In this document: one piece after another, positions 1 to 64,000 of the stretch | Position numbering within the stretch: the stretch's first letter is position 1 | How the letters are laid out: every line of letters starts with the position of its first letter | Origin: Naegleria gruberi | Lineage: Eukaryota | Assembly: GCA_000004985.1 (NCBI GenBank) | Contig: GG738845.1 | DNA: 64,000 nt | Strand: one strand, 5' to 3' | Position numbers and translations under genes: made by a program | Notes under the pieces: model-generated | Database searches by the model: none | Told to the model about the DNA's origin: nothing | Seen by the model: the letters and a program-made list of their open reading frames with translations, nothing else

Positions 1-2798
1 AGACAAAGATTAAATTTATGACTGATGGTATTTTGATGAGAGAAATTCAAACAGATCCTCTTTTGCTTAAATATTCAGTTATTGCTTTGGATGAAATTCA
101 CGAAAGAAATGTAAATACAGACATATTGATTGGTTGGTTATCCAGATTTATACCTCAAAGAAATAGAATGGCAGCTGCTGGATTAACAACTCCAGAGGGA
201 CAAACTATAACACCACTCAAATTAATTATCATGAGTGCTACACTCCAATTAGAAAACTTTACTGATAACAAGAAGCTTTTCGCTAATCCACCTCCTGTTG
301 TTGATGTTCAATCAAGACAATATCCAGTTGTTGTTCATTTTAATAAGAGAACAATTTTCAATGACTATATGGAGGCTGCATTCAAGAAGGTTGTAAAAAT
401 TCATGAAAGTTTACCAAATGGTGGTATTTTAATTTTTCTTACTGGTAGAAAAGAGATTGAATTTTTGGTTGAAAAGTTGAAAAATTACTCAACCAAACGT
501 TATGTTCAAATTGTTAAAAAAGAGATGGAAAGGAAGAAATCTCTTAAAGAAAAGGAAGAGGAAAATCAAAGAACGGTAGAGGAAGAAGAAGAATTAATTA
601 ATCAACTGGGTGATTTGAGTGATAGTGATGATGACGGTGATGAAATTTCCTCCAGTAAGAAGGCTGTTGGACTTAAGGAAGATGAAAATTTATTTGACGA
701 CGACCAAGATCAATCCGAGCAAGAAGAAAAAGAAGAAAAAGAAATCAAAGAAGAGGAAGAAAAGGGAAAGAGTGAAACTGTTGTTCTCTTCCAAGAAAAT
801 ATTAAATCCGATAAGGTAAAGAAGGAAGGTGAGGAAAATAATGCCAAGCTCAATAGTAAGAAAAAGGCTGAAAGATTGCATGTACTTCCACTCTATGCTA
901 TGCTTCAACCTCATGAACAAATGAAAGTTTTCAACAATCCGCCTGAGGGTCATAGATTAGTTGTTGTGGCTACCAACGTTGCTGAAACCAGTTTGACCAT
1001 TCCAAATGTTAGATATGTTGTTGATTGTGGTCGTACTAAGGAAAAACAATTTGAAAAGAGTACTGGTATTTTCAAATTCCAAATTGGTTGGACTTCACAA
1101 GCAAGTGCCAATCAGAGAGCAGGTCGTGCAGGTCGTACAGGACCTGGTCATTGTTACAGATTATTCAGCAGTGCTGTGTTTGATCAAAGATTCAAGAATT
1201 ATACTGAACCAGACATTCTCAAAGCCCCAATAGAAAATATCATTTTACAAATGAAGAGTATGGGTATCAAACAAGTCGAAAAATTCCCATTCCCAACTCC
1301 TCCCGATGCTGATTCTGTGAAAAAAGGGGTTGACGCTTTAGTCAATTTAGGTGCTCTTGATAAATTTATCTCAAAAGAGGGAAATATTGAAACAATGATT
1401 ACCAAAATGGGTTCTGCCATGAATAGATTCCCACTCCATCCTAGATTTGCAAAAATGTTAATTCTCTCAAACAATAATCCCGACTTACTATTATATACTG
1501 CAGGTGCTGTGAGTGTAATGACGGTCCAACAAATATTTATGCATGATAACCATTTAACTCTTTTGAAAGAAAAGATTGAGAGAAGAAAACAAGAAGAATT
1601 GAAAGAAAAATTCTCTCGATTAGGAATGAAATCAGATGCCATTGATAAGAACAAGAAGTTGCAAATCGACTTGGAAGAAATTGAAGAAGAGCAAGCTGCA
1701 GAAAGTTTGGAAGAAAATTTATCTGAAGAACAAATCAATGAAGAGAAACAATATTTGGATGAGCAAGAGCTTGAAATGAAGACTAAATGTAAGGAAATTA
1801 AGAAAATGTGGTCCCATCCTCTCAGTGATCATTTGGCAATGCTTAAGGCAGTTGGTGCCTATTTATATGCAGATGATGCAAAAGAGTTTTGTCTCGAATA
1901 TATGTTACATCAAAAGAATATGAGAGAAGTTAGAAAGTTGCATAGACAATTATTAAATACAGTTAGATCAGAATTAAAAGCATCTGCCTTGGAGATTGAT
2001 ACAGACGAAACTGAAGTTGATATTCACGAGAAGGATGAAACTGTTGAATTCCCAGAACCAAAAGATGATGAAGATGAACAATATCAAGTTGATACTGCTA
2101 TCAGACAAGTTATTTGTGCTGGTATGGTCGATCAAGTTGCCAGATTAGCCACTGTGGAAGATTTGGCTCATATGGATGTTTCATATAAGGAAACAAGCAA
2201 GCCTTATGTAACTCTTTCATTGGGAAGGTCTGTACCTGTATTTATTCATCCTGGATCTTGTCTCTTTGGTCGTCATCCAGAGTATGTTGTATTTACCGAA
2301 TTGAGTAAGAGTAGAAAGAATAAGACTTATATGAGAGGAGTGACAGCAATTGAACCAAACTGGATTTCTAGATTTGGTAACAGCAAGTGTGGATTTGTTA
2401 AATTTTCAGACCCTCTCGAATCTCCAGCTCCATTCTATGACTCTGTTGATGATATGGTTAAATGCTTTGTGAGACCAACAATTCGCCAATCGGCTACGGG
2501 TGTTGTTTGGACTCTTCCAATAGAACCTGTTGAGTTTAAGGATGGATCAAGACAGGTTAATGTCTTTGCTAAATCTATTCTCGAAGGAAAGGTGTTCGAA
2601 GGTCTAAAACTTTCAAAAGAAACTATGGTCAACCTTCCAACAATCATTCAATCAAAACGTTTCTTGGACTTGACAATATCTCTAAAGAAAGTGTTCCCAA
2701 ATGGCCTTAAATGCTCCAAAGCCAAATTGCAAGCAAAATGGAATGAAGACTCATCCTTCCTTAGGAAAGAACTTTCAAACCTTGGGTTAAAGTTTTAA
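1..2798 (+). CDS. DHX37: DEAH-box RNA helicase DHX37/Dhr1-like; 5' end lies upstream of the window
   Basis: The frame is open from the window edge and the track ORF is 18..2798. It carries the motifs TDGILMREI, DEIHERNVNTDIL, LIIMSATL, VVATNVAETSLTIP and QRAGRAGRTGPGHCYRLFS. A long acidic K/E/D-rich insert lies between the RecA domains, followed by a C-terminal OB/HA2 region. It aligns along its whole length with human DHX37. The stop codon is TAA at 2796-2798. Confidence 0.88.
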   Translation, partial: TKIKFMTDGILMREIQTDPLLLKYSVIALDEIHERNVNTDILIGWLSRFIPQRNRMAAAGLTTPEGQTITPLKLIIMSATLQLENFTDNKKLFANPPPVVDVQSRQYPVVVHFNKRTIFNDYMEAAFKKVVKIHESLPNGGILIFLTGRKEIEFLVEKLKNYSTKRYVQIVKKEMERKKSLKEKEEENQRTVEEEEELINQLGDLSDSDDDGDEISSSKKAVGLKEDENLFDDDQDQSEQEEKEEKEIKEEEEKGKSETVVLFQENIKSDKVKKEGEENNAKLNSKKKAERLHVLPLYAMLQPHEQMKVFNNPPEGHRLVVVATNVAETSLTIPNVRYVVDCGRTKEKQFEKSTGIFKFQIGWTSQASANQRAGRAGRTGPGHCYRLFSSAVFDQRFKNYTEPDILKAPIENIILQMKSMGIKQVEKFPFPTPPDADSVKKGVDALVNLGALDKFISKEGNIETMITKMGSAMNRFPLHPRFAKMLILSNNNPDLLLYTAGAVSVMTVQQIFMHDNHLTLLKEKIERRKQEELKEKFSRLGMKSDAIDKNKKLQIDLEEIEEEQAAESLEENLSEEQINEEKQYLDEQELEMKTKCKEIKKMWSHPLSDHLAMLKAVGAYLYADDAKEFCLEYMLHQKNMREVRKLHRQLLNTVRSELKASALEIDTDETEVDIHEKDETVEFPEPKDDEDEQYQVDTAIRQVICAGMVDQVARLATVEDLAHMDVSYKETSKPYVTLSLGRSVPVFIHPGSCLFGRHPEYVVFTELSKSRKNKTYMRGVTAIEPNWISRFGNSKCGFVKFSDPLESPAPFYDSVDDMVKCFVRPTIRQSATGVVWTLPIEPVEFKDGSRQVNVFAKSILEGKVFEGLKLSKETMVNLPTIIQSKRFLDLTISLKKVFPNGLKCSKAKLQAKWNEDSSFLRKELSNLGLKF

Positions 2799-3085
2799 TA
2801 AAAACATTATTTGAACAAAAAAAATGGAATCAAAAGGAGTGATTGATTTGTTAGGAGGTGGAGCGTTAGGATATTTTGTTGTTCTTTTAATCTTTTTGCA
2901 CCTTGCTGCCTTTGGTTTCTGGATTGTAAAGGTAATGTGCACTAACACTGATGCTGTAGATGAAAGGAAGAACAAATAGTCATCGGAATTAATGAATGAA
3001 CCGCTGAAATAAAATCCTTTATTGTAGTCGATTTGGGATATGAATTGTGATAAATATTGCAGAAATAATTTATTAATATTATAAA

Positions 3086-4048
3086 CTATCCTTTCTGCAC
3101 TCTGTACTGTTGATATTGCAAAATAACAGACACCAATTGCCAAAATGAAAATTCTGGCCAATACAGAGAAGAAATATAAATCATGGATTTTTCGCACTGC
3201 CACGTCAAGAAATCTGACAATCTCATCTCTCCACTTGTTCTAACAATAATATCAGGTTCACTTGTAGTAAGGAAATACTTGTCGAGTAGTTTAGTTTCTT
3301 CCTCTATTACTATCGACTTTTTTTTCTCCTCATTTGATAAATCTTTGTTGCTGATCTTATCTGAAATGTAATTGGTGATAGCATTTTCGATTTCATAGGT
3401 TGATGTATATGGACAACATAAATTCAATATAAGAGCATCATTACCATATTTTGAATTAATTTTGTAAGAATAGTCCATGGCTCTTTGGGCACTATCTTGA
3501 ACATATTGTGGAAATCTGTTGAAATCTCCTAAAACTCGTAAAATTACCTTATACTTGATTATGAAAGATTTCTTTTTTGTGACCATGTCTTTAAATCTTC
3601 TATCCATTAGATCCATAATATTGTCAACCTCCTGTTTATCCCTTTTAAAATTATCAATCGAAAAAGCATAAACAGTAACAGTTTTCACACCCAACATTTC
3701 ACACCAATTTAGACATTGTTTCAGTTTCTTATATCCGGAACGATGACCCTCTTTGATTGGAATATTCTTTTTAGTTGCATACCTTCTATTACCATCCATA
3801 ATGAAGGCTATGTGTTGTGGAAGCAAATCATTAGTCTTTGGGTCGTATCGTAAAATTCTAACAATACATGTTATTATTAATTCATAAAACCATGTGAACC
3901 ACGAAACTATTACTTGAACAAAAGATTTTTGTTTTTTAATAATCCGAGAATTGTTTCTTTCCGAAATTTTATATTCATTCATTGAGGATTCCAAATTACT
4001 ACTTGTACTACTATTATCATTCCAAGTCATATTAAGCAATAAATTCAT
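3086..4048 (-). CDS. DHDDS: Dehydrodolichyl diphosphate synthase (cis-prenyltransferase, Rer2/DHDDS family)
   Basis: The true ATG is at 4048; the track start at 4051 is TTG. An N-terminal TM helix precedes the UPP-synthase motifs HIAFIMDGNRRYA, VYAFSIDNFKR and RTSGEMRLSDFLTWQ. It is a single exon. Confidence 0.88.
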   Translation of the reverse strand: MNLLLNMTWNDNSSTSSNLESSMNEYKISERNNSRIIKKQKSFVQVIVSWFTWFYELIITCIVRILRYDPKTNDLLPQHIAFIMDGNRRYATKKNIPIKEGHRSGYKKLKQCLNWCEMLGVKTVTVYAFSIDNFKRDKQEVDNIMDLMDRRFKDMVTKKKSFIIKYKVILRVLGDFNRFPQYVQDSAQRAMDYSYKINSKYGNDALILNLCCPYTSTYEIENAITNYISDKISNKDLSNEEKKKSIVIEEETKLLDKYFLTTSEPDIIVRTSGEMRLSDFLTWQCEKSMIYISSLYWPEFSFWQLVSVILQYQQYRVQKG

Positions 4049-4128
4049 CAAAAAACAAAGTGTTTGTATTTTTTTTTGTTTTTTATTTCGGACTTTATTT
4101 TGGACACGTTTTCCAATACTGATGTGAC

Positions 4129-7100
4129 CTAGTTGTGTTTGTTTTTTTTGGAATGTGGCCTAATATTGTTGTCTATTGGTTTTCTCTTCTTAGTGAGAAT
4201 GGTACGAATGGTTGGACCACTATTCTCTAAAACCTTATCAACAAGTTGTTCTTGCCCGTTGTGGAGAAATGAGTGTATAACTGGATTATAGTCTTGTTTG
4301 AAATGCAATACAGACCACTCTATGAAAATTATTATTAAATTGGGAACGGACATTGCTGTTGTGGTAAAATCTCTAACAAGTGTTTCAAAAAAACCAAGTA
4401 CTTCATCACGTTCATGATTTGCAAGAAGATTTGTTCTATCAAATACCTCAGTAATGATGAAAGATAACTTTTTTGAAAAATTTTCACAATTGCCAGCTTG
4501 GTTGATTAATATTTTCAATCCATCTAGAAACCAAGATTTAGAATTTTGGTCTGATTTTGTTGCCAAATAAATTTCTAATTCTCTATCACACATTCTTAAA
4601 ATTGAGAAGAAATCTGTAGGCAAGCGTGTCAATATATTAGTGCTAAGATTTGCTAATTCCACAAATATATTTCTCATGACAGAGTTCAAGTCTTCCTCAT
4701 CCCTCATAAAGTGGTTGAATATTATGCTCTTAATATGATCAGATAAATTATGAATCACTGATGCAAGATCTGGTAGCCAATATATCCAATACTTCAGTTC
4801 TAACACCTCACAAAGAGTTTTGGAAGCTAGTAAGTTATTTGTTAAAATGCTGGAAAACCATAGAAATTCTTGATTCGATAACATTTTAAATTGACCAGTA
4901 TGGAAGAGTAATGCCAATCTCTGTAGAAGAGGAGGAAATTTCTCATTTTGTTTTGCCATATTTATGGAGAATACTCGATTTTCTCCAATGATTTGGCAAA
5001 TAGTCTTTAAAAAGGGAACAATATTTTGAGAAGAGTCTTTCCATTTGATCACTTTACAAGTTATGCCATCAAAAACAATGTTTAAAAAGTTAACGTGATC
5101 CCTAGAGTGTAAACTTTTGAAAATCACCTCTAAAATTTTTCCAAATCCATCATAACTCTTTTTCTGTGAGCATTCCACAAATATCTCCCTGCAAACTATT
5201 CCCAAATCCTCCAACAAGAACACATCTCTATATTTTTCTATTATATCCGAAAGACATCTGTTGAAGGTACTACTTTGGGTTATCATTCCAGCTCTTACCA
5301 ATTGTCGAGTTAGAGAGGAAGAGTCTATAAGAGTGTTGGACTCTATGAGCTCAAAAACAAACTTTCTAATCTCAAATGGATTTTGCTCTGCAATCTCTTT
5401 TTCCATTATAATTCTGAAAGAAAAACAGTTATGAAAAGGATGAACCTGGGGTAGATTGATTCTTAGGAAATTTAGCAGACCCAAAGATTTGATAGAGAGT
5501 TTTGTTTGGAATTCTTTAAAACGTTTTAACATTTTTTCAGAATTTTCGCAGAAGAATTGTAAAAATTCTATAGGTCTGTTGGAATACATTTCTAAAATGG
5601 ATTCTAAAATTGTATTCTCAGAAGTTGGATCAATAGGTTGAGATTTGGAATCAGAGAGGTAAAACTTGGAAAGAATGGATAGTCGTATTGAATTTGCGAC
5701 TGGTCCTATCGATTCTTCTTCAATTGATTCAAGGGGAGATATGATACATTGCCTAGCATGCGTTGAATCCTCTAAAATTATTCTCTCTTCAATTGTTGAT
5801 AGTAAAGGTATGGTAAACTTGTTTTTTTGCAAGAGGGATTTAAGCCATGTTTGAAAGTTGAATCTTAAAATACAATCAGAAGAATGATTGGTTATAACTT
5901 ACTTAATGGATTTCGAATAATGAAATAATGTAGCCCAGTACATGCAATTGTGGATGTAAAATCGTGATAAAGTATTGGAAGTTATGTTCGGATGTAAAAA
6001 TAAAATATTATCTATTATATCAATGAATGAATTTTCATCCCTAGTATCTGATAAAAGTTGTACAAATCTATTTACAAAAATGTCATTATCTTGTCTGACC
6101 ATAAAAATAAAACCAGAAATTTTCAATTGTTTTGAATGAAGGAAATGTTGCTGAGAAATTCTAAAGCAAATCTTGGCCAAAAACCTTTTAAAAAATGATT
6201 TCTCACATGCCTTGTATACCAATAGCACTTTTTCTATCAATTCTTTTTTAAATTCGTCAGAATATAGTAATAATATGAAAATGGTAGCTGTTAAATCTTC
6301 TACAATATTATAAGGTATATGTTTAGTAGCCTCACCAAATATAAAGCTATTATCCTTACTGATAAATGAATAATCAATTTCAGGCCGTGAATTGAATATC
6401 TTTAACAAATCGAATAACTTTGTTGATGGCAACTCCTGAAAAATAAACCGTTGAACCAAATTACTTATTGTGAAATTATTAATACAGTGAATACTAGCAA
6501 TGCAATCCCAAACATCAAAAAGATCTTTTTTTTCGAGAGGAGTCATTTCTAAAAAGAGGCGAAGGAATTTTGCAATGTTCTCCATGATTTTAAGTAGAAT
6601 TGACTCGCTAGTACTCGACTCTTCCAGACTTGTAAATTCTATCTGGGTTGGCATTGAGAAAACCATTGATGAATTTTGAATTAATAAATTCAATTCCATA
6701 CTACAGTTTTTCAATATGGTCGCTAAACTTTGAAAGTTATAAATATTGAATTGTTTTGAGGTATTAGACACAAAGGTAAAATCGATTAGGTTACATTTTT
6801 CAAGTTCGTCAAAAAATTGCTGTAGAATTCCTCTACCAAAAATATAATTAGATTCTGTGCATAAAATCATGTCAGTCACATTATGGTATTTTTTCATTAA
6901 ATGTGAGGCTATTCTTTCAGAAATAAAGCCAATGCTAATTAATTTATCCTCCTCTGATGTGTCAAGAAAGAAAAAGGTAAGCCTTCTTTGTTGACTGCAT
7001 ACTTCAAATAATGAATAATTTTTGAATTTTGGATTAATAAATCTATGAATATCATTCTCAATCTTATCCAGAAAAGTATGCTCAAGTAATAGAAAAATCC

Positions 7101-7641
7101 AAGTGTTCATACTAAAAAAACTTTCTCCACCCAAACTTGAAATTCCACTATCTGATAAATCTCCAAACATGATTAATTCCTCTTCCAAAACTTGTTTAAC
7201 TGAAAGATGAAATATATTCAATTGTTCCAATAAAACTTCTGTAATTCTATCCTTTAGAATAGTTTCTAAATATTTAAACGAATTTTGCTTGGCATTTTTC
7301 GAAATGGAAAAGTATAATGTTGTAAACAAGCTCATAAAAATGTCAAACCACAACATTTTGTGATTAAATATTATTTTCTTATAGATTTCATCTAGATTGG
7401 CTGACGATTTGCTTGTTTCATTGAACAGTCTCGCAAGATATTCAATAAATAATTTTGAAATTGATGAGAACAATATCGGAAATTTGTGCATGTAGTAATT
7501 CAAATTTTGCCATTGTGTATGTGATAAATCTAAATAATTGGAAGATGAATCCCGTTTAATAGCCTCTTCTATTCCCTTCCAAATTATTTGAAAGGTGTGG
7601 AAAGCCTTTATATGTGTGGAAGACATGACGGTAATCAACAT
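4129..7641 (-). CDS. Large (~1157 aa) leucine-rich alpha-helical protein of unknown function; 2 exons joined by a 39-nt intron
   Basis: The exons are 7641..5903 and 5863..4129, separated by the intron 5864..5902 (gtaagttataacc...attttaag). The phase is consistent: the exon ends in AA, the next supplies A to give K, and the frame continues into track ORF 4129..5832. The track 'M' at 5832 is TTG. The start is ATG 7641, or possibly 7626. I recognised no domain. Confidence 0.55.
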
Positions 7642-7705
7642 GAAAACATTTTTTGCTTCAATTCTAAAAATAAAACATAATTGCGAATAAATAATAACAA
7701 AAAAA

Positions 7706-8028
7706 ATGGCCAACGATAAGAAGGTTGATAACGAAGTGGAAAACAAAGTCGATGAACAAGATGTTTTGGAAGATGATGACTTTGAGGAATTTGAAGATGA
7801 AAGTATGTATTATTAATAGTAAAAATCAACAAAAATATGGTCCGATCTTGAATGATTGCTTAATAATTTTTATTATTTAATTGTAATACAACAGAATGGG
7901 ATGTAAACCAAAAGGAAGAACAAGAACAATTAGAATGGGAAGAAGATTGGGACGATGAAGATGTGGACGATTTTTCGAAACAATTACGTGAAGAACTCAA
8001 ACGACACGAAATGCAAGACGATCAATAA
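7706..8028 (+). CDS. SEM1: 26S proteasome complex subunit DSS1/Sem1 (2 exons)
   Basis: Exon 1 is 7706..7802 (MANDKKVDNEVENKVDEQDVLEDDDFEEFEDE), the GTATGT intron is 7803..7894, and exon 2 is 7895..8028 (KWDVNQKEEQEQLEWEEDWDDEDVDDFSKQLREELKRHEMQDDQ*). It is an acidic ~77-aa protein. The conserved Trp residues and the DDFxxQLRxEL tail are typical of DSS1. Confidence 0.8.
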
Positions 8029-8180
8029 TTATTTATTCATTAAACAGTCACCATTTACAACCCATTATCATTCCCTCCATCCCTAATACTCTTCTGCAAT
8101 AATTCTATCATTGTAGATGTGCTTTATATTCCATTGTAAAAATAAAAACAAATTGCTTATTTGTAATGTTAATAAAAAAT

Positions 8181-10454
8181 TTATTGTTTTGTTAGAGCAG
8201 TAAACAGAGATTCAGCTCTGGAGTAATAACTCTTTTTGGAAACTGAAGAAGGTGATTGCATCGGAGAAGCCGATAATGGAGAAGATGTTAAGAAGCTAGA
8301 AGTCTTAGAACTGAATGGTGAATAGCTTAATGAAGAAATATCTCTTTCTGGTGTGTATGGAAGTTTGTCAGAAGGGGATTTGAAGGCGTCAAACTTTTCA
8401 GCTGAACCATTAATCTTGGAATTGATTAAATTGAAATTAACACCCATTCCAATAATATTGGTTGTAACAGGAGTACTTGTAATTGAGGAGGATCTTTGAG
8501 GTTGAGGAGTAATACTAACGTCATCAGTAAAATCCAATCGCTTACCAAATCCTTGCTTTCTTTCTCTACCAGTTATTTGGTTTTGAGGAGTGGATGGACT
8601 GAAAAGATATGATGGGCTTCCAAAACTATTGTTAATTGGGGATTTCTTTTTTGGAGTATTAATATTTGAGCCAGTTGGACTATCAGATTCGCGTTTACGT
8701 TTTCTTAAAATGGAAGGAGAATTAAATTTGAGTGGAGACATGAAATCTTTTGAAGGTGAAAAGAATGGAATATGTTTTGAAGGTGTTTTGGATGGACTAA
8801 ACAGAATGGAATTTCTATCATGTTTAGGACTGGAAAACATTTCCTCAAAACTGAAGGAAGAATTTAAATTTGAAGTATCATGCTTACTTGGGGAAGGAGC
8901 CATGGCAATATCATAATGTAAATTATTTGGATAAACATCAGTGCTCATTTCTGGGTTGTATGTTGGTGGTTGTACAAGAATTGAATTATTCGCATCATTG
9001 ACTGGTTGAATTTCAACAAATAATGATTCTCCATAACACTCATTTTGAGGTTCATCATACTCAATCAAAGAAGGTGCAATATCAACAACTGATCCTTCAG
9101 CTGTAGTAATAGTCTCAGTAACTGTTGTTTCAACTTGTTGTGGAGCCACTGTAAGTGACACCATTGGAGGAATAGTTGGTGGTACAGAACTGGATGGAAA
9201 AGTGGATGGAATTTGTGGAGGTTGTGATTTTGGTGGCAACTCATTGAGTTGATCTGTTTTCTTAGATTTTCTTCTCGTGTATTTTCTCTTTGGTTTGGCA
9301 TTAGGATCTATGAGAGGTGTTGAGCAAGTGGAAGTTGTTGTGCTATTTGTTTGACTGGATACAATTGAAGTTGTACTAGCTTCTGAAACTGTATCTAAAC
9401 CATCGTCAGACTTTTTCTTAGCAGCACGTCCTCTAGGTTTTGTTGGTGGAAGACCTTCTTTTTCTCTTCGTTCCCTTTCCATCTTTCTTCTCATTGTTGA
9501 ATTCCAATGATTCTTAATGGCATTGTCAGTTCTTCCAGGTAAAAGTTTAGCAATTTGTGCCCATTTGTTACCATAATCTTTATGTGCTTGATAAATGATA
9601 CGATCTTCTTCCTCAGTCCATGGTCCTTTGTTGATATCTGGATTAAGATGATTGTGCCACCTTTCACGACATTGTTTACCAATTCTTCCAGGTAAATGTT
9701 GAGCAATGAGTGACCATTTTTTGGCACCATACTTTTTAACTAATTCGACAACTTGATTGTCTTCCTCCTGGGTCCATGGTCCTTTGACAACTTCAGGATT
9801 CAAAACTTTTTGCCATCTGTGAAGACATTGAACATCAGTTCTTTCAGGGAAATGTTCGGCGATCTTCTTCCAATTTTTGGCTCTATGATGCAAAACAGCA
9901 GCCTTTAATATTCTGTCTTCTTCTGGTGTCCATTTTACTTTGGATTTGTCCCTTATAAGAATTAGCTAATAATCTTCTGATTTCACTTACTTTTTAGAAC
10001 AAGTACTCTCTCCTTCCGATTCATCAGTACTTTCGGATGGATCAGCTTCGTCATCGGAAACAGCATCTTTAGACTTGGATGTCGACACGATGATTGGGGT
10101 ATTCATTTTCAAGGGTGTATCTGGAGAAATAGAAGCAACAATACCACTCGGTGGAATTATTCCTGTTGCACTTGTATATGGAGATGAATAATTGTTATGG
10201 ATATTAATTTCTGAGAGTAATCCTGAGTGATGATGAATTGTTCCATTGAACATTAAAAATTGTTTAGTGCCATTTGAATCGGTGGATGGGACAAGTGGAG
10301 AAGGATGATGTGGATCCATCATTGGAGGATATGGGGTTGTTGGAGTTGAATATAAAACAGGATTTGTAGTGCTTGTACTTGTGGAAGGAGGAGGGTTAGT
10401 TGGGTTTTGAAGAAAAGCAGAGTTAGGTTGTTTCTTTGTTGTGTTAGGGTTCAT
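8181..10454 (-). CDS. c-Myb-like transcription factor with R1-R2-R3 Myb repeats (2 exons, ~744 aa)
   Basis: Exon 1 is 10454..9991 and is S/T/P-rich and acidic, ending ...ESTCSKK. The intron is 9952..9990 (39 nt, gtaagtg...cttataag). Exon 2 is 9951..8181. The junction restores Myb repeat R1: [50 protein letters not shown]2 and R3 follow: [24 protein letters not shown] and [24 protein letters not shown]. Confidence 0.88.
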
Positions 10455-11417
10455 GATGATTGTTTCGATCAGAGAACTTGTGTTGACTTTGAATTATGGC
10501 AGTAACGATATTGCAAGAGGAAGGAAATATTGAATTGGCTTCCGTGATTGGCTATAAAGCAGAATACAAGAATATATTTGTTGAAAGGATTTGATGAAAT
10601 ATTAGATTGCAATCATTTGATATAATTTAATATTACACAAGAGTAGGAAGGTAAGCATCATAAGAAATCAAATACAAACCTCTTTTTAAAGAAAGGTCAA
10701 GTTGTTGCCGACCTTGTAACAAACAAGATAATTCCAAGTAGATGATGTCTAATTTTGTATCCACAACTCACCTATGGTTGTGAATGGATGATGCTATAGT
10801 AAAGAGGAATTAATTTAATAAAAACTTTGAAATTTTAGGCTTGATAGAGACTACCTAACATACGCTTGTAAGTCTCGTGCTGGATGCTGTGGAAATTTTT
10901 TTGGAGTGGTTGAACAAGTGATTTATTTTGGCGCAAATTTTTTTTAACGGCCGTTACAATAACGTTCATTTTTTCAAATGCTTGTTGTATCTAACACAGA
11001 GAAAATATCAACGCTAGTCATTTCTTCCTAATCACCTCTGTAGTATTAAACAAAGTTCTTGAAAAATAAGAATTAGATCCTCTTCACAATTCTGCCTCTT
11101 TATCTAACCATTCCTTCCCTAATTGACAACTGTTGTGTGGGGGTTATACTCTTCTTTTTTCGTCTTGAGCAGAATAAACTTTTTGAACAGCAAGCATAAT
11201 ACTATAATTGCTTGCAAATTAATGCTGAAGCCAATGGTGATATTTTAATTCCATCGCATGATGTGTTTCACATGCATATCATTATTATGTTTTTTTTTGT
11301 GGATTTTCTTGCAACATTTTTTAATTTCTTATTGAAACGATTATTTTTCGCGCCAAAACGGTCAGTTATGTCTCGACAATTGATTATTCCAAATTCGTTG
11401 TTTCATGAAGTGATAAT

Positions 11418-12704
11418 TTATTTCGTTGTTCTACGTTTCATTGGAAGGAGTGTTTGTTCTTGATTATTCATTTCATTAAACATAATTTTAGCAAAATTGG
11501 AGCATTCTGAAATATATTCTAACTTCCCATCAGTTTGTTGGACCTTAAAGTCAACCACCCTCTTTTTTCTTTTTGGGAAATAGTCACTTTCTGATGGGTC
11601 ACTAACAATCTCTACATAGTTTTGGATAATATCTTGCTCGATTAATGATTCATTTTGTGTTGAAATAATGTTTGCTCTAAATTTCAAAGTATTAATAATT
11701 TCTGTTACTTTTTGATTCAAAATAGGTTGGGTAGGGCTAAAAATTTTCCCAAGACAATATAAATCATCTCCCCAAATCATATCTTCAATTGTAATTATAT
11801 TAATTTTCATGCATTCTCTCAATAAATCTCCAACAAGATCATTGAAAAATAAATTGGGGAGACCAAGGAAAAAATCAACCACTAACACCTTATAAACTTT
11901 CATAAAAAGTTCAGCAGATAACAAATCCTCAATGGAAAAAGAAATGATTTCCTGTTCTTCAAATTCAATTCTTTTAAGAGAAGACACCATTTTCGAAAAA
12001 TCTTCTTGAGTGAAATTTAACAATTTGTAACAATAAGAATCTCTTAGAGTATAATCAATTCTATCTGCACAAAGCATTGGAAAATCCTTTTCCAATAATG
12101 TGTAAGTGTCCAGTTTTAAATTTTCAACAACATCTTGCATGTTAAATTCTTTCAAAATATCCATAAGGGAGAGAGAATTTCCAATATAATTAATAAACTT
12201 ATCATTTGGAGCTTGAATAATGTTATCCAAAATAGTTTCATGGAAATCATCTTTTCTATTTTCCAAAATAATATCAACCAAGTGGCTAAAAGCTGTATGT
12301 GAAATGTCATGTAGTAAACCAGCTAATTGTTGCTTGTGATCTGTTGGGCTGAGTTTTCTAATCAGTAACATAACCCCAATGGAGTGTTCCAATCTTGTGA
12401 CGTTATACTTGTGAGTATTCCACAAGAAGAAGCCTCCTGCTTGATGAATTTTATCTAATCTTCTGATAGCACTGCATTTAAACAACAGGGAATGCAATAA
12501 TTGGGAAAATTTATAATCTCGTGTAAAGTCAAAAGAACCGTAAACAGGATCCTGTATTGTCAAAATTATATCATCAGTATGAGTAATTAAAGTTTGACGT
12601 TTTTGATCAACATCTCCAACAACTTGGTTCGACGAATAATTGCCAAAGTCGCCGAGAGCAGTAATCTGTGTTCCATTCATTTTTTTTACAGATTTTTGCA
12701 TCAT
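11418..12704 (-). CDS. HD-domain phosphohydrolase, SAMHD1/dGTPase-like (COG1078 family)
   Basis: The start is ATG 12704 (MMQKS). It carries the HD motifs RLEHSIGV, GLLHDISHTAFSH and LCADRIDYTLRD. It is a single exon. The start lies only 20 nt after the LSG1 stop. Confidence 0.7.
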   Translation of the reverse strand: MMQKSVKKMNGTQITALGDFGNYSSNQVVGDVDQKRQTLITHTDDIILTIQDPVYGSFDFTRDYKFSQLLHSLLFKCSAIRRLDKIHQAGGFFLWNTHKYNVTRLEHSIGVMLLIRKLSPTDHKQQLAGLLHDISHTAFSHLVDIILENRKDDFHETILDNIIQAPNDKFINYIGNSLSLMDILKEFNMQDVVENLKLDTYTLLEKDFPMLCADRIDYTLRDSYCYKLLNFTQEDFSKMVSSLKRIEFEEQEIISFSIEDLLSAELFMKVYKVLVVDFFLGLPNLFFNDLVGDLLRECMKINIITIEDMIWGDDLYCLGKIFSPTQPILNQKVTEIINTLKFRANIISTQNESLIEQDIIQNYVEIVSDPSESDYFPKRKKRVVDFKVQQTDGKLEYISECSNFAKIMFNEMNNQEQTLLPMKRRTTK

Positions 12705-12724
12705 TCGAGTTAACTCATTGACTT

Positions 12725-14949
12725 TTATTTCATAAACTTCTTGAGGTATGTAAATTTTCTTCTCTTTTGTTTTTCAGTGAGCTTTTCGTAAGGTGATTGA
12801 TTATCAACAGGTTGTTCTTCTGGTTTTTGTTCAACAAGAATGGTTTGTTCATCCAATTCAAATGGATCATAACCTTTGGCTTGAATGATCTTTTCCTTCT
12901 TTCTCTCAAGAGACTCGGTATGAACATTGACACGATTGAAATCATCAATTTCACCTTCCCATTCCATTTCGTCCTCAGATTCTTCTAATGTAGCCTCTTC
13001 TTCTTCATCAGAGTTGTAAATGTCTTCTTCGTCATCATGATATTCTCCTTCTTCTTCGTCTTCACTTTCTGTAAAGTATTCACCATCGTCTTCCAATTCT
13101 TCATCATGATTAATGACAATGATTTCATCATTATCATTAAGCATTCCTTCTGATTGTATCTTATCATTTTCTTCCAAATCATCAACTTGAATATTTTCAG
13201 GAGGTGCATGGCAATACAGAATTTTACCATCTATGTAATCTTTCAAAATACGACGAGCAGCTGTTGGATAGTTGGGCACGAAATTCTTGGACATCAAACT
13301 CTTTGCAATACAAAAAGTCTTAAGTAAATTTTCTGGAGTAACAAATGTCATACGTTGTTTTCCAGGAAGTTTTGGGAACGACAAACCATATGTAAGTTCG
13401 AAAACACGTCTAGGAACACGACAACAAACCAATTCTATTGGTGGAATGTGATCTCTCATTTGGTGATCAATTGAAATAATACCATTTACAATCATTTCTT
13501 CCTTGGTTGTTGTAATTGATGGGAAAACTAGACCTGGACAGTCAGCAATCATTATACTTTCACCAATTGGAAGTGTTTGGAAATGTTTTGTTTTACCTGG
13601 AGTGGAACCAACTGCAACCTTCTTTTTACCACATAACACATTTACAAGTGATGATTTACCAACGTTTGGATAACCGACCATACCAACAACAACTCTACCA
13701 ATGTCACTCTTCTTATTTTCAGGATTGAACTTATTCATCAAACTCTTAAAGAAGAATAACAATTCAGATCTATCAAAAATATATGTCCAATCTTTTTCTT
13801 GGGGATTTTCATAATTAGTAGTATCGAATGAATCTAGTTCCTCTTGTTGTTCTTTTAAAAGATCTTCTCTGGTAATTTGACGATTTGCAATTTTAGAAAT
13901 TTCATTCAAAGCAGAGAAGAAGATAAAGTTAATCTTCTTCTTTTTAAAGTAGCATGCCCATTTGAATCTTTGCTTTTTTGTAAGCAAATCAGCCTTATTC
14001 AAAAGTAAAAAGTTTTCCTTTGATGAATCAACCTCTTTCACATACTTTTCTAAATCTTCACTTTGAAATAATAATGGATTACGAGAATCTACAATTTGAA
14101 TAACAATGTCACTTCTCTCCACAACACGCCATAATTGTCTCCAAACTTCAATGTTCTTTTCATATGGTGTGAGTGTAGCATCATAACTTTCTTCAATCTC
14201 TGCCAAATTTCTTCTCCACTTTAAGAATGATTCGGTTTCAAATTGAATGAGTTTCTTCTTTGCTAGTTCATTCTTTTTTTCCTTTTTCTTCTTTTTCTTC
14301 TTTTGTTCGGGCTCAGTTGACTCTTGAACATAATTCATCAAATCATAGGCTTCCTTTGGTCTTCTAGGTATTGGTAATTGTATTCCCATTTCTTGTAATT
14401 CACGAACACGTTCATAAATTTCATCTTGTGATTTTTCCTTCAAAACCAATGTTCCTTCAGCATAGGCTTCATCGTCATCATCTTGATTTTCCTCATCTAA
14501 AATTATTTCATATTATTTAAAAAAATTATTAATCAATGATAAAACATACCATCTCCTTCTTCTTCTTCATCCCTATCAACGACATGAAATTCTCTCCGAG
14601 AGCCATCTTCATCAGTATGTATTAAAACAGTAGCACTATCTTTTTCATACTTTTTTAAGCTCATCTTGGCGTTTAACATTAAATCTTGGAGATCTGTTGT
14701 TCCAATTAAACTTTCCAATTTTCCTCTGCCTTTGTTGAGCATATTGTGCATGATATTATCTTCACGTAAAATTTCTTCTTCGATAGGAAGTTCATCGGAG
14801 CCCATGGTTACGGTTTCTTTACCCAATATTGCATCAGCAACTGGTTCTTGATGTCTATCAGAAAACACCTTGTCCTTCTTTCGGTTACGAGCTTTTAAAA
14901 TTGTTTTACCTAATCCTCCGGATTTATTCTTGGTTCTTGTTCCTGGCAT
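12725..14949 (-). CDS. LSG1: Large-subunit GTPase 1 (LSG1, circularly permuted GTPase), 2 exons
   Basis: Exon 1 is 14949..14550 (MPGTRTKNKSGGLGKTILKARN...). The intron is 14497..14549 (gtatgtttt...ttttag, 53 nt). Exon 2 is 14496..12725. A long block matches human LSG1: LKWRRNLAEIEE...WRQLWRVVERSDIVIQIVDSRNPLLFQSEDLEKYVKEVDSSKENFLLLNKADLL. The G-motifs appear in circularly permuted order: GYPNVGKSS, then DCPGLVFP. There is an acidic C-terminal tail. Confidence 0.88.
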
Positions 14950-15022
14950 TTTTTTGATTCAATTATTTACGTGAATGGAACAATTTAATGATTATACCAA
15001 TTTTTTTACTTTCTGTTGTTGA

Positions 15023-16324
15023 TCAGTGTTTTGTTGTGAGTGAAAAAGTGTGATTACATTTGAGAATTTCCTGTGTTTGCATTTGGGAAAGTCTGTTGCT
15101 TATTAAAAACACCTTTGTTCTTCCTAGAAGATCTCCTGTTGCCATTAGCATTGGATTATGTTTGTTGAACTCTAGACATGAAAGAGCCTTTCCATCTTGT
15201 GAAACGTCAATATCATTAATTGGCTCAGTTGTGGACTCTAAGAGATCGAACATGTATAGGTGTCCATTGGAGCTGGCAACAGCAACTACCATTGGACGAA
15301 ATGGAGAGAATTTAGAACAACTACTAGGATCAGTGGATGGTTGCAAAGTTAGAATATCTTTTGTTCTGAAAGCATTATATATCCTTACTAATCCGTCACT
15401 GCAACAAGACATAAATAAATCCTTATTAAAAGTATTGGCATCAAGAGTGTAAATAATTCCAGTTCCAGAGTCAAATTCAGATTCCATCTTTTCTTCCTTA
15501 AAGTTTACATTTGTTTTCTTTAAGGTAGCCATTTTTCTGGTGCTAATCATTTTAGAGTCTGATATCGATAGTTTAAACACATTTCCAACTTCTGTTCCTA
15601 AAATAAATGAGCTGTCAAGTGTTGGTGTTTTCTTTTGAGATAGGGCGCTACTGCCAAATAAATTTAAAAAACAAAGTGATGAACCACCCAAAGGAGTAGA
15701 CTTGAGTGGGCTATTCAGGGCAATCGCGTGAATAGGTTGCTCTAGCTTGTTATGTAAACTCCATAATAATATTTTTCCGTCTCCACTCATACTCAATATA
15801 AGAAATGAGTCATCATATCTATTTCTTACCCATTGAAGACTAGTTATTGGATCTCTATGGGAGTAGGATTCAATTGAGGTTTGGCAAAGAAGACTGTCTG
15901 TATCCTGATGAAGTTTGTAAACCTTAATACCTCCATCATATGTACCTGCTGCAATAATATTATGCTTATCTGGATGGAATGCTAATTTCATAACGTAACT
16001 CTCTTCGTTTTCGATTGTAACTTTTGGTTCTAGGTTGTAATCTGTATAAATATCAGGATTTATCAAAAAGAAACACATATATCCTGGATCAACACACCAC
16101 CCACTAGCCGAGGGTTTTCCAAAGCTCACACCCAACATGTTTCCTTTACAATTCCAAGATAAGTCAGTTACTGACAATGGTTCATGTAACTTTTTAATTA
16201 TTCTCTCTGGTAATTTTAATTCGTGAGCTGTTGACATTTCCTCAATATCCACAGACCAATTAACATCGTAATCAATGAACGATAAATAATGAACTGTTTC
16301 AGCGTTAATCAATTCCTTTTCCAT
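15023..16324 (-). CDS. WD40-repeat protein, dynein intermediate-chain-like (possibly flagellar); the 5' end is uncertain
   Basis: The ATG is at 16324 (MEKELINAE...). The WD repeats are GTYDGGIKVYKL, HRDPITSLQWV...SMSGDGKILLWSL, CCSDGLVRIYN, ASSNGHLYMFDL and ATGDLLGRTKVF. The frame stays open about 35 codons upstream of the ATG without a start codon, so an upstream exon is possible; the 16452..16727 ORF is a candidate for it. Confidence 0.5.
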   Translation of the reverse strand: MEKELINAETVHYLSFIDYDVNWSVDIEEMSTAHELKLPERIIKKLHEPLSVTDLSWNCKGNMLGVSFGKPSASGWCVDPGYMCFFLINPDIYTDYNLEPKVTIENEESYVMKLAFHPDKHNIIAAGTYDGGIKVYKLHQDTDSLLCQTSIESYSHRDPITSLQWVRNRYDDSFLILSMSGDGKILLWSLHNKLEQPIHAIALNSPLKSTPLGGSSLCFLNLFGSSALSQKKTPTLDSSFILGTEVGNVFKLSISDSKMISTRKMATLKKTNVNFKEEKMESEFDSGTGIIYTLDANTFNKDLFMSCCSDGLVRIYNAFRTKDILTLQPSTDPSSCSKFSPFRPMVVAVASSNGHLYMFDLLESTTEPINDIDVSQDGKALSCLEFNKHNPMLMATGDLLGRTKVFLISNRLSQMQTQEILKCNHTFSLTTKH

Positions 16325-16927
16325 TTGAGGGTAGACTTTTTTCAAGAATGTAGATATTTCTCCTTCATTGCTTGTTGTTTCATTCCTTACTCTTTTAATA
16401 ACATCCTCAATTGAGTCCGTTTGTATCTTCCCTTGTAAACATTTAAATAATTTACTTCCAACCTACTTCTTGATCGGCCACAATGCCTTGCTCCACTGAA
16501 AAATCATTACTAATACATGATGCATTGGATTGAACTCCAGAATCCTCAAAAGACAAACTCATCGTCTGTGTAGAATGGTCTGCACTCGGATTCTTTTTCT
16601 GGCCCCACTTTGAATTAAAATTGGCTCCTTGAACAAATCCGAACGAATAGAAAACTTCGTTATTTGCCTTGTTCATCTTGTATTTTTTTGTTGTTTGACC
16701 AAAAATTTGGCGCTTTTTTTTGTACAAACATCGACAATATTCACTAAACTTTTTCCAGTGGAGCTTGATTAAATTAATATGGCTCTAATTCATGTTTTGT
16801 GAGAAACCTGAAGAAAGTTCCTGACACCATTGACATCACTATCCAAAACCAGGTAAAAATGTTTTAGCCCAAGTAAAAAATTATAATTATTTATTAATTT
16901 AAAAGTAAGCTAAATGAAATTGATAAT

Positions 16928-19900
16928 TTAAACAATTGTCTTTCTAATAATTCTTCCATCTCCACCAGATGTATAGAAAAATTGAGTGCTTATCTCAGAC
17001 CATGTAACACCTTCTTGAGTGAAAAGTTTCTTCTTTGGGTGAGTGTCTGGATAAAAGTATAATTGTTTCTTTAAATTCTTCATATCCCAAACAGTTATGT
17101 GACCATTGGAGCAACCAGTAACAAAGAAATCTTCTGTAACATCAATATTTAAAACTTGAATACTGTCATGTTGAGTGGAGGTCTTTTGTAAAAAACCATA
17201 ACTTCCATCTTCTGCATCAAAGATGTAAATATCTCCCTTCTTGGTACCAACAAGTAATAGTTTATACTTGTAAGAATAGCGAAGGGCAATTGGTTCATCA
17301 TTGTTAGGGAATAAGTAATAGAACATTTTAGCATCTTGATTTGGCAAGAATAAATCCCAAATACACAATTCGCCTCCCTTTTGTGATTGTCCAATAGTTG
17401 CAATCAAACTGCCTGACTCTAAAAATGAAAAATCATTTACCTTAGTGCCATGACAATGTAAATGATAAAAGTAATGTAGACTTTCCTTGGATGCTTCAAA
17501 TCTCCATAATGTAAGATAACCTGATGTATCTGTGACACCAAATTTGTATCCAAATCTGGAGAAACGAATGTTAGTAATTGGTGATGTACCAGGTTCTCTA
17601 TAAGTTCTCAAAGCATATTGGAATCCATATTGCCACATGAATACAGAACCATCTGCACCTCCAGATATATAGAAAGGTAAAAATGGATGAGATACTAAAA
17701 CGTTGGCTGTTTGATTTCTGTCAATTTTTCCAACTTTTTTGACTGGTTGTTTAGATGGAGGAACATTTGATTGTCTTCTAAAATGAGATGCAGATGGAGT
17801 TGTAGTCGTGAAGGAAGGTCTTTTACCAACAGAAAATCTTTGTTTAAGCTTGTTCATATAAGAATTGCTTGAATCGACAGAAGACATTGGATTGGAGAAA
17901 CCAATAAACTTTTTCAAATTCTTGTTGGACATGGCTTCATCATCATTTACCGTATCTAGGAAGTCAAAAACGTTAAAGTTTGAAATGCTTGGAACTTTAG
18001 CAATAGAAGAGGACTGCTGTACAAACTTGGTATTATTTACATCCTTGGCAGCAATTTCATCAAATCGGTGGAATGATTGATCCCAAGTATTGGCTTCCTC
18101 ATCTAAAAGTTTGTCAAGTGAAGGATTTCTCTTTCTGTATCTAATAGAATGTTCAATATTAATCTCTCTAATACATTTGCCAGATGCATATGCCAAATAG
18201 CTTGGGTTATTGGAGTCTACACAGAAAGATTTGATCAATTCTTTACATTTGACAATTTCAATATCTGCAGAGAATTTCAAAACTTCATCTGATTCTGTCT
18301 TTGAGAAGTCGGAGGAAGTTTCGGTAGTGTTCTCACCACTAGCAAATTTTGCTAGACTACTATTGACGCTTACGGAACTGCTAATATTTGGTTTTGGTTT
18401 AGATGATAAATCCATCAAGTAGCTCCATAATTGTTGGGAAGTTGGATCAGACTTGAAAGTATCGAAAATCTTTTCATCCTCTAACCAATGATCACTAATA
18501 CAAGACAAGAGAAGATTTTGTTGTCCTCCAACTTGTTCCAATCCCAACTCTGGTAGAGCATGTGCCAATGAGTGGAAATGATCCTTTGACGATTGAGTAC
18601 GTTGATGCATTTTCTTTGATCCATGAGAAAGGGTTTCTACCATGCTTGATAAATTATTTCTTGTTGAGAGTGCGTTTACATCTTTCAAATTAGGAGCCCC
18701 ATGCTCAGAGACAGTGTATACTTCCATTTCTCTATATTGAAGTCGTCTTTCTAAATGGGAGCACCACAATGCAGAACATGAAAGAGCAGTTTGTGCACAG
18801 AGTGAATATTGTTGCTTATTGATATCATCCCTCTTCTTTTGGGATTGTTTGACAAATCCAGAGTAGGTTTCATCATAGGCATGTTCAATAAAATCCTTTA
18901 GAGTTGTTGTAAACTTGAACACTACAAATGCATCAAACATTTCCCAATGAAATTGCTTTTCAATTCTTTCAACATCCTCGTTTCTATCACTTCCAGATTT
19001 TGTGGTCTTGTTGTGATAGTTTTCGAGAAGATTTTTGTAATAGTCTTTCTTCTTCTCAGCTTCTTCTTTGTTAATGATCAAACCGGATGTCTTATTGACA
19101 GGAGCTTTTTTCTTTCTTTTCTCTTCTTGGTCAATTTCCTCTTGCATTGCCTTGTTTATCTTATTATCCAACATCTTTTTCTTGAATTTTTTGTGGAACA
19201 TGGCCATTCTATCGAAAAGTAAATGATAAAACTTGTCAAATACTTCTTTTCCTTCAAAGCTTGGACGAGAGGACAACGAATCTCTTTCCTTTTTATCAAA
19301 ATCTTGATGAAGAGTAAAAAGTGTGAAAAGCCCCTCAAAATCACGGTTAAAGTATAAAATTACAAACATCATTGTCTATTCAAGTTAAAAATGATCTATG
19401 TTTTTTTCAAAATACTTACTAAAAGAGTTGATGAGAGATCTGATTGTTGGTGTTCGGTAATGATTACCTTATTGCTCTTCATTCTACTGTAACAATGGAC
19501 ATATTCCTTTAGTAATCCTTCTAAAACGTTAACTTGTGATTTTCTTAATTGATTCTTGATTACAAGAGAAAGTGTGTTTTCAACTTGATAAACAAAAGAT
19601 TCCAAAATTCTAAGAATTGAACTTGGCTTGGAGCAAAGTAAACACCTTGCTGCTAATAATCCATTGACTCTTGTGAACACTTTGAGCTTTTTGATTAGCA
19701 TTTGTTTGTCAATATCCAATTTTTCAACAAGCTCATCAATATCTGTCATTATCTTCTTATGATTCTTGTCCCAGTCACTGTGGTAATTTGAATTGGTACG
19801 ATAACAACAATCATAAAGTTCTTGAGAAATGATTGTGAGGGCTGTTTTGAATTTGAGAAGTTCAGTAAGATCAGTTTGTTCTTTAGCATCCTCAATGGAA

Positions 19901-22900
19901 ATAGTGGAAGAGTTCAATTGCTGTTGTTTAGTGTTACCCATTCCCATACCACTCATTCCACCAAACCCACTCAAAGTTCCACTTGCAAGATTTCCTGATG
20001 TGCCTGATCCTCTCATGGAGTTACTCATTCCCATATTGTTCATTCCACCAAATCCACTCAGAGTTCCACTAGATAGATTTCCAGAAGCCATGGAATTACC
20101 CATTCCCATACTGCCCATACCAAACCCACTTAAAGTTCCACTTGCAAGATTGCCCGAGTTAATGGAAGAAGTCTTACTCATTGAATTACCCATTCCCATA
20201 CCACTCATTCCACCAAATCCACTTAAAGTTCCACTAGACAAATTTCCAGAAGCCATGGAATTACTCATTCCCATACCACTCATTCCACCAAATCCACCCA
20301 AGGTACCGCTAGATAAGTTGCCAGATGTCATAGAGCTATTCATACCCATTCCCATACTACTCATTCCGCCAAACCCTCCCAAAGTTCCACTTGTCAAATT
20401 TCCTGAAGTACTAGGTGTAGTTTTAGGTGTCCCAAAGGCTCCCATATTGATTTGACCAGACATTAAATCATTTTGTCCAGTTGAAGTATTCAACTTTCTT
20501 TTAGAAGTATATTGTTCCATATTTTTAAGTTTCAATAAATGTTCTAAACAAAGTGTGTAAAGTCCAACTTGGCTATAATAATGAGCAGTTCTTAATAATA
20601 TTGGAAGAGCATGCTTTGCAACAAGATCTGATGAATTCAAGTGTGGCTTGGAATCTACCTTAATACAGAATGCAAAAAGAGAAGGATCAAAAGCTTCATT
20701 CTCCTCTCCTCTCTTGATGAGTGTTTCAATGGATGTTTCATACTTTTTCAGTGTCCACAAAATAACACCTTGCATCCATACATCCTTGCTTTCAGTGTAT
20801 CGTTGATAGAGTTCATTTTCCAACATGTTCTTACAGAAATTACTATCATCACCACAATATAGACGAGCAATGAAGAAAGCTAAATCGTATTCTTTGGCGC
20901 TTTTGATGAGAATACTGATAGCGTCTTTAGGATTATCAGCAAGTAAAAAATATGCGGCAGCATAGTAATAATCCTGTCTACTAAGTAAAGTATAGGCATT
21001 CTTAGATGCTGCTACTCTACATTTTTCATCTGTGAAATCCTTATTTAAGAATTCAGCAACCTTCTCATTACCTTTGAGTTTGAAAAGTCTAGCCAATGCT
21101 CCTTTCTTCTTAATAGCCATATAATACAAAGCACATTTGGTAGGATCATTTGTTTCCTTATAAATTTCTGTTGCAAGTCGTTCAGCAACCTTTCTCAAAG
21201 AATTATTATTCATCCAGTAACAAACACCCAACTGTTCTACAAGTTTCCAACAAATATCCTCTTCTTCTGGGCAAATCATACGCCATAATGAATCCTGTGT
21301 TTCAGAAAGTAAAGCCCAAGCTATCATTGAACTGTTTACCTTTTCTATTAATAAATTATCATGCTCCGTTGATGATTTTGAAGAATCCCTCATTTCGGGT
21401 TTTCTTTTATCGTATAGAAACTGTAAATACTTGACTGTCACAAGATATCTGATACCAGCTGGATCTAAGGCTTCAGGATTTCTTTGAAGCTCAATAAAAG
21501 TGTCAACTACAGCCTGTAAGTTCATTTGCTCTATCTTTGAAATGCCAGGTAAGTGAATACTACTTTTAGAAAGGAGAGAGTTTAAATAATGGACATCGGA
21601 ATAAATGTTAATTTCTTCTTCTTCAGTTTCTGTCGGGGTTTCCTTCTTTTGGTTTTCTTCTTTGGCTATTTCTTCGTCAATATTTGTGAACTTGTCAAGG
21701 AGTGTTCTTCTCTTTTGTACAACAGGTTCTGTCTTCTTTGATTCTTCCTTTAAGAGAGAGGTCACTTTAATTGATGGAATTTCCAATAGGTGAGAATAGT
21801 CCTTGTCCTTATTTAGATATTCTTCAATTTTATCATTCTTCTTCTTTTCAACCAAATCTTCATAAATCTTCAAATGCTTAACTAAATGATGTATAATTGT
21901 CTTGATTATACTAAATCTTCCATCCATAAGTAATTCTAAAAGGAAATTTGGGTGATAGTCTACTAGTCTTCTGTGCGTAAGTAAGGATTCTGTATTAAGA
22001 GTTGGTTCAGATGCCAATTTGAAAAGAGACATTAGAGCAAGAGAATCATCATTTTGTTGAGTCTTTGTGTACACATGCAAAGATGAACCAAAAGAGGCGA
22101 TAATAGCCTTATCCTTTGTAACTGTAATTTTGGAACATGGATGACCTTTAACTGAAGGCATAAATTGTGTAACCTTTTTCCAGTATTGTTTTTGTTGTTT
22201 GATTATTCCTGGAGGTATCTTTGATTGAGTGTAGTACAATATCTTGGAATCTGTTCCAATACAAATAACAAACTGACCGTCTCCATAGCTCAACCATTCA
22301 AAATCGTGCACGAAATCACTCTCTGTATTGATAGATTGTTCTAATGTGTATGTTACATGGGATTCATTTTCCCAAATTTTTACACAACTTGAGGAAGAGG
22401 TTGTAGTAGCAATTCTAGAAACCAATTCACAGCACCTAACAGTAGTAATTGGTTCTTTTTCGGCTCTAAACTCGAACCACTTTTGTAATATGAGTTTTTC
22501 CTCATCTGTATTAATACTGGCTGTAGAAGAGCTAGAATTGGAAGTAGTGGCGGTAAATTTTCCAAGAAGACCACCAATCTTTGGTTTCGGAGGCTCTTTG
22601 ACTTCATTTTCCTGTTTTTTCAATCTTATTACAGAGACAGTACCATCCTTATTACCCAGAGTAATAACTACCACTCTTTGATTAGAAAAATACTTCTTAA
22701 TACTGGATTCATTTGATAAAGCTGTCTTACTCTCTACAGTAAAATGTTTTAAAGTTGTATATAAAATTAAATGACTTACTATGAATATCATACACAAAAG
22801 GAACTCCTTTTACACAGTCTGCACTGCAAACGATCTTTTCAAGATTTTGTTTGATAAGGGTTTTACATTCGAATTGATTTACATCATTTTGCTTTGCCTC

Positions 22901-24968
22901 AACTTGGAAAATGCCAATGGTTTTACAATTCGAAGCAATAGCAACTACCAATGCTCCAATTGAGGAGGTTTTTTCTGGACTAGTAGGAGATGTTCCAAAA
23001 GGCAAAACTTTGAGGAACATACAATCAGAAAAATCTTCTGAATTTGGAAGAATAAAATTCAATGAATGAATATTATAGTAAGAAGGTGAAGGTGGAAATA
23101 TTGTAGATTCATAGATGCTAGAGAGGTTGTGAGTGAGAGGGTTGACTGATTTTACGTGAATGACTTCAATACCTTTGTTTGTTGAGCAAAACAAATGAGG
23201 AGAAGTAGGAAACCATGAAATATTTGTTGCATTAATTTGAAAATCTTGAATATTGGTCAAAACATCTTTAGGGCTATAAAATGGTGTATCTCTTATATGC
23301 CATGCTACAAGATGGTTATTATCCTTATCTAATGATGCCATTATTGGTAGACTTGGGTGGCATTCCATATTTTTAACATCTCCAATATGTCCTGTAAATA
23401 CATTAAGTAATTCTAATTGAGGACGTTTAGCCAAGTTTAACTCCCAACTAGATAACATTCCATTTCTACTTTGTACATAGATTGTTAAAATTTTTGGAGT
23501 TGTAGAACCCAAATCAAGATTTGAATCATCAGCTGTTTTGTAAACCATTGATACATTTAATGGATCTTCAATACCTTTTAATGCATTAGGCATCTTTATC
23601 CACATGGAAGTTTTTGGAGTTCTTCTTGGAAAATCGGCCAATCCTTGTAATAAATCAATCATTAATGTACCATCAGATTGAACTGTTCCTAACCATGTTT
23701 GTGATTCGAATAGACCTGTATCAGAACTTGCTTTTTGAAGTTTAGTCTCCAAACTGATCTTTGTCTCACTCTCTAAAATTATATCCTTGTGATCACCTTC
23801 ATAAGACTTCTTTCTTTTTTTTCTGAGGTATTGTAGAAGTAGCTCATTTGGGCTCCTCTCATTAGCTGTATTTAACCATTGCACATTGGAAGGAGTTTCC
23901 TTTTCAATGATAGAACAAACATAAAATGACAAGTCTTCATTCTCGTTTGTTTCACTCCATACACGTACCACATTGTCAATAGATGTTGTCAATAAAACAT
24001 TAGCTGTAAATTCATCTCTTTGTTGTGATTGTATATCCTTAAATCTCCATGAGATGGAAGTAACTGAACGAGGATGAGGTAAATAAATGTAGGAAAAACT
24101 TTCTTCTTCATCATCCTCAATAGTTTGTGAAGTAGATTTTGGATCTACAATAGTAATTACTGGAGTAAATAATGATACTCTGACTTGAGGTTTGTTTCTA
24201 TACCAAACCTTTACAAGACGATCAAACTTGGACACTGTTGCAAAATATTTTTCATCTGGTGAATATGCAACTAAGTAAATTGGAGTTGGATTGTCATATT
24301 TCCAAACCATATTCCATTTCTAAACTATATTATAAATTTCTAAACATAAAGAAACATACATAAACTTGATTTCCTAGAATAGGTTTTCCTTCAAAAATCA
24401 TTGTAGTTTTTCCACCAACAATTAGTCTATCACCATAAAAATTCCAATCCATGCATTCGAATTCATCTGTTGAGTTAATAACCTGTTCAACAATCCAAGA
24501 AGGGCTCTTTTTCAAGGCACCATTGTCAACCTCATCTTCAACTGGAGAATAAATAACAATTTTTCCTCTTGAGCAAGCAGCAATTCTTCCATGAAGATTA
24601 CTCCATTTTACGCTGGTAATAGTTTCATCATGACCATCCAATAATTGAACAAAACTATTTCCACAATAAACCATAACATGTCTTCCGCTTGCAAAAGCAA
24701 TCACTTCATCACCCATAAATGTTGACCATGTAAAAGCTTGAGGATAGGGATTAATAGAACCAGGACAAACCTGCCAAGCATTAATCCCTTTTGATCTGTT
24801 GATACTTGGTGTTGTCTGTTGTTCCGTTGCATTGGATCCTAATATATTTAAACCGTTTGAGAAGATATTTCCTCCAAACGATGATGAAGAACCAGCAGGT
24901 GTAGAGGGAGTACTTTTTGGTGTATTAACCAAAGGAGTAGTGGTTCCGCTCGAAACACCGTTAAACAT
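16928..24968 (-). CDS. DMXL: DmX-like / rabconnectin-3 alpha / Rav1 homolog (V-ATPase assembly regulator), 4 exons, ~2636 aa
   Basis: The exons are 24968..24360, 24319..22780, 22733..19420 and 19375..16928. The introns are 24320..24359 (gtatgt...gtttag, 40 nt), 22734..22779 (gtaagtcat...ctgtag, 46 nt) and 19376..19419 (gtaagtat...gaatag, 44 nt). All phases are consistent and the total is 7911 nt. The N-terminus AWQVCPGSINPYPQAFTWSTFMGDEVIAFASG...LDGHDETITSVKWS matches the DMXL N-terminal WD region. The exon 2 start ...VAYSPDEKYFATVSKFDRLVKVWY matches the DMXL 'FSPDG.FFATAGKDD.LLKVWY' block. C-terminal WD repeats are GGADGSVFMWQ, GCSNGHITVWD and SGGDGRI. It joins four separate track ORFs. Confidence 0.72.
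19925..20440 (-). repeat. In-frame coding tandem repeat (~75-nt unit x ~7) encoding a 25-aa Gly/Met/Ser/Asn-rich unit inside exon 3 of the rabconnectin gene
   Basis: The protein reads ...SGNLSSGTLGGFGGMSGMGMSNSMA SGNLSSGTLSGFGGMSGMGMGNSMS..., about 7 imperfect copies. On the + strand the DNA shows the recurring unit cattcccataccactcattccaccaaatccactyaaagttccac. The antisense Pro-rich ORF 19829..20455 is the mirror image of this periodicity. Confidence 0.85.
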
Positions 24969-25113
24969 TTTTTTTAAATAGATTTTTTAATACGTAAATC
25001 TAAAATAGGTTTATTAATTTAATAAATACCTAATTATTTTTTATTTATTTATTAAAAATATTTTTCGTCACCTTTTGCAAAGTAGATGTAATTTTAACGA
25101 AATAATTTACATT

Positions 25114-25668
25114 TTATTCTAAAACCATTTTTTCTTCATTTTCCTTTTGTTCCTTACTTCCATTATATACAAGTCTATCAAAGGAGCCAAATATTTTTTC
25201 CTTATCAGGAATATCAAGGTTTGTTAGGATGGCAGGTATCTTTGACATTATTTTTGGAAGTTTGGGTATTGGATTTTCTTTTGTTAGTTCATCACTCGAC
25301 AAACAATGTGCAAATATACAACAATTTTCATCCTTTACATTTTTTTGAACAAAAGTCTTGTACCAAAATTCCAATTCCTTTACATGATTAATGTTTGAAG
25401 GATTATACACTATAATACATCCGTTCATGTCCTTCATTATTGCAGGCCAACAATTTTCGAAATTTCGATCTCCAGAAATATCCCAAAGTTCTACCGACAC
25501 CTTTTCCATTGATTGCATCTCTCTATCACATTCGCAAATTCTTAGACCCATAGTTGGTCTGTATTCATTTGAAAATTCCTTATATCCACTAAGAAAATTA
25601 CAAATAGCACTCTTGCCACTCTTTTTTGGTCCAACAACAATAAGTTTTACAGTTTGTGAGTCACTCAT
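25114..25668 (-). CDS. IFT22: Intraflagellar transport protein 22 (IFT22 / RABL5), atypical small GTPase
   Basis: It begins MSDSQTVKLIVVGPKKSGKSAICNFL. The blocks ELWDISGDRNFENCWPAIMKDMNGCIIVYNP and ELEFWYKTFVQ are collinear with human IFT22: FELWDCGGDAKFESCWPALMKDAHGVVIVFN and MEMWYSCFVQ. It is 184 aa. The ATG is at 25668. Confidence 0.75.
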   Translation of the reverse strand: MSDSQTVKLIVVGPKKSGKSAICNFLSGYKEFSNEYRPTMGLRICECDREMQSMEKVSVELWDISGDRNFENCWPAIMKDMNGCIIVYNPSNINHVKELEFWYKTFVQKNVKDENCCIFAHCLSSDELTKENPIPKLPKIMSKIPAILTNLDIPDKEKIFGSFDRLVYNGSKEQKENEEKMVLE

Positions 25669-25908
25669 TTTTTTTGTAGTTTTATTGGCACTCTCCCGCC
25701 AATATGCAAAAGAATAAGAATAGAATTTGTAAACCGGTTATTTCTCTTGAAGTTTTCGTCCACCATTCGAATGTTAGAGGTCATAACCGATATTTGATGC
25801 TGGTACCTTATTGCACCACTTAAAAATTTAGAGTCCCCACTAAACAATAACGGGCAACAAATTGAAAAATTTGCCAAGTCAAAAAAAGACACCAAACTGG
25901 CTTGAACG

Positions 25909-26652
25909 ATGCACTTCACAAAACCAATTGAAATTCCTCTCAACAGGTCCACATACCACGAATTAGACTACAATAGATATTGCCAACACTTTAGAACTAT
26001 TTCTAAACCTACCACACACCCATGTGTTAGTAAACAGAAGAAACCTATTCTGTTGGAACATCCCAAGATGCTTTCAAATTTGCACAAGAACTTTTCTTCA
26101 CAATCCATGAAAAAATTGGAGAAAGAAATATTGTTTTCACAACCTATTTTGAAACAATCATATGCGCTGCATGAAGATGAGCTATTAGAAGAAATGGTTT
26201 GCATGATTAAGAATCATAAACTCGCAAAACAAAAGGTCAACTCTACACAAGAGCCAGTTCATCAATCAGATAACGAAGAAACCAGAAGATTATTTGTTTC
26301 CAATTCACTTACAATCAAATTTCTAGAAGAACAGGATGTTGTCTTGATTACAGTATCTGAAGAATTACAAATTTCACAAGTGGTGGATGCCAATTTTCAT
26401 TTAAAGGTTGGGAGAATTGTTAAAAAATTAGAGTTTGATGAGTGTTTAGTAGAAGTTGGAACTAATGACATTGTTACTGTGCCATCATTCTGTCTCTGTC
26501 TAGAAGATAGGGTTTTGTTTGATAGAATGCAAACTATGAGAAATAAGATGATATTCAGAAGAAGCAATGAAGAAATTAATGAATTGGAAATATCAATGGA
26601 AGAAAAACAAGATGTTTCCTCAAAACCAAAAAGAAAGTTCAAGAGTTGTTGA
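25909..26652 (+). CDS. Hypothetical protein (247 aa), no recognised domain
   Basis: It has a clean ATG at 25909 and an open frame to TGA at 26650-26652. It lies divergent from IFT22, about 240 nt away. The composition is typical of the neighbouring genes. Confidence 0.4.
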   Translation: MHFTKPIEIPLNRSTYHELDYNRYCQHFRTISKPTTHPCVSKQKKPILLEHPKMLSNLHKNFSSQSMKKLEKEILFSQPILKQSYALHEDELLEEMVCMIKNHKLAKQKVNSTQEPVHQSDNEETRRLFVSNSLTIKFLEEQDVVLITVSEELQISQVVDANFHLKVGRIVKKLEFDECLVEVGTNDIVTVPSFCLCLEDRVLFDRMQTMRNKMIFRRSNEEINELEISMEEKQDVSSKPKRKFKSC

Positions 26653-26883
26653 GCTGTCAAATTAATTTGTAAAACAACAAATGAATGGTAGAAAGAACTT
26701 AATTGAATTAAATGAGAAAGAAAGCTTAATGAAGAATTGATGTATGAATTCAAATCAGACAATTTGATAATATTTTACAACAAACCAGTTAACAGTTTTT
26801 TGCAATAAAGTGCAATGTACGATCAATCATAAAGGTTTGAAGATTTTAAACAACGTTATTACCATCTGGCCAAGTTTTATTTT

Positions 26884-27921
26884 TTAAAAAGAGAAGAAAT
26901 GATCACCACGTTTCATTTCTAATTTTTCTTCCAAAACCTTCTTCATTGCAGCCAACATTGGTGGAGGTCCACACATTAAAATATTCATCTTATCACCCTT
27001 TGCTGGCAAGTACTTTTCAATCAATTCTTGAGTAATAAAACCAACACCTTGAGTCCAACCAGCTGGTGGTTCGTTCAAAACATTGAAAAGAGTAAAGTTC
27101 TTGTGTTTAGATGCCAATTCCTCGAGTCTATCACGCAAAATGATATCTTGTTCAGTCAAATTACCATATAATAAACTAACTTCAGTCTTGTCATCTTCAT
27201 GTTTGAGAATTTCTTCAATAACTTGTAACATTGGAGTAATACCAGTACCACCGGCAATCATACCCAATTTGTTATACTTGTTCTTTTCATATGTAAAACG
27301 TCCCTTTGGACCACTAACCAAAATACTTTCTCCAACTTGCATATTTTCCAAATGTTGGGTCATTAATCCTTTTGGATAAATTTTGGCAACAACATCGAAG
27401 AATCCCTTATCATCATTAGATGATGTTGGTGTATAGCTTCTAGCGATTTCTTCTCCATTGATTGAAGCCCTATTACAACAATTATTCCGATTGTTAAAAA
27501 GGATAGTAGATTACACTTACTTCAAGGAAATGTGTTGACCGACTGGTAAACCCAAGCACTTTCCAGTTGGAAGTTCAAATCTAAAGAGACGAACTGGGCA
27601 TTTAACTTCAGGACCATCGGTAAGAGTGATCTTTTTGATGAGTTTGAATGGTCTATATTCTTCGGTGGAGAGAACACCTTCACTCTTTACAGCAGCAGTA
27701 GTATTACTGGTAGTGCTGATTGGTTTGGTTGGTTTACTACCCATAAGTTTTTTAATTAAAACTGAAAAAGCTACTATAGCAAAAGCTGTTACTCCAAGTG
27801 TTGTCAAATCTCCGGAGAGAAGTCTTTCAATTNNNNNNNNNNNNNNNNNNNNNNNNNNNNNNNNNNNNNNNNNNNNNNNNNNGATCTTCATTAATTCGAA
27901 ATAGATTAAAGTTGATTTCAA
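26884..27921 (-). CDS. CYB5R: NADH-cytochrome b5 reductase (membrane-anchored); 2 exons; the 5' exon is interrupted by a scaffold gap
   Basis: Exon 1 runs from about 27921 to 27521 and contains the N run 27833..27882, so the start is uncertain (MKI-gap-...). It has the TM anchor LTTLGVTAFAIVAFSVLIKKL and the FAD domain FRFELPTGKCLGLPVGQHISLK. The intron is 27470..27520 (gtaagtgtaa...gtaatag, 51 nt, phase 2). Exon 2 is 27469..26884: ASINGEEIARSYTPTSSNDDKGFF...MIAGGTGITPMLQV...CGPPPM. It aligns with human CYB5R3 across the splice junction. Confidence 0.82.
27833..27882. other. Run of 50 N: an assembly or scaffold gap of unknown true length
   Basis: Literal n characters occur in the sequence, inside CYB5R exon 1. 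Confidence 0.99.
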
Positions 27922-27995
27922 AAATTAATGCATGTATTTTACGGCTGTTGATTTTAAATTGATTTAAATTATTATTTATTAGTTTTGAAACTTCT

Positions 27996-29955
27996 TTAAT
28001 TGGACCAAACATCCTTTTGATATCTGTGACCTAATTTTTCCAAATAATCTTGGGCATCCTTTTCAGTCATTCTACCATATTTTTGAATACTGTTCAACAT
28101 TACATTTTCTACATCCTTTGCCATATGTTTAGCATCACCACAAATGTAGAAATAGCCACCATTATTCAAAAAGTTGAATAATTCTTCACTTCTAGATTCT
28201 AATCTATGTTGAACGTAAACCTTATTTCCTTGATCTCTAGAGAAGGCAACATCTAAAAGAGAAATAACACCATCTCTTTCTGCCTTTTCCATTTCTTCAC
28301 TATAAATATAATCTTCACCTCTCTTTCTACAACCAAAATAGAGATGACATGGTCCTAGTTCAACTCCTCTATTCTTCATAGCTGTTCTTTGTTCAAGGAA
28401 TCCAAGGAATGGAGCAATACCAGTACCAGGTCCAACCATGATAACAGGAGTCTTTGGATCTTGTGGAAGACGGAAACTTGATTGACGAACATAAATAAAA
28501 GCCTTTTTGTCTACATCAATTCTTTCCAAATATGATGAACAGACACCTTCCTTGTTTGCTCCGATTGGAGTAGTATACTTGACAACAGCAACAACGGCGG
28601 AAATAGTATTTGGATGTAATTGAGATGAGGAAGCAATAGAGTAGTAACGAACTTGCATCTTTGGAACAATTTCTAAAAGGCCGTCAACTGGTAACTTGAC
28701 AGATGTGAAATGATTCAAAACCTCAAGAACATTACGACATCCTTCCTTAACAAAAGAATTGTACTTGGCTTTACCCTCCTCGCTATTTGAAGCAAGAAGT
28801 TTGAGTTCAGTACGTTCAGATTCATTTTGAGCATAGTGAGCCATAACTTTGAAAGCTTTCTTCTTTGCGAGTTCATTAAGATCCATATAATAAGTGAATG
28901 CAATTCTGAGAGTCATTGCATCCTTTGGGAAATAACTAGCCAATCTGTTATCTTTGTGATTTCTCAATTGGAATGGTGCATCGGCTTGTTCATTAGTAAT
29001 TCCGATTCTAGCCAAATAAGCATTTACCAAATTTTCATTATTAGCTGGATAGACAGCCAAGTGATCGCCTGCTTCATATTTGATTCCACTATCAGTAATG
29101 TTGAAATCTACATGAACAGTACTTCTATTATCCGATCCAGAACTCTTCAACAATTGTTCCTTCTTACTAATGGTAGCCAAGAATGGGTGTTTAGCATCAG
29201 GAGCAGAACTTGATGATTTGAATGGGGTCATGGCAATATTCTTCTTTAAGAAGTCGAGAGTAAACTTTGGTTCATATTCCTCTTCTTCTTCTGTAATGGT
29301 TGTAGAGAAAATGTCAGAAGCTGTCAATAACATGTGTGACTTCCATTCTTCAAAATCTTCTTCAATATCAGCATCAGCATCACCTTCTCCCTTTCTAAAG
29401 AATCTTTCACCACCGAGCTCTTCAAATCTTTTATCAAAGAATCTCGCCATTGCTTGGTAAATCTTGTATTGCTTGTTACCCAATCCAAAAACAGAAAACT
29501 TGACACCTGAAAGCATATCAGAGGAAATACTTGTGTCTTTGTAGTATTCATAAAAATCACGAGCGTTATCAGTTGGTTCACCCTCACCGTAAGTTGCAAC
29601 CATTAGGATGACAAGTTTTTCATTTGAAATTTGGTCAGGCTCAAAGTCAACCATATCCTTAGCAACAGCATTAAAGCCGTACTTTTTAGCATCTTGTGCT
29701 AATGTATTAGAGAATTCTTCAGCTGTACCTGTTTGAGAACCATAGAGAATGAGCATCTTTGGCCTTCCATCATCAACATATTCCTTGCTAAAGTTTAAAA
29801 TTATTTTAAATTTAATTATCTTATACAGTAGAAAATAAAACCTACTTTTCTTCTTCAACTTCTTCTTCGGTTTCTTGGTTATCCGATCTCAGGACAAACC
29901 AGTAGGTAAAGAAAGCACCAATAGCAGCCAAAAATCCATATAAAATGTAACTCAT
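27996..29955 (-). CDS. CPR: NADPH-cytochrome P450 reductase (CPR), 2 exons
   Basis: Exon 1 is 29955..29846 with the signal anchor MSYILYGFLAAIGAFFTYWFVLRSDNQETEEEVEEE. An alternative ATG at 30031 is possible. The intron is 29788..29845 (gtaggtttt...ctttag, 58 nt). Exon 2 is 29787..27996. It has the FMN domain MLILYGSQTGTAEEF...YGEGEPTDNA, the FAD motif RYYSIASS, the NADPH motif GPGTGIAPF, and the C-terminal DVWS. Confidence 0.88.
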
Positions 29956-30175
29956 TTTTTTTTGCTTGTTTGAGGTACAGTCGGTAGGTATCCTTTTAGT
30001 TTTTATTGCGCACAAGTATGGTCGCATACAGTCGGGAGTGATGCCAGGACAAAGGTCAATCAATACGCGTCGGAATACATGTTTTTTGTGCGGTAGGTAG
30101 TTGGAATATTAATTCATAATTATTAGAATTATTTAAATACATTGTATTTAATTATTAAGTTAAATTTTTAAAACA

Positions 30176-30673
30176 ATGATTATTCGGTTTTCTAAAAAAT
30201 TAAAAATGAACGAACAATCAGAGGGAACAAAAAATATTCAACAGGACAGTCAAGAAGATGATCAACTGGAAAAGAAAAGATCCACCTATAGAGAAAGAAG
30301 TAATTCTGCAGTTAAATCTGCACAAATCACTTCGGAAAATCAATCACATACTAAAAATTTGGAAGAATTAACCGAGGAAATGTTTTCGGATTTTATTCAA
30401 TTATTGCAAGGAGAAATGCAAGCAGGATTTAACGAACTTGATTTATTACAACAAATGAATGGAGCCATCTCCAAGAAATATGAAAATTTGAATGGTAGAG
30501 TGGATATTGTTCATTCAAATCTTCAAAAAATGATGAAACTTTATGAAAATTTACAAAATAATTTTCAAGAAGTCGATGCTATTGATCAATCTGTTTCTGA
30601 ATTGGCCAATGTTGTAAATTATTTAGATCATTACACAAAACAATTAGAACTTCAATTAAAACCTTATTTATAA
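30176..30673 (+). CDS. Small coiled-coil protein, BLOC-1 subunit 2 (BLOS2)-like
   Basis: It is 165 aa. The block EMFSDFIQLLQGEMQAGFNELDLLQQMN...YENLQNNFQEVDAIDQSVSELANVVNYLDHYTKQLE is collinear with human BLOC1S2: DMFSKMATYLTGEL...YKLLENMN...[30 protein letters not shown]. It lies divergent from CPR, about 220 nt away. Confidence 0.5.
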   Translation: MIIRFSKKLKMNEQSEGTKNIQQDSQEDDQLEKKRSTYRERSNSAVKSAQITSENQSHTKNLEELTEEMFSDFIQLLQGEMQAGFNELDLLQQMNGAISKKYENLNGRVDIVHSNLQKMMKLYENLQNNFQEVDAIDQSVSELANVVNYLDHYTKQLELQLKPYL

Positions 30674-30807
30674 AAAAAATTAAAAATACAAATACCTCGG
30701 TTATCAAGACAACTTCAAAATCTCGTTCCGATTTCTAAAAAACAAAAGTTGAACCAAATATTACTGTTATTTTATAACAAACATTTTTTATCAGAAAGGT
30801 TGGGAAA

Positions 30808-31890
30808 ATGGGAGTCGGTATATGTCTTGTTAATAATCCTCATTCACTAGAGTGGAGTCCCTTTATTGAAAATCAACTTGCTGTGGCAACCTCAAACAGA
30901 CCAGGTCATACACCAATTTCTGGCATTATTTATTTACTCTCTTTTTTACCAAAGAACGAAATTGAAATTGAACATCAAATTCAGCTAAATGTTGGATGTC
31001 AACATATCCTTTGGTCACACAGAAACGAAAGTATTCTTCTCAGTTCCTGTCATGATAATGTATTAAGATTTTTTGATACACAGAATACAGATTGTATGTA
31101 TAGAGAATGGTTCGATACTCAAAGTATCTCAAATTTGGATTGGGATAAAATCTCTCTAGAGTGGATAATAACAGGAGGAATAGATTCATCTATCAAGTTG
31201 TATCATGAAAATCAAGATTCCAATGAATCTCTTCAAACATTTCACACTAAAAAACATGAACTTGTCATTAAGGAACAAGAATCAAATTTGGAAAGTATTG
31301 ATGATTTGCAGGCCCCTCCTATTCATGATATTCAGTGGAATACTCATTCTCCCATGCAATTTCTCACTACTGATAGAGATGGTTTTGTGTGCTTATGGGA
31401 TTTGAGACAAGAGGAAGATCCTTGTGTTAAATCGTTTAGAATTCATAACAAGACATGTGCCTTAAAAATGGATTTGAATATATTTGATGAAAACTCTTTA
31501 GCTTTGGGATGTTTTGATAATTCATTAATGACCTATGATTTGAGAAATGTGAAGAAACCAAAATCTATTCTATCTAACATTCACTACTCCCAAATAACGT
31601 CAACACAATGGAGTCCACATACGCAACATTTAGTGGCTACAAGCTCCACTGATAGAACATTAAGGATATGGGACATGAGAGAATCAAATAACCTATTGCA
31701 ATTCAATAATGATACCCCAAATGATTCATACGAGACTGAAGTTAGTTTTGGAGGGAGAGTGTCAAATTTTAAAAATCAAAAGATGGAAGATTGGGTGAAT
31801 GATATTGCATGGAATATTCATGAAGTTGGTTTGATGGCTCTATGTTGTAATGATCAACTTGTAAAGGCCTACAATATTAAAGAAGATTAG
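30808..31890 (+). CDS. PEX7: Peroxin-7 (PTS2 receptor), WD40
   Basis: It begins MGVGICLVNNPHSLEWSPFIENQLAVATSN, the PEX7 N-terminal signature. The WD repeats are ...SCHDNVLRFFD, ITGGIDSSIKLY, TTDRDGFVCLWDLR and TSSTDRTLRIWDMR. It ends ...DQLVKAYNI. It is 360 aa and a single exon. Confidence 0.75.
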   Translation: MGVGICLVNNPHSLEWSPFIENQLAVATSNRPGHTPISGIIYLLSFLPKNEIEIEHQIQLNVGCQHILWSHRNESILLSSCHDNVLRFFDTQNTDCMYREWFDTQSISNLDWDKISLEWIITGGIDSSIKLYHENQDSNESLQTFHTKKHELVIKEQESNLESIDDLQAPPIHDIQWNTHSPMQFLTTDRDGFVCLWDLRQEEDPCVKSFRIHNKTCALKMDLNIFDENSLALGCFDNSLMTYDLRNVKKPKSILSNIHYSQITSTQWSPHTQHLVATSSTDRTLRIWDMRESNNLLQFNNDTPNDSYETEVSFGGRVSNFKNQKMEDWVNDIAWNIHEVGLMALCCNDQLVKAYNIKED

Positions 31891-31969
31891 ATGCGTGATT
31901 GGAAGCTGGTAAAATATTACTGTCGCCCTATTTTATCTCCTTTCTTTTTTTAACTTTCTAATAAAAAAA

Positions 31970-33544
31970 ATGTCAGCAGAGAAACTGAAAGAAGCAGACA
32001 GTCTCGAAAAAGAGGGAAAGAAACTGTAGGTTTGGTTTTAAATATGTTCGGATAGTATAACGTAGTTAAATATTAGAACTGAACGATCATTATTTCGTTG
32101 GTCACCTGATTGGGATACAGCTGCTTCAAAATTTGAAAAAGCATCCTTGTTATATAAAAATTTAGGAAAGGATGATAAAGCTGTTGAGTGCTACTTGAGA
32201 GCAGGTATGTGGTCTTCCTACTAAAATATTAATAATAATTGAATATAAATTAATTTAGGAGTTTGTCATGAAAAGAATAAAATGTTCTACTCTGCAGGAA
32301 AATCCTATGAAATGGCAGCCAACATTTATCAAAATACAATTAAAGACTACATCAGTGCCTTTAAAAATTATAAAGATGCAGCCCGTCTCTATCTTGATGA
32401 TGGAAAGAATGATCGTGCAGCTGAGGTTCTTGTCAAGGCAGCAAAATCAATGGAAAAGGAACCAAATTGTTTGAATCAATGTGTGGAACTATACAAGGAA
32501 GGAATTGAAGCTTCAACCATGAATGGAAAATATCACAATGTAACTGATATTCTTCGTAATTTTAATAACTTTCTAATAAGACATAAATTATATACTGAAG
32601 CTATTCAAAATTTAGAAACACAAATTAATGCTTTTAGATCTCTATCTCAACCAAACAATGAAAGAAAAGCCATGCTGGCGATTATTATTCTCTATTTGAA
32701 GAATGATGACCCAGTTGCTGCTCAAAATGCTTTGGACAAATTCACCAATGATAGTGGATCTTCTGGATTTTGTGAGAATGATGAAGGTGACGTTGCAATT
32801 CAATTAGTGAGTTCTTTTGAAAATAGAGATGAAAGAATGTTGGATCAAGCAAAAACAAGCTCTGTAATCAAGTTTTTGGAAGGTCCAGTCTCAAAGATTG
32901 GTTTGACATTGTCATTAAACCCTCTTCTTGATGAACTCAATGAAAAGAAAAAGAAGGCAAACACTCCAGTCAGCCCTTCAGTGAGTGGCACAGCAAAAGG
33001 CGGAACTAGGTCTAGCTCTAGCTCTGGTGGTAAGGCTAGAGGTAAGGCAGCACTTTTCGATACTGGTAGTGATGATGAAGAGGAAGATCCTAAGGCATCC
33101 AGAAGAACTGGTAATAACTCATTCTTATCTGGTAGCAGTAGCAGTACAAACAAACCAAAAACAGCCTTTGCTCAAATGCCTTCAAAAGAGGAATTGACAG
33201 CCCTTCAAAAAAAGCAAGAAGCAGCTTTCGAACAAAGACAACAGGAGCGTAGGGAAAGATTGGAAAGAGGAGAATCTGAATTCGATGATGACGAAGAAGA
33301 GGATGGACAAGATGCAGAGATTCCAAATGGAGAGGGAGACGACTTGACTGGTGCAACTGATTCAAAACAAAAAGCACCACAATCAAACGATGATGACGAT
33401 CTTGAATATGTTCCCTCAACTAAACCAACACAACAAACAGATGATTTCTCTAAACCAGTAGGAATCGCTCCTTCTGCCCCAGCCGAAATTGACGATGAGG
33501 AAGATGAAAACCAAGATATTTTCGACCCTACCGATCTTACTTAA
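31970..33544 (+). CDS. Gamma-soluble NSF attachment protein (gamma-SNAP)-like, 3 exons, with a long acidic/Ser-rich C-terminal extension
   Basis: Exon 1 is 31970..32025 (MSAEKLKEADSLEKEGKK-L). Intron 1 is 32026..32076 (gtaggtt...tattag, 51 nt). Exon 2 is 32077..32204 (TERSLFRWSPDWDTAASKFEKASLLYKNLGKDDKAVECYLRA). Intron 2 is 32205..32258 (gtatgt...aatttag, 54 nt). Exon 3 is 32259..33544 (VCHEKNKMFYSAGKSYEMAANIYQ...). The N-terminal 300 aa are collinear with gamma-SNAP (LKWKPDYDSAASEYGKAAVAFKNAK...). The tail from about residue 320 onward is S/G/D/E-rich. Confidence 0.65.
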
Positions 33545-33569
33545 AAAACTTATTAAAGCTTGTAGTATT

Positions 33570-35303
33570 TTATTGACCTCTCAACCTTTTATATTCAGCT
33601 AGAGTGATTCTCTTATTATTCGAATTTTTCTTCTTGTTTGTGGTTGGTTGAATTTTACGTGTTGTCATAATTGGTTGAGTTGTATCATTCAAATCAAGTT
33701 GGAAGTCATGAGCACTAACTAAACTGTTCTCTGGAGTTTCAGAAGTTTTACGGGATTCAGTTTGCTTTGATTGTTGTGATGTGGTTTCTTTGGCAGGGGT
33801 TGGTTCGTCTGTGTCAGCCAACACAAAGAAAGATGAGGCTGTTTTTCTTCTAGAGAATGGATCTAATTGACCAATAGCTTGATTTGCATTGCCGGCAGAA
33901 TTTTGATTTTTCTTTCTTTGCTCGTGTGCAGCTTGATCCATAGCTCTATTCTTGTTGTTGATATATCCCAAACGTTGTGCTGTTGGTGAAAGGAAATCGA
34001 TTTTAGAATATTCTCTCTCCAATTTTCTTAATTCTTCCTCCCATTTTTGTCTTTCTTGTTTTAGTGAGGATTCTGATTGAACTTCACTTCTACCATCATC
34101 TTCATCAAATTCAGAAAATTGATTAGGCTTGCTTTGATGTGTTCTCAAGTAGAGTTCATCATCAACTAGTTTGATCTTTGTTTTAACAGCACTTATTTCT
34201 CTGGCAATAGATTGCTTATTCTTGACTATAAGTCCTCCTTTTTGAGTTCTTCTTTCTTGAACCATGTTCTCAATTTGTTCATCTGTATATCTGAACTCCT
34301 TTAAAGATTTCCATTTTTGAATCTTTTCATCAATAAACTTTCTTGTTGGGAATTTCTCATTTACTTTTTCCATTTCAGCCTTCCATGCCTTATACTCATT
34401 CTCTTCTATTTCCTTGTTGTCACTAATAGCACTCATTTGCCAAGTTCTCTTTTGTACTCCAAATTTGAGAAGCAATCCCTTCTTAGTTTTTTCAGAATTA
34501 TTTGTTCCAAAAAGATAGTCCTTGGTCATGTCTTGAACTTGAATAATTTGGCACAATCTGTAGGTTTTCTTTTTTGCACGTTCATTGAATCCAACAAGAA
34601 CTCTAACAAAAGCTTTTTCCACGCTGCTGGCAAAGTATGGTTCTTTAAACTCCTTTTCCAATGCTGATCTTCTAATTAAAATTCTTTCTATATCTTTTTT
34701 AGTAATTTTACATTTTGAGGATTCCTCTTCATTATCACTACCATCACCAAATATATTTTGGTCTTCTTCGTCACTCTCTTCATGGTGTGACTGGCTTGTT
34801 TGTTGTTGTTGACGACCTCTGGATGGTTGTACAGGTTCTTGATCATCATCATCTTCGTAATCCTCATCATCATCAGAAGATGGTTTTGATCTTCTGGTAC
34901 GACGAGCTGTTGATGCCTTCTTTGTATTTTTCCTTACTGGTTCATCGTCTTCTTCGTCCAATGACAAGTCAACCTCATCATTTTGTTTTTGTTCAATAGG
35001 TTTACTTGCAGATTGTGGTTTTCTTCCTCTTTCTATCAATTTACCTTGTTTTCTAAGTACTTCCTTTTTCTTTCTTAGGTCGAGTCTTCTCTCGTATCTT
35101 TCCGAGATGATTTCTTCACGGTCGACATCACCCAGTGATTCCAAGTATCTTCTATCATTCTCATCACCCTTTAAATCATCATCATATCCATCATCAAGAT
35201 CCTCTTCATAAACAAAATCATCACCACTGGTTGGTTTTGTTTTCTTTGATTGATTTTCTAATTCGTCATCACTAATATTTTTTCCTCTACCTCGTTTAGA
35301 CAT
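33570..35303 (-). CDS. RTF1: RTF1 (Paf1-complex subunit) with Plus3 domain
   Basis: The ATG is at 35303. An acidic, basic N-terminus precedes the Plus3 domain ILIRRSALEKEFKEPYFASSVEKAFVRVLVG...YRLCQIIQVQD. A C-terminal coiled-coil and basic tail follow. It is 577 aa. Confidence 0.75.
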   Translation of the reverse strand: MSKRGRGKNISDDELENQSKKTKPTSGDDFVYEEDLDDGYDDDLKGDENDRRYLESLGDVDREEIISERYERRLDLRKKKEVLRKQGKLIERGRKPQSASKPIEQKQNDEVDLSLDEEDDEPVRKNTKKASTARRTRRSKPSSDDDEDYEDDDDQEPVQPSRGRQQQQTSQSHHEESDEEDQNIFGDGSDNEEESSKCKITKKDIERILIRRSALEKEFKEPYFASSVEKAFVRVLVGFNERAKKKTYRLCQIIQVQDMTKDYLFGTNNSEKTKKGLLLKFGVQKRTWQMSAISDNKEIEENEYKAWKAEMEKVNEKFPTRKFIDEKIQKWKSLKEFRYTDEQIENMVQERRTQKGGLIVKNKQSIAREISAVKTKIKLVDDELYLRTHQSKPNQFSEFDEDDGRSEVQSESSLKQERQKWEEELRKLEREYSKIDFLSPTAQRLGYINNKNRAMDQAAHEQRKKNQNSAGNANQAIGQLDPFSRRKTASSFFVLADTDEPTPAKETTSQQSKQTESRKTSETPENSLVSAHDFQLDLNDTTQPIMTTRKIQPTTNKKKNSNNKRITLAEYKRLRGQ

Positions 35304-35370
35304 TTTTTAATATTTATTTTTATAAATTAAAGTTGTATGCGTTACTTTCACCCTTGTTTACTATTACACA

Positions 35371-37155
35371 TTATTGTTTGGAACAACCAAAACTCTTGTG
35401 GATAGAGTCGAAACTGGCCTTAACTTGATCGTTGTACATTTGTTGGTAAGTGTAACTCTTCACGTTGGCAATCTTCTTTGAAGGTAATAATAAACCAGTT
35501 TGATGCATTACCAAACTTTCATTACTCATTGGATCAACCATTGAGTAAATCATTGAGAAAGCATCAGAACCATCATTGAGTTTAATCATTCCATCTCTTT
35601 CAATGTTAACTGGTGAACCACCAGAGTACATTTGAATCATTTGTAATTCAGCCTTCATTAATTGGGACAAACCGTCTAAATCAGAAACTGGCATCATTTG
35701 ATTTGGTTCAGCAATTGAAACCATGGTTTCCAATGGAAGACTGTTTTCATCGTTTTGAGCCAACAACGTAACAACTGGATTGTCACTATTATTTTCCTTT
35801 GCTGTAGCTTGCAATTTAATTGGTTGGGAAATCTTAAAGTTGAATTCAGTATTTTCATAAATCAATGATGAACCAGATGAAGCATTAACATCTTCAAAGA
35901 ATTTCATCTTCTTTACCATAGTAAGGAAATCAACTTTGAATTTTTCACTAATTTGTGGCAATGATCTTCCTAAAATTGTGTAAATACTAGATCCACGTTG
36001 GAAATAAATTTCAATAAAATCATAGTCAGCTTGGACTTCAGACTTTTCTTTCTCGCTAGCAACATAAGAGTGAGCTTTATCGCTATAGGCAATAAGTTCA
36101 CCATTACTGTGTCCAATTTTCATTTGTCCAAGAGTCATGTATCCTGTCTTGGTTGAATGAAGAGACTTTTGTTCAGAAACAAACTGTTCAAAGTCTTGAG
36201 CTTCATTAGAGATGATGACAATTTCCTTATCAATATTATCTTCCTTTGAATAGTGAATCATATAAGTTTCAACATTCTTATTTCCCAAATAGAGAGCACG
36301 ATCAGTGGCAGATCCGATAGCTAGGAAATCAGTTGATGGCAAATTGAGAATATATCCAAGTTTGTCATTTCTGTAAGAAACTCTTCCAAACAATTCTCCC
36401 TTTTGCAATTTGACAGTACGAATAATATTTTTAGTTCTACCAATATTTGATTCAAAGGCCTTCATGTCAGTACCAATATGTTGGAACATTAAAACTTTGT
36501 TAGGTTCTTCTGGATTTTTGAAAGCAATGGCAAAGATTTTAACTTTTTGTTGTCCTGTTAATTCAGAAATCATTTGGCAGGCTTCAATTCCATTAACCTT
36601 GATACGATCAGTTTCTTCTAAAACTCTGAAAGGAACTTGAGTTTGAGCAAGAGCAGAAACGTTATTCTTCATATATTGCTTGATATCAAGCTCAGCTGGT
36701 ACGTCTTCAATAGTGATCATGGTAGCATCACCACCACCTCCCATCATCATATTCATATTAGAGGCATCAATGAGAGTAATTGTGGTAATTGGTCCTTGAG
36801 AGTGGACTTCCACTTCATATTGTGCTGGCATCTTGAAGGAAACTCCAATCTTTTTCTGATTGCAAACCTTCCATGATGAAATTCCAGAAGCGTCTTCAAC
36901 ATTGTACAAGATCCATTCAGGTTCAGTTGGAACTGGTGTAGCTACTTCAACAGGCTTTTCAGTTGCAGTCTTGATGGAAACCGCTAACTTTTTAGTACTC
37001 TTATTTTGAGAGAAAACTTTATAGAGAACGAAACCAACAACAGAAGCAGCAGCTGAGCCTAGTACTGTTGCAAGTCCCTTGTTTTCCTTCAATGCGTTGA
37101 CAATATTTTCCCACAATGAAGAATCGGATGAAGTTGTTGTAGAAGAATTAACCAT
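35371..37155 (-). CDS. Hypothetical 594-aa protein with an N-terminal signal-anchor or TM helix; no recognised domain
   Basis: It has an ATG at 37155 and a single long ORF. The N-terminus is S/T-rich, followed by the hydrophobic helix GLATVLGSAAASVVGFVLYKVF. It is 67 nt downstream of the RTF1 start on the same strand. Confidence 0.45.
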   Translation of the reverse strand: MVNSSTTTSSDSSLWENIVNALKENKGLATVLGSAAASVVGFVLYKVFSQNKSTKKLAVSIKTATEKPVEVATPVPTEPEWILYNVEDASGISSWKVCNQKKIGVSFKMPAQYEVEVHSQGPITTITLIDASNMNMMMGGGGDATMITIEDVPAELDIKQYMKNNVSALAQTQVPFRVLEETDRIKVNGIEACQMISELTGQQKVKIFAIAFKNPEEPNKVLMFQHIGTDMKAFESNIGRTKNIIRTVKLQKGELFGRVSYRNDKLGYILNLPSTDFLAIGSATDRALYLGNKNVETYMIHYSKEDNIDKEIVIISNEAQDFEQFVSEQKSLHSTKTGYMTLGQMKIGHSNGELIAYSDKAHSYVASEKEKSEVQADYDFIEIYFQRGSSIYTILGRSLPQISEKFKVDFLTMVKKMKFFEDVNASSGSSLIYENTEFNFKISQPIKLQATAKENNSDNPVVTLLAQNDENSLPLETMVSIAEPNQMMPVSDLDGLSQLMKAELQMIQMYSGGSPVNIERDGMIKLNDGSDAFSMIYSMVDPMSNESLVMHQTGLLLPSKKIANVKSYTYQQMYNDQVKASFDSIHKSFGCSKQ

Positions 37156-37356
37156 TTTTTTGTTTCAAATTTTATTAATTTTTTTCAATCAAAACGAATT
37201 AAAAAATAATAAAACTTAATAAAATTGGCTAGAAAATTTTTTGAATCAAAGAAACAGGTCAATAAAGAAACTTTATTGATTCATTATTTGCTATCAATTC
37301 TGTCAACATTCTTTTGCCATTTGAGTCACACATTTAAGGTTTGTCACTTTCCTCTT

Positions 37357-37932
37357 TTAAAAGAAGACATCAGTTTCCTTATGATATTGATATCTGTCTC
37401 CTTCATTGATAGGATGTTTGTAGTTCTTCTTTGGTTGGACTGGGCCTTTAACTCCAGTCTTTGTTTTGGCTTCATATTCAAGTTGTTCCATATAAATTTT
37501 GTACTTTTTAACTCTCTTTTCACATTGTATAGGTGTCCATTGTAGAATATTAACATCAGTATCCCAAGCCATTGCTGTATAGTTTTCCCCATGTTTGTCA
37601 ATTAGTGCTTGCAGAGTTTTTCTTTCCGATTCGTGAACAATAAAGCACAATCTCGATTTGAATTGTGGCTTTTTACTAATGATTTCATCTAAAATTTCTG
37701 GCTTTTTTTCTTTTGGTAGTGTTTCGGCAACTTGGTGATTCTCTTCTGACGGTTTGTTAGGGTCAGCCACGAGGTCCAATCGAGCATAATTGTATTTAGC
37801 AGTCAACTCCCTGTCCCATACTTTTCCGGTACTACTTTTTAATTGATATTGTCTTTTTTGTTTCTTCTTTTCCTTGTGAATTTCGGTTTTTGTTCTTCTG
37901 ATCGTCGACTTGAGAGCACTAAATTTTCCCAT
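37357..37932 (-). CDS. NOP16: Nucleolar protein 16 (NOP16)-like
   Basis: It is a 191-aa basic protein. The block ARLDLVADPNKP...KTLQALIDKHGENYTAMAWDTDVNILQWTPIQCEKRVKKYK is collinear with human NOP16: AEMGLAVDPNRA...RDLIDYVRYMVENHGEDYKAMARDEKNYYQDTPKQIRSKINVYK. The ATG at 37932 is only 48 nt downstream of the Rac gene stop. Confidence 0.6.
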   Translation of the reverse strand: MGKFSALKSTIRRTKTEIHKEKKKQKRQYQLKSSTGKVWDRELTAKYNYARLDLVADPNKPSEENHQVAETLPKEKKPEILDEIISKKPQFKSRLCFIVHESERKTLQALIDKHGENYTAMAWDTDVNILQWTPIQCEKRVKKYKIYMEQLEYEAKTKTGVKGPVQPKKNYKHPINEGDRYQYHKETDVFF

Positions 37933-37980
37933 TTTTTTTTGTTCTAACTTTTATTTGATGGTGTTACAATTAATGAAGGT

Positions 37981-38868
37981 TTAAAGCAAAGTGCATTTGC
38001 CTGGCTTCTTTTCTTGTGTCTTCTCTGTTGGAGGATACATACCATTATAGAGAGCTTCTTCGAAAACTTCTCTCACACCCTCATTCAACATGGCACTACA
38101 TTCCATAAATTTAACAGCTTTGATTGACTTGCAAATTTGGTTTGCTGCTTCAACAGAGACTGGTTCAACACCTTGATCCTTGAGTTTGGCCAACATGTTC
38201 TTGTCGTTTCTAATATCCGCCTTGGTTCCTACGAGAATGTAAGGACAATTTGGTCTGTGCTTTTTAACTTCTGGAACCCATTTATTCTTTACGTTTTCCA
38301 AAGAAGTTGGACTGTCGATGGAGAAACACAACAAGAATACATTAGCGTCAGGGTAGGAGAGTGGTCTATTAAGCTTTGATAAGGGAATTATTTTTCAAAA
38401 TATGATCACTTACCGAAGATTATCGTAGCTAATATTGTTAATCAATATAATTTTACACTTGAATTCACTTACTCTGTGAGGAATTAATATTAAGGTTCAT
38501 TATTATTTGTTATAATAGGAAAACTTGTTAACTTCAATATTTACCTTCCTACAAAAAGGTTCTTGCATTACATTTACGTTCGTACTTACTTGTCCAGCAG
38601 TATCCATCAATAAAAACTTGATGGTTTGATTGTTGAGTTCAATTTCTGATGAATAGTTATCGAAAATTCTAATAAGGAGAACGTTTTAAACATGTGGTTA
38701 TTGTAAATACATACGTTGGGATATACTTTTCAGGGAATACACCTTCAGCAAAGACGTGCAAGAGACATGTTTTACCCTGATAATAGATTTAAGGATTTTA
38801 AAATTATGCTCAGTACATACCACAGCACCATCTCCAACAACAACGAGACGAACAGTTTGACTTTCCAT
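37981..38868 (-). CDS. Rac/Rho-family small GTPase (CAAX = CTLL), 5 or more exons; the switch-II junction is unresolved
   Basis: Exon 1 is 38868..38821 (MESQTVRLVVVGDGAV). Intron 1 is 38777..38820 (gtatgt...tatcag, 44 nt). Exon 2 is 38776..38715 (GKTCLLHVFAEGVFPEKYIPT). Intron 2 is 38669..38714 (46 nt). Exon 3 is 38668..38590 (IFDNYSSEIELNNQTIKFLLMDTAGQ). A putative micro-exon is 38428..38414 (YDNLR). Intron 4 is 38366..38413 (48 nt). Exon 5 is 38365..37981 (PLSYPDANVFLLCFSIDSP...ILVGTKADI...ECSAM...KCTLL*). The 161-nt span 38429..38589 should supply the invariant Q-E-(D/E) of switch II, but no canonical splice does so. Confidence 0.7.
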
Positions 38869-39172
38869 TTTTTTAATTAATAAATAAAAATCTAAAAATA
38901 AGGAAACAAAGGCAGCCTTAATATCAACGGAAAAGTTCAAGGAAGCGAAATTATTATTGTAAATTGTCCACAAATATATCACTATAAAACAATCAAAATA
39001 ATATCTCATAATACGATTTACGCTATCAATTTATTTAATGCTTCCAAATTCTTATTGAGTCAATGAAGTCTATTCAATTATGAAAAATAATCCTTCGTTT
39101 GTCCTATTCATTTTAAAAATGCTGAATGACTGACAGAAATCAAAACCTAATGTTAAATTTGAATTGAAATAT

Positions 39173-39804
39173 TTACCATGTTTTAAATGATGTTGGTAAA
39201 TATTCAGCTTTCTTTTTCAATTCAATATTGTTTTCTAAAATTTCAGATACCATAGTAATTGTTCCAGAAAAGAATGTATACTTGTAAATGTAAAATAATG
39301 CAGGATATTTGGCAAAAAATCGTCGATATCGATCTCTAACATTAGCCTTTGTCATGTATTTTGAATTAATATGGAATGCCTGTGGGTGGTGTCTTTTAGG
39401 ATTGTTAGGATCGAACAGTTTGAGCTCCTTGTTTAGACTAACGATCCACCTTTCCTTGTTCCATTTTCTGCCATGTTCCTCTGCTTCTGATTCCTCATTT
39501 TGCTCTTCTAACACACTAGTGCTTGGTTTATGATTTTGAAATAAATATTTAATTTTTTCCACAAATTCACAGTGTTTTTCGAATAGGTGTGGGGAACGAC
39601 CAGTAATGTATCTTATCAAACTTGAATATAATTCGGGATTTGTGACAGAACGACTGGATGTCCACTTTCTAAAAGTTTCTAGAGATGTTTTGTCTTCTTC
39701 CGATATGCTATTCAGCTCAATGCTTGATTTATTCTCCTCCTCATCATCAATATTTAAAATATTGGGAGATCGTTCATCATCACTTATCACATGTTCTGAA
39801 TCTT
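39173..39804 (-). CDS. Hypothetical acidic protein (~210 aa), no confident domain
   Basis: The ATG is at 39804 (MPKDSEHVISDDERS...). The track ORF extends upstream only through an alternative start. There is a Ser/Glu-rich N-terminus and a basic C-terminal half. Confidence 0.35.
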
Positions 39805-40012
39805 TTGGCATTTTTTTGGACGATCTTGACCGTACAATTTTGGCATGGAAAATGAGCACAGCACCCTCAAGTCGTTTAATAAGAAAGTGGCCAGAAAAAT
39901 ATTGTAGTGGGATCACTCCCAAAAAAAATGATGAAGGCGTTAGTAGGTTTTATTTTGAATGGTTTGATTTATTGTTTGAACCAATTTTTAATAGGGGCTT
40001 AAAGATATTCTT

Positions 40013-43000
40013 ATGAATTCTATAATGAAAGATTCATTTAGAACATTTTGTAAGCAAGTGTTATCCTGTGAAGAATTAATAGATTTGTGGACAGATATTC
40101 AAAACTACAGGAACATCAAAGACAATGAAGTGGAATTAAGAGTGAATACAGCAAAAAAGATATGGAACACCTACTTTGTTGCTGGTTCTATTGAAGTTCC
40201 GGAAGAGTTGCACTCAATTTTAGTGGATAATATGGATTCGGGCAGTATTGCTTTATACGATGAAGTGCAAACGTTGATAGAGGATGATCTTAAAGAAGAG
40301 GCCTACCATCTATTTATCAAAGATTTTATCAAACACGCAAATTCTTCATCTAACAATCCACTCTCCTCCCTTAATACTATTAGCAATGCACCTTCATCAA
40401 GTGATGATACAATTTCAAAAATCTTTCAACCAATCCATGAGATTTCTAACAGAAGAAGAAACAGCTTCCAAGAACAAACACCAACCAAATTGACCTTTCC
40501 AGTACCAAACACCAGCATTCCCACTGTTCCCCTTACTCCAATCTTGCACACAGTAATACCTCTCAATAATGATAGTAAGGTGTCATCACCACCACGCCTA
40601 CCACCTGCTCACACACCGCCACCATCAAATTCTGTTAAGAGGGGCGTTAGAATTGAGAGGCTTGGTGATAAAATTCAAGTGTATGGAAGATCTCCAACAA
40701 ATTTAACAAAACCAGGTGAGAATGCAGCCTCAAGTTTGGAAGAGTACAAATATAAAGGTCCTCTAATTCCTCCAAATCAGGAAATTAGAGCTACAGTTGC
40801 AGATATCGACTCATCATTCCTGAGGTCAAAAGGAGAAAAGGAACAATTCACACAGGTTACATGTTGTGAAGTCTCTGTTAATCTTCTATATCAAAAGATA
40901 CCAATAATCACACAAGGAAGCATTGAAGGAATGGCAGAAATGGCAAAGAAGTTATACAATTTAAAGGATTACCTTCAAACAGATGACGACTCATTTGTTA
41001 TGGATATTAATTCTATTCTAAATAGATGTGATCGTTACTCTGCTCACCTTCAAGTTGAGAATGTAGAGTCTATCAACAATTACGGTATTATTCAAATGTT
41101 TAAATCATCAGAAAAGAAGCCAATTTGCTGCATTCTAAAGGCACAAGTGATTGAGGAAGAGTCAAATAGTTTTAATGATTATTTGGTGGTATTTTATGAT
41201 GGAAATGAAAGTTATTGTCTATTCCACACATTTCAAAAACTCTTTCCAAAAAAAGGGTTGAGGGCTTGTGTTACCTATTTTGAAAATCTGGAAGTTATGG
41301 AAAGATTTTTAAATGATTTCCTTGCTCCTAATGAAATGAGCGCTTCAAAATTATCAAGCAATAAGAAATATATTTTAAAACAATTAATAACTTTGAGAAA
41401 GAAGGAGCATGGGTTGATCAAGAAATATTTAAATTATAGAGTTTCTCTTCAAGTTGAAGATTCTCCTATTGACAATATCGAGAAAAAATTATTCATCATG
41501 GAGGATATGCATAGAAATAGAATTGAAGATCTTTTAAACAAGTTGAAAGATATTGAGGGAAAAATTAAAAGTGGAAAACAGAAATTAGTTAATCCCAAGT
41601 CAGTAGAAGAAAGAGGGATAGAAAATTCAACTTTTGATCAAGATCTTACGGATGTAATGGTGAGACTGGAAGAGATTGATGAAAGGCAGCTGTCCCCAAG
41701 AAAAAGACAAACTCAAGAACAAAAAAACAAAACAGTTTCAGAAACTCTAAGTCAAACGACTTCTCCACAAAAGAGTGATATCATAACAGAGTATTTCATT
41801 AATAGACTTACCAGTATTGAATCTGAAATGAATGAAGTGAAGAATGCATATACCAAAAAGATGGAGAGCGTTGTAGAAAATCTTTCTAATTATGAGAAAC
41901 AAAACCATCCGGTTATGGAAAAAACAATAACCCAACATGAGAATTCAGATGCTAAATTAATTTATGAAATGAAAAAAGAGATTGAAATTATGAAAATGGC
42001 TAGGCTTCAAATTGAAAAGGATGTAAAAAACAAAGCATTTCACCAAAGTACCAACAATAGTGATTTGAATAAGATTATAGCCAACTCAACCTTTAACACT
42101 GAACCTTTATCTGAACCTTTAGAATCAAATTTACAACTACCAGAGGAAAAGGAGACAGAACCGCAGCTTATTTCCAATTATGAAAATTCTCCAGAACAAA
42201 TGATTATTCATCAATCACAAGTAATTGCACAAGAAACTAACACCAATCCTCAATCCGAATCAAAACTTGAATATGTATCAAGAGTGATAGAGGATTTGAA
42301 AACTGAATTGGCGAGTCTTAGGGATGAAATGAGTATCATTTCTAAAAGGAAATATGCTCATGAGGTATTGGGTACTATTTTTGAAAAGTCCAATAACGAC
42401 CAAGAAACCTTCAAGTTACCCCAACCTTCAGCTGATACTCAAATAGATGAGGTTGTTGAAAGAATCAATAATATTGAAAGTTATACTTACGAAAACATGT
42501 CAAACGTAAAACAATCACTTTATGAAGAGAAGAAGGACCGTTTTAACATGTTTGATGCTCTTCACACCAAAATTCAGTCCGTTGAAGAAAGTAATAAGGA
42601 ACATGCAAAGGAAACTAAAGAAATCAGCGACAAAGTTGATCAAATTAAGTCAGAAATTGATATGCTAAGATTTACATCATCTTTGCAAGCAAGAAACTCA
42701 GACACATCCTCAATAGTCTCTAAACTTGACGATTCTTTAGATGTCAGTTCAAATGCTTCCTCTCCAACAAAGTCTTTAGACTCTAATCAATTTATGTTCA
42801 TTCAGAATAATTTGAAGAAGGAAATAATACAACAAGTCAATCAACAAGTTAATCAACAAATTCATCAACAAATCAATAATATACCAAATGTTGAAAATTT
42901 GTTTCGTGAGTATAGGAAACAGTTTGATAATTTTGAAAGCAAAATTGAGAATAGATTCAATACTCAAACCTTTGTTAATGGTAATCAGGAAGAAATCGAA

Positions 43001-44380
43001 ACCCTTGATAGAAGGGTCTCTATTTTGGAAAATGATCTAAAGGAGCAATTGGAAAAAACAGTAGACTCTAAAATTGAGCAGTTTAATTTTATGAATAAGA
43101 ACCTCAATCAAATTGTCAATGTCAAAGTTGAATCCCTTGAAGAAAAGTGGGAGCATTTGAAAGAATTTATTCACATGAAAACAAGGGAAATGGAACTTAG
43201 TGCAATGAATATAGTTCCTCCAAACAACAATTTTATATCTGAAGGAGAGGAACCAACAACTCACTTTGAAAATGAAGTAATTCAAAACTTTATCTCCCAA
43301 CTTTCAAATATTCAACATACCCAATCAAATTATGATGAAAAACTCGACCTAATTTCCAAGCTCTATGACTCAAGTTGGACAAAAACAATTGAACTTTCAG
43401 AGAGCGTGAAGGATATTACAGATGTTAAAAATAATGTGGAATATCTCAAGCAAAACACAGACAATAGGGTTGGCCAATTACAGTCATCGGTAAAAAGAAT
43501 TGATAATCAAATTGAGTATTTATCAAGAAGACTACAACAAGTTGATCAGCAAAAGGATGAACAACATATTGAAAAGATGACTCTGTTCATCAATAGTCTC
43601 TCTTCAAGAGTGGATCAAGAATTGAGAAAGATGAACGAGTATTTCCAGAGAAAAGAAATACAACTTAACGACAAAGTTTTGGAGATTTTAACGAGAGAAA
43701 GAATGTTGAATATGAGAGAACAAAATCTTGAGGAGAGAGAGGACCATTTTATCAAACATACCAATGGCCACTCTGTCAGTGTTGCAAAAAGCGACAAGGC
43801 TGATGATAACCTTCTTCTTAAACAAGTTCAACACCACCTCAATGCCCCTAAAGTTGATTATTCCTTAGAATCAGTTCTTTACCCACTCTCATCAGTTGAT
43901 CCAGAAGTTTTGAAAACTCAACGTATTACTGATCCTTCGGAAAGAATTGCCAATGAGTTCAAAGATTCATTCTTGCTAAAAACTCCAGAATCTCTTTTCT
44001 CTTCCACAAGTTTTGCTTTACCAAGCTATTCTTTGAGTCAACCTTCAGCTAGTAATTCAAATTTTTTTTCTATTTTGAGCCCAAATGATACTGCATCATC
44101 TGTGCACTCAAATTCTACATCACCAACCAGTTCAACAACCTCAGCGTACCATCCTTTGTTGGTTACATCTTCTGGAATGCAAACTTTTGATGAGGATATG
44201 TTAAAGACCACAAACAATAGTGCTCCATCTACACCAATTGAAAGAAGTCGTAGAAGTTCTGGAAGTCAAACATACAAAACCCAGTTCAAAGAATACAAGA
44301 AAGAAGACAACTCTATTATAAGATCACCATTTAGAAAGTATGCAGAGCAAAAAGATACTCACAGCAGTTATTTTTTCTAA
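40013..44380 (+). CDS. Giant (1455 aa) protein: N-terminal RGS domain followed by a ~1000-aa coiled-coil and a Ser/Thr-rich tail
   Basis: The ATG is at 40013. Residues ~8-105 read FRTFCKQVLSCEELIDLWTDIQNYRNI...AKKIWNTYFVAGSIEVPEEL...YDEVQTLIEDDLKEEAYHLFIKDFIK, an RGS-box pattern. Long heptad-rich K/E/Q/L-rich segments follow. It is a single exon. Confidence 0.5.
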   Translation: MNSIMKDSFRTFCKQVLSCEELIDLWTDIQNYRNIKDNEVELRVNTAKKIWNTYFVAGSIEVPEELHSILVDNMDSGSIALYDEVQTLIEDDLKEEAYHLFIKDFIKHANSSSNNPLSSLNTISNAPSSSDDTISKIFQPIHEISNRRRNSFQEQTPTKLTFPVPNTSIPTVPLTPILHTVIPLNNDSKVSSPPRLPPAHTPPPSNSVKRGVRIERLGDKIQVYGRSPTNLTKPGENAASSLEEYKYKGPLIPPNQEIRATVADIDSSFLRSKGEKEQFTQVTCCEVSVNLLYQKIPIITQGSIEGMAEMAKKLYNLKDYLQTDDDSFVMDINSILNRCDRYSAHLQVENVESINNYGIIQMFKSSEKKPICCILKAQVIEEESNSFNDYLVVFYDGNESYCLFHTFQKLFPKKGLRACVTYFENLEVMERFLNDFLAPNEMSASKLSSNKKYILKQLITLRKKEHGLIKKYLNYRVSLQVEDSPIDNIEKKLFIMEDMHRNRIEDLLNKLKDIEGKIKSGKQKLVNPKSVEERGIENSTFDQDLTDVMVRLEEIDERQLSPRKRQTQEQKNKTVSETLSQTTSPQKSDIITEYFINRLTSIESEMNEVKNAYTKKMESVVENLSNYEKQNHPVMEKTITQHENSDAKLIYEMKKEIEIMKMARLQIEKDVKNKAFHQSTNNSDLNKIIANSTFNTEPLSEPLESNLQLPEEKETEPQLISNYENSPEQMIIHQSQVIAQETNTNPQSESKLEYVSRVIEDLKTELASLRDEMSIISKRKYAHEVLGTIFEKSNNDQETFKLPQPSADTQIDEVVERINNIESYTYENMSNVKQSLYEEKKDRFNMFDALHTKIQSVEESNKEHAKETKEISDKVDQIKSEIDMLRFTSSLQARNSDTSSIVSKLDDSLDVSSNASSPTKSLDSNQFMFIQNNLKKEIIQQVNQQVNQQIHQQINNIPNVENLFREYRKQFDNFESKIENRFNTQTFVNGNQEEIETLDRRVSILENDLKEQLEKTVDSKIEQFNFMNKNLNQIVNVKVESLEEKWEHLKEFIHMKTREMELSAMNIVPPNNNFISEGEEPTTHFENEVIQNFISQLSNIQHTQSNYDEKLDLISKLYDSSWTKTIELSESVKDITDVKNNVEYLKQNTDNRVGQLQSSVKRIDNQIEYLSRRLQQVDQQKDEQHIEKMTLFINSLSSRVDQELRKMNEYFQRKEIQLNDKVLEILTRERMLNMREQNLEEREDHFIKHTNGHSVSVAKSDKADDNLLLKQVQHHLNAPKVDYSLESVLYPLSSVDPEVLKTQRITDPSERIANEFKDSFLLKTPESLFSSTSFALPSYSLSQPSASNSNFFSILSPNDTASSVHSNSTSPTSSTTSAYHPLLVTSSGMQTFDEDMLKTTNNSAPSTPIERSRRSSGSQTYKTQFKEYKKEDNSIIRSPFRKYAEQKDTHSSYFF

Positions 44381-44510
44381 TAATTAATCTAATAAATTGT
44401 AAAATATGACCAACCTGCACATTATTAAATTATTATTTACACAAAATTTCGAAATAATTGAAATTATTTGTGCACTAGTGTGTTGGTAATTAAAGAAAAT
44501 CACAAAAAAA

Positions 44511-45109
44511 ATGCAAGGAATGCCTTCGGAAGTAGAAACCTCAGTGCTACGATTTCATAACTCTTTGAAGGTTGTAGAAGACATGGTAAAACCATTACTT
44601 GAACAACCACTCACCTCCAAAACATCTAAATTAGATCCAGAATCAAGAGCAAAAGTTAATCTTTGTTGTGCATACACAGTGAACACTCTATTTTATCGTA
44701 TGTTTATCAAATGTTAATTCCTATTCACAAACTTTATGATTTTTCTTCATCTATGGTGAACAACTGATTGATAATATTATTTGTTGGATGAAATTTTATT
44801 TGTTTTCTTTTTACATCATCAATTTGTTGTTGGTTACTTACTAATATATTAGTGTACCTAAAAACACAAGGAATAAATCCGGAGGAACACCCTGTGAAAC
44901 AAGAGATTGCAAGGATACAACTTTACTTTAAAAAACTGAAAGAAAAACAAAGAAAAGTTGCCCTCGAAAACCAGCCAACAAACGAAACTTCTGAAACAAG
45001 TATCAATTCAACAAGTGAAACCAAAGATGACAACTCTTCTGAAGATGGTGACAACAAAAAACGTAAGAACAAGGCCACAGACAACAAACAAAGAAAAAAG
45101 AAAAAGTAA
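44511..45109 (+). CDS. C1D: Nuclear exosome cofactor C1D / Rrp47 (Sas10 domain), 2 exons
   Basis: Exon 1 is 44511..44697 (...[22 protein letters not shown]). The intron is 44698..44852 (gtatgtttatc...atatattag, 155 nt, phase 1). Exon 2 is 44853..45109 ([31 protein letters not shown]...KKRKNK...*). It is collinear with human C1D: [44 protein letters not shown]. Confidence 0.7.
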
Positions 45110-45251
45110 CCCAGTAGATTTTAATGGGAGGTTGTAACCCTTCCCTTTTGATAAGGTTGACTTTCGACTGGAATTTCCGACCAGTTGTGTACATACGAAT
45201 TTGTCAATACAAAAAAGAAAAAACATTAAAAAACAGAAATTGGCAAATAAT

Positions 45252-47531
45252 TTATTTTTGTTTTTCTTTCTCTTTCTTCCACAACATGGCCTTCTCCAAA
45301 ATTTTCAAATTGGATTTCTTTCCTGTTGATTCATCTTCATCATCTTTGAAGATAAAGTCAGCATATTCTGTGTAGCCTGATACTTCACCTTCTTGGTTGA
45401 AAATTTTTCTCTTTTTCCTAATTTTAGTTGGTTTCTTTTGGTTCAGTTTCTCTATCATATCTTGGTTATTTGGTATTGATTGCTCAAATGATAACCAAGA
45501 AATTAAAAGTTGGTATCTTTGCTCTCGCCTTGCAATTTGTATTTGGTCATCGACATTTTGTTGCCCTCCTTCTTCTATGGAGCCCTTTTTGAGGTAAGTG
45601 TATGCATCTTCATAAACTTGGCGTGTTTTTGCAAAATTATTGGATCCTAATGCTTTTTCGAAAAGTGCATAGCTAAGCCATACCTTAACATGTTTTGTTT
45701 TTTCGAGTAATCTTTTGTAAAGTAATCTAACCTTCTCGTATTCCTTTTGTTCAATTTCAAAATCAATATAACACTTCCAAATCAATTCTGGCATATCTAG
45801 ATTAGGTTGTGACACAGCTAGCTCATAAATAGCTCTTGTTCTTTGGATTTCCTTGACTTTTTGTTCTAGTTCAGCATAATTCTTCCATGCCTCACAGTTG
45901 GATGGAGATACTTCTAATTGTTTTTGGAATAAATGTCTTACACTATCAATGTTACCAAGAGAAAGCTCAACCTTGATATATTCCTTAAAAATTCTATCTT
46001 TTGGAATAATAGAGATTGCTGTATCTAAAATTTTTCTAGCCTCATCCATATTGTGCTGTCTTATTTCAAAGTGTGCAAACATTATCCAAATTTTAGAAAA
46101 ATAAATATTAGGAGAAGAGTACTCTTCATTTGCTAATAGCTCTAAGCATCCCTGGTACACTTGTCTTGCCCTAGTAATGTTTTTAGTTGTTATTTCTTCG
46201 AAAATAGCATAATTTATCCAAATATAAATATACCGCTTCCAGTATCTTTTTTCTTTTAGTGGTGGTACATTGGATATTGCTCTTTCGAATAAATCTCTTG
46301 TTTCTTCCAAGTTATCATTTCCATTTTGCTCTTTAGCCATTGTTAAATATTGAATCCATACGTCATAATTATTTGGATTTTCTTTGATATCATTTTCAAA
46401 ATCAAATCTTTTCTTATTGTAAATAACATTTTCTATACTGTGGGTATCACCGAATTGCTTTTGGAAAGATACAAACTTTTGATACAATACATCAGCATAA
46501 TCTTTTGTAACACGATCTAATAGGTACTTGTAAATTGAGTTGGCTCTTTCAACTTCCCCATTAACAACTTCAAAGTCAGCAAATGCAATGTACAATCCAA
46601 TTACTTCATCAAGGTTTTGTCTTGTAAAATTTTGGGCTTTAAGTAATACTTCCAAGTCAAATAGGGTAGTAGCTCTCTCAAATACCAGTCTAGCTTGAGT
46701 TTTCCCTTCTCTTCCTCCATATTTTTGTTCAAATTTAGCATAATAGAGCCATGTTTTGATGTCTGGATGAACACGAATAAATTTTTCATTAACTTTTCTA
46801 GCTTTTTCGACTTCTCCATATCTCAATTCAAAACTAATGTAAGATTTCCAGCCTTTTTCATCTGGTTGCCATTCCATCCATCTCTCGAAAAGCTGTCTAG
46901 CAGCATTTATATTTTTCATCATTTCCTCCATGTGAATATACTTGTACCAGAATTGGTCAGTTCGTGGTAACAAGCTGACAGCTCGATCCCAAATATTTCT
47001 AGCATGATTGATGAATTTGTTTCTCATTTCCATTTCAGCATACTTGAGCCAAATAATTGGTTCTCTATAATTTACATCGAGTGCTCGTTCAAAAATAGAT
47101 CTTGCTCTTTCAATTTGTTTTTGATTTTCTTCCCATTGTGCATATTTAATATAATTTGTCATTCTATGTCTATTTTTCCTAATAGTGTCTTCATATTGTT
47201 TTCTCATTCTTAATCTAAACTCCTCCAATTCCTCCATATCTTTGATATCTTGCTTTGGTGCTTTGATTTCCTTTTCGGATCTTTCAAAGGCCTCCCTAAT
47301 AATTTGCTCTGCAGTGATCTGAAGTTGAGAACTTCGTTTATCTTTCACCTTGGAACTACGGGATCTATCAACATTGCCATAATTATAGCTATATCCTTCG
47401 GGAAGGTTATCATCCTTTTTCTTATCTTGATCATTTCTTGATCTCTTTTTTCCGTGTTGTTTTTGTTCTTGTTCGTTTTGTTTTTGTTCGAATTGTTGTT
47501 GACGTTCTATCCGTTGTTGTATGTCATTCAT
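45252..47531 (-). CDS. CRNKL1: Pre-mRNA splicing factor crooked-neck/Clf1/CRNKL1 (HAT repeats)
   Basis: The ATG is at 47531. It is 759 aa. There is a tandem HAT/TPR-like array: ...RNIWDRAVSLLPRTDQFWYKYIHMEE..., ARQLFERWMEWQPDEKGWKSYISFELRYGEVEKAR and ...WLYYAKFEQKYG... There is a basic C-terminal tail. Confidence 0.85.
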   Translation of the reverse strand: MNDIQQRIERQQQFEQKQNEQEQKQHGKKRSRNDQDKKKDDNLPEGYSYNYGNVDRSRSSKVKDKRSSQLQITAEQIIREAFERSEKEIKAPKQDIKDMEELEEFRLRMRKQYEDTIRKNRHRMTNYIKYAQWEENQKQIERARSIFERALDVNYREPIIWLKYAEMEMRNKFINHARNIWDRAVSLLPRTDQFWYKYIHMEEMMKNINAARQLFERWMEWQPDEKGWKSYISFELRYGEVEKARKVNEKFIRVHPDIKTWLYYAKFEQKYGGREGKTQARLVFERATTLFDLEVLLKAQNFTRQNLDEVIGLYIAFADFEVVNGEVERANSIYKYLLDRVTKDYADVLYQKFVSFQKQFGDTHSIENVIYNKKRFDFENDIKENPNNYDVWIQYLTMAKEQNGNDNLEETRDLFERAISNVPPLKEKRYWKRYIYIWINYAIFEEITTKNITRARQVYQGCLELLANEEYSSPNIYFSKIWIMFAHFEIRQHNMDEARKILDTAISIIPKDRIFKEYIKVELSLGNIDSVRHLFQKQLEVSPSNCEAWKNYAELEQKVKEIQRTRAIYELAVSQPNLDMPELIWKCYIDFEIEQKEYEKVRLLYKRLLEKTKHVKVWLSYALFEKALGSNNFAKTRQVYEDAYTYLKKGSIEEGGQQNVDDQIQIARREQRYQLLISWLSFEQSIPNNQDMIEKLNQKKPTKIRKKRKIFNQEGEVSGYTEYADFIFKDDEDESTGKKSNLKILEKAMLWKKEKEKQK

Positions 47532-47649
47532 TTTTTTTTCTAAATATTAAAATTATTTTTTCCCCTAGCTGCTTGTTCAATAATGGCATCAAGCCAATAA
47601 TTTAATATTTATTAATAATTTATTTATTAATTTACAAATATAATTATAA

Positions 47650-48879
47650 TTACATAACAATTTGACCTGGTTCCAAAATATCTTCACCAACAGTCTTGTG
47701 AGGCAAAACCTTAACGTTGTTCACAAAGACTTCATCAGAAACGTGAGTATCCTCGCCCAAAACTGTATCATTAGCAATTCTGGACCATTTACCGACCGAA
47801 GATTTCCAACCAATGATTGAAGATTTTACAAGAGCATGTTCCTTTACATGAGCTGATTCAAAGATTGTTGATCTAGTAACTCTAGCACCTTCTCCAATAG
47901 TAACATTATCACCAAGAACAACATTAGGTCCAATTACAGCTCCTCTACCAATCTTGACATTTTCTCCCAATAGAACTGTTGATTCATTGATGATCTTGTA
48001 GGATCCATCCTCAGGATTCTTAGCAAAATGTTGAGAATTTTCTCTCAAATGTTTGTCACTTGACAGATACATGCACATACCAGTAATGTAATCCTTTGGT
48101 TGACCAATATCCATCCAGAAACCCTTTAAATCCATTGCATATAATTCCTTATCCCTGGCCATCAATGGGAAGATTTCTCTTTCAATACTGGTTGGTCTCA
48201 ATTCAATTCTTTCCAAAACTTTTGTGCTAAAAACATAAATACCAGCGTTGATTCTGTCGCCAACGAAAGTCTTTGGTTTCTCAACAAATTTTTCAATTTC
48301 ACCTTGTTTTCCATCTTGTGTAACAACTACACCATATTTACTTGGATCATCAACTTTAGTTACCATAATGGTTCCTTCCTTTCCATGATTTTTATGATAT
48401 TCCAAAAGTTCATCCAATGAATATTCACAAATAACATCAGAATTTAAAACAAAGAAGTATTCAGTTTCATCTGCACCGAGAATATCCCTGGCAAGGGCCA
48501 AAGGTCCAGCTGTACCTAATGGTTCATTTTCTACAGAATAGGTAATCTTAACTTGATACTTTTCTTCGTACTTCTTCATAGCATCAATCATTTCTTGTGG
48601 CTTATAATTTACAGCAAGAACAATTTCTGTACATCCAGCCTTCTTTAAAGCTTCAATTTGATGGACAACAATTGGTTTATTGGCAAAGTGAATCAAAGGC
48701 TTAGCAGTAGAGAAGGTGAGTGGTCTGAGTCTTGTTCCGTATCCACCAACAAGAATGCTACATGTTTTTTGATGTATTGTTGCAGTTATTATTTAATATT
48801 ATTAATAATTATTTTAATTCGTAAATATATTGATGAATAATAATTATTATCAACACACTTACAGTGCCTTTACTTTCAT
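47650..48879 (-). CDS. GMPP: Mannose-1-phosphate guanylyltransferase (GDP-mannose pyrophosphorylase), 2 exons
   Basis: Exon 1 is 48879..48863 (MKVKA-L). The intron is 48758..48862 (gtaagtgtg...catgtag, 105 nt, phase 2). Exon 2 is 48757..47650 (ILVGGYGTRLRPLTFSTAKPLIHFANKPIVVHQIEAL...EPLGTAGPLALARDIL...), ending in a left-handed beta-helix region. It is 374 aa. Confidence 0.88.
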
Positions 48880-49051
48880 GTTGTACTCCTGAGTTTGTTG
48901 TTATTTTTTTGCTTGTTTATCTGTTTAATTTAAACAGTAACCGTTGTCATAGTGCCTCAACACGTGTTCAATAATAAGACAGGAAAATCATCATTTTCAC
49001 CTCAATCTGCTTTGCTAAATTGAACAATCCTGAGGAGTTTACGGAAATAGA

Positions 49052-49540
49052 TCACTTGATGAATTTGAATTTTTGTTCAAGAGCAAAATCAACAAAGTCC
49101 TTTCTTATTTCTCTTCTTCTTAGATAGATCCACCTATAATATAGATATCCACCCAATCCAAATATACAACCAATCAGCATACACACTCTTCCCGGGCCAA
49201 GTCCCTCTGAGGATGATATTATTTCAACAATGAATGAAATGATCTGTTCTAGGAATGAAACCTCTCCACGTTGTGTGCTTGATTTTGTCTCTTTCTTCTT
49301 ACTCAGTACGAAATTTTTCATAGGAAATAAATCACCAGTAAGAAAGTGAAGGGTTGCTTTCCAAGTTGATTTATTTGATTCCGAATCCTTGTCAAATTTA
49401 ATTTCCAAAATATTTCCATCATAGATTTTATCATCACTATCGTCATTATTAATGCATCCACTAGTTATTTCGGATGGTGTTGAAAAATTCTTATCACCAT
49501 TTTGTTTTCTCAAATGTTCCAACTTTTGAAAGAAGGACAT
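49052..49540 (-). CDS. Hypothetical 162-aa protein with a single C-terminal TM helix (tail-anchored topology)
   Basis: The ATG is at 49540. The N-terminus is hydrophilic. The helix LIGCIFGLGGYLYYRWIYL is followed by the basic tail RRREIRK. It lies divergent from the DEAD-box gene, with only 41 nt between the two start codons. Confidence 0.4.
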   Translation of the reverse strand: MSFFQKLEHLRKQNGDKNFSTPSEITSGCINNDDSDDKIYDGNILEIKFDKDSESNKSTWKATLHFLTGDLFPMKNFVLSKKKETKSSTQRGEVSFLEQIISFIVEIISSSEGLGPGRVCMLIGCIFGLGGYLYYRWIYLRRREIRKDFVDFALEQKFKFIK

Positions 49541-49581
49541 TGATTCCCTCTAAATTTTTTTTGAATTATTTTTTAAAAAAG

Positions 49582-51624
49582 ATGCCCAAACTACCTTCTC
49601 ATGATGATAGGAAGCTTCTCGACATTGAAAATGATAATGTGGAGGATTCATCCGATTTATTCACATCACTCACAAAAACATTAGCTTATGATGCATCCCA
49701 AGTGAATAGTTTTAAACAACGTAACATTTCAAATATAAATGTTGACAGTCATTCATCTAAAACAAAAGCATCATTGACCGTACATAATATGGCTGATGAG
49801 AAACTTTTTGAACAATTACTTCCTGCTTCATCATTGGATTTTTTCGGCTCTTCAAAGTCATCATCAGTTTTGGATCGTATTAAAAAAGTGAAACAAGCAA
49901 ACGAGGAATCAAAGCAACAAACATCTCAAATTGAGGAAGAAGATGAGGAGGAAGATCTTTCTGACTTACCACCTCCATTGACAACAGCTGAGGAAATTAA
50001 GAAATTTAGAAAGCAAAACAAGATCAAGATAAAAGGTATTGTAAGCCAAATGGATCCAGACCTGCTTCTTGCTCCAAATATGAAAACTAATTCTCAAGAT
50101 GTTTATGTTTCCCCTTATAAACCATTCGTTTCTTTTTTGGAGTTAAAAAATAGATATCCAGATTTGGTTCGTGATTATTTATATAGAAATATTAGAACAA
50201 AGCTCAAATACAAACTTCCAACACCAGTTCAAATGCAAGCTGTTCCCGTCTTACTTTCTAAAAAAGATTGTCTGGTAGCTGCTCCAACTGGTTCAGGTAA
50301 AACTGTTGCATTTTGTTTACCAATGTTATGCCTATTAGGAAAACCAAAGAAGGAGGGTTTTAGAGGATTAATTATTACTCCAACAAAGGTTTTAGCTGAC
50401 CAAATATTTAGAAATTTAGAGGTACTAGGAAGTGGAAAGGATTGGAAGATTCGTCTAAATGATCAATCCGCAGCCGATAGTGAGGGAGGTGAGTCTCATG
50501 CAGTGAGGGATAACCACAAATTCCAATCAAAGAGAAACGATATTTTAATTTCAACTCCAATGCGTCTTTTAAGTATGATTAAGAGTGGAATAATTGATTT
50601 GACTAACGTGGAAATGCTTGTTTTTGATGAGGCTGATCGTTTGTTTGATTTAGGATTTATAGAACAGGTGGATGAAATTTTAGGTTTTTGCACTAATCCT
50701 AATTTGGTAAAGACATATTTCAGTGCTACTATTCCTTTAAGTTTGGAACATACTCTCAAAACTCAGACCTCTTTATTGAAAATAGACTCTGTCCAAGTTA
50801 GTATTGGTGTAAGAAATGCAGGTCCAGACACTATTGAACAAAAATTAATATTTGTTGGATCTGAGGAAGGAAAATTACTTGCTCTTAAGGAAAGAATAAG
50901 AATTGAAGGATTGAAACCTCCAGTACTTATTTTCGTTCAATCAATAGATAGAGCAAAACAATTATATAAGGAATTATTATTTACATTGACAAGCACTACA
51001 GGAATGTCTTCAAGTTCAAATGAAACTGGTGCATCAGATCCTCTTGACTATTGCGTAGATTACATTCACGGAAAGAGAAGTGATAAGAAAAATCATGAAG
51101 TAATTCAGAATTTCAGAACTGGTAAAACTTGGGCTTTAATTTGTACAGATGTCATGGCTCGTGGTTTGGATTTTAAGAATATTAGTTGTGTTATTAATTA
51201 TGACTTTCCAACCTCAGTACCAAATTACATTCACAGAATTGGTAGAACTGGTAGAGCTGGACAAAAAGGTGAAGCTCTTACATTCTTTACGTATGCAGAT
51301 ATTCCTCTTTTAAAGAACATTGCTGATGTATTGAAAAATTCAGGATGTCCTGTACCTGATTACATGTCAGAAATTAAGCTTGTTTCTGAGGAAAAGATGA
51401 TCAAAACAGCTTTGGAAAATATCAAGTCAACCAGGATTGGTCACTCTAAAAAGGAAGATGGTAAAACATTGGACAAGAAGGAAAAGAGAAAGGCTTTCGT
51501 GACAGGCTCTAAAAAAAATAACAAACCAAAGAAAACCAAAGAAATAGTATCACAAAACACAACACAAAACGAAAAGAAGAGAAAGAGAGTTTCATTACTG
51601 GAAGGCAAACCAAATAAAAAGTAA
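49582..51624 (+). CDS. DEAD-box ATP-dependent RNA helicase (DDX52/Rok1-like)
   Basis: The true ATG is at 49582 (MPKLPSHDD...); the track start at 49474 is an alternative start. It has the Q motif (PTPVQMQAVP) and the motifs AAPTGSGKTVAF, PTKVLADQ, VFDEADRLFDLGF, SAT, ARGLDF and HRIGRTGRAG. There is a K-rich C-terminal tail. Confidence 0.85.
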   Translation: MPKLPSHDDRKLLDIENDNVEDSSDLFTSLTKTLAYDASQVNSFKQRNISNINVDSHSSKTKASLTVHNMADEKLFEQLLPASSLDFFGSSKSSSVLDRIKKVKQANEESKQQTSQIEEEDEEEDLSDLPPPLTTAEEIKKFRKQNKIKIKGIVSQMDPDLLLAPNMKTNSQDVYVSPYKPFVSFLELKNRYPDLVRDYLYRNIRTKLKYKLPTPVQMQAVPVLLSKKDCLVAAPTGSGKTVAFCLPMLCLLGKPKKEGFRGLIITPTKVLADQIFRNLEVLGSGKDWKIRLNDQSAADSEGGESHAVRDNHKFQSKRNDILISTPMRLLSMIKSGIIDLTNVEMLVFDEADRLFDLGFIEQVDEILGFCTNPNLVKTYFSATIPLSLEHTLKTQTSLLKIDSVQVSIGVRNAGPDTIEQKLIFVGSEEGKLLALKERIRIEGLKPPVLIFVQSIDRAKQLYKELLFTLTSTTGMSSSSNETGASDPLDYCVDYIHGKRSDKKNHEVIQNFRTGKTWALICTDVMARGLDFKNISCVINYDFPTSVPNYIHRIGRTGRAGQKGEALTFFTYADIPLLKNIADVLKNSGCPVPDYMSEIKLVSEEKMIKTALENIKSTRIGHSKKEDGKTLDKKEKRKAFVTGSKKNNKPKKTKEIVSQNTTQNEKKRKRVSLLEGKPNKK

Positions 51625-51639
51625 AATTTATTGAAAAAA

Positions 51640-52830
51640 ATGAACATTTTAAAGACACGGTCAAAAATTGTGAAACCACTCTCACAAATCGCAACTCTCC
51701 ATAAAACATTAGCAATTGGAACAATTAATAACCAATCATTTACACAAAATAATAGCACGGAATCAAGACTATATACATTTTCTGCCAATAATACCATTCG
51801 CTATTATCATAATAATTTAGTAATCAACAAGCAAGAAACTACTTCACACTCATGTAGTCATCAACAAGTGCAAACAATTTCATGGCCTCAAAAAATGGTT
51901 GACTCTTCACCTGCCTCTATTAGACCATACTTACGTTTAATGAGACTAGATAAACCAATTGGAACTTGGTTGCTATTGTATCCTTGTTTGTGGAGTTTAG
52001 GATTGGCAGATATTAATTCATTAATACCATCACCATATTATGCAAGTTTATTTGCAATAGGTTCGATTATAATGAGAGGAGCAGGATGTACAGTTAATGA
52101 TTTATGGGATAGAGATTTTGATAAAAAGGTGGAAAGAACTAAAACCAGACCTATTGCAAGTGGAGAAATATCAGTGAGAAATGGTATAATATTTTTAGGC
52201 GCCCAATTGTTGACTGGATTGGCTGTTCTTGTCCAATTTAATATGTATACTATTGCAGTAGGAGCCAGTTCATTATTCTTAGTTTTTACTTATCCTTTAA
52301 TGAAAAGAATAACTTATTGGCCACAAAGTTATTTGGGATTGACTTTTAACTGGGGTGCTTTTGTGGGCTATTCTGCTCTTGCTGGTTTTTGCGATTGGTC
52401 AATAGTTGTTCCACTTTATTTAGGAAGTATTGCTTGGACAATTGTTTATGATACCATTTACGCCCACCAGGACAAGAAAGATGACAAACAAATTGGAGTC
52501 AAATCAACTGCCTTACTTTTTGGAGAAAGAACAAGAGAAATTTTGACAGGATTTTCCTTAATTTTTGGTGCCTTGATGACTATTACTGGTTATAATGCTG
52601 GATATGATTTTATCGAGCAATGGCCATATTACACAGCTGTTTATTCTTCTCTTTTGGCAGCTGTTTACAAAATTCATACCATTGACTATAATAATTCTGA
52701 ACAATGTATGAAAACTTTTGTTCAAAACAAATGGATTGGCTTGGTAATATTTATTGGTATTATTCTTGCAAATCTCACTAAAAGAAAGAAGCAAGCAGAT
52801 AATCAAACAGAAAAAGTGGAAGCCAAATAA
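51640..52830 (+). CDS. COQ2: 4-hydroxybenzoate polyprenyltransferase (COQ2, UbiA family)
   Basis: The ATG is at 51640; the track start at 51631 is TTG. An N-terminal presequence-like region of about 85 aa is K/R/S/T-rich. The UbiA motifs NDLWDRDFDKKVERTKTRPIASGEIS and YAHQDKKDDKQIGVKSTA are present, with multiple TM helices. The start is only 15 nt after the DEAD-box stop. Confidence 0.82.
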   Translation: MNILKTRSKIVKPLSQIATLHKTLAIGTINNQSFTQNNSTESRLYTFSANNTIRYYHNNLVINKQETTSHSCSHQQVQTISWPQKMVDSSPASIRPYLRLMRLDKPIGTWLLLYPCLWSLGLADINSLIPSPYYASLFAIGSIIMRGAGCTVNDLWDRDFDKKVERTKTRPIASGEISVRNGIIFLGAQLLTGLAVLVQFNMYTIAVGASSLFLVFTYPLMKRITYWPQSYLGLTFNWGAFVGYSALAGFCDWSIVVPLYLGSIAWTIVYDTIYAHQDKKDDKQIGVKSTALLFGERTREILTGFSLIFGALMTITGYNAGYDFIEQWPYYTAVYSSLLAAVYKIHTIDYNNSEQCMKTFVQNKWIGLVIFIGIILANLTKRKKQADNQTEKVEAK

Positions 52831-52832
52831 AT

Positions 52833-54004
52833 TTATCTTGATGTATTATTAATAGAATGAGATAGGGATGACACTCTCTTCTTCTTTTCTGTCAAACGTT
52901 TGTCTATTTCTTCGAATAATTGCTTAGACAATCGAGTTGCTTCATGATTTTCGCCAAGAATTTGTTCTCTTAATTTGAAAGCTTTTTGAAAGTAGGTGAG
53001 CGATTGAGGAAGGTTTCTATCCTTAAACAATATGAGTCCCATGTTATGGAGGGCTAAAGCATAATCATAGGTGTTCACTCCCAAATGCTTTTTCCGTATG
53101 GCAATAACTTTGTTTTGAAATTCTATCGCCTTTTTAAATTTTTTTACATCCTTAAGAACTTGAGCCATATTTTCATAGGTAAGGGCTGTAATTGGATGAG
53201 TGTCACCCAATATTTTTTCCCTAATTCGAATAGATTTATCATAATAATCAATGGCATCCTCTAATCTTGATTGGTGATCATAAATTACTCCAATGTTATG
53301 ATAAATATCTGACAAACATAATCTATCGTCTCCAAGAATATCTATATAGGTTGTTGTAGAATAGATACAGTTACATACTTACTTTCAGCTAATTTTTGAG
53401 CTCTCTGAAAGGTTACCAAAGCTTCATCATACTTTTTTTGATTAGTATATATTAAGGCAATATTCACCATTGGTGACACTATTCCAGGGAAGTTTTTTCC
53501 AAATTTAACTTCCAACCTCTGGATACATCTATTGTACAGTTCCAATGCAGATTCATCATCTCCGTTGCCATAATATGAAATTCCCATTGCAAGGAAAATG
53601 TTAGCACACATTTCCGCATCTTCAATTTTTGATTTCATGAAAATATTTAGACAGTCATTGAAACGATCTAGGGCCTCCTCAAATTTACCCTTATCGTATA
53701 GGACCATACCCCTCTCATATTCATTTAAAATCTTTCCAATTTTTTGATCCTCTGGAATCATGTTTGTGGAAGAGTGGGAAGTATCTTTTGTAGTCTCTTT
53801 TCTTTGATAGTAATTTTGAGTTTGGGTGGATGAAGTGTAAGAAGTCGGGATGAGATCATTGTTATTTGATGTTGGCTGAGGTTTTTTAGGTATGACAGCA
53901 CTTTTAGGTCTTTGTTTTAAAGATGATGCTTGTTGGAGTGAGGGATTATTTTGTGGCTCCTGTTGTGGCAGTAGTGGGTTAGAGGAGAAGGAAAACAGTG
54001 ACAT
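52833..54004 (-). CDS. TPR-repeat protein of the kinesin-light-chain type (TPR_10/12), 2 exons
   Basis: Exon 1 is 54004..53383. The intron is 53342..53382 (gtaagtatg...tatatag, 41 nt, phase 1). Exon 2 is 53341..52833. The junction gives ...RAQKLAE-N-ILGDDRLCLSDIYHNIGVIYDH... The array ...LGDTHPITALTYENMAQV... and ...LGENHEATRLSKQL repeats the KLC-like 'LG..HP.VA' unit. Confidence 0.65.
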
Positions 54005-54048
54005 TTTTTTGAGTTATATTTTGGCGGGATTGTAATTTCTAAGGTTTA

Positions 54049-54951
54049 TTAGTAACAAGAGGCATCACTCAATACATCATGGTCATTAACTTTTTTCGAA
54101 ACAATATTATAACTGGAGGCTGATTTTTTCTTCTCATTAAAGTACTTTCTCTTTTTCTTCTCCATCACATATTCTTCATAACCTGGATCACCTTTTCTAA
54201 TCTTTGGTTTGGATTCGAACAGAATCTCTCTTGTGTGAATATATCTAGGCATTTGTTTTGATATTACCATAGCATCTATCATGCATTTGGGAGAAAATCT
54301 CTTTTCATGTAATAACATGTACTTCTCCACACCTAGAATACTTGTGCAATCCATTGATCTATATGTTGTTCGTCTTAATTCATCTGCCTTCTTTATCATC
54401 TTTTGATTATTCTCAATTCTGAATTTTTGTTTGGTTTGTAGTGGTGTTATTGTTTTCTTATCTGAATTACTTCTTTTGATTGTTATTTTAACATTTTCAT
54501 CTCCTTTTGAGGGTGTGACTACCCCCGCTTTTACTAATCCAAATTCTAAACTTGTTATAACAGCTTTTGCAGCAGTCACTTTCTTGGCAGCGTTTCTAAA
54601 CTGTTCAAGGGCTGCTCCTGATTTTTTAGGTTTATCTTCAAAGTCTGCAGTATCAACAACACCCGATCCAACCTCTCCAAAAACATCATCAGTACTTTTT
54701 GATAAATCCTTAATACTAGGTGTTTTTTCCATATCCAACTGTACAAGTTTTCTTGCAATTTCTTTCTTCTCATTTTCAATTTCCTCTTTATATGATTGAT
54801 ATATTACATCTTTTTGAATGGCTCCATACACCTTATTTGCTGATTGTTCTCTTCCCCTTACGGAACTAAGGTTGTTTCCCTCAGCAACAACCAAGTCTCT
54901 GTTCGACTTCATAGGAGAAGAATAATTTAAAGGAGCTTCATCTGTATTCAT
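54049..54951 (-). CDS. Hypothetical 300-aa basic or charged protein, no confident domain
   Basis: It has an ATG at 54951 and a single ORF. It is K/E-rich with the conserved-looking C-terminal block PKCMIDAMVISKQMPRYIHTREILFE...GDPGYEEYV. Confidence 0.35.
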   Translation of the reverse strand: MNTDEAPLNYSSPMKSNRDLVVAEGNNLSSVRGREQSANKVYGAIQKDVIYQSYKEEIENEKKEIARKLVQLDMEKTPSIKDLSKSTDDVFGEVGSGVVDTADFEDKPKKSGAALEQFRNAAKKVTAAKAVITSLEFGLVKAGVVTPSKGDENVKITIKRSNSDKKTITPLQTKQKFRIENNQKMIKKADELRRTTYRSMDCTSILGVEKYMLLHEKRFSPKCMIDAMVISKQMPRYIHTREILFESKPKIRKGDPGYEEYVMEKKKRKYFNEKKKSASSYNIVSKKVNDHDVLSDASCY

Positions 54952-55213
54952 TTTCTCTATTTACAAGTTGGAGGTCCAACAAAACGTTTAATAAAAAATT
55001 TAAGGGTTTAAATTGCTGTAGTTTTTTTAGATGTGGTTTTGCCCAAGCCAAATTTGTTATCATTACGATACCTGCAACATAGTGAGAGTTCGCTGTGTGA
55101 CGAGTTTCCAGATCATCTTTCCATTTCATAAAAAAATTGTCAATTAATATTTTCACTTATCAATTTACATATTATTTATTAGTGTTTTTATTTATTGGAC
55201 AGGTGCTAGTAAT

Positions 55214-56791
55214 ATGGATCCATCCTACAATCAACAAGAATCATCTAGTTTTGATGATAATCATCAAACTCAAACTTATGCATCATCCTCTGAATCTGCA
55301 TCACCACCCGCCAATAGTCTAGGACAAGAGAATGCCCTGTCGGAGAAGCAGCAAAATTATTTCATAAAGACGTCACCAGGTAATATTACTACACTTCCAA
55401 CAGGTGTTGTTAAACAATCTTTAGTGAAAAAATATAGTATGGAGAATAGTAGTGCTCTAAATTCTTCTCTTATCCTTCATGATCAATCACACAAATCAAA
55501 AACATCATTTAAATTTTATTTAAAACCAAAACAAAGAAATTTAAGACATTTACGAGCAATACACGTCAGAAATATTCAAAGCTCGGAAGTTTTGAATAGT
55601 TTTGCTAGTGGACATTTAGAAAAGGAAAATACAAGTAATCAAATTTTCAGAACAGGAATTATTGAACAGTCAATTGTATGTTACTGATGATTTACATTTT
55701 ATTGTTAAACAAATTAGAATCCTTCTTGGAGTTTTGAACTAAATATTAGTAACTTAACAGATGAAAACGAAACAAAATTCATTACAGAACACGAGAGTGA
55801 AATTACTAACTTGGCTGTAAAAATATTTAGTGTACAATCCAATATACAGCATGAATCTTACATCCCTCACCCAAATATTGACCTAGATTTGAGAGAACAA
55901 ATAATTTGTGAGGATAGGTTTAATTTTAACACATTAACATTCATAGGTGTATCAATGAGAGATTTGAATATACCTGATCTCCCAATTAATTGTATATTAT
56001 TAGAATTTGTTGATGGTATATTTATTTCAGAACATGCAGACCTTGCATTGAGGAATCATGGCTCTCTTTCCAATGAAAAAGTATCTAGAAAAAGCTTTAG
56101 AATTGACCATACTTCCCAAGATGTATCACTATTTGATTTACAATTTTCAATTGAAAAACTTTGTGGTATTCAGTTTGCCATTGAAGAATCTCAAAGAAAC
56201 TCTAGATTTATTCAAGATGATGTAAAGAAAGAATTGGAAAGAAGGAAAATTCTGACAGAGTATAAACAAAATATTGAACTCAGAAAAAGTAGGATAAAAC
56301 GATTGAGAGGCGTAATTGAGGAAACAAAAAAATCAATAGAGGAAAGAAAGAAAGAACTTGAAGAAAGGAGAGTTTCGTTAAAAGAAAAACACAAAATTTT
56401 ATTAGAGTCTCAACAGGATTTATTAGATCAAAGATTATCTCTATCACGTGAGCAAACTGGATCTTTGTCAACACAAAAGGAGGAGCTTTCTATATTGGAA
56501 CAAAAATACAAACATAGACAGGCAATGATAGTACAACAATTGAGCAGTATTTATATGATTGGACCTCATCCTCAAAAACAAACTAATGATCTGTACATTA
56601 ATGGATTAACTATTTGTAGAGGAGAGCAACCAAACAATGATGATGAAGCAGCTAGTGCACTTGGTTTTGTTGCTCATTGTGTTAGAATTTTATCCAAGTT
56701 ATTCCAAATACCACTCAAGTATCAAATTTACGCTCTATCTTCCAGAAGTTTTGTGAGTGAGGAGGGTCAAAATGATCAAAATGTTCTGTAA
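55214..56791 (+). CDS. UVRAG: UVRAG / Vps38-like (PI3K complex II subunit), 2 exons
   Basis: Exon 1 is 55214..55675. The intron is 55676..55717 (gtatgttactg...caaattag, 42 nt, phase 0). Exon 2 is 55718..56791. The N-terminal NLRHLRAIHVRNIQSSE matches UVRAG RRLRHLRNIAARNI. The junction ...IEQSI|NPSWSFELNISN matches the C2 region (NPTWRSLDF). After the coiled-coil, LSSIYMIGPH...DDEAASALGFVAHCVRILSKLFQIPLKYQI matches the BARA-domain start LSELSYIYPI...[31 protein letters not shown]. Confidence 0.62.
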
Positions 56792-57575
56792 GTACAATTA
56801 CTCTAATTTTTGCGAATAATTTATTATCGTCAGTCTGCCTCTTTTCATGTTAAGAGGAAGTGAAAGACCTAAATACTACAAGGCCATTATTTTACTCAAC
56901 CTTAATTTACAGCATGTAAGTAAAAATGTAATATTATTTTACGATTGAGTTAAAAAGATATTGAAAGTTAAAGGATTTAAGAGAGCGATGAAGAGTGAGC
57001 GAAAGTTCGATGTTTTGGACAACCTCCAATTTTTATTTAAGAATTTACAAAAATAATTTTTAAACTCAATTTAAATAAAGGCATTATGATTAATTACAAG
57101 ACCTGTGGAATATTGAGTTTGGCAAAAATTTAATTTGTATTTGTCGATCGTTTCTTATGGTTAACTTTGTCCAAACTTTGGGATTGTAACTTGTAGGCGT
57201 GACAAAGACTACCTAAACTGTTGGAATCTCCCACTCTACACACTGTTGAAATCAAATGTGGTTTGGAATGTTACTTTATTTGTTTTTTCCTCTTATTTGT
57301 AATAAGTTCAAAAAATCAATTTTGCAAACTCAATAATCACAACATTTGCAAAGTATCAAAAAAAATTCACTGGCAATTTTTCCTATTACGGCCTCATCAC
57401 CTAAGTAACGATCACGTCAATTATTTTTTTATTTTTAATTTAAAATCAAAAAAAATTCTCTAGCAACGCTTGACGTTATTTCAAACAACACCAACTTTTA
57501 GGTCTTCCTCTTGGCATTTGGATAAACTTATTGAGAGGATTAAAAATCGGAATTACAATCTATTTATCTTATAGA

Positions 57576-60500
57576 ATGGATCTTTTACTTCACCTGAATG
57601 CCTATCATACACTGAAAGGCCAAACACAAAATGCGGAAACAGAATCTGCTCTTACCAAAAGACAATTGGAAAGAACAGAAAGAAAGGCTAGGAATGATCA
57701 TTTGGAGTTGGTAAAACAAAAGAAAGGTCTTCAAAATTATATGGAAGAGTTACAAACTAAATATCGATTATTGCAGGAAAAGATTGCAACTCAACAACTG
57801 GAACATAAAGAATTACAATTAGCTTTGGAAAACAAAATTAATAACCTTACCCAAGAATTTCAAGGCAAGGAAGTGCAAATGAATCAAATCATTAAACAAA
57901 AACATCAAGATATTGAAAATTTACAAAGAATGATCAAAACAGAAGAAGAACAGCACAACCAAAAGAAACAACAGCTCGAAAATGAAATATCACAATTAGA
58001 AAATCATGTATCCAATTTGGAAACTACTATTGAAAGTTTGAATAGTAGTCTTTCTGCCTCTCAACACAATTATGAAGATTTAAAGAAATATTCCGAAAAT
58101 CAAATCGAATTGTTAGATCAGGAAAAGAGTCGAATTATTGCTGATATTGAAGAGTTGCAAACTTCCTTCAATAACGAAAGGCAACAACTACTTAGGGAAT
58201 TATCACAGACAGAGCTTCAACTCTCCCAATCGCAACAGGAATATATGGTACTAAGTGAGGAGCGAAATCAACTTATTTCCCAATCTCATACAATTGCTCA
58301 CCTATTAGATGAAGCCAACTCACAAAATTCTACGTTGGCTTCTGACATTTCAAGTGTTAGAAACGAACTTGAACTTGTTACACAAGAAAAGCTTGAATTA
58401 GTTCAAAAACTTTCGGATTCAGAGAAGGTTCAAACAACCTTGAACTCTCAGTTGAATGATTTGAAGAATCAATATGTAGAACTCCAAAAGAAAATTGCTT
58501 CCAAAGAATCAGAATTACAAAAGGCCGAAAATACCCTTTCTGATGTAAGAGAAACACTCTTAAGAAGAGAAAGCGAGATACAGAAAGAAGAAAACGAGTT
58601 GAGAAACAAGGAAAAGGTCTTGAGAGAGGAAATTTCTTCAATGGATGAGAAAATCAATGCTCTCCAAAACCAGATAGATCAAAAAGAAATTGAAAAAACA
58701 AGTTTGAAAGAAAAGTTAGAAAGTGAAATTTCTTCCATCAAGTCACAATTGAATGAAAAAGAACAAGCCATTTCAAAATTAGAAACAGAAAAAGAGCAAT
58801 TATTATCTCAAATGAAGCAGGCAATTGACGACCTAAACATTAAAATTTCCGATCAAGCTGTGCAAATACATCACCAAAAAGAAGAGTATGAAACTATGAA
58901 GGATAATTTTGAGCATTCCACCACAGAGCTAAAAAATACCATATTTCTAAGGGAAGAGGATCTTAGAAAAAGTAATGATTTGAATCAAATAATTGTTGAA
59001 CAATTACAATCTTCAATCCAAAACCTTACCCAAACTGTTTCTCAAAAAGAGATGGATCTTTCAAAGCAAAAAGTGGAGCATGAAAGCACCACTAGTAAGT
59101 TAGAAAAGGAGCTTGAGGATATCAAATTAGCATTAACAAAGAAGGAGAGCGAGCTCTCAAGAAAAGAACAAGAAAATGCCCAACAAATTAGCGAGCTCAA
59201 CAAGAATCTAGATCTTATGAGAAATATTTTGAACAAAAAAGAAGAAGGTCTTCATGAGAAGGAAGAAGAAAACTCATCCTATATCCAAGGTCTTAACAAG
59301 ATTATAGATGATCTTAGAAATACTATTTCCAACAAGGATATAGAATTGAAGAGATTGGAGTCTGAGCATTTAAATGAAATTGATTCTTTAAAGCAAACCA
59401 TTTCTCAATTTCAAAATCAAATCAAATTGTCCAAGGAAACAGATATTGAAAAGGAGGAATTAATTAATCAATTAAGAGTAGAAATCTCCAAGCTATACTC
59501 TGAGAAGGAAAATCTTGCAAACAAGGAAGACTTGAAAACCAAGAAGGAGGAAAACTCATTGAAAGAAAAGCTTGACGAAGCCAACAGAAATGTATCTAGA
59601 ATACAAACACTTTTTGAAAAGGAGCGAGAAGATAAGGTTAAAATTAATAACGAAAAAACCAAACTTGAAAACGACGCCAAGAAGGCCATTTCGTTATTGA
59701 ACAGTCTCAACAATAACCAAAATCAAAGTCTCAACCTTAAGGTTACACAGCAAATGACAGCCTACGAAGAAAAGTTACAAGAACTCTCAAAAACAATTTA
59801 TTCTCTTCAAAATAACTACAAGAATAATCTTAACAAGTTGACCCAAGATAAGATTAAACTAGAAACTGATTTGAAGAAGGCTCTCTCCACAGCCCAAAAT
59901 ACCATTCCAACTCATGAAATTCCTTCTGTGCATATTCACAATCCTATTGGTACTCCTATTTCAAGAAATTCCATTAATGAGATTCCAAGCACAGAAACAC
60001 CAACTAACAAGCAAATATCCACTCCTGTTACTCCTCAAACCAACACAAACGTGTCCACGCCAACATCTGTTGCTACACCACCAGTTGCACTCTCACCAGC
60101 TCTTCAATTCCTTTTGCGAATGAAACAAGAAGGATTTAAGCTTGAAGATCAACCATACTATGCTGAATTAATGGAGTCAATGAAAGGTAAATCAGTTATG
60201 GCACTCTTTAGAAGAGCCCAACAAGCAATCCCTGGTGATTTGGACTCTAAACAATTATACTACTTTACTGAAAAGGCTGTATCCAAATGGATAAGTACAA
60301 TCTGCAAGGAGGATTACAATTCTACTTTGACTTTTTATGATAACTTGAGAGATGGTATTTTATTGTGTAAAATTGTAAATAGTAATATTTTCCCTGAATT
60401 CTACTCCGGTGCTGGTGGCTCACAAGTGTGTAACTCTAAAACTCCAATTAACAAGTCGGTAGAATTAGAGAACGTTAATCAATACCTCAAGTTTTGTGGT

Positions 60501-60995
60501 ATTTTGAATGTGAAACCAATATTTACCTATGACCAACTTTGTAAGACAACAACAAGTGCTCCTGAAAAACAAATAATTCTGCAAAACCTCTGCATGCTCT
60601 TTGAATTGAGTATGGTATGCCAACAAAACAAGAAGAGAAAGTTTGAATTTATGGAAATTTTAAAGAAAAACCTCTCCAACAACCAACAAGCTCCAAACAC
60701 TACACCATCTAGGACATCATTAGGTTCAACACCAACCAATAATAGTACACCTTCCTTAGTTCCAAACCCATCAACACCACAAATTTCAGAGCAAGACATT
60801 ACCGATGATAAGAGAAAGGCAAGATTTAGCTTGAGCCCTGGCTCATTTACTGGTATCAAAGACGGCCTCAAAGATGCATTGTTTAAGGGACTGAATAAGA
60901 AGGTACTTCAAGGTAAGGATGTAAAACCACTAATGGACGATGAAGAACCAAATTCCCAACAAAAATCTGCATCAGCAGATGACTACTTTAATTAA
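57576..60995 (+). CDS. Long coiled-coil protein with a C-terminal calponin-homology (CH) domain (SPECC1/cytospin-like architecture)
   Basis: The ATG is at 57576; the track start at 57531 is TTG. About 800 aa are heptad-rich and E/K/L/Q-rich. A T/P/S-rich linker follows. The CH-like block reads ...KWISTICKEDYNSTLTFYDNLRDGILLCKIVNSNIFPEF...ENVNQYLKFCGILNVKPIFTYDQL. A possible 3' splice site sits just upstream (tatttatcttatag at 57561-57574), so a 5' exon cannot be excluded. Confidence 0.5.
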   Translation: MDLLLHLNAYHTLKGQTQNAETESALTKRQLERTERKARNDHLELVKQKKGLQNYMEELQTKYRLLQEKIATQQLEHKELQLALENKINNLTQEFQGKEVQMNQIIKQKHQDIENLQRMIKTEEEQHNQKKQQLENEISQLENHVSNLETTIESLNSSLSASQHNYEDLKKYSENQIELLDQEKSRIIADIEELQTSFNNERQQLLRELSQTELQLSQSQQEYMVLSEERNQLISQSHTIAHLLDEANSQNSTLASDISSVRNELELVTQEKLELVQKLSDSEKVQTTLNSQLNDLKNQYVELQKKIASKESELQKAENTLSDVRETLLRRESEIQKEENELRNKEKVLREEISSMDEKINALQNQIDQKEIEKTSLKEKLESEISSIKSQLNEKEQAISKLETEKEQLLSQMKQAIDDLNIKISDQAVQIHHQKEEYETMKDNFEHSTTELKNTIFLREEDLRKSNDLNQIIVEQLQSSIQNLTQTVSQKEMDLSKQKVEHESTTSKLEKELEDIKLALTKKESELSRKEQENAQQISELNKNLDLMRNILNKKEEGLHEKEEENSSYIQGLNKIIDDLRNTISNKDIELKRLESEHLNEIDSLKQTISQFQNQIKLSKETDIEKEELINQLRVEISKLYSEKENLANKEDLKTKKEENSLKEKLDEANRNVSRIQTLFEKEREDKVKINNEKTKLENDAKKAISLLNSLNNNQNQSLNLKVTQQMTAYEEKLQELSKTIYSLQNNYKNNLNKLTQDKIKLETDLKKALSTAQNTIPTHEIPSVHIHNPIGTPISRNSINEIPSTETPTNKQISTPVTPQTNTNVSTPTSVATPPVALSPALQFLLRMKQEGFKLEDQPYYAELMESMKGKSVMALFRRAQQAIPGDLDSKQLYYFTEKAVSKWISTICKEDYNSTLTFYDNLRDGILLCKIVNSNIFPEFYSGAGGSQVCNSKTPINKSVELENVNQYLKFCGILNVKPIFTYDQLCKTTTSAPEKQIILQNLCMLFELSMVCQQNKKRKFEFMEILKKNLSNNQQAPNTTPSRTSLGSTPTNNSTPSLVPNPSTPQISEQDITDDKRKARFSLSPGSFTGIKDGLKDALFKGLNKKVLQGKDVKPLMDDEEPNSQQKSASADDYFN

Positions 60996-61069
60996 CATTA
61001 CAATAAACATTTTGAGAGTGATTTAATTTTTTGAATTTATATACCTAGGTTTTATAGAATATTTATTGT

Positions 61070-63428
61070 TTACAAATTGTTTAAAATATCATCGAAGCTG
61101 TCTTCCAAGTTTCTTCCAAAGTTGGGCACTTCAGTTGTAGCAGATGATTGTGGAATATTCTCATTAGGTATGTTAATAAATATTGGTTGTTGTTGGTTAC
61201 TGTTTACAGCTTCTCCATTGTTGTTGTGGAACAGGCTGTAAATAGATGACAAATGTTCCTGGGATAGGAAACTCTTGTCAAAGTTGATTTTTCCATCACC
61301 ATTTCGCATGGATTTGAGTCGTTCTATCTCGTTTACCACAAGCTTTGATACTTCCATCTCCCTTCTTCGTTTAATGGATTCTAAACGGTAAATAATCTGA
61401 GAGTAACGTTTACGAACTCTTCCAAATTGCTTTTCCAAATAATTCATAGCCTTGATATCCTTATCAATCATGGAATAATAATCAACTCCAAACTCAAAGT
61501 TACTTCTAGCTCCACTCTCTATTTCTTCAATGATAGCAATATGTACCTGACAAGTAGCTATCACAGAAGACATATACAGTGGAGATGCAAACCCAATAGA
61601 AATTTCATTAGAAAAAATTTCTGCAATTCTATTAGCTGCATCTTCCAAGACCTTTCCCTTATAGCCGCATTGTTGAAGTATTAAAACACGAGTACCATTG
61701 ATAAAAGCGTCACAAATTGCTTTTGAAATTTCTTCTTGTTCAGGAGTAAGACTTTTTTGTCTATTGGCTTCGTGTTGTGTTACTAGTTTGGTAATCATAT
61801 CAAATAATGTCAAGTATAGGAATATTGTATCCTGATTGATTGTTTGTGAGGTTATTTGTAATAATTCTGGAGGAACCTTCTTTTTTCCTGTTGTATACTT
61901 GTAAAAGCCAACCAAAAGATTAGCAACATCATGATGACATTGTTTGCTTAGGGATTCTGCATCCACCTCTGCCAACTCATCATAAATTGGTTTCTCACTG
62001 CATACACCAATACCTGCTGCCATCTCGGCGATAGACTTGAGATATCGTAGATTTTGCTGTCCTAGTGAAAATTTTTCCTTCAACTGAGAGAAATAATAGT
62101 CCACAAAGCTCAAATAAAATACTGCGTCTGCATCGTTTCCCTCTCCTGAGCAATAAATTGAAAGATTGCAATATGTACATGCTGTTAAGAAAGATCTCCA
62201 TTGATCAAATACACTAGAAAGCATTGCTCTTGTTTTTTCGTATGCTCTTTCAGATTCTTCTTTGAATCCTCTTCTTTGACACATAAGCATGTGGATACTA
62301 TACAGAAAACAATTTGCTTCCGCACTACGTTTTTCAGAGAAGAAAATTTGTTCAACTGATCGTTGATCAATGAGTGGCATTGATGTGGATCTGTAATAGT
62401 CATCAACTGTTAATCTTTTCATTAGTTGTTTGTTTAAATCTCTGCTCATCCTTATTAATGCCATTAAACTTTCATTATTAAAATCGACGTGTGGCATTTG
62501 TGAGAAGCCTGCCATATCAATTTCTGTTTCATTCATCATGATTGGGTTAGTAGTGGAGCTAGAGGCAACCCGACTCAATTGCTAGTATGAAATTAGGTCA
62601 ATTAAAATGTAAAATTGGTATCACTTACAGTTTCTGTTTGTTGTTGTTTTAAATTTTGTTGTTGATTGAAAAACCACCCAGTCATGTCACCAGAATTTTG
62701 AGGGAATTCGTCCATTTGGAAATTTTGGTTGGCTGTGCTGATCATAGTTGAAGTTGACTCTGGAAATGTAGGAACTCTATTACCATTCATTTCGCTCTCA
62801 TCATCTTCAGTAGATTGACCATTCTTATTCTTAGTGCTTGGCCTCCCTCTTTTTTTTGGTTTGCGATACTAGTGAGAGTAAAGATTGATAGGAATAAGTA
62901 TTTGTACTTACCTGACATGTTAGTCCATGTTTTATGCAATATGTACAGTGAGGAAGTTTTTTGTCTAAAAAAGTAATTGTGATTCAAATAGGAAAGATTA
63001 AAAAACGTACCACACTTGATATGTTTCTCTCTACAAGCAGTGCAAGCAATATGAAAGGAGGCTGATGTTAGGGAGGAAAGATCATTATGTTTTTTGAAAG
63101 GATCTTCGGCTGTTGTTGTGTTTGGTGGAGATAGTTTGAGATCATTGTCTGATGTTGGAAAAGGATTCATTAACTCTCCTGATGTTGAAGGTGTAGAAAA
63201 TGAAAAACCATTAATTGGATCATCGTCTTGGAATCCTAAAAGTTGGGTCATCCCTCCCGAAGAGTTTGAAGGAGATGGAAAGTTTGGTTTGGATTTTAAC
63301 GGAGATTGTTGCTCATATGATTCCCAAACGAATTCAACGTTCTTTTTCGCATTTGTTTGTTGTGGTGCAGAACTTTCTGGATAGGGTTGTTTGTTGTGGT
63401 GAGAAATTGTTTTTGATTCTTTAGGCAT
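61070..63428 (-). CDS. Fungal-type Zn(II)2Cys6 binuclear-cluster (Gal4-like) transcription factor, 4 exons, ~740 aa
   Basis: Exon 1 is 63428..63011 (...FHIACTACREKHIKC-). Intron 1 is 62965..63010 (gtacgtttt...tttttag, 46 nt). Exon 2 is 62964..62912 (DKKLPHCTYCIKHGLTCQ). Intron 2 is 62869..62911 (gtaagtac...cactag, 43 nt). Exon 3 is 62868..62629 (YRKPKKRGRPSTKNK...QQTET). Intron 3 is 62582..62628 (gtaagtga...catactag, 47 nt). Exon 4 is 62581..61070. The spliced protein has the exact C-x2-C-x6-C-x6-C-x2-C-x6-C spacing followed by a basic linker. The 500-aa C-terminal region is consistent with a fungal_trans-type regulatory domain. It joins three track ORFs. Confidence 0.82.
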
Positions 63429-64000
63429 GATTTAATGATTTTGAAAATTAGATCGTCAATGATTGACTATTAATACTATTAATACAAAGTTAATGTCCAA
63501 TATTTTCTTCCAATATTGTTGTTACTATTTCCTCACTCTAACGACTATTTTTCAAATATTTTTTCAAGAGGCCTGTGATGATTCTTAGGCATACGAGTAT
63601 TTTTTTCTATTTGTAAAATACGTTTCAAAAGTTAGAGATGATTTAAATCTTTCCTCACTATTAAAACTCTTTTTGATTTCAATTAAAAGCGCTATTTTAT
63701 TAGCAAACAATTGCAATGAAAAGTGTTTGTATGTTAAAAGCTCAATAATATGTTAATTATCAATTAATCTTCCAATCTCTGGTGATTTCCAAAATTGAAA
63801 AATTCGCGATTTATCCATTTGGAATTGAATTACTTGTTGTAAACTGATGACAATTGAATATAAAATAGGGCCATCACCAATATTTAGCCTCTGCTTTCCA
63901 TTGCCTTTTTCATGTTCTAATTTAATTAGGACGTATTTGTGAGCATGATAAAAGTTAGTCTATCTAAGAAATAGATGAAGAGGTAGTAGGTATTGTGCTG

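Follow-up and report, generated by a model that had tools for sequence, protein, structure and literature searches.

Two segments of exactly 39 nt in a 64-kb stretch of the Naegleria gruberi NEG-M genome (64,000 nucleotides, hereafter the window), together with approximately 23 others, are very probably ordinary U2-type GT-AG spliceosomal introns of the short or "minimal" kind that compact genomes of protists typically contain (Table 1). One of them lies in an orphan gene (GTAAGTTATAACCAATCATTCTTCTGATTGTATTTTAAG, minus strand) and the other in a three-repeat Myb gene (GTAAGTGAAATCAGAAGATTATTAGCTAATTCTTATAAG, minus strand). As the earlier note had claimed, their removal restores long reading frames, joining open frames of 635 + 577 and 167 + 589 codons. 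Orthologous proteins align over both junctions. In both genes the preceding exon ends with AA and the intron begins with GTAAGT, such that a retained intron would read AAG TAA and impose an immediate stop. Both introns are multiples of three and would, if retained, leave the frame intact; the TAA within AA/GTAAGT halts translation at once, and an unspliced message therefore cannot yield the full-length protein.

The orphan gene has no Pfam match, and its organism-traced matches are found only in N. lovaniensis and Willaertia (Heterolobosea). Its junction, YWATLFHYSKSIK/FNFQTWL, aligns without gaps to the proteins of N. lovaniensis (P0186) and Willaertia (P0187), and an intron is present at the same site and in the same phase in both organisms (59 nt in locus L006 and 40 nt in locus L007, respectively). 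The Myb junction, SKK/DKSKVKW, corresponds to TKKDKSKVKW in N. lovaniensis with conserved flanking codons, and three other Naegleria loci possess an intron at this site and phase (92 nt in L001, 105 nt in L002 and 53 nt in L003). The orthologous introns at the two sites, which range from 40 to 105 nt, are unrelated in sequence to those of N. gruberi. The 13 residues that either 39-nt segment would encode are absent from the orthologues. From these alignments, we infer that both segments are removed from the mRNA.

An independent census of the window recovered 18 introns of 39-58 nt (39, 39, 40, 41, 42, 43, 44, 44, 46, 46, 46, 47, 48, 51, 51, 53, 54 and 58 nt) plus three of 92, 105 and 155 nt, with a median of 46 nt and a local mean of 56 nt. 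This reproduces the list of 22 introns in the earlier note except for one of 161 nt, whose removal as a single intron introduces a frameshift and a premature stop. Splice signals were tallied over 25 introns, including proposed ones, all of which, the two 39-nt introns among them, start with GT and end with AG. The 5′ consensus is GTAAGT, GTATGT or GTAGGT (12, 8 and 3 introns, respectively; GTACGT and GTAAAT occur once each), and the 3′ consensus is TAG (19 introns), less often CAG or AAG (3 each). The GTAAGT start of both 39-nt introns fits the extended donor consensus GTRNGT, complementary to U1/U6. The GC content of the introns is 0.11-0.34 versus about 0.34 in three sampled long exons. A yTRAy-like branch motif is found at -13 in one 39-nt intron (CTGAT) and at -11 in the other (CTAAT), and of the 25 introns, just about 10 showed a clear motif in a simple motif search. 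None of the 25 has the U12-type start RTATCC (criterion: 5′ [AG]TATCCTT, branch site TCCTTAAC).

Table 1. Introns, micro-exons and related segments in the window
Feature	Position	Strand	Length (nt)	Signals, support or remarks
Orphan gene (roughly 1157 aa), intron	5864..5902	-	39	GTAAGT...TTTTAAG, phase 2
DSS1/SEM1, intron	7803..7894	+	92	Pfam DSS1_SEM1 unbroken, residues 16-69 = profile 4-60 of 60
Three-repeat Myb gene, intron	9952..9990	-	39	GTAAGT...TTATAAG, phase 2; 5 codons upstream of R1
LSG1, intron	14497..14549	-	53	Model = XP_002683481.1, large subunit GTPase 1, N. gruberi NEG-M
WD40 gene, probable intron near 5′ end	16427..16466	-	40	GTAGGT...GGGAAG; in frame, length in range
DMXL, intron 3	19376..19419	-	44	39 nt at same site in Naegleria contig L004
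DMXL, intron 2	22734..22779	-	46	Intronless orthologous ORFs
DMXL, intron 1	24320..24359	-	40	Site and phase shared: 37 nt in L004, 72 nt in Willaertia L005
Cytochrome b5 reductase, intron	27470..27520	-	51	Pfam FAD_binding_6 unbroken, residues 68-163 = profile 3-99 of 99
NADPH-cytochrome P450 reductase (CPR), intron	29788..29845	-	58	GTAGGT...CTTTAG; exon joining
gamma-SNAP, intron 1	32026..32076	+	51	Model = XP_002683166.1
gamma-SNAP, intron 2	32205..32258	+	54	Model = XP_002683166.1
Rac, last intron	38366..38413	-	48	Alignment to human Rac1
Rac, exon	38414-38428	-	15	Directly before the last intron
Rac, segment listed earlier as one intron	38429..38589	-	161	Most likely three introns and two micro-exons; frame, motif
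Rac, proposed intron	38429-38472	-	44	Motif-restoring path
Rac, proposed micro-exon (A)	38473	-	1	Motif-restoring path
Rac, proposed intron	38474-38544	-	71	Motif-restoring path
Rac, proposed micro-exon (GAAG)	38545-38548	-	4	Motif-restoring path
Rac, proposed intron	38549-38589	-	41	Motif-restoring path
Rac, intron 2	38669..38714	-	46	Human Rac1 and Pfam Ras alignments
Rac, intron 1	38777..38820	-	44	Spliced protein against human Rac1 and Pfam Ras
C1D/Sas10 family, intron	44698..44852	+	155	Pfam Sas10_Utp3 unbroken, residues 15-90 = profile 4-87 of 87
GMPPB (GDP-mannose pyrophosphorylase), intron	48758..48862	-	105	Model = XP_002683492.1
TPR-repeat gene, intron	53342..53382	-	41	TPR_NPHP3 unbroken, 100 residues = 100 profile positions
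ATG14-like gene, candidate intron	55676..55717	+	42	GTATGT...AAATTAG; frame restored between 176- and 357-codon ORFs
Possible intron	56788-56833		46	
Zn2Cys6 transcription-factor-like gene, intron	62582..62628	-	47	Model = XP_002683495.1
Zn2Cys6 gene, intron	62869..62911	-	43	Model = XP_002683495.1; Pfam Zn_clus
Zn2Cys6 gene, intron within Zn2Cys6 motif	62965..63010	-	46	GTACGT...TTTTAG; XP_002683495.1

Almost every junction has support from one or more of three lines of evidence, namely a straight orthologue alignment, an unbroken Pfam match or a spliced model identical to one in GenBank, and chance is therefore of no concern; outside these lines of support stand 16427-16466, 56788-56833, the ATG14-like and CPR junctions and those of the proposed Rac micro-exons. 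For PEX7, GMPPB, gamma-SNAP, LSG1 and the Zn2Cys6 protein, the sequence encoded in the window exactly matches an N. gruberi GenBank entry from a 1.56-Mb scaffold. Once spliced, CYB5R, SNAP, GMPPB, C1D, DSS1, Zn_clus, TPR and Ras each give a single unbroken Pfam match, including gamma-SNAP (residues 9-259 = profile 3-256 of the SNAP family) and the Zn2Cys6 protein, in which 37 residues match 37 profile positions across the junctions of the 46- and 43-nt introns. For cytochrome b5 reductase, the FAD_binding_6 score is 98 bits in the spliced protein versus 67 bits for exon 2 alone. In CPR, the main ORF has no Met ahead of the flavodoxin domain, and the 58-nt intron would link that exon with an N-terminal membrane-anchor exon (MSYILYGF...). 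The probable WD40 intron uses a donor type seen at other introns of the window; its spliced model is absent from the protein collection.

The fragmentation of genes by ORF callers, anticipated in the earlier note, is evident for callers of the prokaryote type: the database ORF calls P0002, P0122 and P0185 each cover just one exon of the Myb, DMXL and orphan orthologue, respectively. The rabconnectin/DMXL (Rav1) gene is indeed distributed over four ORFs separated by the 40-, 46- and 44-nt introns. Intron 3 is missing in Willaertia, whose unbroken ORF aligns straight over the junction. In the region of intron 2, the intronless ORFs of L004 (P0122) and Willaertia read ...EMHKSEAALASESS, and only the product of the 46-nt intron, ...DIHKSKTALSNESS, agrees with them; alternatives of 58 and 55 nt disagree with these ORFs and were rejected. 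Very small exons are likewise easily missed, as had been suspected: the window holds a 15-nt exon in Rac, with probable exons of 4 and 1 nt beside it, and a 17-nt first coding exon in GMPPB, which precedes the 105-nt intron and is lacking in the N. lovaniensis annotation.

If the 39-nt segments were coding sequence broken by a sequencing error, a read-through stop or a pseudogene mutation, one would expect segments divisible by three between ORFs in the same frame, as is observed in both genes, and the orphan-gene segment has only a single in-frame stop. We nevertheless give this explanation almost no credence, considering that orthologues lacking the 13 residues align straight over the junctions, that the orthologous sites hold GT-AG segments of dissimilar sequence (40, 53, 59, 92 and 105 nt), most of which are not multiples of three, and that two in-frame stops occur in the Myb segment. 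It is also very unlikely that the introns are real but extend from the GTAAGT donor to a TAG or CAG acceptor further downstream (78-150 nt). Such boundaries would avoid AAG, the rarest acceptor in the window (3 of 25), and in-frame options exist at 78, 108, 120 and 150 nt, but they would cost the Myb protein 12 orthologue-conserved residues, including the start of repeat R1, and the orphan protein its conserved FNFQTWL.

More weight has to be given to the lengths themselves, which the earlier note regarded as near the lower functional limit and as a sign of tightly constrained splicing. The length distribution in the window has a sharp lower edge at 39 nt, relatives show minima of 37, 39 and 40 nt, and the three shortest introns of the window all use AAG acceptors, as might be expected of a special machinery working at a physical minimum of intron length. 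Such a machinery appears improbable, and both claims were overstated. Where sites were compared with other species, position and phase are kept whereas length and sequence have diverged: sister species can hold introns two to three times longer at the same sites, and the lengths compared are 39 versus 53/92/105 nt in Myb, 39 versus 40/59 nt in the orphan gene, 92 versus 57/240/257 nt in DSS1/SEM1, 105 versus 240/295 nt in GMPPB, and 40 versus 37/72 nt and 44 versus 39 nt in DMXL. The DSS1/SEM1 lengths are 240, 257 and 57 nt in L001-L003, and for GMPPB the N. fowleri intron measures 295 nt and that of N. lovaniensis 240 nt. In addition, the window also contains introns of 71-155 nt, its splice signals are those standard for eukaryotes, an intron of 37 nt occurs in Naegleria (contig L004), and lengths down to 13 nt are reported for other eukaryotes (PMC4674806).

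For ordinary U2-type introns of this size, short introns between long exons would be recognized across the intron (intron definition). The strong 5′ site may pair with U1 and U6, and a putative yTRAy branch site would lie approximately 10-13 nt upstream of the 3′ end. With no long pyrimidine tract, the AG shortly downstream of the branch site could serve as the acceptor, even in the form of AAG.

The 161-nt stretch of the Rac/Rho GTPase gene was rejected as a single intron, since its removal results in a frameshift and a premature stop. It probably comprises three introns (41, 71 and 44 nt) around exons of 4 and 1 nt, a reading suggested by frame and motif. Among 109 enumerated GT-AG paths, 17 are in frame and free of stops, and only the path with the 4- and 1-nt exons restores the canonical motif (DTAGQEDYDNLR); in a shuffle test, such a path arose in 0.045-0.075% of random 161-mers. 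Each proposed micro-exon is preceded by AG and followed by GT (tttttgtag/GAAG/gtaaat and cctcacag/A/gtaagtg). With both included, the protein would read DTAGQEDYDNLRPLSYP, with the invariant DTAGQEDYD motif restored, and it aligns to human Rac1 over residues 4-195 (E = 3e-63), where neither the motif nor the GTPase domain is interrupted by gaps, as well as ungapped to positions 1-157 of the Pfam Ras profile. A metagenome scan for Rac orthologues returned only distant Rho genes, no Rac orthologue occurs in the fetched Naegleria loci, and none of three candidate Rac protein versions is present in the protein collection.

The closest counterparts of the 39-nt introns are the annotated introns of N. 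gruberi NEG-M on the same scaffold (EFC50422.1, EFC50737.1, EFC50748.1 and EFC50751.1). These GenBank models are identical to our spliced models, imply window introns of 43, 46, 47, 51, 53, 54 and 105 nt and use the same splice signals as the two 39-nt introns. Since the public annotation thus already contains introns of 43-54 and 105 nt, the finding is ordinary and was known before. Unlike those annotated genes, the exact spliced models of the Myb and orphan genes are absent from the protein collection, so that the public models must differ somewhere, at the start codon or a boundary. Minimal intron classes are known in several lineages, with a mode near 47 nt in Caenorhabditis elegans, about 40-50 nt in fission yeast and about 25 nt in Paramecium. 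The introns described here resemble them in a narrow length peak that begins just over the minimum of the lineage and in a strong 5′ site, and probably also in recognition across the intron and in a putative branch site that would lie close to the 3′ end. The local median of 46 nt is well above the shortest known intron classes, below the median of 80 bp in N. lovaniensis (PMC6125883) and far below the published mean of 203 bp for N. gruberi (PMC8296547), which also greatly exceeds the local mean of 56 nt. The genome-wide mode of about 45 nt put forward previously is extrapolated and goes beyond what a single window of 64 kb can establish.

[quoted passage not shown] As in APC11, the Rac stretch is sensible only if tiny exons flanked by AG and GT are retained, and public annotation appears to miss them; Rac differs in that two consecutive micro-exons would lie among three minimal introns, in a protist. 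In recursive splicing, AG/GTAAGT ratchet points occur within long introns of Drosophila. The proposed Rac site cctcacag/A/gtaagtg resembles such a point in that a perfect donor lies only one nucleotide beyond an acceptor and that the flanking introns would be removed one after another, but ratchet points keep no exon nucleotide and reside in very long introns, whereas Rac would keep one nucleotide between introns of 41-71 nt.

The short introns of this window are an ordinary, already known and largely already annotated feature of Naegleria gruberi genes, and the micro-exons predicted in a Rac/Rho GTPase gene are the sole part that merits experimental follow-up. The window is AT-rich (GC 32-36% in most 2-kb windows), and long ORFs with typical eukaryotic products, such as a DEAH helicase, Myb, LSG1, DMXL/Rav1, cytochrome b5 reductase, P450 reductase, gamma-SNAP, Rtf1, Clf1, GMPPB and others, crowd both strands, separated by intergenic spacers of mostly 20-300 nt. 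The convergent UbiA and TPR genes have stop codons just 2 nt apart (52831-52832), and other tight spacers of 20-44 nt lie between neighbours at 12705-12724, 33545-33569 and 54005-54048. The largest gene-free stretches without a convincing ORF are 10455-11417 (963 nt) and 56792-57473 (682 nt), neither of which has an Rfam match; an Rfam scan of the whole window detected no RNA family, and thus there is no evidence for snoRNAs hosted in the longer introns. In the cytochrome b5 reductase gene, the first coding exon is interrupted directly past its start codon by an assembly gap of 50 N (27833-27882). For the Myb and DMXL proteins, the best homologues come from Naegleria lovaniensis and Willaertia magna. 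The species was established by exact-sequence look-ups: PEX7, GMPPB, gamma-SNAP, LSG1, the Zn2Cys6 protein and two small proteins each have an identical GenBank entry from N. gruberi NEG-M, and all of them other than PEX7 are on one scaffold of 1,555,553 nt.

Introns were counted by enumerating frame-restoring GT-AG pairs beside ORF breaks, with uncertain junctions checked by eye, together with a scan for strong donors within genes and a search for missing 5' exons. A total of 25 introns are included for the window, counting one probable 40-nt intron and a group of 41, 71 and 44 nt, with lengths of 39, 39, 40, 40 (probable), 41, 41, 42, 43, 44, 44, 44, 46, 46, 46, 47, 48, 51, 51, 53, 54, 58, 71, 92, 105 and 155 nt; leaving out the probable 40-nt intron gives a median of 46 nt and a mean of 56 nt. 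With the 41+71+44 group taken as the "161-nt" intron of the earlier note, all 22 introns listed there were recovered, plus the probable one, and this independent census reproduced the window-level size distribution. The mode of about 45 nt had been called genome-wide, a claim for which 64 kb is too little; a length mode for N. gruberi introns was absent from the literature searched, which gives means and medians only. The donors are GTAAGT (12), GTATGT (8), GTAGGT (3), GTACGT (1) and GTAAAT (1), and the acceptors are TAG (19), CAG (3) and AAG (3), the last being confined to the three shortest introns (both of 39 nt and the probable 40-nt one at 16427-16466). No U12-type intron was seen among the 25, and intron GC content ranges from 0.11 to 0.34, compared with 0.34 in three sampled long exons. 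Putative branch sites in the 39-nt introns are CTGAT (-13) and CTAAT (-11), and AG dinucleotides 5' of these go unused. Taken together, these signals fit the standard picture, in which short introns would be recognised across the intron.

For both 39-nt introns, the coordinates and length claimed earlier were exact on checking. Both are in phase 2 and follow an exon ending in AA, so that with a GTAAGT donor a retained intron would read AAG TAA, an immediate stop; the open frames that they join are of 635 and 577 codons in the orphan gene and of 167 and 589 codons in the Myb gene. The Myb junction lies five codons 5' of repeat R1, not within it, and the orthologue alignment that the earlier note had proposed as a check shows that the spliced ...STCSKK/ junction (slashes mark splice junctions) matches the N. 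lovaniensis protein. Three loci from other Naegleria have a GT-AG intron at this site and in the same phase (92, 105 and 53 nt), none of which shares sequence with the 39-nt intron. The orphan gene (4129-7641, minus strand) encodes a 1157-aa protein without a Pfam domain. A word-indexed homologue search with the spliced protein returned no match; when exon 2 served as the sole query for an exhaustive HMMER search of 1.8 billion representative proteins, four relatives were detected, of which the two traced are from N. lovaniensis and Willaertia. The gene looks lineage-restricted. The N. lovaniensis (...YWATIFHYSESINFNFLTWL...) and Willaertia (...YWATILHNSSQINFHLSDWL...) proteins align without gaps to the spliced product YWATLFHYSKSIK/FNFQTWL, and introns of 59 and 40 nt, respectively, are present at the matching site and phase. 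Since positions and flanking codons are conserved while length and sequence are free, both 39-nt segments are, as judged from sequence comparison, true introns. The same pattern rules out read-through or sequencing error, as well as alternative boundaries.

Coordinates of the two 39-nt introns and of the Rac gene features
Feature	Coordinates	Strand	Gene	Sequence or remark
39-nt intron	5864-5902	minus	orphan gene	GTAAGTTATAACCAATCATTCTTCTGATTGTATTTTAAG
39-nt intron	9952-9990	minus	Myb gene	GTAAGTGAAATCAGAAGATTATTAGCTAATTCTTATAAG
Rac/Rho GTPase gene	37981-38868	minus		
Predicted 4-nt exon	38545-38548	minus	Rac	GAAG; canonical splice sites on both sides
Predicted 1-nt exon	38473	minus	Rac	A; canonical splice sites on both sides
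15-nt exon	38414-38428	minus	Rac	CTACGATAATCTTCG (YDNLR); a 48-nt intron lies between it and the last exon

Several other introns are supported individually. The models of gamma-SNAP (51 and 54 nt), LSG1 (53 nt), GMPPB (105 nt) and the Zn2Cys6 gene (46, 43 and 47 nt) are identical to those in GenBank, and their introns are already publicly annotated. Once spliced, CYB5R, gamma-SNAP, GMPPB, C1D, DSS1, Zn2Cys6 cluster, TPR and Rac proteins each give single unbroken Pfam matches. In DMXL, the first intron (40 nt) has counterparts at the same site in a related Naegleria contig (37 nt) and in Willaertia (72 nt), and the third (44 nt, 19376-19419) is 39 nt long in that contig and missing in Willaertia. 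The second (22734-22779) is missing in both the Naegleria contig (L004) and the Willaertia locus (L005); it is assigned as the 46-nt form, the sole version whose product matches the intronless ORFs of both relatives, and the 58-nt (22722-22779) and 55-nt (22676-22730) alternatives are rejected on that ground. The differing presence of the second and third introns implies that introns were gained or lost within Heterolobosea. For the WD40 gene, options of 31 nt (GTTGGA) and 61 nt (GAG acceptor) were judged less likely than the putative 40-nt intron. Introns are not needed between ORFs 54052-54960 and 53345-54013, which are separate genes 44 nt apart, 5' of the Rab-like gene 25114-25668, or between the Rac and Nop16 genes. 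At 56788-56833 (plus strand), the stop codon of the ATG14-like gene lies within a perfect GTAAGT donor (CT/GTAAGT), with a good acceptor 46 nt past it (...TATCGTCAG), and the putative splice would add 37 residues; neither the spliced nor the unspliced 3' version of the protein is present in the protein collection.

By comparing the window with loci L001, L002, L006, L013 and L014 of N. lovaniensis or N. fowleri-like relatives, we found the N. gruberi intron to be shorter at 4/4 sites, by 1.5 to 2.8 fold in this small sample: 39 nt versus 92/105 nt in Myb, 39 versus 59 nt in the orphan gene, 92 versus 240/257 nt in DSS1 and 105 versus 240/295 nt in GMPPB. This direction is opposite to that of the published averages, which are 126-144 bp in N. 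fowleri and 203 bp in N. gruberi (PMC8296547); for N. lovaniensis, a median of 80 bp is reported (PMC6125883). In view of this contradiction, the published N. gruberi mean may have been inflated by annotation. Length at a given site is evidently unconstrained at these and other sites, and the tightly constrained splicing system proposed in the earlier note was an overstatement; an alignment of DSS1 introns from four species revealed no block common to all. The shortest introns in relatives are of 37 and 39 nt (related Naegleria contig) and 40 nt (Willaertia), and thus the lineage appears to have a floor of approximately 37-40 nt. To place such lengths near the lower functional limit for spliceosomal introns also goes too far, considering that introns down to 13 nt are known in other organisms (cited in PMC4674806). 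At the N. lovaniensis GMPPB locus (L014, ~9740-10000), the public model P0193 (313 aa) includes neither the first coding exon, 17 nt long (ATGACCGTTAAGGCACT), nor the 240-nt intron 3' of it, which looks like a small exon missed by annotation.

The Rac gene is where the earlier list proved to be mis-described. Its first two introns (44 and 46 nt) separate exons 1-3, and exon 3 ends with ...DTAGQ (GGACAA/GTAAGT, phase 0). Removal of the following 161 nt (38429-38589) as a single intron would join CAA CTA CGA TAA, giving a frameshift and a stop, and the stretch probably hides two micro-exons. After such one-piece removal the coding sequence is five nucleotides short, and these have to specify Glu-Asp in the invariant DTAGQEDYD motif. 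Within the stretch lie tttttgtag/GAAG/gtaaat and cctcacag/A/gtaagtg; keeping GAAG and A restores the motif and leaves three introns (41, 71 and 44 nt), each of them within the normal size range of the window. The resulting predicted Rac (197 aa) aligns to human Rac1 with no gap across the motif and the entire GTPase domain, the alignment as a whole covering residues 4-195 (E = 3e-63).

A path search across the 161 nt gave 109 GT-AG paths with at most two internal exons, 17 of which are in-frame and stop-free, and the canonical motif is obtained from the GAAG + A path only. By chance, a path yielding GAAGA or GAGGA arose in 9 of 20,000 Markov-simulated and 15 of 20,000 shuffled stretches. Two minor rivals would also supply five nucleotides: one 5-nt exon (AGTAA), which would produce QSNYD and rely on a weak GTGAAT donor, and a GAAG + T path, which would produce QEVYD. 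The protein collection contains none of the three candidates, so the public Rac model must differ from all of them. A metagenome scan for Rac orthologues detected just relatives of 37-48% identity, and a synteny-based search found no Rac gene near GMPPB in N. fowleri or N. lovaniensis. On the sequence evidence, we lean towards three consecutive minimal introns (41, 71 and 44 nt) that would be removed in succession around constitutive 4-nt and 1-nt exons, a reading that we regard as somewhat favoured.

The practical consequences drawn in the earlier note, that ORF callers split genes and micro-exons are overlooked, hold. Stop-to-stop ORF callers are unsuitable for N. gruberi genes, and aligners and gene predictors must accept introns down to approximately 37-39 nt as well as AAG acceptors. 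To our knowledge, a single-nucleotide nuclear exon has not been reported before outside plants, and the A exon of Rac, if true, would be the first; it would also imply that an intron-definition spliceosome acting on introns of ~40 nt can retain exons of near-zero length. If transcripts confirm the two Rac exons, they would provide a rare case bearing on the minimum exon size that spliceosomes tolerate. For the 4-nt plus 1-nt model, the closest precedent comes from Arabidopsis APC11, which has a single-nucleotide exon (PMC4674806).

What the first reader, a model, noticed from the sequence alone, without database searches (positions are those of the whole stretch)
12705..12724. LSG1 stop and HD-phosphohydrolase start separated by only 20 nt on the same strand
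LSG1 ends in TAA at 12725-12727 on the minus strand. The next gene's ATG-ATG is at 12704. The spacer aagtcaatgagttaactcga leaves no room for a separate promoter and UTRs. Either transcripts overlap, or the pair is co-transcribed (bicistronic or readthrough), or the HD gene's promoter lies within the LSG1 coding region.
Basis: seen in the sequence. Interest (0 to 1): 0.5.

Follow-up and report, generated by a model that had tools for sequence, protein, structure and literature searches.

The report
Tightly packed Naegleria gene pair

Summary
The window is Naegleria gruberi nuclear DNA. The sequence facts are exact: LSG1 ends in TAA at 12727..12725 (minus strand), a 20-nt spacer follows, and ATGATG at 12704 opens the HD-domain ORF.

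That ATGATG is probably not the HD start codon. Its context is poor. The third in-frame ATG (12680) has the A-run context seen at most heterolobosean starts sampled and at all four HD orthologues. In an independent N. gruberi isolate, a 1-nt insertion puts ATGATG out of frame and leaves only the 12680 ATG usable. The real stop-to-start distance is therefore about 44 nt.

The LSG1 TAA lies inside an AATAAA hexamer. This is the "dual-use" stop codon/poly(A) signal published for N. gruberi (median 3'UTR 22 nt), so the LSG1 mRNA should end at about 12715-12697, before the HD start.

The spacing is not exceptional. The window's 18 same-strand gaps include 15, 44, 44 and 48 nt. The adjacency is absent from the four other heteroloboseans compared.

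Best reading: two separate mRNAs with ultrashort UTRs, with the HD promoter overlapping the 3' end of the LSG1 coding region. A bicistronic transcript is unlikely. Transcript ends were inferred, not measured.

The parts
14551..14949 (-). LSG1 exon 1 (ATG at 14949; codons 1-133)
   Evidence: tblastn of XP_002683481.1 (P0241) to the window, 100% identity. Start context caaaaaaATG.
14498..14550 (-). LSG1 intron, 53 nt, GT...AG
   Evidence: Gap between the two tblastn segments; the sequence reads gtatgtttt...attttag.
12725..14497 (-). LSG1 exon 2 including the TAA stop (12727..12725). The C-terminus ...LTEKQKRRKFTYLKKFMK is conserved in Naegleria spp. and Acrasis.
12724..12729 (-). AATAAA poly(A) signal containing the LSG1 TAA stop ('dual-use' stop codon). 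It is created by an extra Lys codon (AAA) not present in the N. lovaniensis, L006 or Acrasis sequences.
   Evidence: Sequence. Relatives end atgTAA. AAUAAA is the N. gruberi poly(A) signal and about 11-13% of its stops overlap it (PMC11529991). In this window 7 of 24 TAA stops are in this register against 4.6% of all TAA triplets, P = 8e-5.
12705..12724 (-). The 20-nt 'spacer' of the finding. It is most likely the bulk of the LSG1 3'UTR, with predicted cleavage at about 12715-12697.
   Evidence: Sequence. The cleavage position is inferred from the published signal-to-site distance of 15-20 nt and the 22-nt median 3'UTR of dual-use stops. It was not measured for this gene.
12710..12718 (-). ATGAGTTAA, a two-codon mini-ORF inside the spacer. 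It overlaps the palindrome GAGTTAACTC (12707..12716).
   Evidence: Sequence. The palindrome is not recurrent: 1 match observed against about 2 expected in the window. No function is inferred.
12699..12704 (-). ATGATG, the first in-frame ATGs of the HD ORF. Probably not used for initiation; it lies in the LSG1 3' end or the HD 5' flank.
   Evidence: Poor start context. Out of frame with the HD protein in isolate L004.
12688..12689 (-). Site of the 1-nt (A) insertion polymorphism between the two N. gruberi isolates.
   Evidence: Alignment of the window with ENA contig L004.
12681..12687 (-). A7 run immediately upstream of the likely HD start codon (conserved heterolobosean start context).
   Evidence: The orthologues have the same A-run.
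11418..12680 (-). HD-domain phosphohydrolase CDS as re-defined here (420 aa, ATG 12680, TAA 11420..11418). The reference model NAEGRDRAFT_61357 / XP_002683480.1 (317 aa) starts at M112 of the ORF and is N-terminally truncated.
   Evidence: Pfam HD. The alignment with four heterolobosean and several bacterial homologues shows the conserved core starting near ORF residue 48, including the RxEHSxG histidine that the reference model omits. Accessions.
11417..11422 (-). AATAAA overlapping the HD gene's own TAA stop (a second dual-use stop).

Best explanation
LSG1 and the HD gene are two independently expressed, monocistronic genes packed head-to-tail in a compact genome.

LSG1's TAA is embedded in AAUAAA, so translation stop and poly(A) signal share the same bases. 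The LSG1 mRNA is cleaved and polyadenylated roughly 10-25 nt later (about 12715-12697), inside or just past the 20-nt 'spacer'.

The HD protein starts at the third in-frame ATG (12680), directly after an A7 run, which leaves 44 nt between the coding regions. HD transcription most likely initiates a short distance upstream of 12680, giving a 5'UTR of up to about 20 nt that excludes the ATGATG. Its promoter therefore overlaps the last part of the LSG1 coding sequence and 3'UTR.

Shown here: the coordinates, the AATAAA/stop overlap, the start-codon reassignment, the prevalence of such spacing, and the lack of conservation of the gene pair.
Inferred, not measured: the LSG1 cleavage site, the HD transcription start and the position of the promoter.
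For: - Organism and genes.
- Poly(A) signal: AATAAA at 12729..12724 contains the stop. Published direct RNA-seq for N. gruberi reports AAUAAA as the signal, 15-20 nt to the cleavage site, and a 22-nt median 3'UTR for dual-use stops (PMC11529991). Dual-use stops are enriched in the window (7 of 24 against 4.6%, P = 8e-5).
- Start at 12680: context score +6.7 bits against -9.3 and -1.1; all four orthologues start at aaaaaaATG; the frameshifting 1-nt indel in isolate L004 contrasts with an in-frame 3-nt indel in the LSG1 coding sequence.
- Ordinary spacing: same-strand gaps of 15, 44, 44, 48, 67 and 73 nt in the same window, including two functionally unrelated genes (DEAD-box helicase and UbiA prenyltransferase) 15 nt apart.
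- No operon-like conservation: the HD gene follows a proteasome ATPase gene in N. fowleri and N. lovaniensis (gaps 310 and 135 nt) and has another neighbour in Willaertia. LSG1 is followed by other genes in N. lovaniensis, a further Naegleria sp. and Willaertia.
Against: - No transcript 5' or 3' ends for these two genes could be accessed. The direct-RNA paper's supplements are not held, and no exact-product transcript contigs were found.
- No positioned core-promoter motif could be detected upstream of 67 heterolobosean starts, so the promoter location is argued only by exclusion.
- The published auxiliary elements (upstream UGUA, downstream U-rich) are not obvious around the LSG1 signal.
- The frameshift evidence rests on one metagenome-assembled contig.
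- The N-termini of the N. fowleri and N. lovaniensis proteins align without gaps to the M2 position, which weakly favours an upstream start.
Confidence: 0.7

Rival explanations
1. Overlapping transcripts. The HD transcription start lies well inside the LSG1 coding region, so the HD 5'UTR contains the LSG1 3' end, the ATGAGTTAA mini-ORF and the ATGATG. The ribosome reaches the 12680 ATG by leaky scanning, or starts at 12704 in the reference strain.
For: - There is no room for a promoter in 44 nt, and transcripts initiating in upstream genes are documented in compact genomes such as Encephalitozoon cuniculi (PMC3629993).
- In other tight pairs of this window, the upstream gene's AATAAA lies only 15-27 nt from the next ATG. 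Some 3'/5' overlap therefore seems unavoidable in this genome.
- ATG 12704 and 12701 have weak contexts that would permit leaky scanning.
Against: - Three upstream AUGs would sit in the leader.
- In isolate L004 the ATGATG would open a 32-codon out-of-frame uORF running across the real start, which should depress HD translation.
- That this indel is tolerated suggests the segment is not translated, and perhaps not in the mRNA at all.
Confidence: 0.2
2. One reading: the HD protein starts at ATGATG (12704 or 12701) and the intergenic distance is 20-23 nt.
For: - It is the first in-frame ATG of the ORF.
- The annotated N-termini of the N. fowleri and N. lovaniensis orthologues align without gaps to M2 and share a T-x-[LI]-G motif at the same distance.
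Against: - Context scores are -9.3 and -1.1 bits, against +6.7 for 12680.
- Every orthologue's start has an A-run and 12704 does not.
- The frameshift in isolate L004 makes this start impossible there.
- N-terminal length varies among orthologues anyway.
- The extra open frame is expected by chance (P about 0.15).
Confidence: 0.1
3. Bicistronic or read-through expression. One LSG1-HD primary transcript is made from the LSG1 promoter, and HD is translated by reinitiation or after processing.
For: - The genes are on the same strand and very close together, within a run of eight minus-strand genes.
- Heterolobosea are relatives of Euglenozoa, which transcribe polycistronically.
Against: - A canonical AAUAAA lies exactly between the ORFs. 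In N. gruberi the hexamer identity is the main determinant of cleavage.
- The adjacency is not conserved in any of four other heteroloboseans.
- Heterolobosea show about 2 genes per directon and equal inter- and intra-directon spacing, so they have no polycistronic signature.
- The junction has no structured element.
- Reinitiation after a 723-codon ORF is mechanistically improbable, and spliced-leader trans-splicing is not known in Heterolobosea (both from general knowledge, not tested here).
Confidence: 0.05

Closest known systems
'Dual-use' stop codon / poly(A) signal with ultrashort 3'UTR, described for Giardia and, with AAUAAA, for Naegleria gruberi (Genome Res 2024, PMC11529991)
   Same: The LSG1 stop TAA is embedded in AATAAA in the same organism in which this was described. 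The space available before the next gene (20-44 nt) matches the reported 22-nt median 3'UTR. The HD gene's own stop, six other stops in the AA[TAA]A register and three more stops overlapped in other registers (10 of 32 in the window) are of the same kind.
   Different: The cleavage site of this particular mRNA was not observed. The published auxiliary UGUA and U-rich elements are not evident here. The paper does not discuss the consequences for downstream neighbours.
Overlapping or abutting transcription units in compacted eukaryotic genomes: microsporidia and nucleomorphs (Williams et al. 2005, PNAS 102:10936, cited in PMC3629993 and PMC10815200)
   Same: The intergenic spacers are too short to hold a promoter plus both UTRs, so regulatory sequence for one gene lies within its neighbour. 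5'UTRs are very short, and a sequence signal next to the true start codon allows mis-called starts to be corrected, as done here with the A-run.
   Different: N. gruberi is free-living, with a genome of about 41 Mb by my recollection (not checked here), and its gaps range widely (15-1888 nt in this window). Actual transcript overlap has not been demonstrated for this pair. The start-proximal signal is an A-run rather than CCC/GGG-like motifs.
Polycistronic transcription units of Euglenozoa
   Same: Both show same-strand gene runs and short intra-run spacers, and both belong to the supergroup Discoba.
   Different: A poly(A) signal and presumably a promoter lie between these genes. There is no spliced-leader acceptor evidence. 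Heterolobosea lack the directon signature, and the gene pair is not conserved.

Membership tests
Dual-use stop codon / poly(A) signal (N. gruberi type) | An AAUAAA hexamer overlaps the stop codon | tested here: met
   AATAAA at 12729..12724 contains TAA 12727..12725.
Dual-use stop codon / poly(A) signal (N. gruberi type) | The organism uses AAUAAA as its main poly(A) signal | tested here: met
   The window is N. gruberi (100% matches). The signal was established by direct RNA-seq (PMC11529991). The enrichment at real stops was reproduced in this window (P = 8e-5).
Dual-use stop codon / poly(A) signal (N. gruberi type) | The mRNA is cleaved about 15-20 nt after the hexamer, giving a 3'UTR of about 22 nt | not testable with these tools
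   This needs 3'-end reads for LSG1. The paper's supplementary tables are not held.
Operon-like / polycistronic unit | Same-strand genes with a very short spacer | tested here: met
   A gap of 20-44 nt on the minus strand.
Operon-like / polycistronic unit | No 3'-end processing signal between the cistrons | tested here: not met
   A canonical AATAAA sits at the LSG1 stop.
Operon-like / polycistronic unit | The gene pair is conserved among relatives | tested here: not met
   The neighbours differ in N. fowleri, N. lovaniensis, a further Naegleria sp. (L006) and Willaertia.
Operon-like / polycistronic unit | Single RNA molecules span both ORFs | not testable with these tools
   No transcript data were accessible.
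Overlapping transcripts of compact eukaryotic genomes | The spacer is too short for a promoter plus both UTRs | tested here: met
   44 nt (20 nt at the minimum). Other pairs in the window have 15-48 nt.
Overlapping transcripts of compact eukaryotic genomes | The mRNA of one gene extends into the neighbour's coding region | not testable with these tools
   This needs mapping of 5' and 3' ends.
LSG1 (large-subunit GTPase 1) | MMR_HSR1-type GTPase domain, orthology to LSG1 and a conserved C-terminal tail | tested here: met
   Pfam MMR_HSR1 at 3.6e-18. Top named hits are 'large subunit GTPase 1'. The tail LTEKQKRRKFTYLKKFM is conserved.
HD-domain phosphohydrolase (PF01966) | Pfam HD match above the gathering score, with conserved H...HD...D metal-binding residues | tested here: met
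   25.9 bits against a cut-off of 22. H132 and D133 are invariant, and H107 and D214 nearly invariant (at least 90%), in the alignment. Substrate and activity are unknown.

The most novel reading that the evidence does not exclude
The LSG1-HD pair (and similar pairs with gaps of 15-48 nt) might be expressed through a non-standard route. One version is genuine read-through or bicistronic RNAs in a heterolobosean. This would be a possible evolutionary precursor of the polycistronic transcription of its euglenozoan relatives. Another version is a single A/T-rich element (gaAATAAAAg) acting as stop codon, RNA poly(A) signal and TATA-like DNA promoter element for the downstream gene. My evidence disfavours both but cannot exclude them without transcript-end data.
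Probability: 0.05. Interest if true: 0.6.

Novelty: new member of a known kind. Interest (0 to 1): 0.2.

Why it matters
Mostly as housekeeping.

- The reference model of the HD gene (NAEGRDRAFT_61357, 317 aa) is truncated and lacks part of its catalytic motif. The first-ATG model (428 aa) is probably 8 residues too long. The likely product is 420 aa.
- A simple A-run rule, backed by comparison between isolates, can fix start codons in Naegleria annotations. This mirrors what start-proximal signals did for microsporidian annotation.
- The pair is a clean, testable example of how far a free-living eukaryote compresses gene boundaries: stop codon and poly(A) signal share bases, the UTRs are about 20 nt, and the promoter lies inside the neighbour's coding sequence. 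That puts dual constraints on the conserved LSG1 C-terminal codons.

None of this changes current understanding. Dual-use stops and ultrashort 3'UTRs in N. gruberi were published in 2024.

Tried and rejected
- **Transcript evidence.** Exact-product look-ups found nothing for the 428-aa, 420-aa and 317-aa HD proteins. The supplements of the direct-RNA paper are not held. The gene ID appears in no paper text.
- **5'-end literature.** Searches for Naegleria transcription starts and 5'UTR lengths found no mapping data.
- **Promoter motif.** Positional base composition and candidate motifs (TATA, TATAAA, A[AT]TAAA, TTGAA, CAAT, TGTA) upstream of 67 heterolobosean starts gave no positioned element other than the A-run. 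The idea that AATAAA doubles as a TATA-like box is therefore unsupported, and the hexamer-to-ATG distance in tight pairs varies from 15 to 49 nt.
- **Palindrome GAGTTAACTC in the spacer.** It is not recurrent: 1 match observed against about 2 expected.
- **Structured RNA at the junction.** None was found (z = +0.73). There are no Rfam or tRNA hits anywhere in the window.
- **More isolates.** Two metagenome scans for the junction found nothing.
- **False tight gaps.** The apparent gaps at about 19372/19396 and 24310/24330 were rejected as gene boundaries. They are introns of one Rav1/DMXL-type gene.
- **First guess of organism.** I initially considered Trichomonas. It was rejected once introns appeared and the database match identified Naegleria.

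Full report
**What is there**

The window is nuclear DNA of Naegleria gruberi. The HD ORF matches the N. gruberi protein XP_002683480.1 / NAEGRDRAFT_61357 at 100% identity. The upstream gene matches XP_002683481.1, 'large subunit GTPase 1', at 100% identity.

On the minus strand LSG1 consists of three parts:
- exon 1, 14949..14551
- a 53-nt GT...AG intron, 14550..14498
- exon 2, 14497..12725, ending in TAA at 12727..12725

The next 20 nt (12724..12705) read aagtcaatgagttaactcga. ATGATG at 12704..12699 then opens a 428-codon ORF ending at 11418, which carries a Pfam HD domain.

The LSG1 stop position is genuine. The C-terminal peptide LTEKQKRRKFTYLKKFM is conserved in N. lovaniensis, another Naegleria species (ENA contig L006) and Acrasis kona.

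**Where the HD protein really starts**

The reference model (317 aa) begins at M112 of the ORF. It omits a conserved N-terminal core that four heterolobosean orthologues and many bacterial homologues share, including the R-x-E-H-S-x-G histidine of the HD motif. It is clearly truncated.

The conserved core begins near ORF residue 48. The only Met codons upstream of that are M1 (12704), M2 (12701) and M9 (12680). Homology alone therefore bounds the stop-to-start distance at 20-44 nt. Three lines of evidence favour M9.

1. *Start context.* Heterolobosean start codons are typically preceded by an A-run; 36 of 67 starts have at least four A's directly before the ATG. A matrix built from 31 annotated starts in N. 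fowleri, N. lovaniensis and Willaertia, excluding the HD orthologues, scores the candidates as follows:

| Candidate | Position | Score (bits) | Percentile among all 2,408 window ATGs |
|---|---|---|---|
| M1 | 12704 | -9.3 | 20th |
| M2 | 12701 | -1.1 | 77.5th |
| M9 | 12680 | +6.7 | 99.4th |

The training median is 4.5 bits.

2. *Orthologues.* All four orthologous HD genes start at aaaaaaATG.

3. *A natural frameshift.* An independent N. gruberi contig assembled from a metagenome (ENA ERZ929261, locus L004) is 99.84% identical to window 19218..12474 and has the same gene order. It carries a 1-nt insertion between G12689 and T12688. In that isolate ATGATG is out of frame with the HD protein and hits a stop after 32 codons, while translation from the M9-equivalent ATG is intact. 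The only other indel in the 6.7 kb is an in-frame GAA within the acidic tail of LSG1, as expected for coding sequence.

The open frame between the upstream stop and M9 (31 codons) is unremarkable by chance (P about 0.15). I conclude that the HD CDS is 12680..11418 (420 aa) and that the coding regions are 44 nt apart. I give about 0.1 to the alternative that ATGATG is used.

**The LSG1 3' end**

The stop context is atg aaa TAA a. The TAA therefore sits inside AATAAA (12729..12724).

Direct RNA sequencing of N. gruberi (Genome Res 2024, PMC11529991) established the following:
- AAUAAA is the poly(A) signal and the main determinant of site choice.
- Cleavage lies about 15-20 nt downstream of the signal.
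- The median 3'UTR is 39 nt.
- About 11-13% of stop codons overlap AAUAAA ('dual-use'), and those transcripts have a median 3'UTR of 22 nt.

Applied here, the LSG1 mRNA should end around 12715-12697. That is within the 'spacer' or at the ATGATG, and upstream of the 12680 start. This is an inference; the site was not observed.

In this window 7 of 24 TAA stops are in the AA[TAA]A register, against 4.6% of all TAA triplets (P = 8e-5). The HD gene's own stop is one of them.

The relatives' LSG1 genes end ...KKFM-TAA. N. gruberi has one extra Lys codon, and that AAA is what creates the hexamer. N. lovaniensis instead has AATAAA at +16 and +26 after its stop.

**Is the spacing unusual?**

No. I curated a gene map with Pfam, which also showed that several apparent tight gaps are introns of one Rav1/DMXL-type gene. 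On that map the window has 18 same-strand junctions, with gaps of 15, 44, 44, 48, 67, 73, 80, 104, 118, 134, 145, 201, 247, 251, 391, 539, 963 and 1888 nt.

The tightest junction separates a DEAD-box helicase from a UbiA prenyltransferase. These are two unrelated genes 15 nt apart, with AATAAA 9 nt before the helicase stop and aaaaaaATG at the UbiA start. The UbiA start is supported by 85 open codons before the next ATG (P about 0.006 by chance).

A Rho-like GTPase ending in a CAAX box (CTLL) lies 48 nt before Nop16. Two convergent genes, UbiA and a TPR protein, have stop codons only 2 nt apart.

**Is the pair a conserved unit?**

No.
- In N. fowleri and N. lovaniensis the HD orthologue follows a proteasome AAA-ATPase gene, with gaps of 310 and 135 nt.
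- In Willaertia the HD orthologue has another neighbour, about 1.3 kb away.
- LSG1 is followed by a convergent gene in N. lovaniensis, by Rpn5 in a further Naegleria species (140 nt), and by an unrelated ORF in Willaertia (370 nt).

**How it most likely works**

There are two monocistronic mRNAs. LSG1 terminates translation and specifies its poly(A) site with the same bases, giving a 3'UTR of about 10-25 nt. HD initiates translation at 12680, on an mRNA whose 5' end lies a short distance upstream.

The tolerated frameshift and the three upstream AUGs argue that the leader begins downstream of 12699, which would make the 5'UTR about 20 nt or less. With only 44 nt between the coding regions, the HD promoter must overlap the end of the LSG1 coding sequence.

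I could not locate the promoter. No positioned motif other than the A-run emerged from 67 upstream regions. The spacer palindrome GAGTTAACTC is not recurrent.

Rival readings:
- *Modest overlap of the two transcripts (about 0.2).* Some overlap seems unavoidable at other junctions in the window, where the upstream AATAAA is only 15-27 nt from the next ATG.
- *A bicistronic or read-through mRNA (about 0.05).* It is unlikely for several reasons: the intervening canonical signal; the lack of conservation of the pair; the absence of RNA structure at the junction (z = +0.73); the absence of a polycistronic genome signature in Heterolobosea (about 2 genes per directon); and, from general knowledge, no spliced-leader trans-splicing in this group.

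**Comparison with what is known**

This is an instance of the dual-use stop codon / ultrashort-UTR architecture already published for N. gruberi. It also resembles the compaction-driven sharing of sequence between neighbouring transcription units known from microsporidia and nucleomorphs (PMC3629993 and PMC10815200, citing Williams et al. 2005).

It fails two defining features of an operon-like unit: there is a processing signal between the cistrons, and the pair is not conserved.

**Verdict**

There is no room for a promoter, so the promoter lies in the neighbour. It is partly wrong: UTRs do fit, and a bicistron is unlikely.
- The feature is ordinary for this genome.
- The useful by-products are a corrected HD gene model, a start-codon rule for Naegleria, and a well-defined locus for testing promoter-in-coding-sequence architecture.
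- Interest 0.2.

**Limits**

No transcript ends were available for either gene. The frameshift evidence comes from a single metagenome-assembled contig. All spacing statistics come from a single 64-kb window.

Noticed in passing
window 51622..51642 (+): A DEAD-box helicase (49474..51624) and a UbiA prenyltransferase (51640..52830) are unrelated same-strand genes only 15 nt apart, tighter than the pair in the finding. AATAAA lies 9 nt before the helicase stop, and the UbiA start has the aaaaaaATG context.
   Followed up: partly
window 52828..52835: UbiA (+) and a TPR protein gene (-) converge with stop codons 2 nt apart, inside gccaaaTAAatTTAtcttg. Each gene's 3'UTR must therefore run antisense into the other's coding region.
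   Followed up: partly
window 11418..12680 (-); reference model XP_002683480.1 / NAEGRDRAFT_61357: The public N. gruberi model of the HD gene (317 aa) starts at M112 of the ORF. It lacks the conserved N-terminal core, including the first histidine of the HD motif. The likely true product is 420 aa.
   Followed up: yes
window 11418..12680 (-): Outside Heterolobosea, the closest homologues of the HD protein are HD-domain proteins of about 323 aa from Bacillota (Priestia, Fictibacillus, Clostridium; 33-40% identity). The heterolobosean proteins carry extra insertions. This suggests a bacterial origin by gene transfer; no phylogeny was made.
   Followed up: no
window 12728..12730 (-); L005 8391; L006 2798: N. 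gruberi LSG1 has one extra C-terminal Lys codon (...KKFMK*), against ...KKFM* or ...KRFM* in N. lovaniensis, another Naegleria sp. and Acrasis. That AAA is what creates the AATAAA hexamer around the stop codon.
   Followed up: yes
whole window, plus loci L001-L003, L005-L008: Start codons of heterolobosean genes are usually preceded by a run of A's: 36 of 67 have at least four A's, and AAAAAATG marks about ten ORF starts in the window. This is a usable start-codon signal. No positioned TATA-like element was seen.
   Followed up: partly
window 3086..25668 (-): Eight consecutive genes lie on the minus strand: cis-prenyltransferase, an unknown gene, Myb, HD, LSG1, a WD40 protein, Rav1/DMXL and a Ras/Roc GTPase. 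This is longer than the roughly 2 genes per directon reported for Heterolobosea. It may be chance in a window of about 32 genes.
   Followed up: no
window 10455..11417: A 963-nt gap separates the HD stop from the first Myb ATG, far longer than the neighbouring gaps. It has no Rfam or tRNA hit. It may hold an unrecognised Myb 5' exon, a long leader or a small gene.
   Followed up: partly
window 49474..49540: The first-ATG models of an unknown 162-aa ORF (-, ATG 49540) and the DEAD-box helicase (+, ATG 49474) overlap head-to-head by 67 nt. At least one of these starts is probably wrong.
   Followed up: no
window about 13007 (-); L004 6213..6215: The two N. gruberi isolates differ by an in-frame GAA (Glu) insertion in the acidic tail of LSG1, and by seven substitutions over 6.7 kb.
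   Followed up: yes
window 16928..24968 (-): Four long ORFs separated by gaps of about 10-25 nt are exons of one Rav1/DMXL (rabconnectin-like) gene of roughly 2,600 codons. These gaps are short introns, not intergenic spacers.
   Followed up: partly

What the first reader, a model, noticed from the sequence alone, without database searches (positions are those of the whole stretch)
19925..20440. Expanded in-frame coding minisatellite inside the rabconnectin-3/DMXL gene
About seven tandem copies of a 75-nt unit encode (S-G-N-L-S-S-G-T-L-S-G-F-G-G-M-S-G-M-G-M-G-N-S-M-A)n. Copies differ by a few substitutions, which suggests recent expansion or contraction. The Gly/Met/Ser/Asn 'GFGGMSGMGMG' composition resembles FG/GLFG-like or prion-like low-complexity linkers. 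It is not expected in Rav1/DMXL proteins. It may be a lineage-specific insertion. It is also a likely site of length polymorphism, or of assembly collapse or expansion.
Basis: seen in the sequence. Interest (0 to 1): 0.55.

Follow-up and report, generated by a model that had tools for sequence, protein, structure and literature searches.

The report
Amplified linker motif in Rav1/DMXL gene
The repeat is a real, translated six-copy array in a floppy linker of a V-ATPase assembly factor (Rav1/DMXL) from a Naegleria-like amoeba, and it is an old, selected multiplication of a short motif that sits at the same spot in Rav1/DMXL proteins from amoebae, fungi, insects and mammals, not a recent or foreign insertion.

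Summary
The tandem array is real. It lies on the minus strand at 19930-20409 and has six units of 72-93 nt (24-31 aa). A degenerate founder copy, LMSGQINMGAFG, lies just upstream at 20410-20466. The array is in frame in exon 3 of a 2,636-aa Rav1/DMXL homologue (Pfam Rav1p_C, E=5.6e-86). The closest named relative is Willaertia magna (Heterolobosea).

The units are only 74-86% identical in DNA. Synonymous sites are nearly saturated (pS 0.56) while protein sequence is kept (pN 0.10). The array is therefore old, translated and constrained, not recently expanded. The longest exact internal repeat is 32 nt, so assembly collapse is unlikely.

Orthologues carry related Gly/Met/Phe stretches of different length at the same position. 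More distant Rav1/DMXL proteins carry a related motif in 1-9 copies between the same two conserved helical segments. Its form is [ST]G-x-Φ-[DN]-Φ-x-x-[FW]-G, shortened to GLDFG or ΦDWG. It is found in dictyostelids, chytrids, Mortierella, a choanoflagellate and a mosquito. Mite and mammal sequences show it by eye.

Best reading: a lineage-specific, acid-free amplification of a family-wide linker motif, probably a multivalent binding array whose partner is unknown. The prion-like and ALPS-like readings failed their tests.

The parts
16928..24968 (-). Rav1/DMXL (rabconnectin-3 alpha) homologue. Four exons at 24968-24360, 24319-22780, 22733-19420 and 19375-16928. Introns are 40, 46 and 44 nt (GTATGT or GTAAGT ... 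TAG). The spliced product is 2,636 aa.
   Evidence: ORFs. Junctions were read from the sequence and checked against orthologue P0002. The spliced model has no internal stop. Pfam finds WD40 hits in exons 1, 2 and 4 and Rav1p_C in exon 3.
20701..22527 (-). Rav1p_C domain: the end of the second beta-propeller plus the alpha-solenoid, which is the V1-binding region in yeast Rav1.
   Evidence: Pfam PF12234, E=5.6e-86, ORF residues 91-699. Matches yeast Rav1 in PDB 9cop chain x, E=5.3e-36, query 414-695 to Rav1 847-1113. Domain roles come from PMC11648922 and PMC8264551.
19903..20505 (-). Predicted disordered linker of about 200 aa (exon-3 ORF residues 765-965) between the last solenoid helix and the next conserved helical region.
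   Evidence: The AF2 model of the fragment gives coil with pLDDT 25-31 for fragment residues 165-365, flanked by helices. The alignment is shallow and overall confidence is low. Both flanks are conserved in orthologues.
20410..20466 (-). Founder or degenerate motif copy, LMSGQINMGAFGTPKTTPS. It is the positional equivalent of the single motif in distant homologues.
   Evidence: Best hit (12.4 bits, independent E 8.4e-6) of an HMM built only from motifs of distant homologues. Aligns with LMSGQINMGSFG, LMTGTLDMSSFN, LLTGEIDMHSFG and IMSGALDMSSFG in P0002, P0009, P0010 and P0011.
20329..20409 (-). Unit 1: TSGNLTSGTLGGFGGMSSMGMGMNSSM (27 aa)
20254..20328 (-). Unit 2: TSGNLSSGTLGGFGGMSGMGMSNSM (25 aa)
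20161..20253 (-). Unit 3: ASGNLSSGTLSGFGGMSGMGMGNSM plus spacer SKTSSI (31 aa)
20089..20160 (-). Unit 4: NSGNLASGTLSGFGMGSMGMGNSM (24 aa)
20002..20088 (-). Unit 5: ASGNLSSGTLSGFGGMNNMGMSNSM plus spacer RGSG (29 aa)
19930..20001 (-). Unit 6: TSGNLASGTLSGFGGMSGMGMGNT (24 aa)
19420..19902 (-). Conserved helical region downstream of the linker (AKEQTDLTELLKFKTALTIISQELYD...). It is the downstream anchor that fixes positional homology of the linker. Metazoan DMXL has ...QLKFIACLKILMEEL... here.
   Evidence: Alignment with P0002 and P0003. AF2 helices with pLDDT 54-89. An iterated HMM anchor was found in 25 homologues. Metazoan sequences were read by eye.

Best explanation
The array is a translated part of a Rav1/DMXL V-ATPase assembly factor from a heterolobosean (Naegleria/Willaertia-like) amoeba. 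It lies in the disordered linker that starts where the alpha-solenoid ends. In yeast Rav1 that solenoid binds V1.

Each unit has the form [SGNL]-x-[SGTL]-x-[GFGG]-[MSGMGMG]-NSM. It is a duplicated, acid-free, Gly/Met-rich derivative of a short motif found at this exact position across the family. The family motif is [ST]G-x-Φ-[DN]-Φ-x-x-[FW]-G, shortened in many lineages to GLDFG or ΦDWG.

Shown:
- the array is real, coding and old;
- residue order is under purifying selection;
- the position is homologous across the family;
- the same position has been independently built into tandem arrays in several eukaryotic lineages.

Inferred mechanism: the linker works as a multivalent array of weak aromatic-glycine binding sites on a flexible, uncharged tether. 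More copies raise avidity for a folded partner. That partner could be a subunit of the V-ATPase or RAVE machinery, or a beta-propeller or appendage-type domain. The partner is unknown.
For: Gene identity:
- Rav1p_C E=5.6e-86, with WD40 propellers on both sides.
- Yeast Rav1 structure 9cop, E=5.3e-36.
- The closest named homologue is Willaertia magna KAL9648804.1, 52% identity.

Coding and constrained:
- One continuous 1,133-aa ORF spans the array.
- Among units, pooled pS is 0.56 against pN 0.10, and pairwise dN/dS is mostly 0.05-0.18.
- Orthologues at 55-58% identity keep both flanks and a G/M/F-rich segment of different length, roughly 55 to 190 aa.
- All 4 indels between two 99.42%-identical strains of the orthologue are multiples of 3. 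Two of them lie in or next to the array.

Family motif:
- Regex matches occur in 42 of 122 homologues (96 matches) within 300 aa after the solenoid. Shuffling in 30-aa blocks gives 2.9 proteins and 3.1 matches.
- Density is 2.8 per 1000 aa in the tail against 0.04 elsewhere.
- Between the two conserved anchors there are 57 matches in 4,754 aa, against 4 in 45,647 aa outside.
- An HMM built only from distant homologues hits the 2,636-aa window protein at exactly seven places: the founder copy and each of the six units, in register.
- Willaertia bridges the forms with LMSGQLSGFGGFG, MSGTFGGFGG and NTGTFGGGFG.

Independent arrays elsewhere (the regex listing shows at most six matches per protein):
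- Dictyostelium purpureum and Synstelium, GLDFG x9 between the anchors; Heterostelium, x7.
- Borealophlyctis, five G/S-[IL]-DWG regex matches, with a sixth (GLDWS) seen by eye; Powellomyces, three DWG matches.
- Mortierella, x4.
- Unnamed P0017, seven near-identical 34-aa units DSGTMNFFGGGMMGMGMGMG.
- Mosquito DMXL2, SIDWGAP and GFDWGAP.

Seen by eye only: mite AFDWGAP; mammalian DMXL1 SAIDWSQS and LSFDWSQPS.

Disorder: the AF2 model gives coil with pLDDT 25-31. Yeast Rav1 becomes disordered right after its solenoid, at residues 1194-1357 (PMC11648922).
Against: - The six units individually score weakly against the distant-motif HMM (-5.4 to +1.8 bits). Their FG lies one or two residues closer to the SG than in the canonical motif, and the conserved acidic residue is missing. 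Descent from the family motif therefore rests on position, the Willaertia intermediates and the founder copy, not on a significant per-unit score.
- The regex was written after looking at the tails. The shuffle and outside-tail controls address composition and position, but the search was not blind.
- The six DMXL representatives over 2,700 aa that rescanned (P0085, P0108, P0153, P0141, P0104, P0133) had no regex hit. Two of them, mammalian DMXL1 (P0085) and mite (P0108), showed DW[GS] variants by eye. P0085 was still unmatched by the widened pattern. The other four were not read by eye.
- No binding partner is known and none was tested.
- No paper I could search mentions the motif.
- Copy number in this species has no independent confirmation. 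The only other contig of the species stops before the array, and no exact-product match was found.
- The AF2 model used a 3-sequence alignment and has low overall confidence.
Confidence: 0.55

Rival explanations
1. The array is a passive spacer. It is tolerated low-complexity sequence that only has to stay flexible, uncharged and of roughly the right length. The repeats reflect slippage or unequal exchange and have no sequence-specific function.
For: Linker length varies about 3.5-fold between orthologues at 55-58% identity, roughly 55, 145 and 190 aa. One relative (P0003) has no minisatellite at all. Small in-frame indels segregate between near-identical strains. The region is predicted disordered. 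The 181-aa query (founder copy plus array) has no detectable homologue as a sequence.
Against: Residue order, not just composition, is kept across units while synonymous sites are near saturation (pS 0.56 against pN 0.10). Gene conversion would have homogenised the silent sites too. A related ordered motif recurs at this position across eukaryotic supergroups, far above block-shuffle expectation.
Confidence: 0.25
2. The array is a cohesive FG-like or Met-rich low-complexity domain that drives self-association or condensate formation of the RAVE-like complex, possibly sensitive to methionine oxidation.
For: There are six or seven FG dipeptides at a spacing of about 25 aa in an almost charge-free Ser/Gly/Asn/Thr matrix, with 15% Met. 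Met-rich low-complexity domains with redox-regulated self-association are documented for TDP-43 and are reviewed more widely (PMC7682574, PMC8394241, listed). The region is predicted disordered.
Against: Asn is 9.4% and Gln 0%, so it is not Q/N-rich prion-like. Only 160 aa and about 6 aromatic residues is few for a cohesive FG domain. In most other lineages the homologous motif is acidic (GLDFG, IDWGAP, SGILDFDSFG) and resembles a peptide ligand more than a cohesive domain. No other protein with related units was found.
Confidence: 0.12
3. The array is an ALPS-like amphipathic lipid-packing sensor that folds onto curved membranes and brings the complex to vesicles.
For: The composition looks ALPS-like: Ser/Thr/Gly-rich, almost no charge, and bulky L/F/M residues every few positions. 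A membrane-proximal role would suit a V-ATPase assembly factor, though this last point is inference.
Against: The alpha-helical hydrophobic moment is no higher than in shuffles: mean 0.156 against 0.154, with 44.5% of shuffles reaching the observed value. The maximum is 0.279, against about 0.46-0.50 for two reference ALPS sequences recalled from memory. Gly at 29% disfavours a helix. The only significant periodicity is about 120-130 degrees, a three-residue spacing.
Confidence: 0.03
4. The array is an artefact or is non-coding: an assembly expansion or collapse of a shorter repeat, or an intron that transcripts skip.
For: The window comes from a scaffolded draft with a 50-N gap at 27833-27882. 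No independent contig of this species spans the array.
Against: Units differ at 14-26% of nucleotides and the longest exact internal repeat is 32 nt, so reads can place them. The gene's real introns are 40-46 nt, not 480 nt. The frame stays open. dN/dS is about 0.1. Orthologues encode the same kind of peptide at the same place. Indels in the orthologous array are in frame.
Confidence: 0.05

Closest known systems
Rav1 / DMXL1 / DMXL2 (rabconnectin-3 alpha), the scaffold of the RAVE and mRAVE V-ATPase assembly complexes
   Same: It has the Rav1p_C domain, N-terminal WD40 propellers and an alpha-solenoid homologous to yeast Rav1 (9cop). It also has a DMXL-type C-terminal WD40 region. As in yeast Rav1, order ends right after the solenoid (PMC11648922). 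Regions of mammalian DMXL1 and Dmxl2 are described as unstructured (PMC12246789).
   Different: The linker holds six Gly/Met-rich, acid-free units instead of one to a few acidic ΦD[FW]G motifs. At 2,636 aa the protein lies between yeast Rav1 (1,357 aa) and metazoan DMXL (about 3,000 aa or more).
Tandem motif arrays at the same linker position in other Rav1/DMXL proteins: dictyostelid GLDFG arrays, chytrid G[IL]DWGAP arrays, the Mortierella four-unit array, and the seven-unit array of unnamed P0017
   Same: They occupy the same position between the same two conserved helical anchors. They share the same core (small residue, hydrophobic, D/N/S, aromatic, Gly) and the same tendency to be multiplied head to tail. 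P0017's unit SGTMNFFGGGMMGMGMGMG is close to the window's SGTLSGFGGMSGMGMG.
   Different: Unit lengths differ: 16-23 aa in dictyostelids, about 15 aa in chytrids, 34 aa in P0017 and 24-31 aa here. Most of these arrays keep the acidic residue that the window's units lack. P0017's copies are nearly identical, which implies recent growth, whereas the window's copies are old.
Multivalent short-motif arrays in disordered regions, such as FG repeats of nucleoporins, DPF/DPW repeats of endocytic adaptors and GW/WG 'Ago-hook' repeats. This analogy comes from general knowledge and was not tested.
   Same: Each has many copies of a tiny aromatic motif flanked by small residues, on a disordered, low-charge tether. 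Copy number evolves fast while the motif stays.
   Different: The host protein is neither a nucleoporin nor an adaptor. The motif core (SGFGG here, ΦDWG elsewhere) matches none of the named consensus motifs exactly. No partner is known.
Met-rich low-complexity domains, such as the TDP-43 C-terminal domain and Met-rich prion-like domains
   Same: Gly/Ser/Asn/Met/Phe-rich, uncharged and predicted disordered (papers listed).
   Different: It lacks Gln and has little Asn. It sits in a membrane-traffic scaffold rather than an RNA-binding protein. Its ordered, periodic unit is conserved as a motif.

Membership tests
Rav1/DMXL (rabconnectin-3 alpha) family | Rav1p_C domain (Pfam PF12234) above the curated cut-off | tested here: met
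   289.8 bits against a cut-off of 27, E=5.6e-86, ORF residues 91-699
Rav1/DMXL (rabconnectin-3 alpha) family | Sequence homology to the experimentally solved yeast Rav1 alpha-solenoid | tested here: met
   PDB 9cop chain x, E=5.3e-36, query 414-695 to Rav1 847-1113
Rav1/DMXL (rabconnectin-3 alpha) family | N-terminal WD40 beta-propellers, and for the DMXL type a C-terminal WD40 region | tested here: met
   WD40 and beta-propeller Pfam hits in exons 1, 2 and 4. Most are below the family-specific cut-offs, as is usual for divergent WD40 repeats.
Rav1/DMXL (rabconnectin-3 alpha) family | Promotes V1-Vo assembly; binds V1 subunits and Rav2/ROGDI | not testable with these tools
   Function is known for yeast and metazoan members only (PMC11648922, PMC12527914).
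Coding minisatellite (in-frame tandem repeat) | Head-to-tail copies of a 10-100 nt unit, with lengths in multiples of three and the frame kept open | tested here: met
   Six units of 72, 72, 75, 81, 87 and 93 nt, all multiples of 3, inside a 1,133-aa ORF.
Coding minisatellite (in-frame tandem repeat) | Unit-number polymorphism between individuals | not testable with these tools
   No second assembly of this species spans the array. In the orthologous species, two strains differ by 9-nt and 3-nt in-frame indels but not by whole units.
Family-wide Rav1/DMXL linker motif ([ST]G-x-Φ-[DN]-Φ-x-x-[FW]-G, or ΦD[FW]G), defined here | Located between the end of the alpha-solenoid and the next conserved helix | tested here: met
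   All 7 window matches fall between the two anchors. Family-wide, 57 matches fall inside and 4 outside.
Family-wide Rav1/DMXL linker motif ([ST]G-x-Φ-[DN]-Φ-x-x-[FW]-G, or ΦD[FW]G), defined here | Significant match to a profile of the motif built from distant homologues | tested here: inconclusive
   The founder copy scores 12.4 bits (independent E 8.4e-6). The six units are found in register but score only -5.4 to +1.8 bits.
Family-wide Rav1/DMXL linker motif ([ST]G-x-Φ-[DN]-Φ-x-x-[FW]-G, or ΦD[FW]G), defined here | Acidic or amide residue before the aromatic position | tested here: not met
   The units read SGTL-S-GFG and the block has 2 charged residues in 160. The founder copy has N (QINMGAFG).
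FG-nucleoporin repeat domain | Many FG cores (GLFG, FxFG or SxFG) in an uncharged polar spacer | tested here: inconclusive
   There are six or seven FG dipeptides (SGFGG or GGFGG) in an uncharged S/G/N/T matrix. The cores are not GLFG or FxFG and there are few of them.
FG-nucleoporin repeat domain | Carried by a nucleoporin with an NPC-anchoring domain | tested here: not met
   The host is a Rav1/DMXL protein.
Prion-like (Q/N-rich) domain | Strong enrichment of Gln and Asn | tested here: not met
   Asn 9.4% and no Gln in the block sequence. The block is dominated by Gly 29%, Ser 23% and Met 15%.
ALPS amphipathic lipid-packing sensor | High alpha-helical hydrophobic moment with a Ser/Thr/Gly polar face | tested here: not met
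   Mean moment 0.156 against 0.154 in shuffles (44.5% of shuffles reach the observed value). Maximum 0.279.

The most novel reading that the evidence does not exclude
The window's array may be one extreme of an undescribed, pan-eukaryotic short linear motif of Rav1/DMXL proteins (ΦD[FW]G / SG-x-Φ-x-Φ-x-x-FG). The motif sits in the disordered linker after the V1-binding solenoid and has been repeatedly multiplied in tandem. It is present by eye in mammalian DMXL1 as IDWS and FDWSQP. On this reading it is a functional docking site for a conserved partner, and its copy number tunes avidity.
Probability: 0.4. Interest if true: 0.65.

Novelty: new variant of a known kind. Interest (0 to 1): 0.45.

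Why it matters
On its own, a low-complexity repeat in a linker is ordinary. Following this one up showed that the place it occupies is not arbitrary.

Rav1/DMXL proteins from Discoba, Amoebozoa, Fungi, choanoflagellates, insects and (by eye) mammals carry a related aromatic-glycine motif at the same point. That point lies between the solenoid that binds V1 in yeast and the next conserved helical region. Several lineages have independently multiplied the motif.

How RAVE and mRAVE are recruited and released during V-ATPase reassembly is still being worked out (PMC12527914, PMC12246789). Those papers treat these parts of DMXL as unstructured. A conserved, multiplied motif there is a concrete and cheap hypothesis to test by mutagenesis and peptide pull-down in yeast, Dictyostelium or human cells.

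For genome annotation, the result says the array should be kept as coding sequence. It should not be masked or modelled as an intron.

Tried and rejected
1. ALPS-like amphipathic helix. The helical hydrophobic moment equals that of shuffles, so this was rejected.
2. Prion-like Q/N domain. Rejected on composition.
3. Homology search with a 181-aa query (founder copy plus array). Of 7,651 candidates, none scored E<=0.001, so no other protein family with related units was found. The composition filter may also hide true relatives such as P0002.
4. Independent confirmation of copy number. An exact-product look-up of the exon-3 ORF found nothing. The only same-species contig (L003, Logan ERR1078381, 99.95% identical) ends at window 20844, before the array.
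5. Identifying the organism from run or assembly accessions in the literature gave no hits. A word-indexed search with the C-terminal exon gave only two unnamed metagenome proteins.
6. The antisense 208-aa ORF (19829-20455, plus strand) has no Pfam match. It is a by-product of stop-free reverse complements of Gly, Ser and Met codons.
7. Intron reading. Rejected because the gene's introns are 40-46 nt and the array shows a protein-level selection signature.
8. The PDB sequence search returned only yeast Rav1, so no solved structure covers the linker.
9. Text searches of two reviews or papers on RAVE and four on mRAVE/DMXL found no mention of this motif.
Full report
**1. What is in the sequence**

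TRF reports overlapping arrays between 19934 and 20408 with periods of 72, 75, 93 and 165 nt and 76-79% matches. The direct-repeat finder gives six copies of a 67-nt core with start-to-start spacings of 87, 72, 93, 75 and 81 nt.

The repeat is coding on the minus strand. Translated, it reads as six units:
- TSGNLTSGTLGGFGGMSSMGMGMNSSM
- TSGNLSSGTLGGFGGMSGMGMSNSM
- ASGNLSSGTLSGFGGMSGMGMGNSMSKTSSI
- NSGNLASGTLSGFGMGSMGMGNSM
- ASGNLSSGTLSGFGGMNNMGMSNSMRGSG
- TSGNLASGTLSGFGGMSGMGMGNT

The block spans 19930-20409, which is 160 aa. The copy number is six clear units plus one degenerate copy just upstream (LMSGQINMGAFG, 20410-20466). Unit length is irregular at 72-93 nt.

The block is 29% Gly, 23% Ser and 15% Met, with only 2 charged residues in 160. 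That is very unlike the rest of the exon. Nothing similar occurs elsewhere in the window.

**2. The gene**

The array sits in a 1,133-aa ORF (19396-22797, minus strand) that carries a Rav1p_C domain (E=5.6e-86). WD40-bearing ORFs flank it on the same strand. The ORF matches yeast Rav1 in the RAVE cryo-EM structure 9cop (E=5.3e-36).

I read the three exon junctions from the sequence and checked one against an orthologue. This gives four exons, introns of 40, 46 and 44 nt, and a 2,636-aa product with no internal stop. The array is residues 1492-1651.

The closest named homologue is a hypothetical protein of Willaertia magna (Heterolobosea, Naegleriidae) at 52% identity. With 33% GC and few, tiny introns, the window is most likely from a Naegleria/Willaertia-like amoeba. 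That assignment is an inference.

**3. Coding, old and constrained**

The units are 74-86% identical in DNA. In a codon alignment of the units, pooled synonymous difference is 0.56 per site and non-synonymous difference is 0.10. Pairwise dN/dS is mostly 0.05-0.18. Silent sites are thus close to saturation while the order of residues is kept.

This pattern rules out three things:
- a recent expansion;
- gene conversion as the reason for similarity, because conversion would erase silent differences too;
- a non-coding or intronic status.

The gene's true introns are 40-46 nt. The longest exact repeat inside the array is 32 nt, so collapse or expansion by an assembler is unlikely. I could not obtain an independent assembly of this species across the array. 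The window does contain a scaffold gap, at 27833-27882, but it is 7 kb away.

**4. Orthologues**

Two environmental orthologues (55% and 58% identity) align well on both sides of the array. They carry Gly/Met/Phe-rich segments of different length at the same place:
- About 145 aa, with a 54-66-nt array of SGNLSSGT[FL] units (L001).
- About 55 aa, with no minisatellite (L002).

Two contigs of the first orthologue's species (L001 and L004) are 99.42% identical. They differ by four indels of 3, 12, 9 and 3 nt, all in frame. Two of these lie in or next to the array, but there is no whole-unit change. It is unproven at the scale of whole units.

**5. Where the array sits in the protein**

In yeast Rav1 the alpha-solenoid spans residues 762-1194, and the remaining 163 residues are disordered and unresolved (PMC11648922; also PMC8264551).

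The window's match to Rav1 ends at residue 695 of the exon-3 ORF, which aligns with Rav1 residue 1113. An AF2 model of the fragment was built from a shallow 3-sequence alignment and has low overall confidence. It places the last helix at ORF residues 744-764, coil with pLDDT 25-31 from 765 to 965, and a helical bundle afterwards with pLDDT 54-89.

The array is therefore the linker that begins where the solenoid ends.

**6. The unexpected part: a family-wide motif at this position**

An exhaustive HMMER search gave 1,238 homologues, and I inspected the best 150. The nearest ones carry, at the equivalent position:
- LMSGQINMGSFG
- LMSGQLSGFGGFG...MSGTFGGFGG...NTGTFGGGFG (Willaertia)
- LMTGTLDMSSFNFGGGGFGMGMGMG
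- LLTGEIDMHSFGG
- IMSGALDMSSFGMGGF

More distant homologues carry these forms:
- SGTFDFSAFDDGFGDF (Codosiga)
- SGTFDFDNWGFGG (Chromosphaera)
- Four copies of MSxMGGF...DSGxLDFDSFG (Mortierella)
- GLDFG arrays: nine copies between the anchors in Dictyostelium purpureum and Synstelium, seven in Heterostelium
- G/S-[IL]-DWG copies: five regex matches in Borealophlyctis with a sixth (GLDWS) by eye, and three in Powellomyces
- SIDWGAP and GFDWGAP (mosquito DMXL2)
- AFDWGAP (spider mite), seen by eye
- SAIDWSQS and LSFDWSQPS (mammalian DMXL1), seen by eye

One unnamed protein (P0017) has seven nearly identical 34-aa units DSGTMNFFGGGMMGMGMGMG..., very like the window's unit.

Controls:
- A regex for the motif hits 42 of 122 homologues (96 matches) in the 300 aa after the solenoid. 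After shuffling within 30-aa blocks it hits 2.9 proteins (3.1 matches; maximum 9 matches in 200 shuffles).
- Density is 2.8 per 1000 aa in the tail and 0.04 elsewhere in the same proteins.
- In the 25 proteins where both flanking anchors could be located by an iterated HMM, 57 matches lie between the anchors (4,754 aa) and 4 lie outside (45,647 aa).
- An HMM built only from distant homologues' motifs hits the full window protein at exactly seven places. The founder copy scores 12.4 bits. Each of the six units is hit in register, but with weak scores.

Caveats:
- The regex was designed after I had seen the data.
- The per-unit scores are weak.
- The window's units lack the acidic residue, and the spacing between SG and FG is one or two residues shorter.
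- The six DMXL representatives over 2,700 aa that rescanned had no regex hit. The mammalian and mite sequences among them showed DW[GS] variants by eye; the other four were not read by eye.

**7. Interpretation**

The window's array is best read as a lineage-specific, acid-free, Gly/Met-rich amplification of an ancestral linker motif. The double SGNL-x-SGT[LF] form is shared with the P0002 species. Together with the saturated silent sites, this suggests that the amplification predates the split of the two species.

I commit to a multivalent binding array on a flexible tether, in which copy number tunes avidity for a folded partner. This is an inference from three observations: ordered conservation, an aromatic-glycine core, and repeated independent multiplication. 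No partner is known.

Rivals:
- A passive spacer. Length plasticity speaks for it, but conservation of residue order argues against it.
- A cohesive FG-like or Met-rich domain. The composition fits, but Q/N content is low and the homologous motifs elsewhere are acidic and ligand-like.
- An ALPS-like membrane sensor. Tested and not supported.
- An artefact or intron. Unlikely.

**8. Literature**

[quoted passage not shown] In the texts I could search, none describes a motif at this position. That is absence of evidence in a limited library. It is not proof of novelty.

**9. Verdict**

The gene assignment is right. The 'recent', 'unexpected' and 'prion-like' parts of the interpretation are not supported.

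As a repeat it is an ordinary coding low-complexity array. Its modest interest comes from exposing a conserved, repeatedly amplified linker motif in a medically relevant protein family.

Noticed in passing
window 27833-27882: A run of 50 N, which is a scaffold gap, lies inside a minus-strand ORF next to an oxidoreductase NAD-binding-domain gene (26884-27363). It shows the window comes from a scaffolded draft assembly.
   Followed up: partly
window 24800-24968 (minus strand), N-terminus of the same Rav1/DMXL gene: A second low-complexity patch, rich in Ser, Thr and Pro, contains SFGGNIFSNGLNILGS. In the orthologous species, two of the four in-frame indels between near-identical strains fall in the corresponding N-terminal region (L001 6512-6554).
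   Followed up: partly
window 19829-20455 (plus strand): A 208-aa antisense ORF (PIPIPLIPPNPLKVPL...) overlaps the array. It has no Pfam match and is explained by stop-free reverse complements of Gly, Ser and Met codons.
   Followed up: yes
P0017 residues about 1505-1740 (unnamed ENA protein, 2,778 aa): Seven almost identical 34-aa units, DSGTMNFFGGGMMGMGMGMGxGADPAPAAPQTAT, sit at the same linker position. This looks like a recent expansion in another lineage and contrasts with the old, diverged units in the window.
   Followed up: partly
P0085 (Tamandua DMXL1) about 1955-1975; P0067 (Sabethes DMXL2) about 2238-2260: Directly after the DW[GS] motifs, metazoan DMXL proteins have LELKWDSDNNEENED or FKIEWDDDDKQDNEDEDSDE. 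From memory, these resemble tryptophan-acidic kinesin-light-chain-binding motifs. This was not tested.
   Followed up: no
L003 (Logan ERR1078381) against window 20844-22985: A contig 99.95% identical to the window, so the same species has been sequenced elsewhere. It has one amino-acid difference (I to L in GDGQFV[IL]CIG). It is colinear through the 46-nt intron, so it is genomic or unspliced, and it ends in what looks like adapter sequence (translated ...KIGRAHV).
   Followed up: partly
window 42825-42878, 21636-21675, 47461-47501, 56314-56353: Other short tandem repeats with periods of 12/24, 14, 15 and 21 nt were reported by TRF and not examined.
   Followed up: no
window 11418-16345 and 25114-29858 (minus strand): Neighbouring genes by Pfam: an MMR_HSR1-type GTPase (12725-14449), a WD40 protein (15023-16345), a small Ras/Roc-like GTPase (25114-25668) and a flavodoxin/FAD/NAD diflavin reductase (27996-29858). 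The 428-aa ORF at 11418-12704 had no Pfam hit at E<=1e-5. Gene order around the orthologues differs from the window, with an acetyltransferase upstream and other genes downstream.
   Followed up: partly

What the first reader, a model, noticed from the sequence alone, without database searches (positions are those of the whole stretch)
38414..38589. Rac-like GTPase lacks an encodable switch-II 'QE(D/E)' under any canonical splice
Exons encode ...LMDTAGQ (ending at 38590, before a perfect GTAAGT) and later the 15-nt segment C-TAC-GAT-AAT-CTT-CG (YDNLR, 38428..38414), followed by PLSYPDANVFLLCF.... Exon 3 ends in phase 0. The YDNLR segment must start in phase 2. No GT/AG combination in the 161-nt interval 38429..38589 supplies the needed 'GA(A/G)GA'. 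That interval is about three times the typical intron length. Three explanations are possible. One is a cryptic micro-exon with non-canonical splice sites. Another is an atypical or degenerate GTPase, a pseudogene. The third is a small assembly error. Switch II carries the catalytic Gln and the conserved Glu.
Basis: seen in the sequence. Interest (0 to 1): 0.55.

Follow-up and report, generated by a model that had tools for sequence, protein, structure and literature searches.

The report
Rho GTPase gene with one-base exon
The "missing" switch-II residues of this Naegleria gruberi Rho-family GTPase are most likely supplied by two tiny exons, 4 bases and 1 base long, with ordinary GT-AG borders; the same 1-base exon sits in a distant Naegleria relative, and the public protein model of the gene misses both exons.

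Summary
The coordinates, phases and 161-nt gap are as described. The key claim is wrong: one canonical GT-AG path through the gap supplies GAAGA. It is tttttgtag|GAAG|gtaaat (38548..38545) followed by cctcacag|A|gtaagt (38473), and it gives DTAGQ-ED-YDNLR. The gap is therefore three introns of 41, 71 and 44 nt, the normal size here, separated by a 4-nt and a 1-nt exon. Each base of the Asp65 codon (G|A|C) lies in a different exon.

The window is Naegleria gruberi NEG-M.
- **Conservation:** an unnamed Naegleria-like lineage has the same cag|A|gtaagt 1-nt exon in the same codon, inside unrelated intron sequence.
- **Other relatives:** N. fowleri and N. lovaniensis keep only the phase-2 intron, with GAAGA joined to exon 3. 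Willaertia has no intron at this site.
- **Chance:** dinucleotide shuffles give such a path 17 times in 20,000, and once with strong donors.
- **Assembly error excluded:** an independent contig is 99.92% identical with no gaps.
- **Pseudogene unlikely:** pN 0.14 against pS 0.77.

The public model XP_002683489.1 reads QVSTNLNR and is a mis-model. No transcript could be found, so the splicing itself is inferred. One-base exons are already known in plants (APC11, VPS55).

The parts
38821..38868 (-). Exon 1 (48 nt), ATG at 38868; MESQTVRLVVVGDGAV (P-loop start)
   Evidence: The intron position after this exon is shared with N. fowleri, N. lovaniensis, Willaertia and L006.
38777..38820 (-). Intron 1, 44 nt, GTATGT...CAG
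38715..38776 (-). Exon 2 (62 nt), GKTCLLHVFAEGVFPEKYIPT(AC-)
38669..38714 (-). Intron 2, 46 nt, GTATGT...TAG
38590..38668 (-). Exon 3 (79 nt), ends ...LMDTAGQ (CAA) in phase 0
38549..38589 (-). Intron 3a, 41 nt, GTAAGT...CCTTTTTGTAG; found only in N. gruberi
   Evidence: Absent in L006, N. fowleri, N. lovaniensis and Willaertia.
38545..38548 (-). Micro-exon of 4 nt, GAAG (Glu64 plus the first base of Asp65)
   Evidence: In the four other taxa these bases are joined directly to exon 3.
38474..38544 (-). Intron 3b, 71 nt, GTAAAT...CCTCACAG (phase 1, inside the Asp65 codon)
   Evidence: There is an intron at the same position in L006.
38473..38473 (-). Micro-exon of 1 nt, A (second base of the Asp65 codon), in the context cag|A|gtaagt
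   Evidence: The same 1-nt exon in the same codon is at L006:1653, also in L007.
38429..38472 (-). Intron 3c, 44 nt, GTAAGT...ATATTAG (phase 2, inside the Asp65 codon); shared by all three Naegleria lineages
38414..38428 (-). Micro-exon of 15 nt, C TAC GAT AAT CTT CG (third base of Asp65, then YDNL and two bases of Arg70)
   Evidence: N. fowleri (CTATGATCATATTCG) and N. lovaniensis (TTATGACCACATTCG) have an orthologous 15-nt exon with the same borders.
38366..38413 (-). Intron 6, 48 nt, GTAAGT...TTAATAG
37981..38365 (-). Last exon (385 nt including the stop), R-PLSYPD...KCTLL* (CAAX)

Best explanation
This is a functional seven-exon Rho-family (Rac/Cdc42-like) GTPase gene of Naegleria gruberi. 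Its exons are 48, 62, 79, 4, 1, 15 and 385 nt.

The 161-nt 'intron' is really three ordinary short GT-AG introns of 41, 71 and 44 nt. They separate a 4-nt exon (GAAG) and a 1-nt exon (A). Splicing all of them gives ...GGA CAA|GAA G|A|C TAC GAT AAT CTT CG|A CCA..., that is DTAGQEDYDNLRPLSYPD, a normal switch II.

Inferred mechanism: Naegleria introns are short enough to be recognised individually (intron definition), so exon length is not limiting. The 3' AG of intron 3b lies inside the stretch that U1 would pair with at the 5' site of intron 3c. The two introns therefore probably cannot be engaged at the same moment and are removed one after the other, as at recursive splice sites, but leaving one base behind.

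What is shown: the sequence, the uniqueness of the path, its improbability by chance, its conservation in a second lineage, and selective constraint on the gene. What is inferred: that the mRNA is spliced this way, and the order of intron removal.
For: 1. **Unique path.** It is the only GT-AG path that yields Q-E-[DE]-Y.
2. **Not chance.** 17 of 20,000 shuffles give any such path, and 1 of 20,000 does so with strong donors.
3. **Normal intron sizes.** The sub-introns are 41, 71 and 44 nt. The gene's other introns are 44 to 48 nt. The credible short candidate introns of the window's other genes are about 39 to 62 nt, from a heuristic list of 27 candidates with median 55 nt.
4. **Conserved in a second lineage.** L006 and L007 are an unnamed Naegleria-like lineage with the same gene order. 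Its Nop16 protein is 71% identical to both N. gruberi and N. fowleri and 48% to Willaertia. It reads ...CAAGAAG|gtacgt..41 nt..ctcag|A|gtaagt..41 nt..atccag|TTACGAT. The 1-nt exon is the only in-frame GT-AG solution there. Chance is 3.2% for AG|A|GT and 0.03% with a GTAWGT donor. The intron interiors show no detectable similarity between the species.
5. **Orthologues fix the frame.** N. fowleri and N. lovaniensis have GAAGA|gtaagt...ag|YTAYGAYCAYATTCG|gt. The phase-2 intron and the 15-nt exon are therefore orthologous, and exactly five bases are needed upstream.
6. **The motif is near-universal.** 229 of 230 Rho-family hits have DT[AS]GQE[DET]Y[DE]. The only exception is the public N. gruberi model itself.
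7. **Better Pfam score.** The Ras-family score rises from 153.5 bits (public model) to 168.6 bits.
8. **Selective constraint.** pN is 0.139 and pS is 0.772 against N. fowleri.
9. **Sequence independently confirmed.**
10. **Precedent.** Constitutive, conserved 1-nt exons missed by annotation are established in plant APC11 and VPS55 (PMC4674806, PMC8831610).
Against: - No cDNA, EST or RNA-seq evidence could be reached. Three protein searches, one exact look-up and one junction-DNA scan found nothing that spans the junction.
- Intron 3a and the 4-nt exon have no cross-species support. They occur only in N. gruberi.
- A competing in-frame GT-AG path exists: a single 5-nt exon AGTAA giving QSNYDNLR. 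Its Pfam score is only 3.5 bits lower.
- No 1-nt exon has been shown experimentally in any heterolobosean. A search of the paper library for Naegleria together with microexon found nothing relevant.
Confidence: 0.82

Rival explanations
1. The public JGI/NCBI model is right. Exon 3 runs on through GTAAGTACGAAC, uses the donor GTAAAT at about 38577 and an acceptor inside the last intron (..caaag|CTTAATAG). This skips the 15-nt exon and gives DTAGQVSTNLNRPLSYPD, an atypical GTPase without the switch-II EDYD.
For: It is a canonical GT-AG, in-frame, 197-aa model and is the deposited annotation (XP_002683489.1, EFC50745.1, D2UY73).
Against: - It is the only one of 230 Rho-family proteins without QE[DET]Y[DE].
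- Its Pfam Ras score is 15 bits lower.
- It discards a 15-nt segment that is an exon with identical borders in N. fowleri and N. lovaniensis.
- It reads through a perfect GTAAGT donor.
- It leaves unexplained why GAAG and A sit between canonical sites, and why the 1-nt exon recurs in L006.
Confidence: 0.04
2. A single 5-nt micro-exon AGTAA (38473..38469; cacag|AGTAA|gtgaat) is used. This gives DTAGQSNYDNLR, a divergent switch II.
For: It is a canonical, in-frame GT-AG path that needs only one micro-exon. Its Pfam score, 165.1 bits, is close to that of the ED model.
Against: - It replaces the near-invariant Glu and Asp, since 229 of 230 relatives have QE.Y.
- It uses the weak donor GTGAAT that overlaps a perfect GTAAGT.
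- It needs a 116-nt intron, which is longer than the gene's other introns (44 to 48 nt) and the credible short introns of the window.
- It has no counterpart in L006, where the only solution is the 1-nt A.
Confidence: 0.05
3. The N. gruberi copy is a recently disabled gene. The apparent micro-exons are not spliced productively, and transcripts carry premature stops.
For: No transcript evidence was found. Three very small exons in a row (4, 1 and 15 nt) are an exceptionally demanding substrate for splicing.
Against: - There is strong purifying selection over the whole CDS (pN 0.139, pS 0.772).
- Start codon, all splice sites, G boxes and CAAX are intact.
- The sequence is identical in a second strain.
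- The 1-nt exon architecture has persisted in a lineage as distant as N. fowleri.
Confidence: 0.06
4. Sequencing or assembly error in the reference, with an indel hiding a contiguous GAAGA.
Against: The independent metagenome contig L003 is gap-free and identical across the gap. It differs by 4 substitutions over 4,840 nt, none of them in the gap.
Confidence: 0.01

Closest known systems
Plant 1-nt microexons in APC11 and VPS55 (Guo & Liu 2015, PMC4674806; Yu et al. 2022, PMC8831610)
   Same: - A single coding nucleotide flanked by two canonical GT-AG introns, with a strong GTRAGT donor directly after it.
- Conserved across distant species.
- Systematically missing from reference annotations, which gives wrong protein models.
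- In some lineages the base has become part of the neighbouring exon through loss of an intron. N. fowleri and N. lovaniensis show this here.
   Different: - The organism is a heterolobosean (Discoba).
- The flanking introns are only 41 to 71 nt.
- The 1-nt exon sits in a run of three micro-exons (4, 1 and 15 nt).
- It lies in the catalytic switch II of a GTPase.
- It is not yet verified by transcripts, whereas the plant cases are verified by RT-PCR, RNA-seq and reporter assays.
Recursive splice sites ('zero-length exons', AG|GTAAGT) of long Drosophila and vertebrate introns (from my own knowledge of the literature, not checked here)
   Same: A 3' splice site and a 5' splice site lie next to each other and cannot both be occupied at once, so removal must be stepwise. 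The context CAG|A|GTAAGT differs from a ratchet point by one retained base.
   Different: Recursive sites subdivide very long introns and leave nothing in the mRNA. Here the introns are tiny and one coding base is kept. The order of removal is unknown.
Rho-family small GTPases (Rac1, Cdc42, RhoA)
   Same: - Pfam Ras score of 168.6 bits.
- The best solved relatives are human Rac1 (5fi0_B, 216.7 bits) and Cdc42 (about 214 bits).
- GDGAVGKT, DTAGQEDYD, TKxD, ECSA, a Rho-insert-like segment (DIRNDKNMLAKLKDQG) and a CAAX end (CTLL).
   Different: It cannot be assigned to Rac, Cdc42 or Rho, because the scores are nearly equal. It belongs to a Naegleria/Willaertia-specific orthologue group with a conserved EALYNG[LM][YF]PP tail.
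Fungal stwintrons (spliceosomal twin introns; from my own knowledge, not checked here)
   Same: Closely packed splice signals that require consecutive splicing reactions.
   Different: In a stwintron an internal intron interrupts a splice signal of the outer intron. Here every intron has complete signals of its own, and coding bases lie between them.

Membership tests
Ultra-short (1-nt) spliceosomal microexon | Exon bases bounded upstream by an intron ending in AG and downstream by an intron starting with GT, with both introns of workable length | tested here: met
   cctcacag|A|gtaagt at 38473, with flanking introns of 71 and 44 nt. tttttgtag|GAAG|gtaaat at 38548..38545, with flanking introns of 41 and 71 nt.
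Ultra-short (1-nt) spliceosomal microexon | Including the exon is needed to keep the reading frame and conserved residues | tested here: met
   It is the only GT-AG path giving QE[DE]Y. 229 of 230 relatives carry that motif. N. fowleri and N. lovaniensis show that GAAGA must precede the phase-2 intron.
Ultra-short (1-nt) spliceosomal microexon | Conservation of the exon and its splice sites in other species while the introns diverge | tested here: met
   L006:1653 and L007 have ctcag|A|gtaagt in the same codon. No interior intron similarity was found. This holds for the 1-nt exon only. The 4-nt exon is specific to N. gruberi.
Ultra-short (1-nt) spliceosomal microexon | Presence in mature mRNA (junction reads, cDNA, RT-PCR) | not testable with these tools
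   No transcript-derived sequence across the junction was found in the protein collection or in the JGI metagenome contigs.
Rho-family small GTPase | Ras-superfamily G domain with G1 to G5 motifs | tested here: met
   Pfam PF00071 at 168.6 bits, E = 1e-49. GDGAVGKT, DTAGQE, TKAD and ECSA are visible in the alignment.
Rho-family small GTPase | Rho insert between G4 and G5, and closest similarity to Rho/Rac/Cdc42 | tested here: met
   The alignment to Rac1 (5fi0_B) is continuous through Rac1's DLRDDKDTIEKLKEKK, with no gap at the insert.
Rho-family small GTPase | C-terminal CAAX prenylation box | tested here: met
   The protein ends ...KKPGKCTLL*.
Rho-family small GTPase | GTP binding and hydrolysis, and effector signalling | not testable with these tools
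   This is biochemistry and was not addressed.
Processed or decayed pseudogene | Relaxed constraint, frame disruptions or lost signals | tested here: not met
   pN 0.139 against pS 0.772. The ORF is intact once the micro-exons are included.

The most novel reading that the evidence does not exclude
A constitutive 1-nt exon, preceded in N. gruberi by a 4-nt exon and followed by a 15-nt exon, has been maintained across deep divergences within Naegleria. It places the three bases of one switch-II Asp codon in three different exons. This would be, as far as I could find, the first 1-nt spliceosomal exon outside plants. It would show that the ability to splice around a single nucleotide is not a plant peculiarity but a general property of intron-defined splicing in eukaryotes far from plants. 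The three lineages (N. gruberi, L006, N. fowleri/lovaniensis) would give a natural series of intron gain or loss within five bases.
Probability: 0.75. Interest if true: 0.6.

Novelty: new member of a known kind. Interest (0 to 1): 0.5.

Why it matters
- **It settles the puzzle.** The gene is an ordinary, constrained Rho-family GTPase, not a switch-II-less oddity.
- **It corrects a public sequence.** XP_002683489.1 / UniProt D2UY73 carries seven wrong residues in switch II. Anything built on it, such as structure models, family alignments or surveys of Naegleria Rho GTPases, inherits the error.
- **It is a good test case for splicing.** If confirmed by transcripts, it is a rare case of a 1-nt exon. 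Such exons were previously shown in plant APC11 and VPS55. This one is in a distant eukaryote with introns of about 45 nt. That makes it a compact substrate, with three introns in 161 nt, for asking how a spliceosome handles adjacent 3' and 5' sites one base apart, and in what order.
- **It warns about annotation.** Gene finders and RNA-seq aligners will miss such exons in protist genomes.

Tried and rejected
- **Transcript evidence.** I searched the 5.8-billion protein collection with the full spliced protein, residues 57-197, and a 68-aa junction-centred query. I also did an exact look-up of the spliced protein and scanned the JGI metagenome contigs for the spliced junction DNA. All were negative.
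- **More species.** A profile scan of metagenome contigs gave only generic Rho genes at 56% identity or less over the full-length matches (up to 62% over short segments), with no further orthologues.
- **Origin of the extra introns by duplication.** Local alignments of all sub-introns and orthologous introns against shuffles showed no meaningful similarity. The one pair with z = 3.5 is between non-homologous introns.
- **RNA structure bringing the exons together.** The fold of 38600..38405 has z = +1.07, so there is none.
- **A second CAG|A|GTATGT in the window (2278..2287, + strand).** It lies inside an uninterrupted ORF (HPEYVV), so it is chance.
- **Other Rho paralogues in the window.** There are none, only a weak small-GTPase match at 25662..25378.
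- **Literature.** There were no papers on Naegleria microexons or on this protein's accession numbers.
- **Alternative 1-nt exon T at 38457 (QEVY).** Rejected because it has a 28-nt downstream intron, a GTAAAA donor, a non-conserved Val, and no counterpart in L006.

Full report
**What is in the sequence.** The gene lies on the minus strand. It starts with ATG at 38868 and ends with TAA after ...KCTLL at 37981.
- Exon 3 ends with ...ATG GAT ACT GCT GGA CAA at 38590 in phase 0 and is followed by GTAAGT.
- A 15-nt segment, C TAC GAT AAT CTT CG, lies at 38428..38414 between ...attag and GTAAGT.
- The last exon begins at 38365 (A CCA CTC TCC TAC CCT GAC...).
- The gap 38589..38429 is 161 nt.

All the coordinates and phases in the finding are therefore correct.

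**The key claim is wrong.** I listed every chain of one to three internal exons bounded by AG and GT in the gap. Twenty chains are in frame and free of stops. Exactly one restores Q-E-D-Y. It uses a 4-nt exon GAAG (38548..38545, context tttttgtag|GAAG|gtaaat) and a 1-nt exon A (38473, context cctcacag|A|gtaagt).
- With these two exons the gene has exons of 48, 62, 79, 4, 1, 15 and 385 nt and introns of 44, 46, 41, 71, 44 and 48 nt.
- The CDS is 594 nt and encodes ...LMDTAGQEDYDNLRPLSYPD....
- The Asp65 codon is G|A|C, with each base in a different exon.
- A crude search for introns that join long stop-free stretches elsewhere in the window gave 27 candidates with a median of 55 nt. Some are spurious. 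The credible short AT-rich ones are about 39 to 62 nt and mostly GTAAGT or GTATGT ... TAG.

**Chance.** Of 20,000 dinucleotide-preserving shuffles of the gap, 17 give any GT-AG path to GA[AG]GA. Only 1 does so with donors of the type GTA[ATG][AG]T.

**Organism and public annotation.** The neighbouring Nop16 protein is identical to XP_002683488.1 of Naegleria gruberi NEG-M.
- The deposited model of this gene is XP_002683489.1 / EFC50745.1 / D2UY73. It is also 197 aa but reads ...DTAGQVSTNLNRPLSYPD.
- That model extends exon 3 through GTAAGTACGAAC, uses the next GTAAAT as donor and an AG inside the last intron as acceptor, and skips the 15-nt exon.
- Of the 230 Rho-family proteins retrieved that have a DT[AS]G motif, 229 continue with QE[DET]Y[DE]. 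The single exception is this model.
- The Pfam Ras score is 153.5 bits for the public model and 168.6 bits for the micro-exon model. The N. fowleri orthologue scores 173.2 bits.

**Comparative evidence.** Four related loci were read. All have the same Rho-then-Nop16 gene order.
- **Willaertia magna** (L002): CAA GAA GAT TAC GAT CAT ATT AGA CCA is contiguous, with no intron at this site.
- **N. fowleri** (L001) and **N. lovaniensis** (L005)...GGACA[GA]GAAGA|gtaagt...ag|[CT]TATGA[TC]CA[TC]ATTCG|gt.... They have the phase-2 intron inside the Asp codon and a 15-nt exon with the same borders as in N. gruberi, but GAAGA is joined to exon 3.
- **L006** is a metagenome contig from an unnamed Naegleria-like organism. 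Its Nop16 is 71% identical to both N. gruberi and N. fowleri and 48% to Willaertia. It reads ...GGTCAAGAAG|gtacgt(41 nt)ctcag|A|gtaagt(41 nt)atccag|TTACGATCATATTCGGCCA.
  - This is the same 1-nt exon, in the same codon position, with the same cag|A|gtaagt context.
  - Here it is the only in-frame GT-AG solution. Chance is 3.2% for AG|A|GT and 0.03% with a strong donor.
- **L007**, a second assembly from a different project, is 99.35% identical to L006 and has the same bases there.

The intron interiors show no detectable similarity between species. The splice-site/A/splice-site arrangement has therefore been kept while everything around it changed.

**Intron presence by position.**

| Position | Taxa with an intron |
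|---|---|
| After Val16 | all five |
| Inside Thr37 | all five |
| After Gln63 (3a) | N. gruberi only |
| Asp65, phase 1 (3b) | N. gruberi and L006 |
| Asp65, phase 2 (3c) | N. gruberi, L006, N. fowleri, N. lovaniensis |
| Arg70, phase 2 | N. gruberi, N. fowleri, N. lovaniensis |
| A Cys codon further on | Willaertia only |

- **Assembly error:** excluded. The ENA metagenome contig L003 equals window 38746..33907 with 4 substitutions, no gaps, and none of the substitutions in the gap.
- **Pseudogene:** unlikely. The protein is 80% identical to N. fowleri's. Differences are 0.139 per nonsynonymous site and 0.772 per synonymous site. All G boxes, the Rho insert and the CAAX box are present.

**What it is and how it probably works.** The protein is a Rho-family GTPase. 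It is about equally close to human Rac1 (216.7 bits) and Cdc42 (about 214 bits). The unusual part is the gene structure.

My inference, not shown here, is as follows. Naegleria's introns of about 45 nt are recognised as units, so a very short exon is not in itself an obstacle. In CAG|A|GTAAGT, however, the 3' AG of intron 3b lies within the bases that U1 pairs with at the donor of intron 3c. The two introns are therefore most likely removed one after the other, much as at recursive splice sites, but leaving one base in the mRNA. The exon bases next to each donor are the same before and after removal of the neighbouring intron (AAG|GTAAAT and AGA|GTAAGT), so either order is possible. No RNA structure supports the arrangement (z = +1.07). 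Failure to remove any of these introns runs into a stop codon.

**Relation to what is known.** Constitutive 1-nt exons are established in plants. APC11 was shown by Guo and Liu (PMC4674806). APC11 and VPS55 are conserved across land plants, were validated by RNA-seq and RT-PCR, are missing from all reference annotations, and in some lineages are merged into a neighbouring exon (PMC8831610). The present case has the same properties apart from transcript proof. It adds a different eukaryotic lineage, very short introns, and a run of 4-, 1- and 15-nt exons. I found no paper on microexons in Naegleria or on this protein. I therefore rate it a new member of a known kind.

**Limits.** No transcript could be reached with the tools, and no further orthologous loci were found.
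- The 4-nt exon and intron 3a rest on N. gruberi alone.
- A 5-nt-exon alternative (AGTAA, giving QSNYDNLR) is canonical and cannot be excluded from sequence alone. It uses a weak donor that overlaps a perfect one, destroys two near-invariant residues, and has no counterpart in L006.
- Overall confidence in the 4-nt plus 1-nt model is about 0.8.

Noticed in passing
window 37981..38868 (-): The public protein XP_002683489.1 / UniProt D2UY73 for this gene carries seven wrong residues (QVSTNLNR instead of QEDYDNLR), because the model skips three micro-exons. It is the only one of 230 Rho-family hits without the QE.Y motif.
   Followed up: yes
window 35371..37155 (-): The uninterrupted ORF here is 594 aa and is found as such in ENA and Logan. 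The N. gruberi RefSeq model in the same 90% cluster (XP_002683487.1) is 928 aa, so that model may include extra exons or merge neighbouring sequence.
   Followed up: no
L006 1..4458 and L007 1..3513: An unnamed Naegleria-like organism appears in two unrelated metagenomes (ENA ERZ27315067 and JGI 3300002220). The two contigs are 99.35% identical to each other. The organism is about equally distant from N. gruberi and N. fowleri (Nop16 71% to both) and far from Willaertia (48%). It keeps the same Rho-then-Nop16 gene order.
   Followed up: partly
L003 (matches window 33907..38746): An N. gruberi strain 99.92% identical to NEG-M is present in the ENA metagenome assembly ERZ929261 (PRJEB11402). One of its 4 substitutions is a synonymous CCT to CCA change at window 38350, inside this gene.
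   Followed up: yes
window 2278..2287 (+): A second CAG|A|GTATGT string looks like another 1-nt exon. It lies inside a long uninterrupted ORF (...HPEYVV...), so it is a chance match.
   Followed up: yes
window 25378..25662 (-): A weak small-GTPase-like match (28% identity over 99 aa to the Rho protein, E = 3e-5). It is probably another Ras-superfamily gene and was not examined.
   Followed up: no
L002 2340..2400: The Willaertia magna orthologue has its own intron in a Cys codon (FLV-C|YSVD). None of the Naegleria lineages has an intron there, so intron positions in this small gene change quickly across Heterolobosea.
   Followed up: partly
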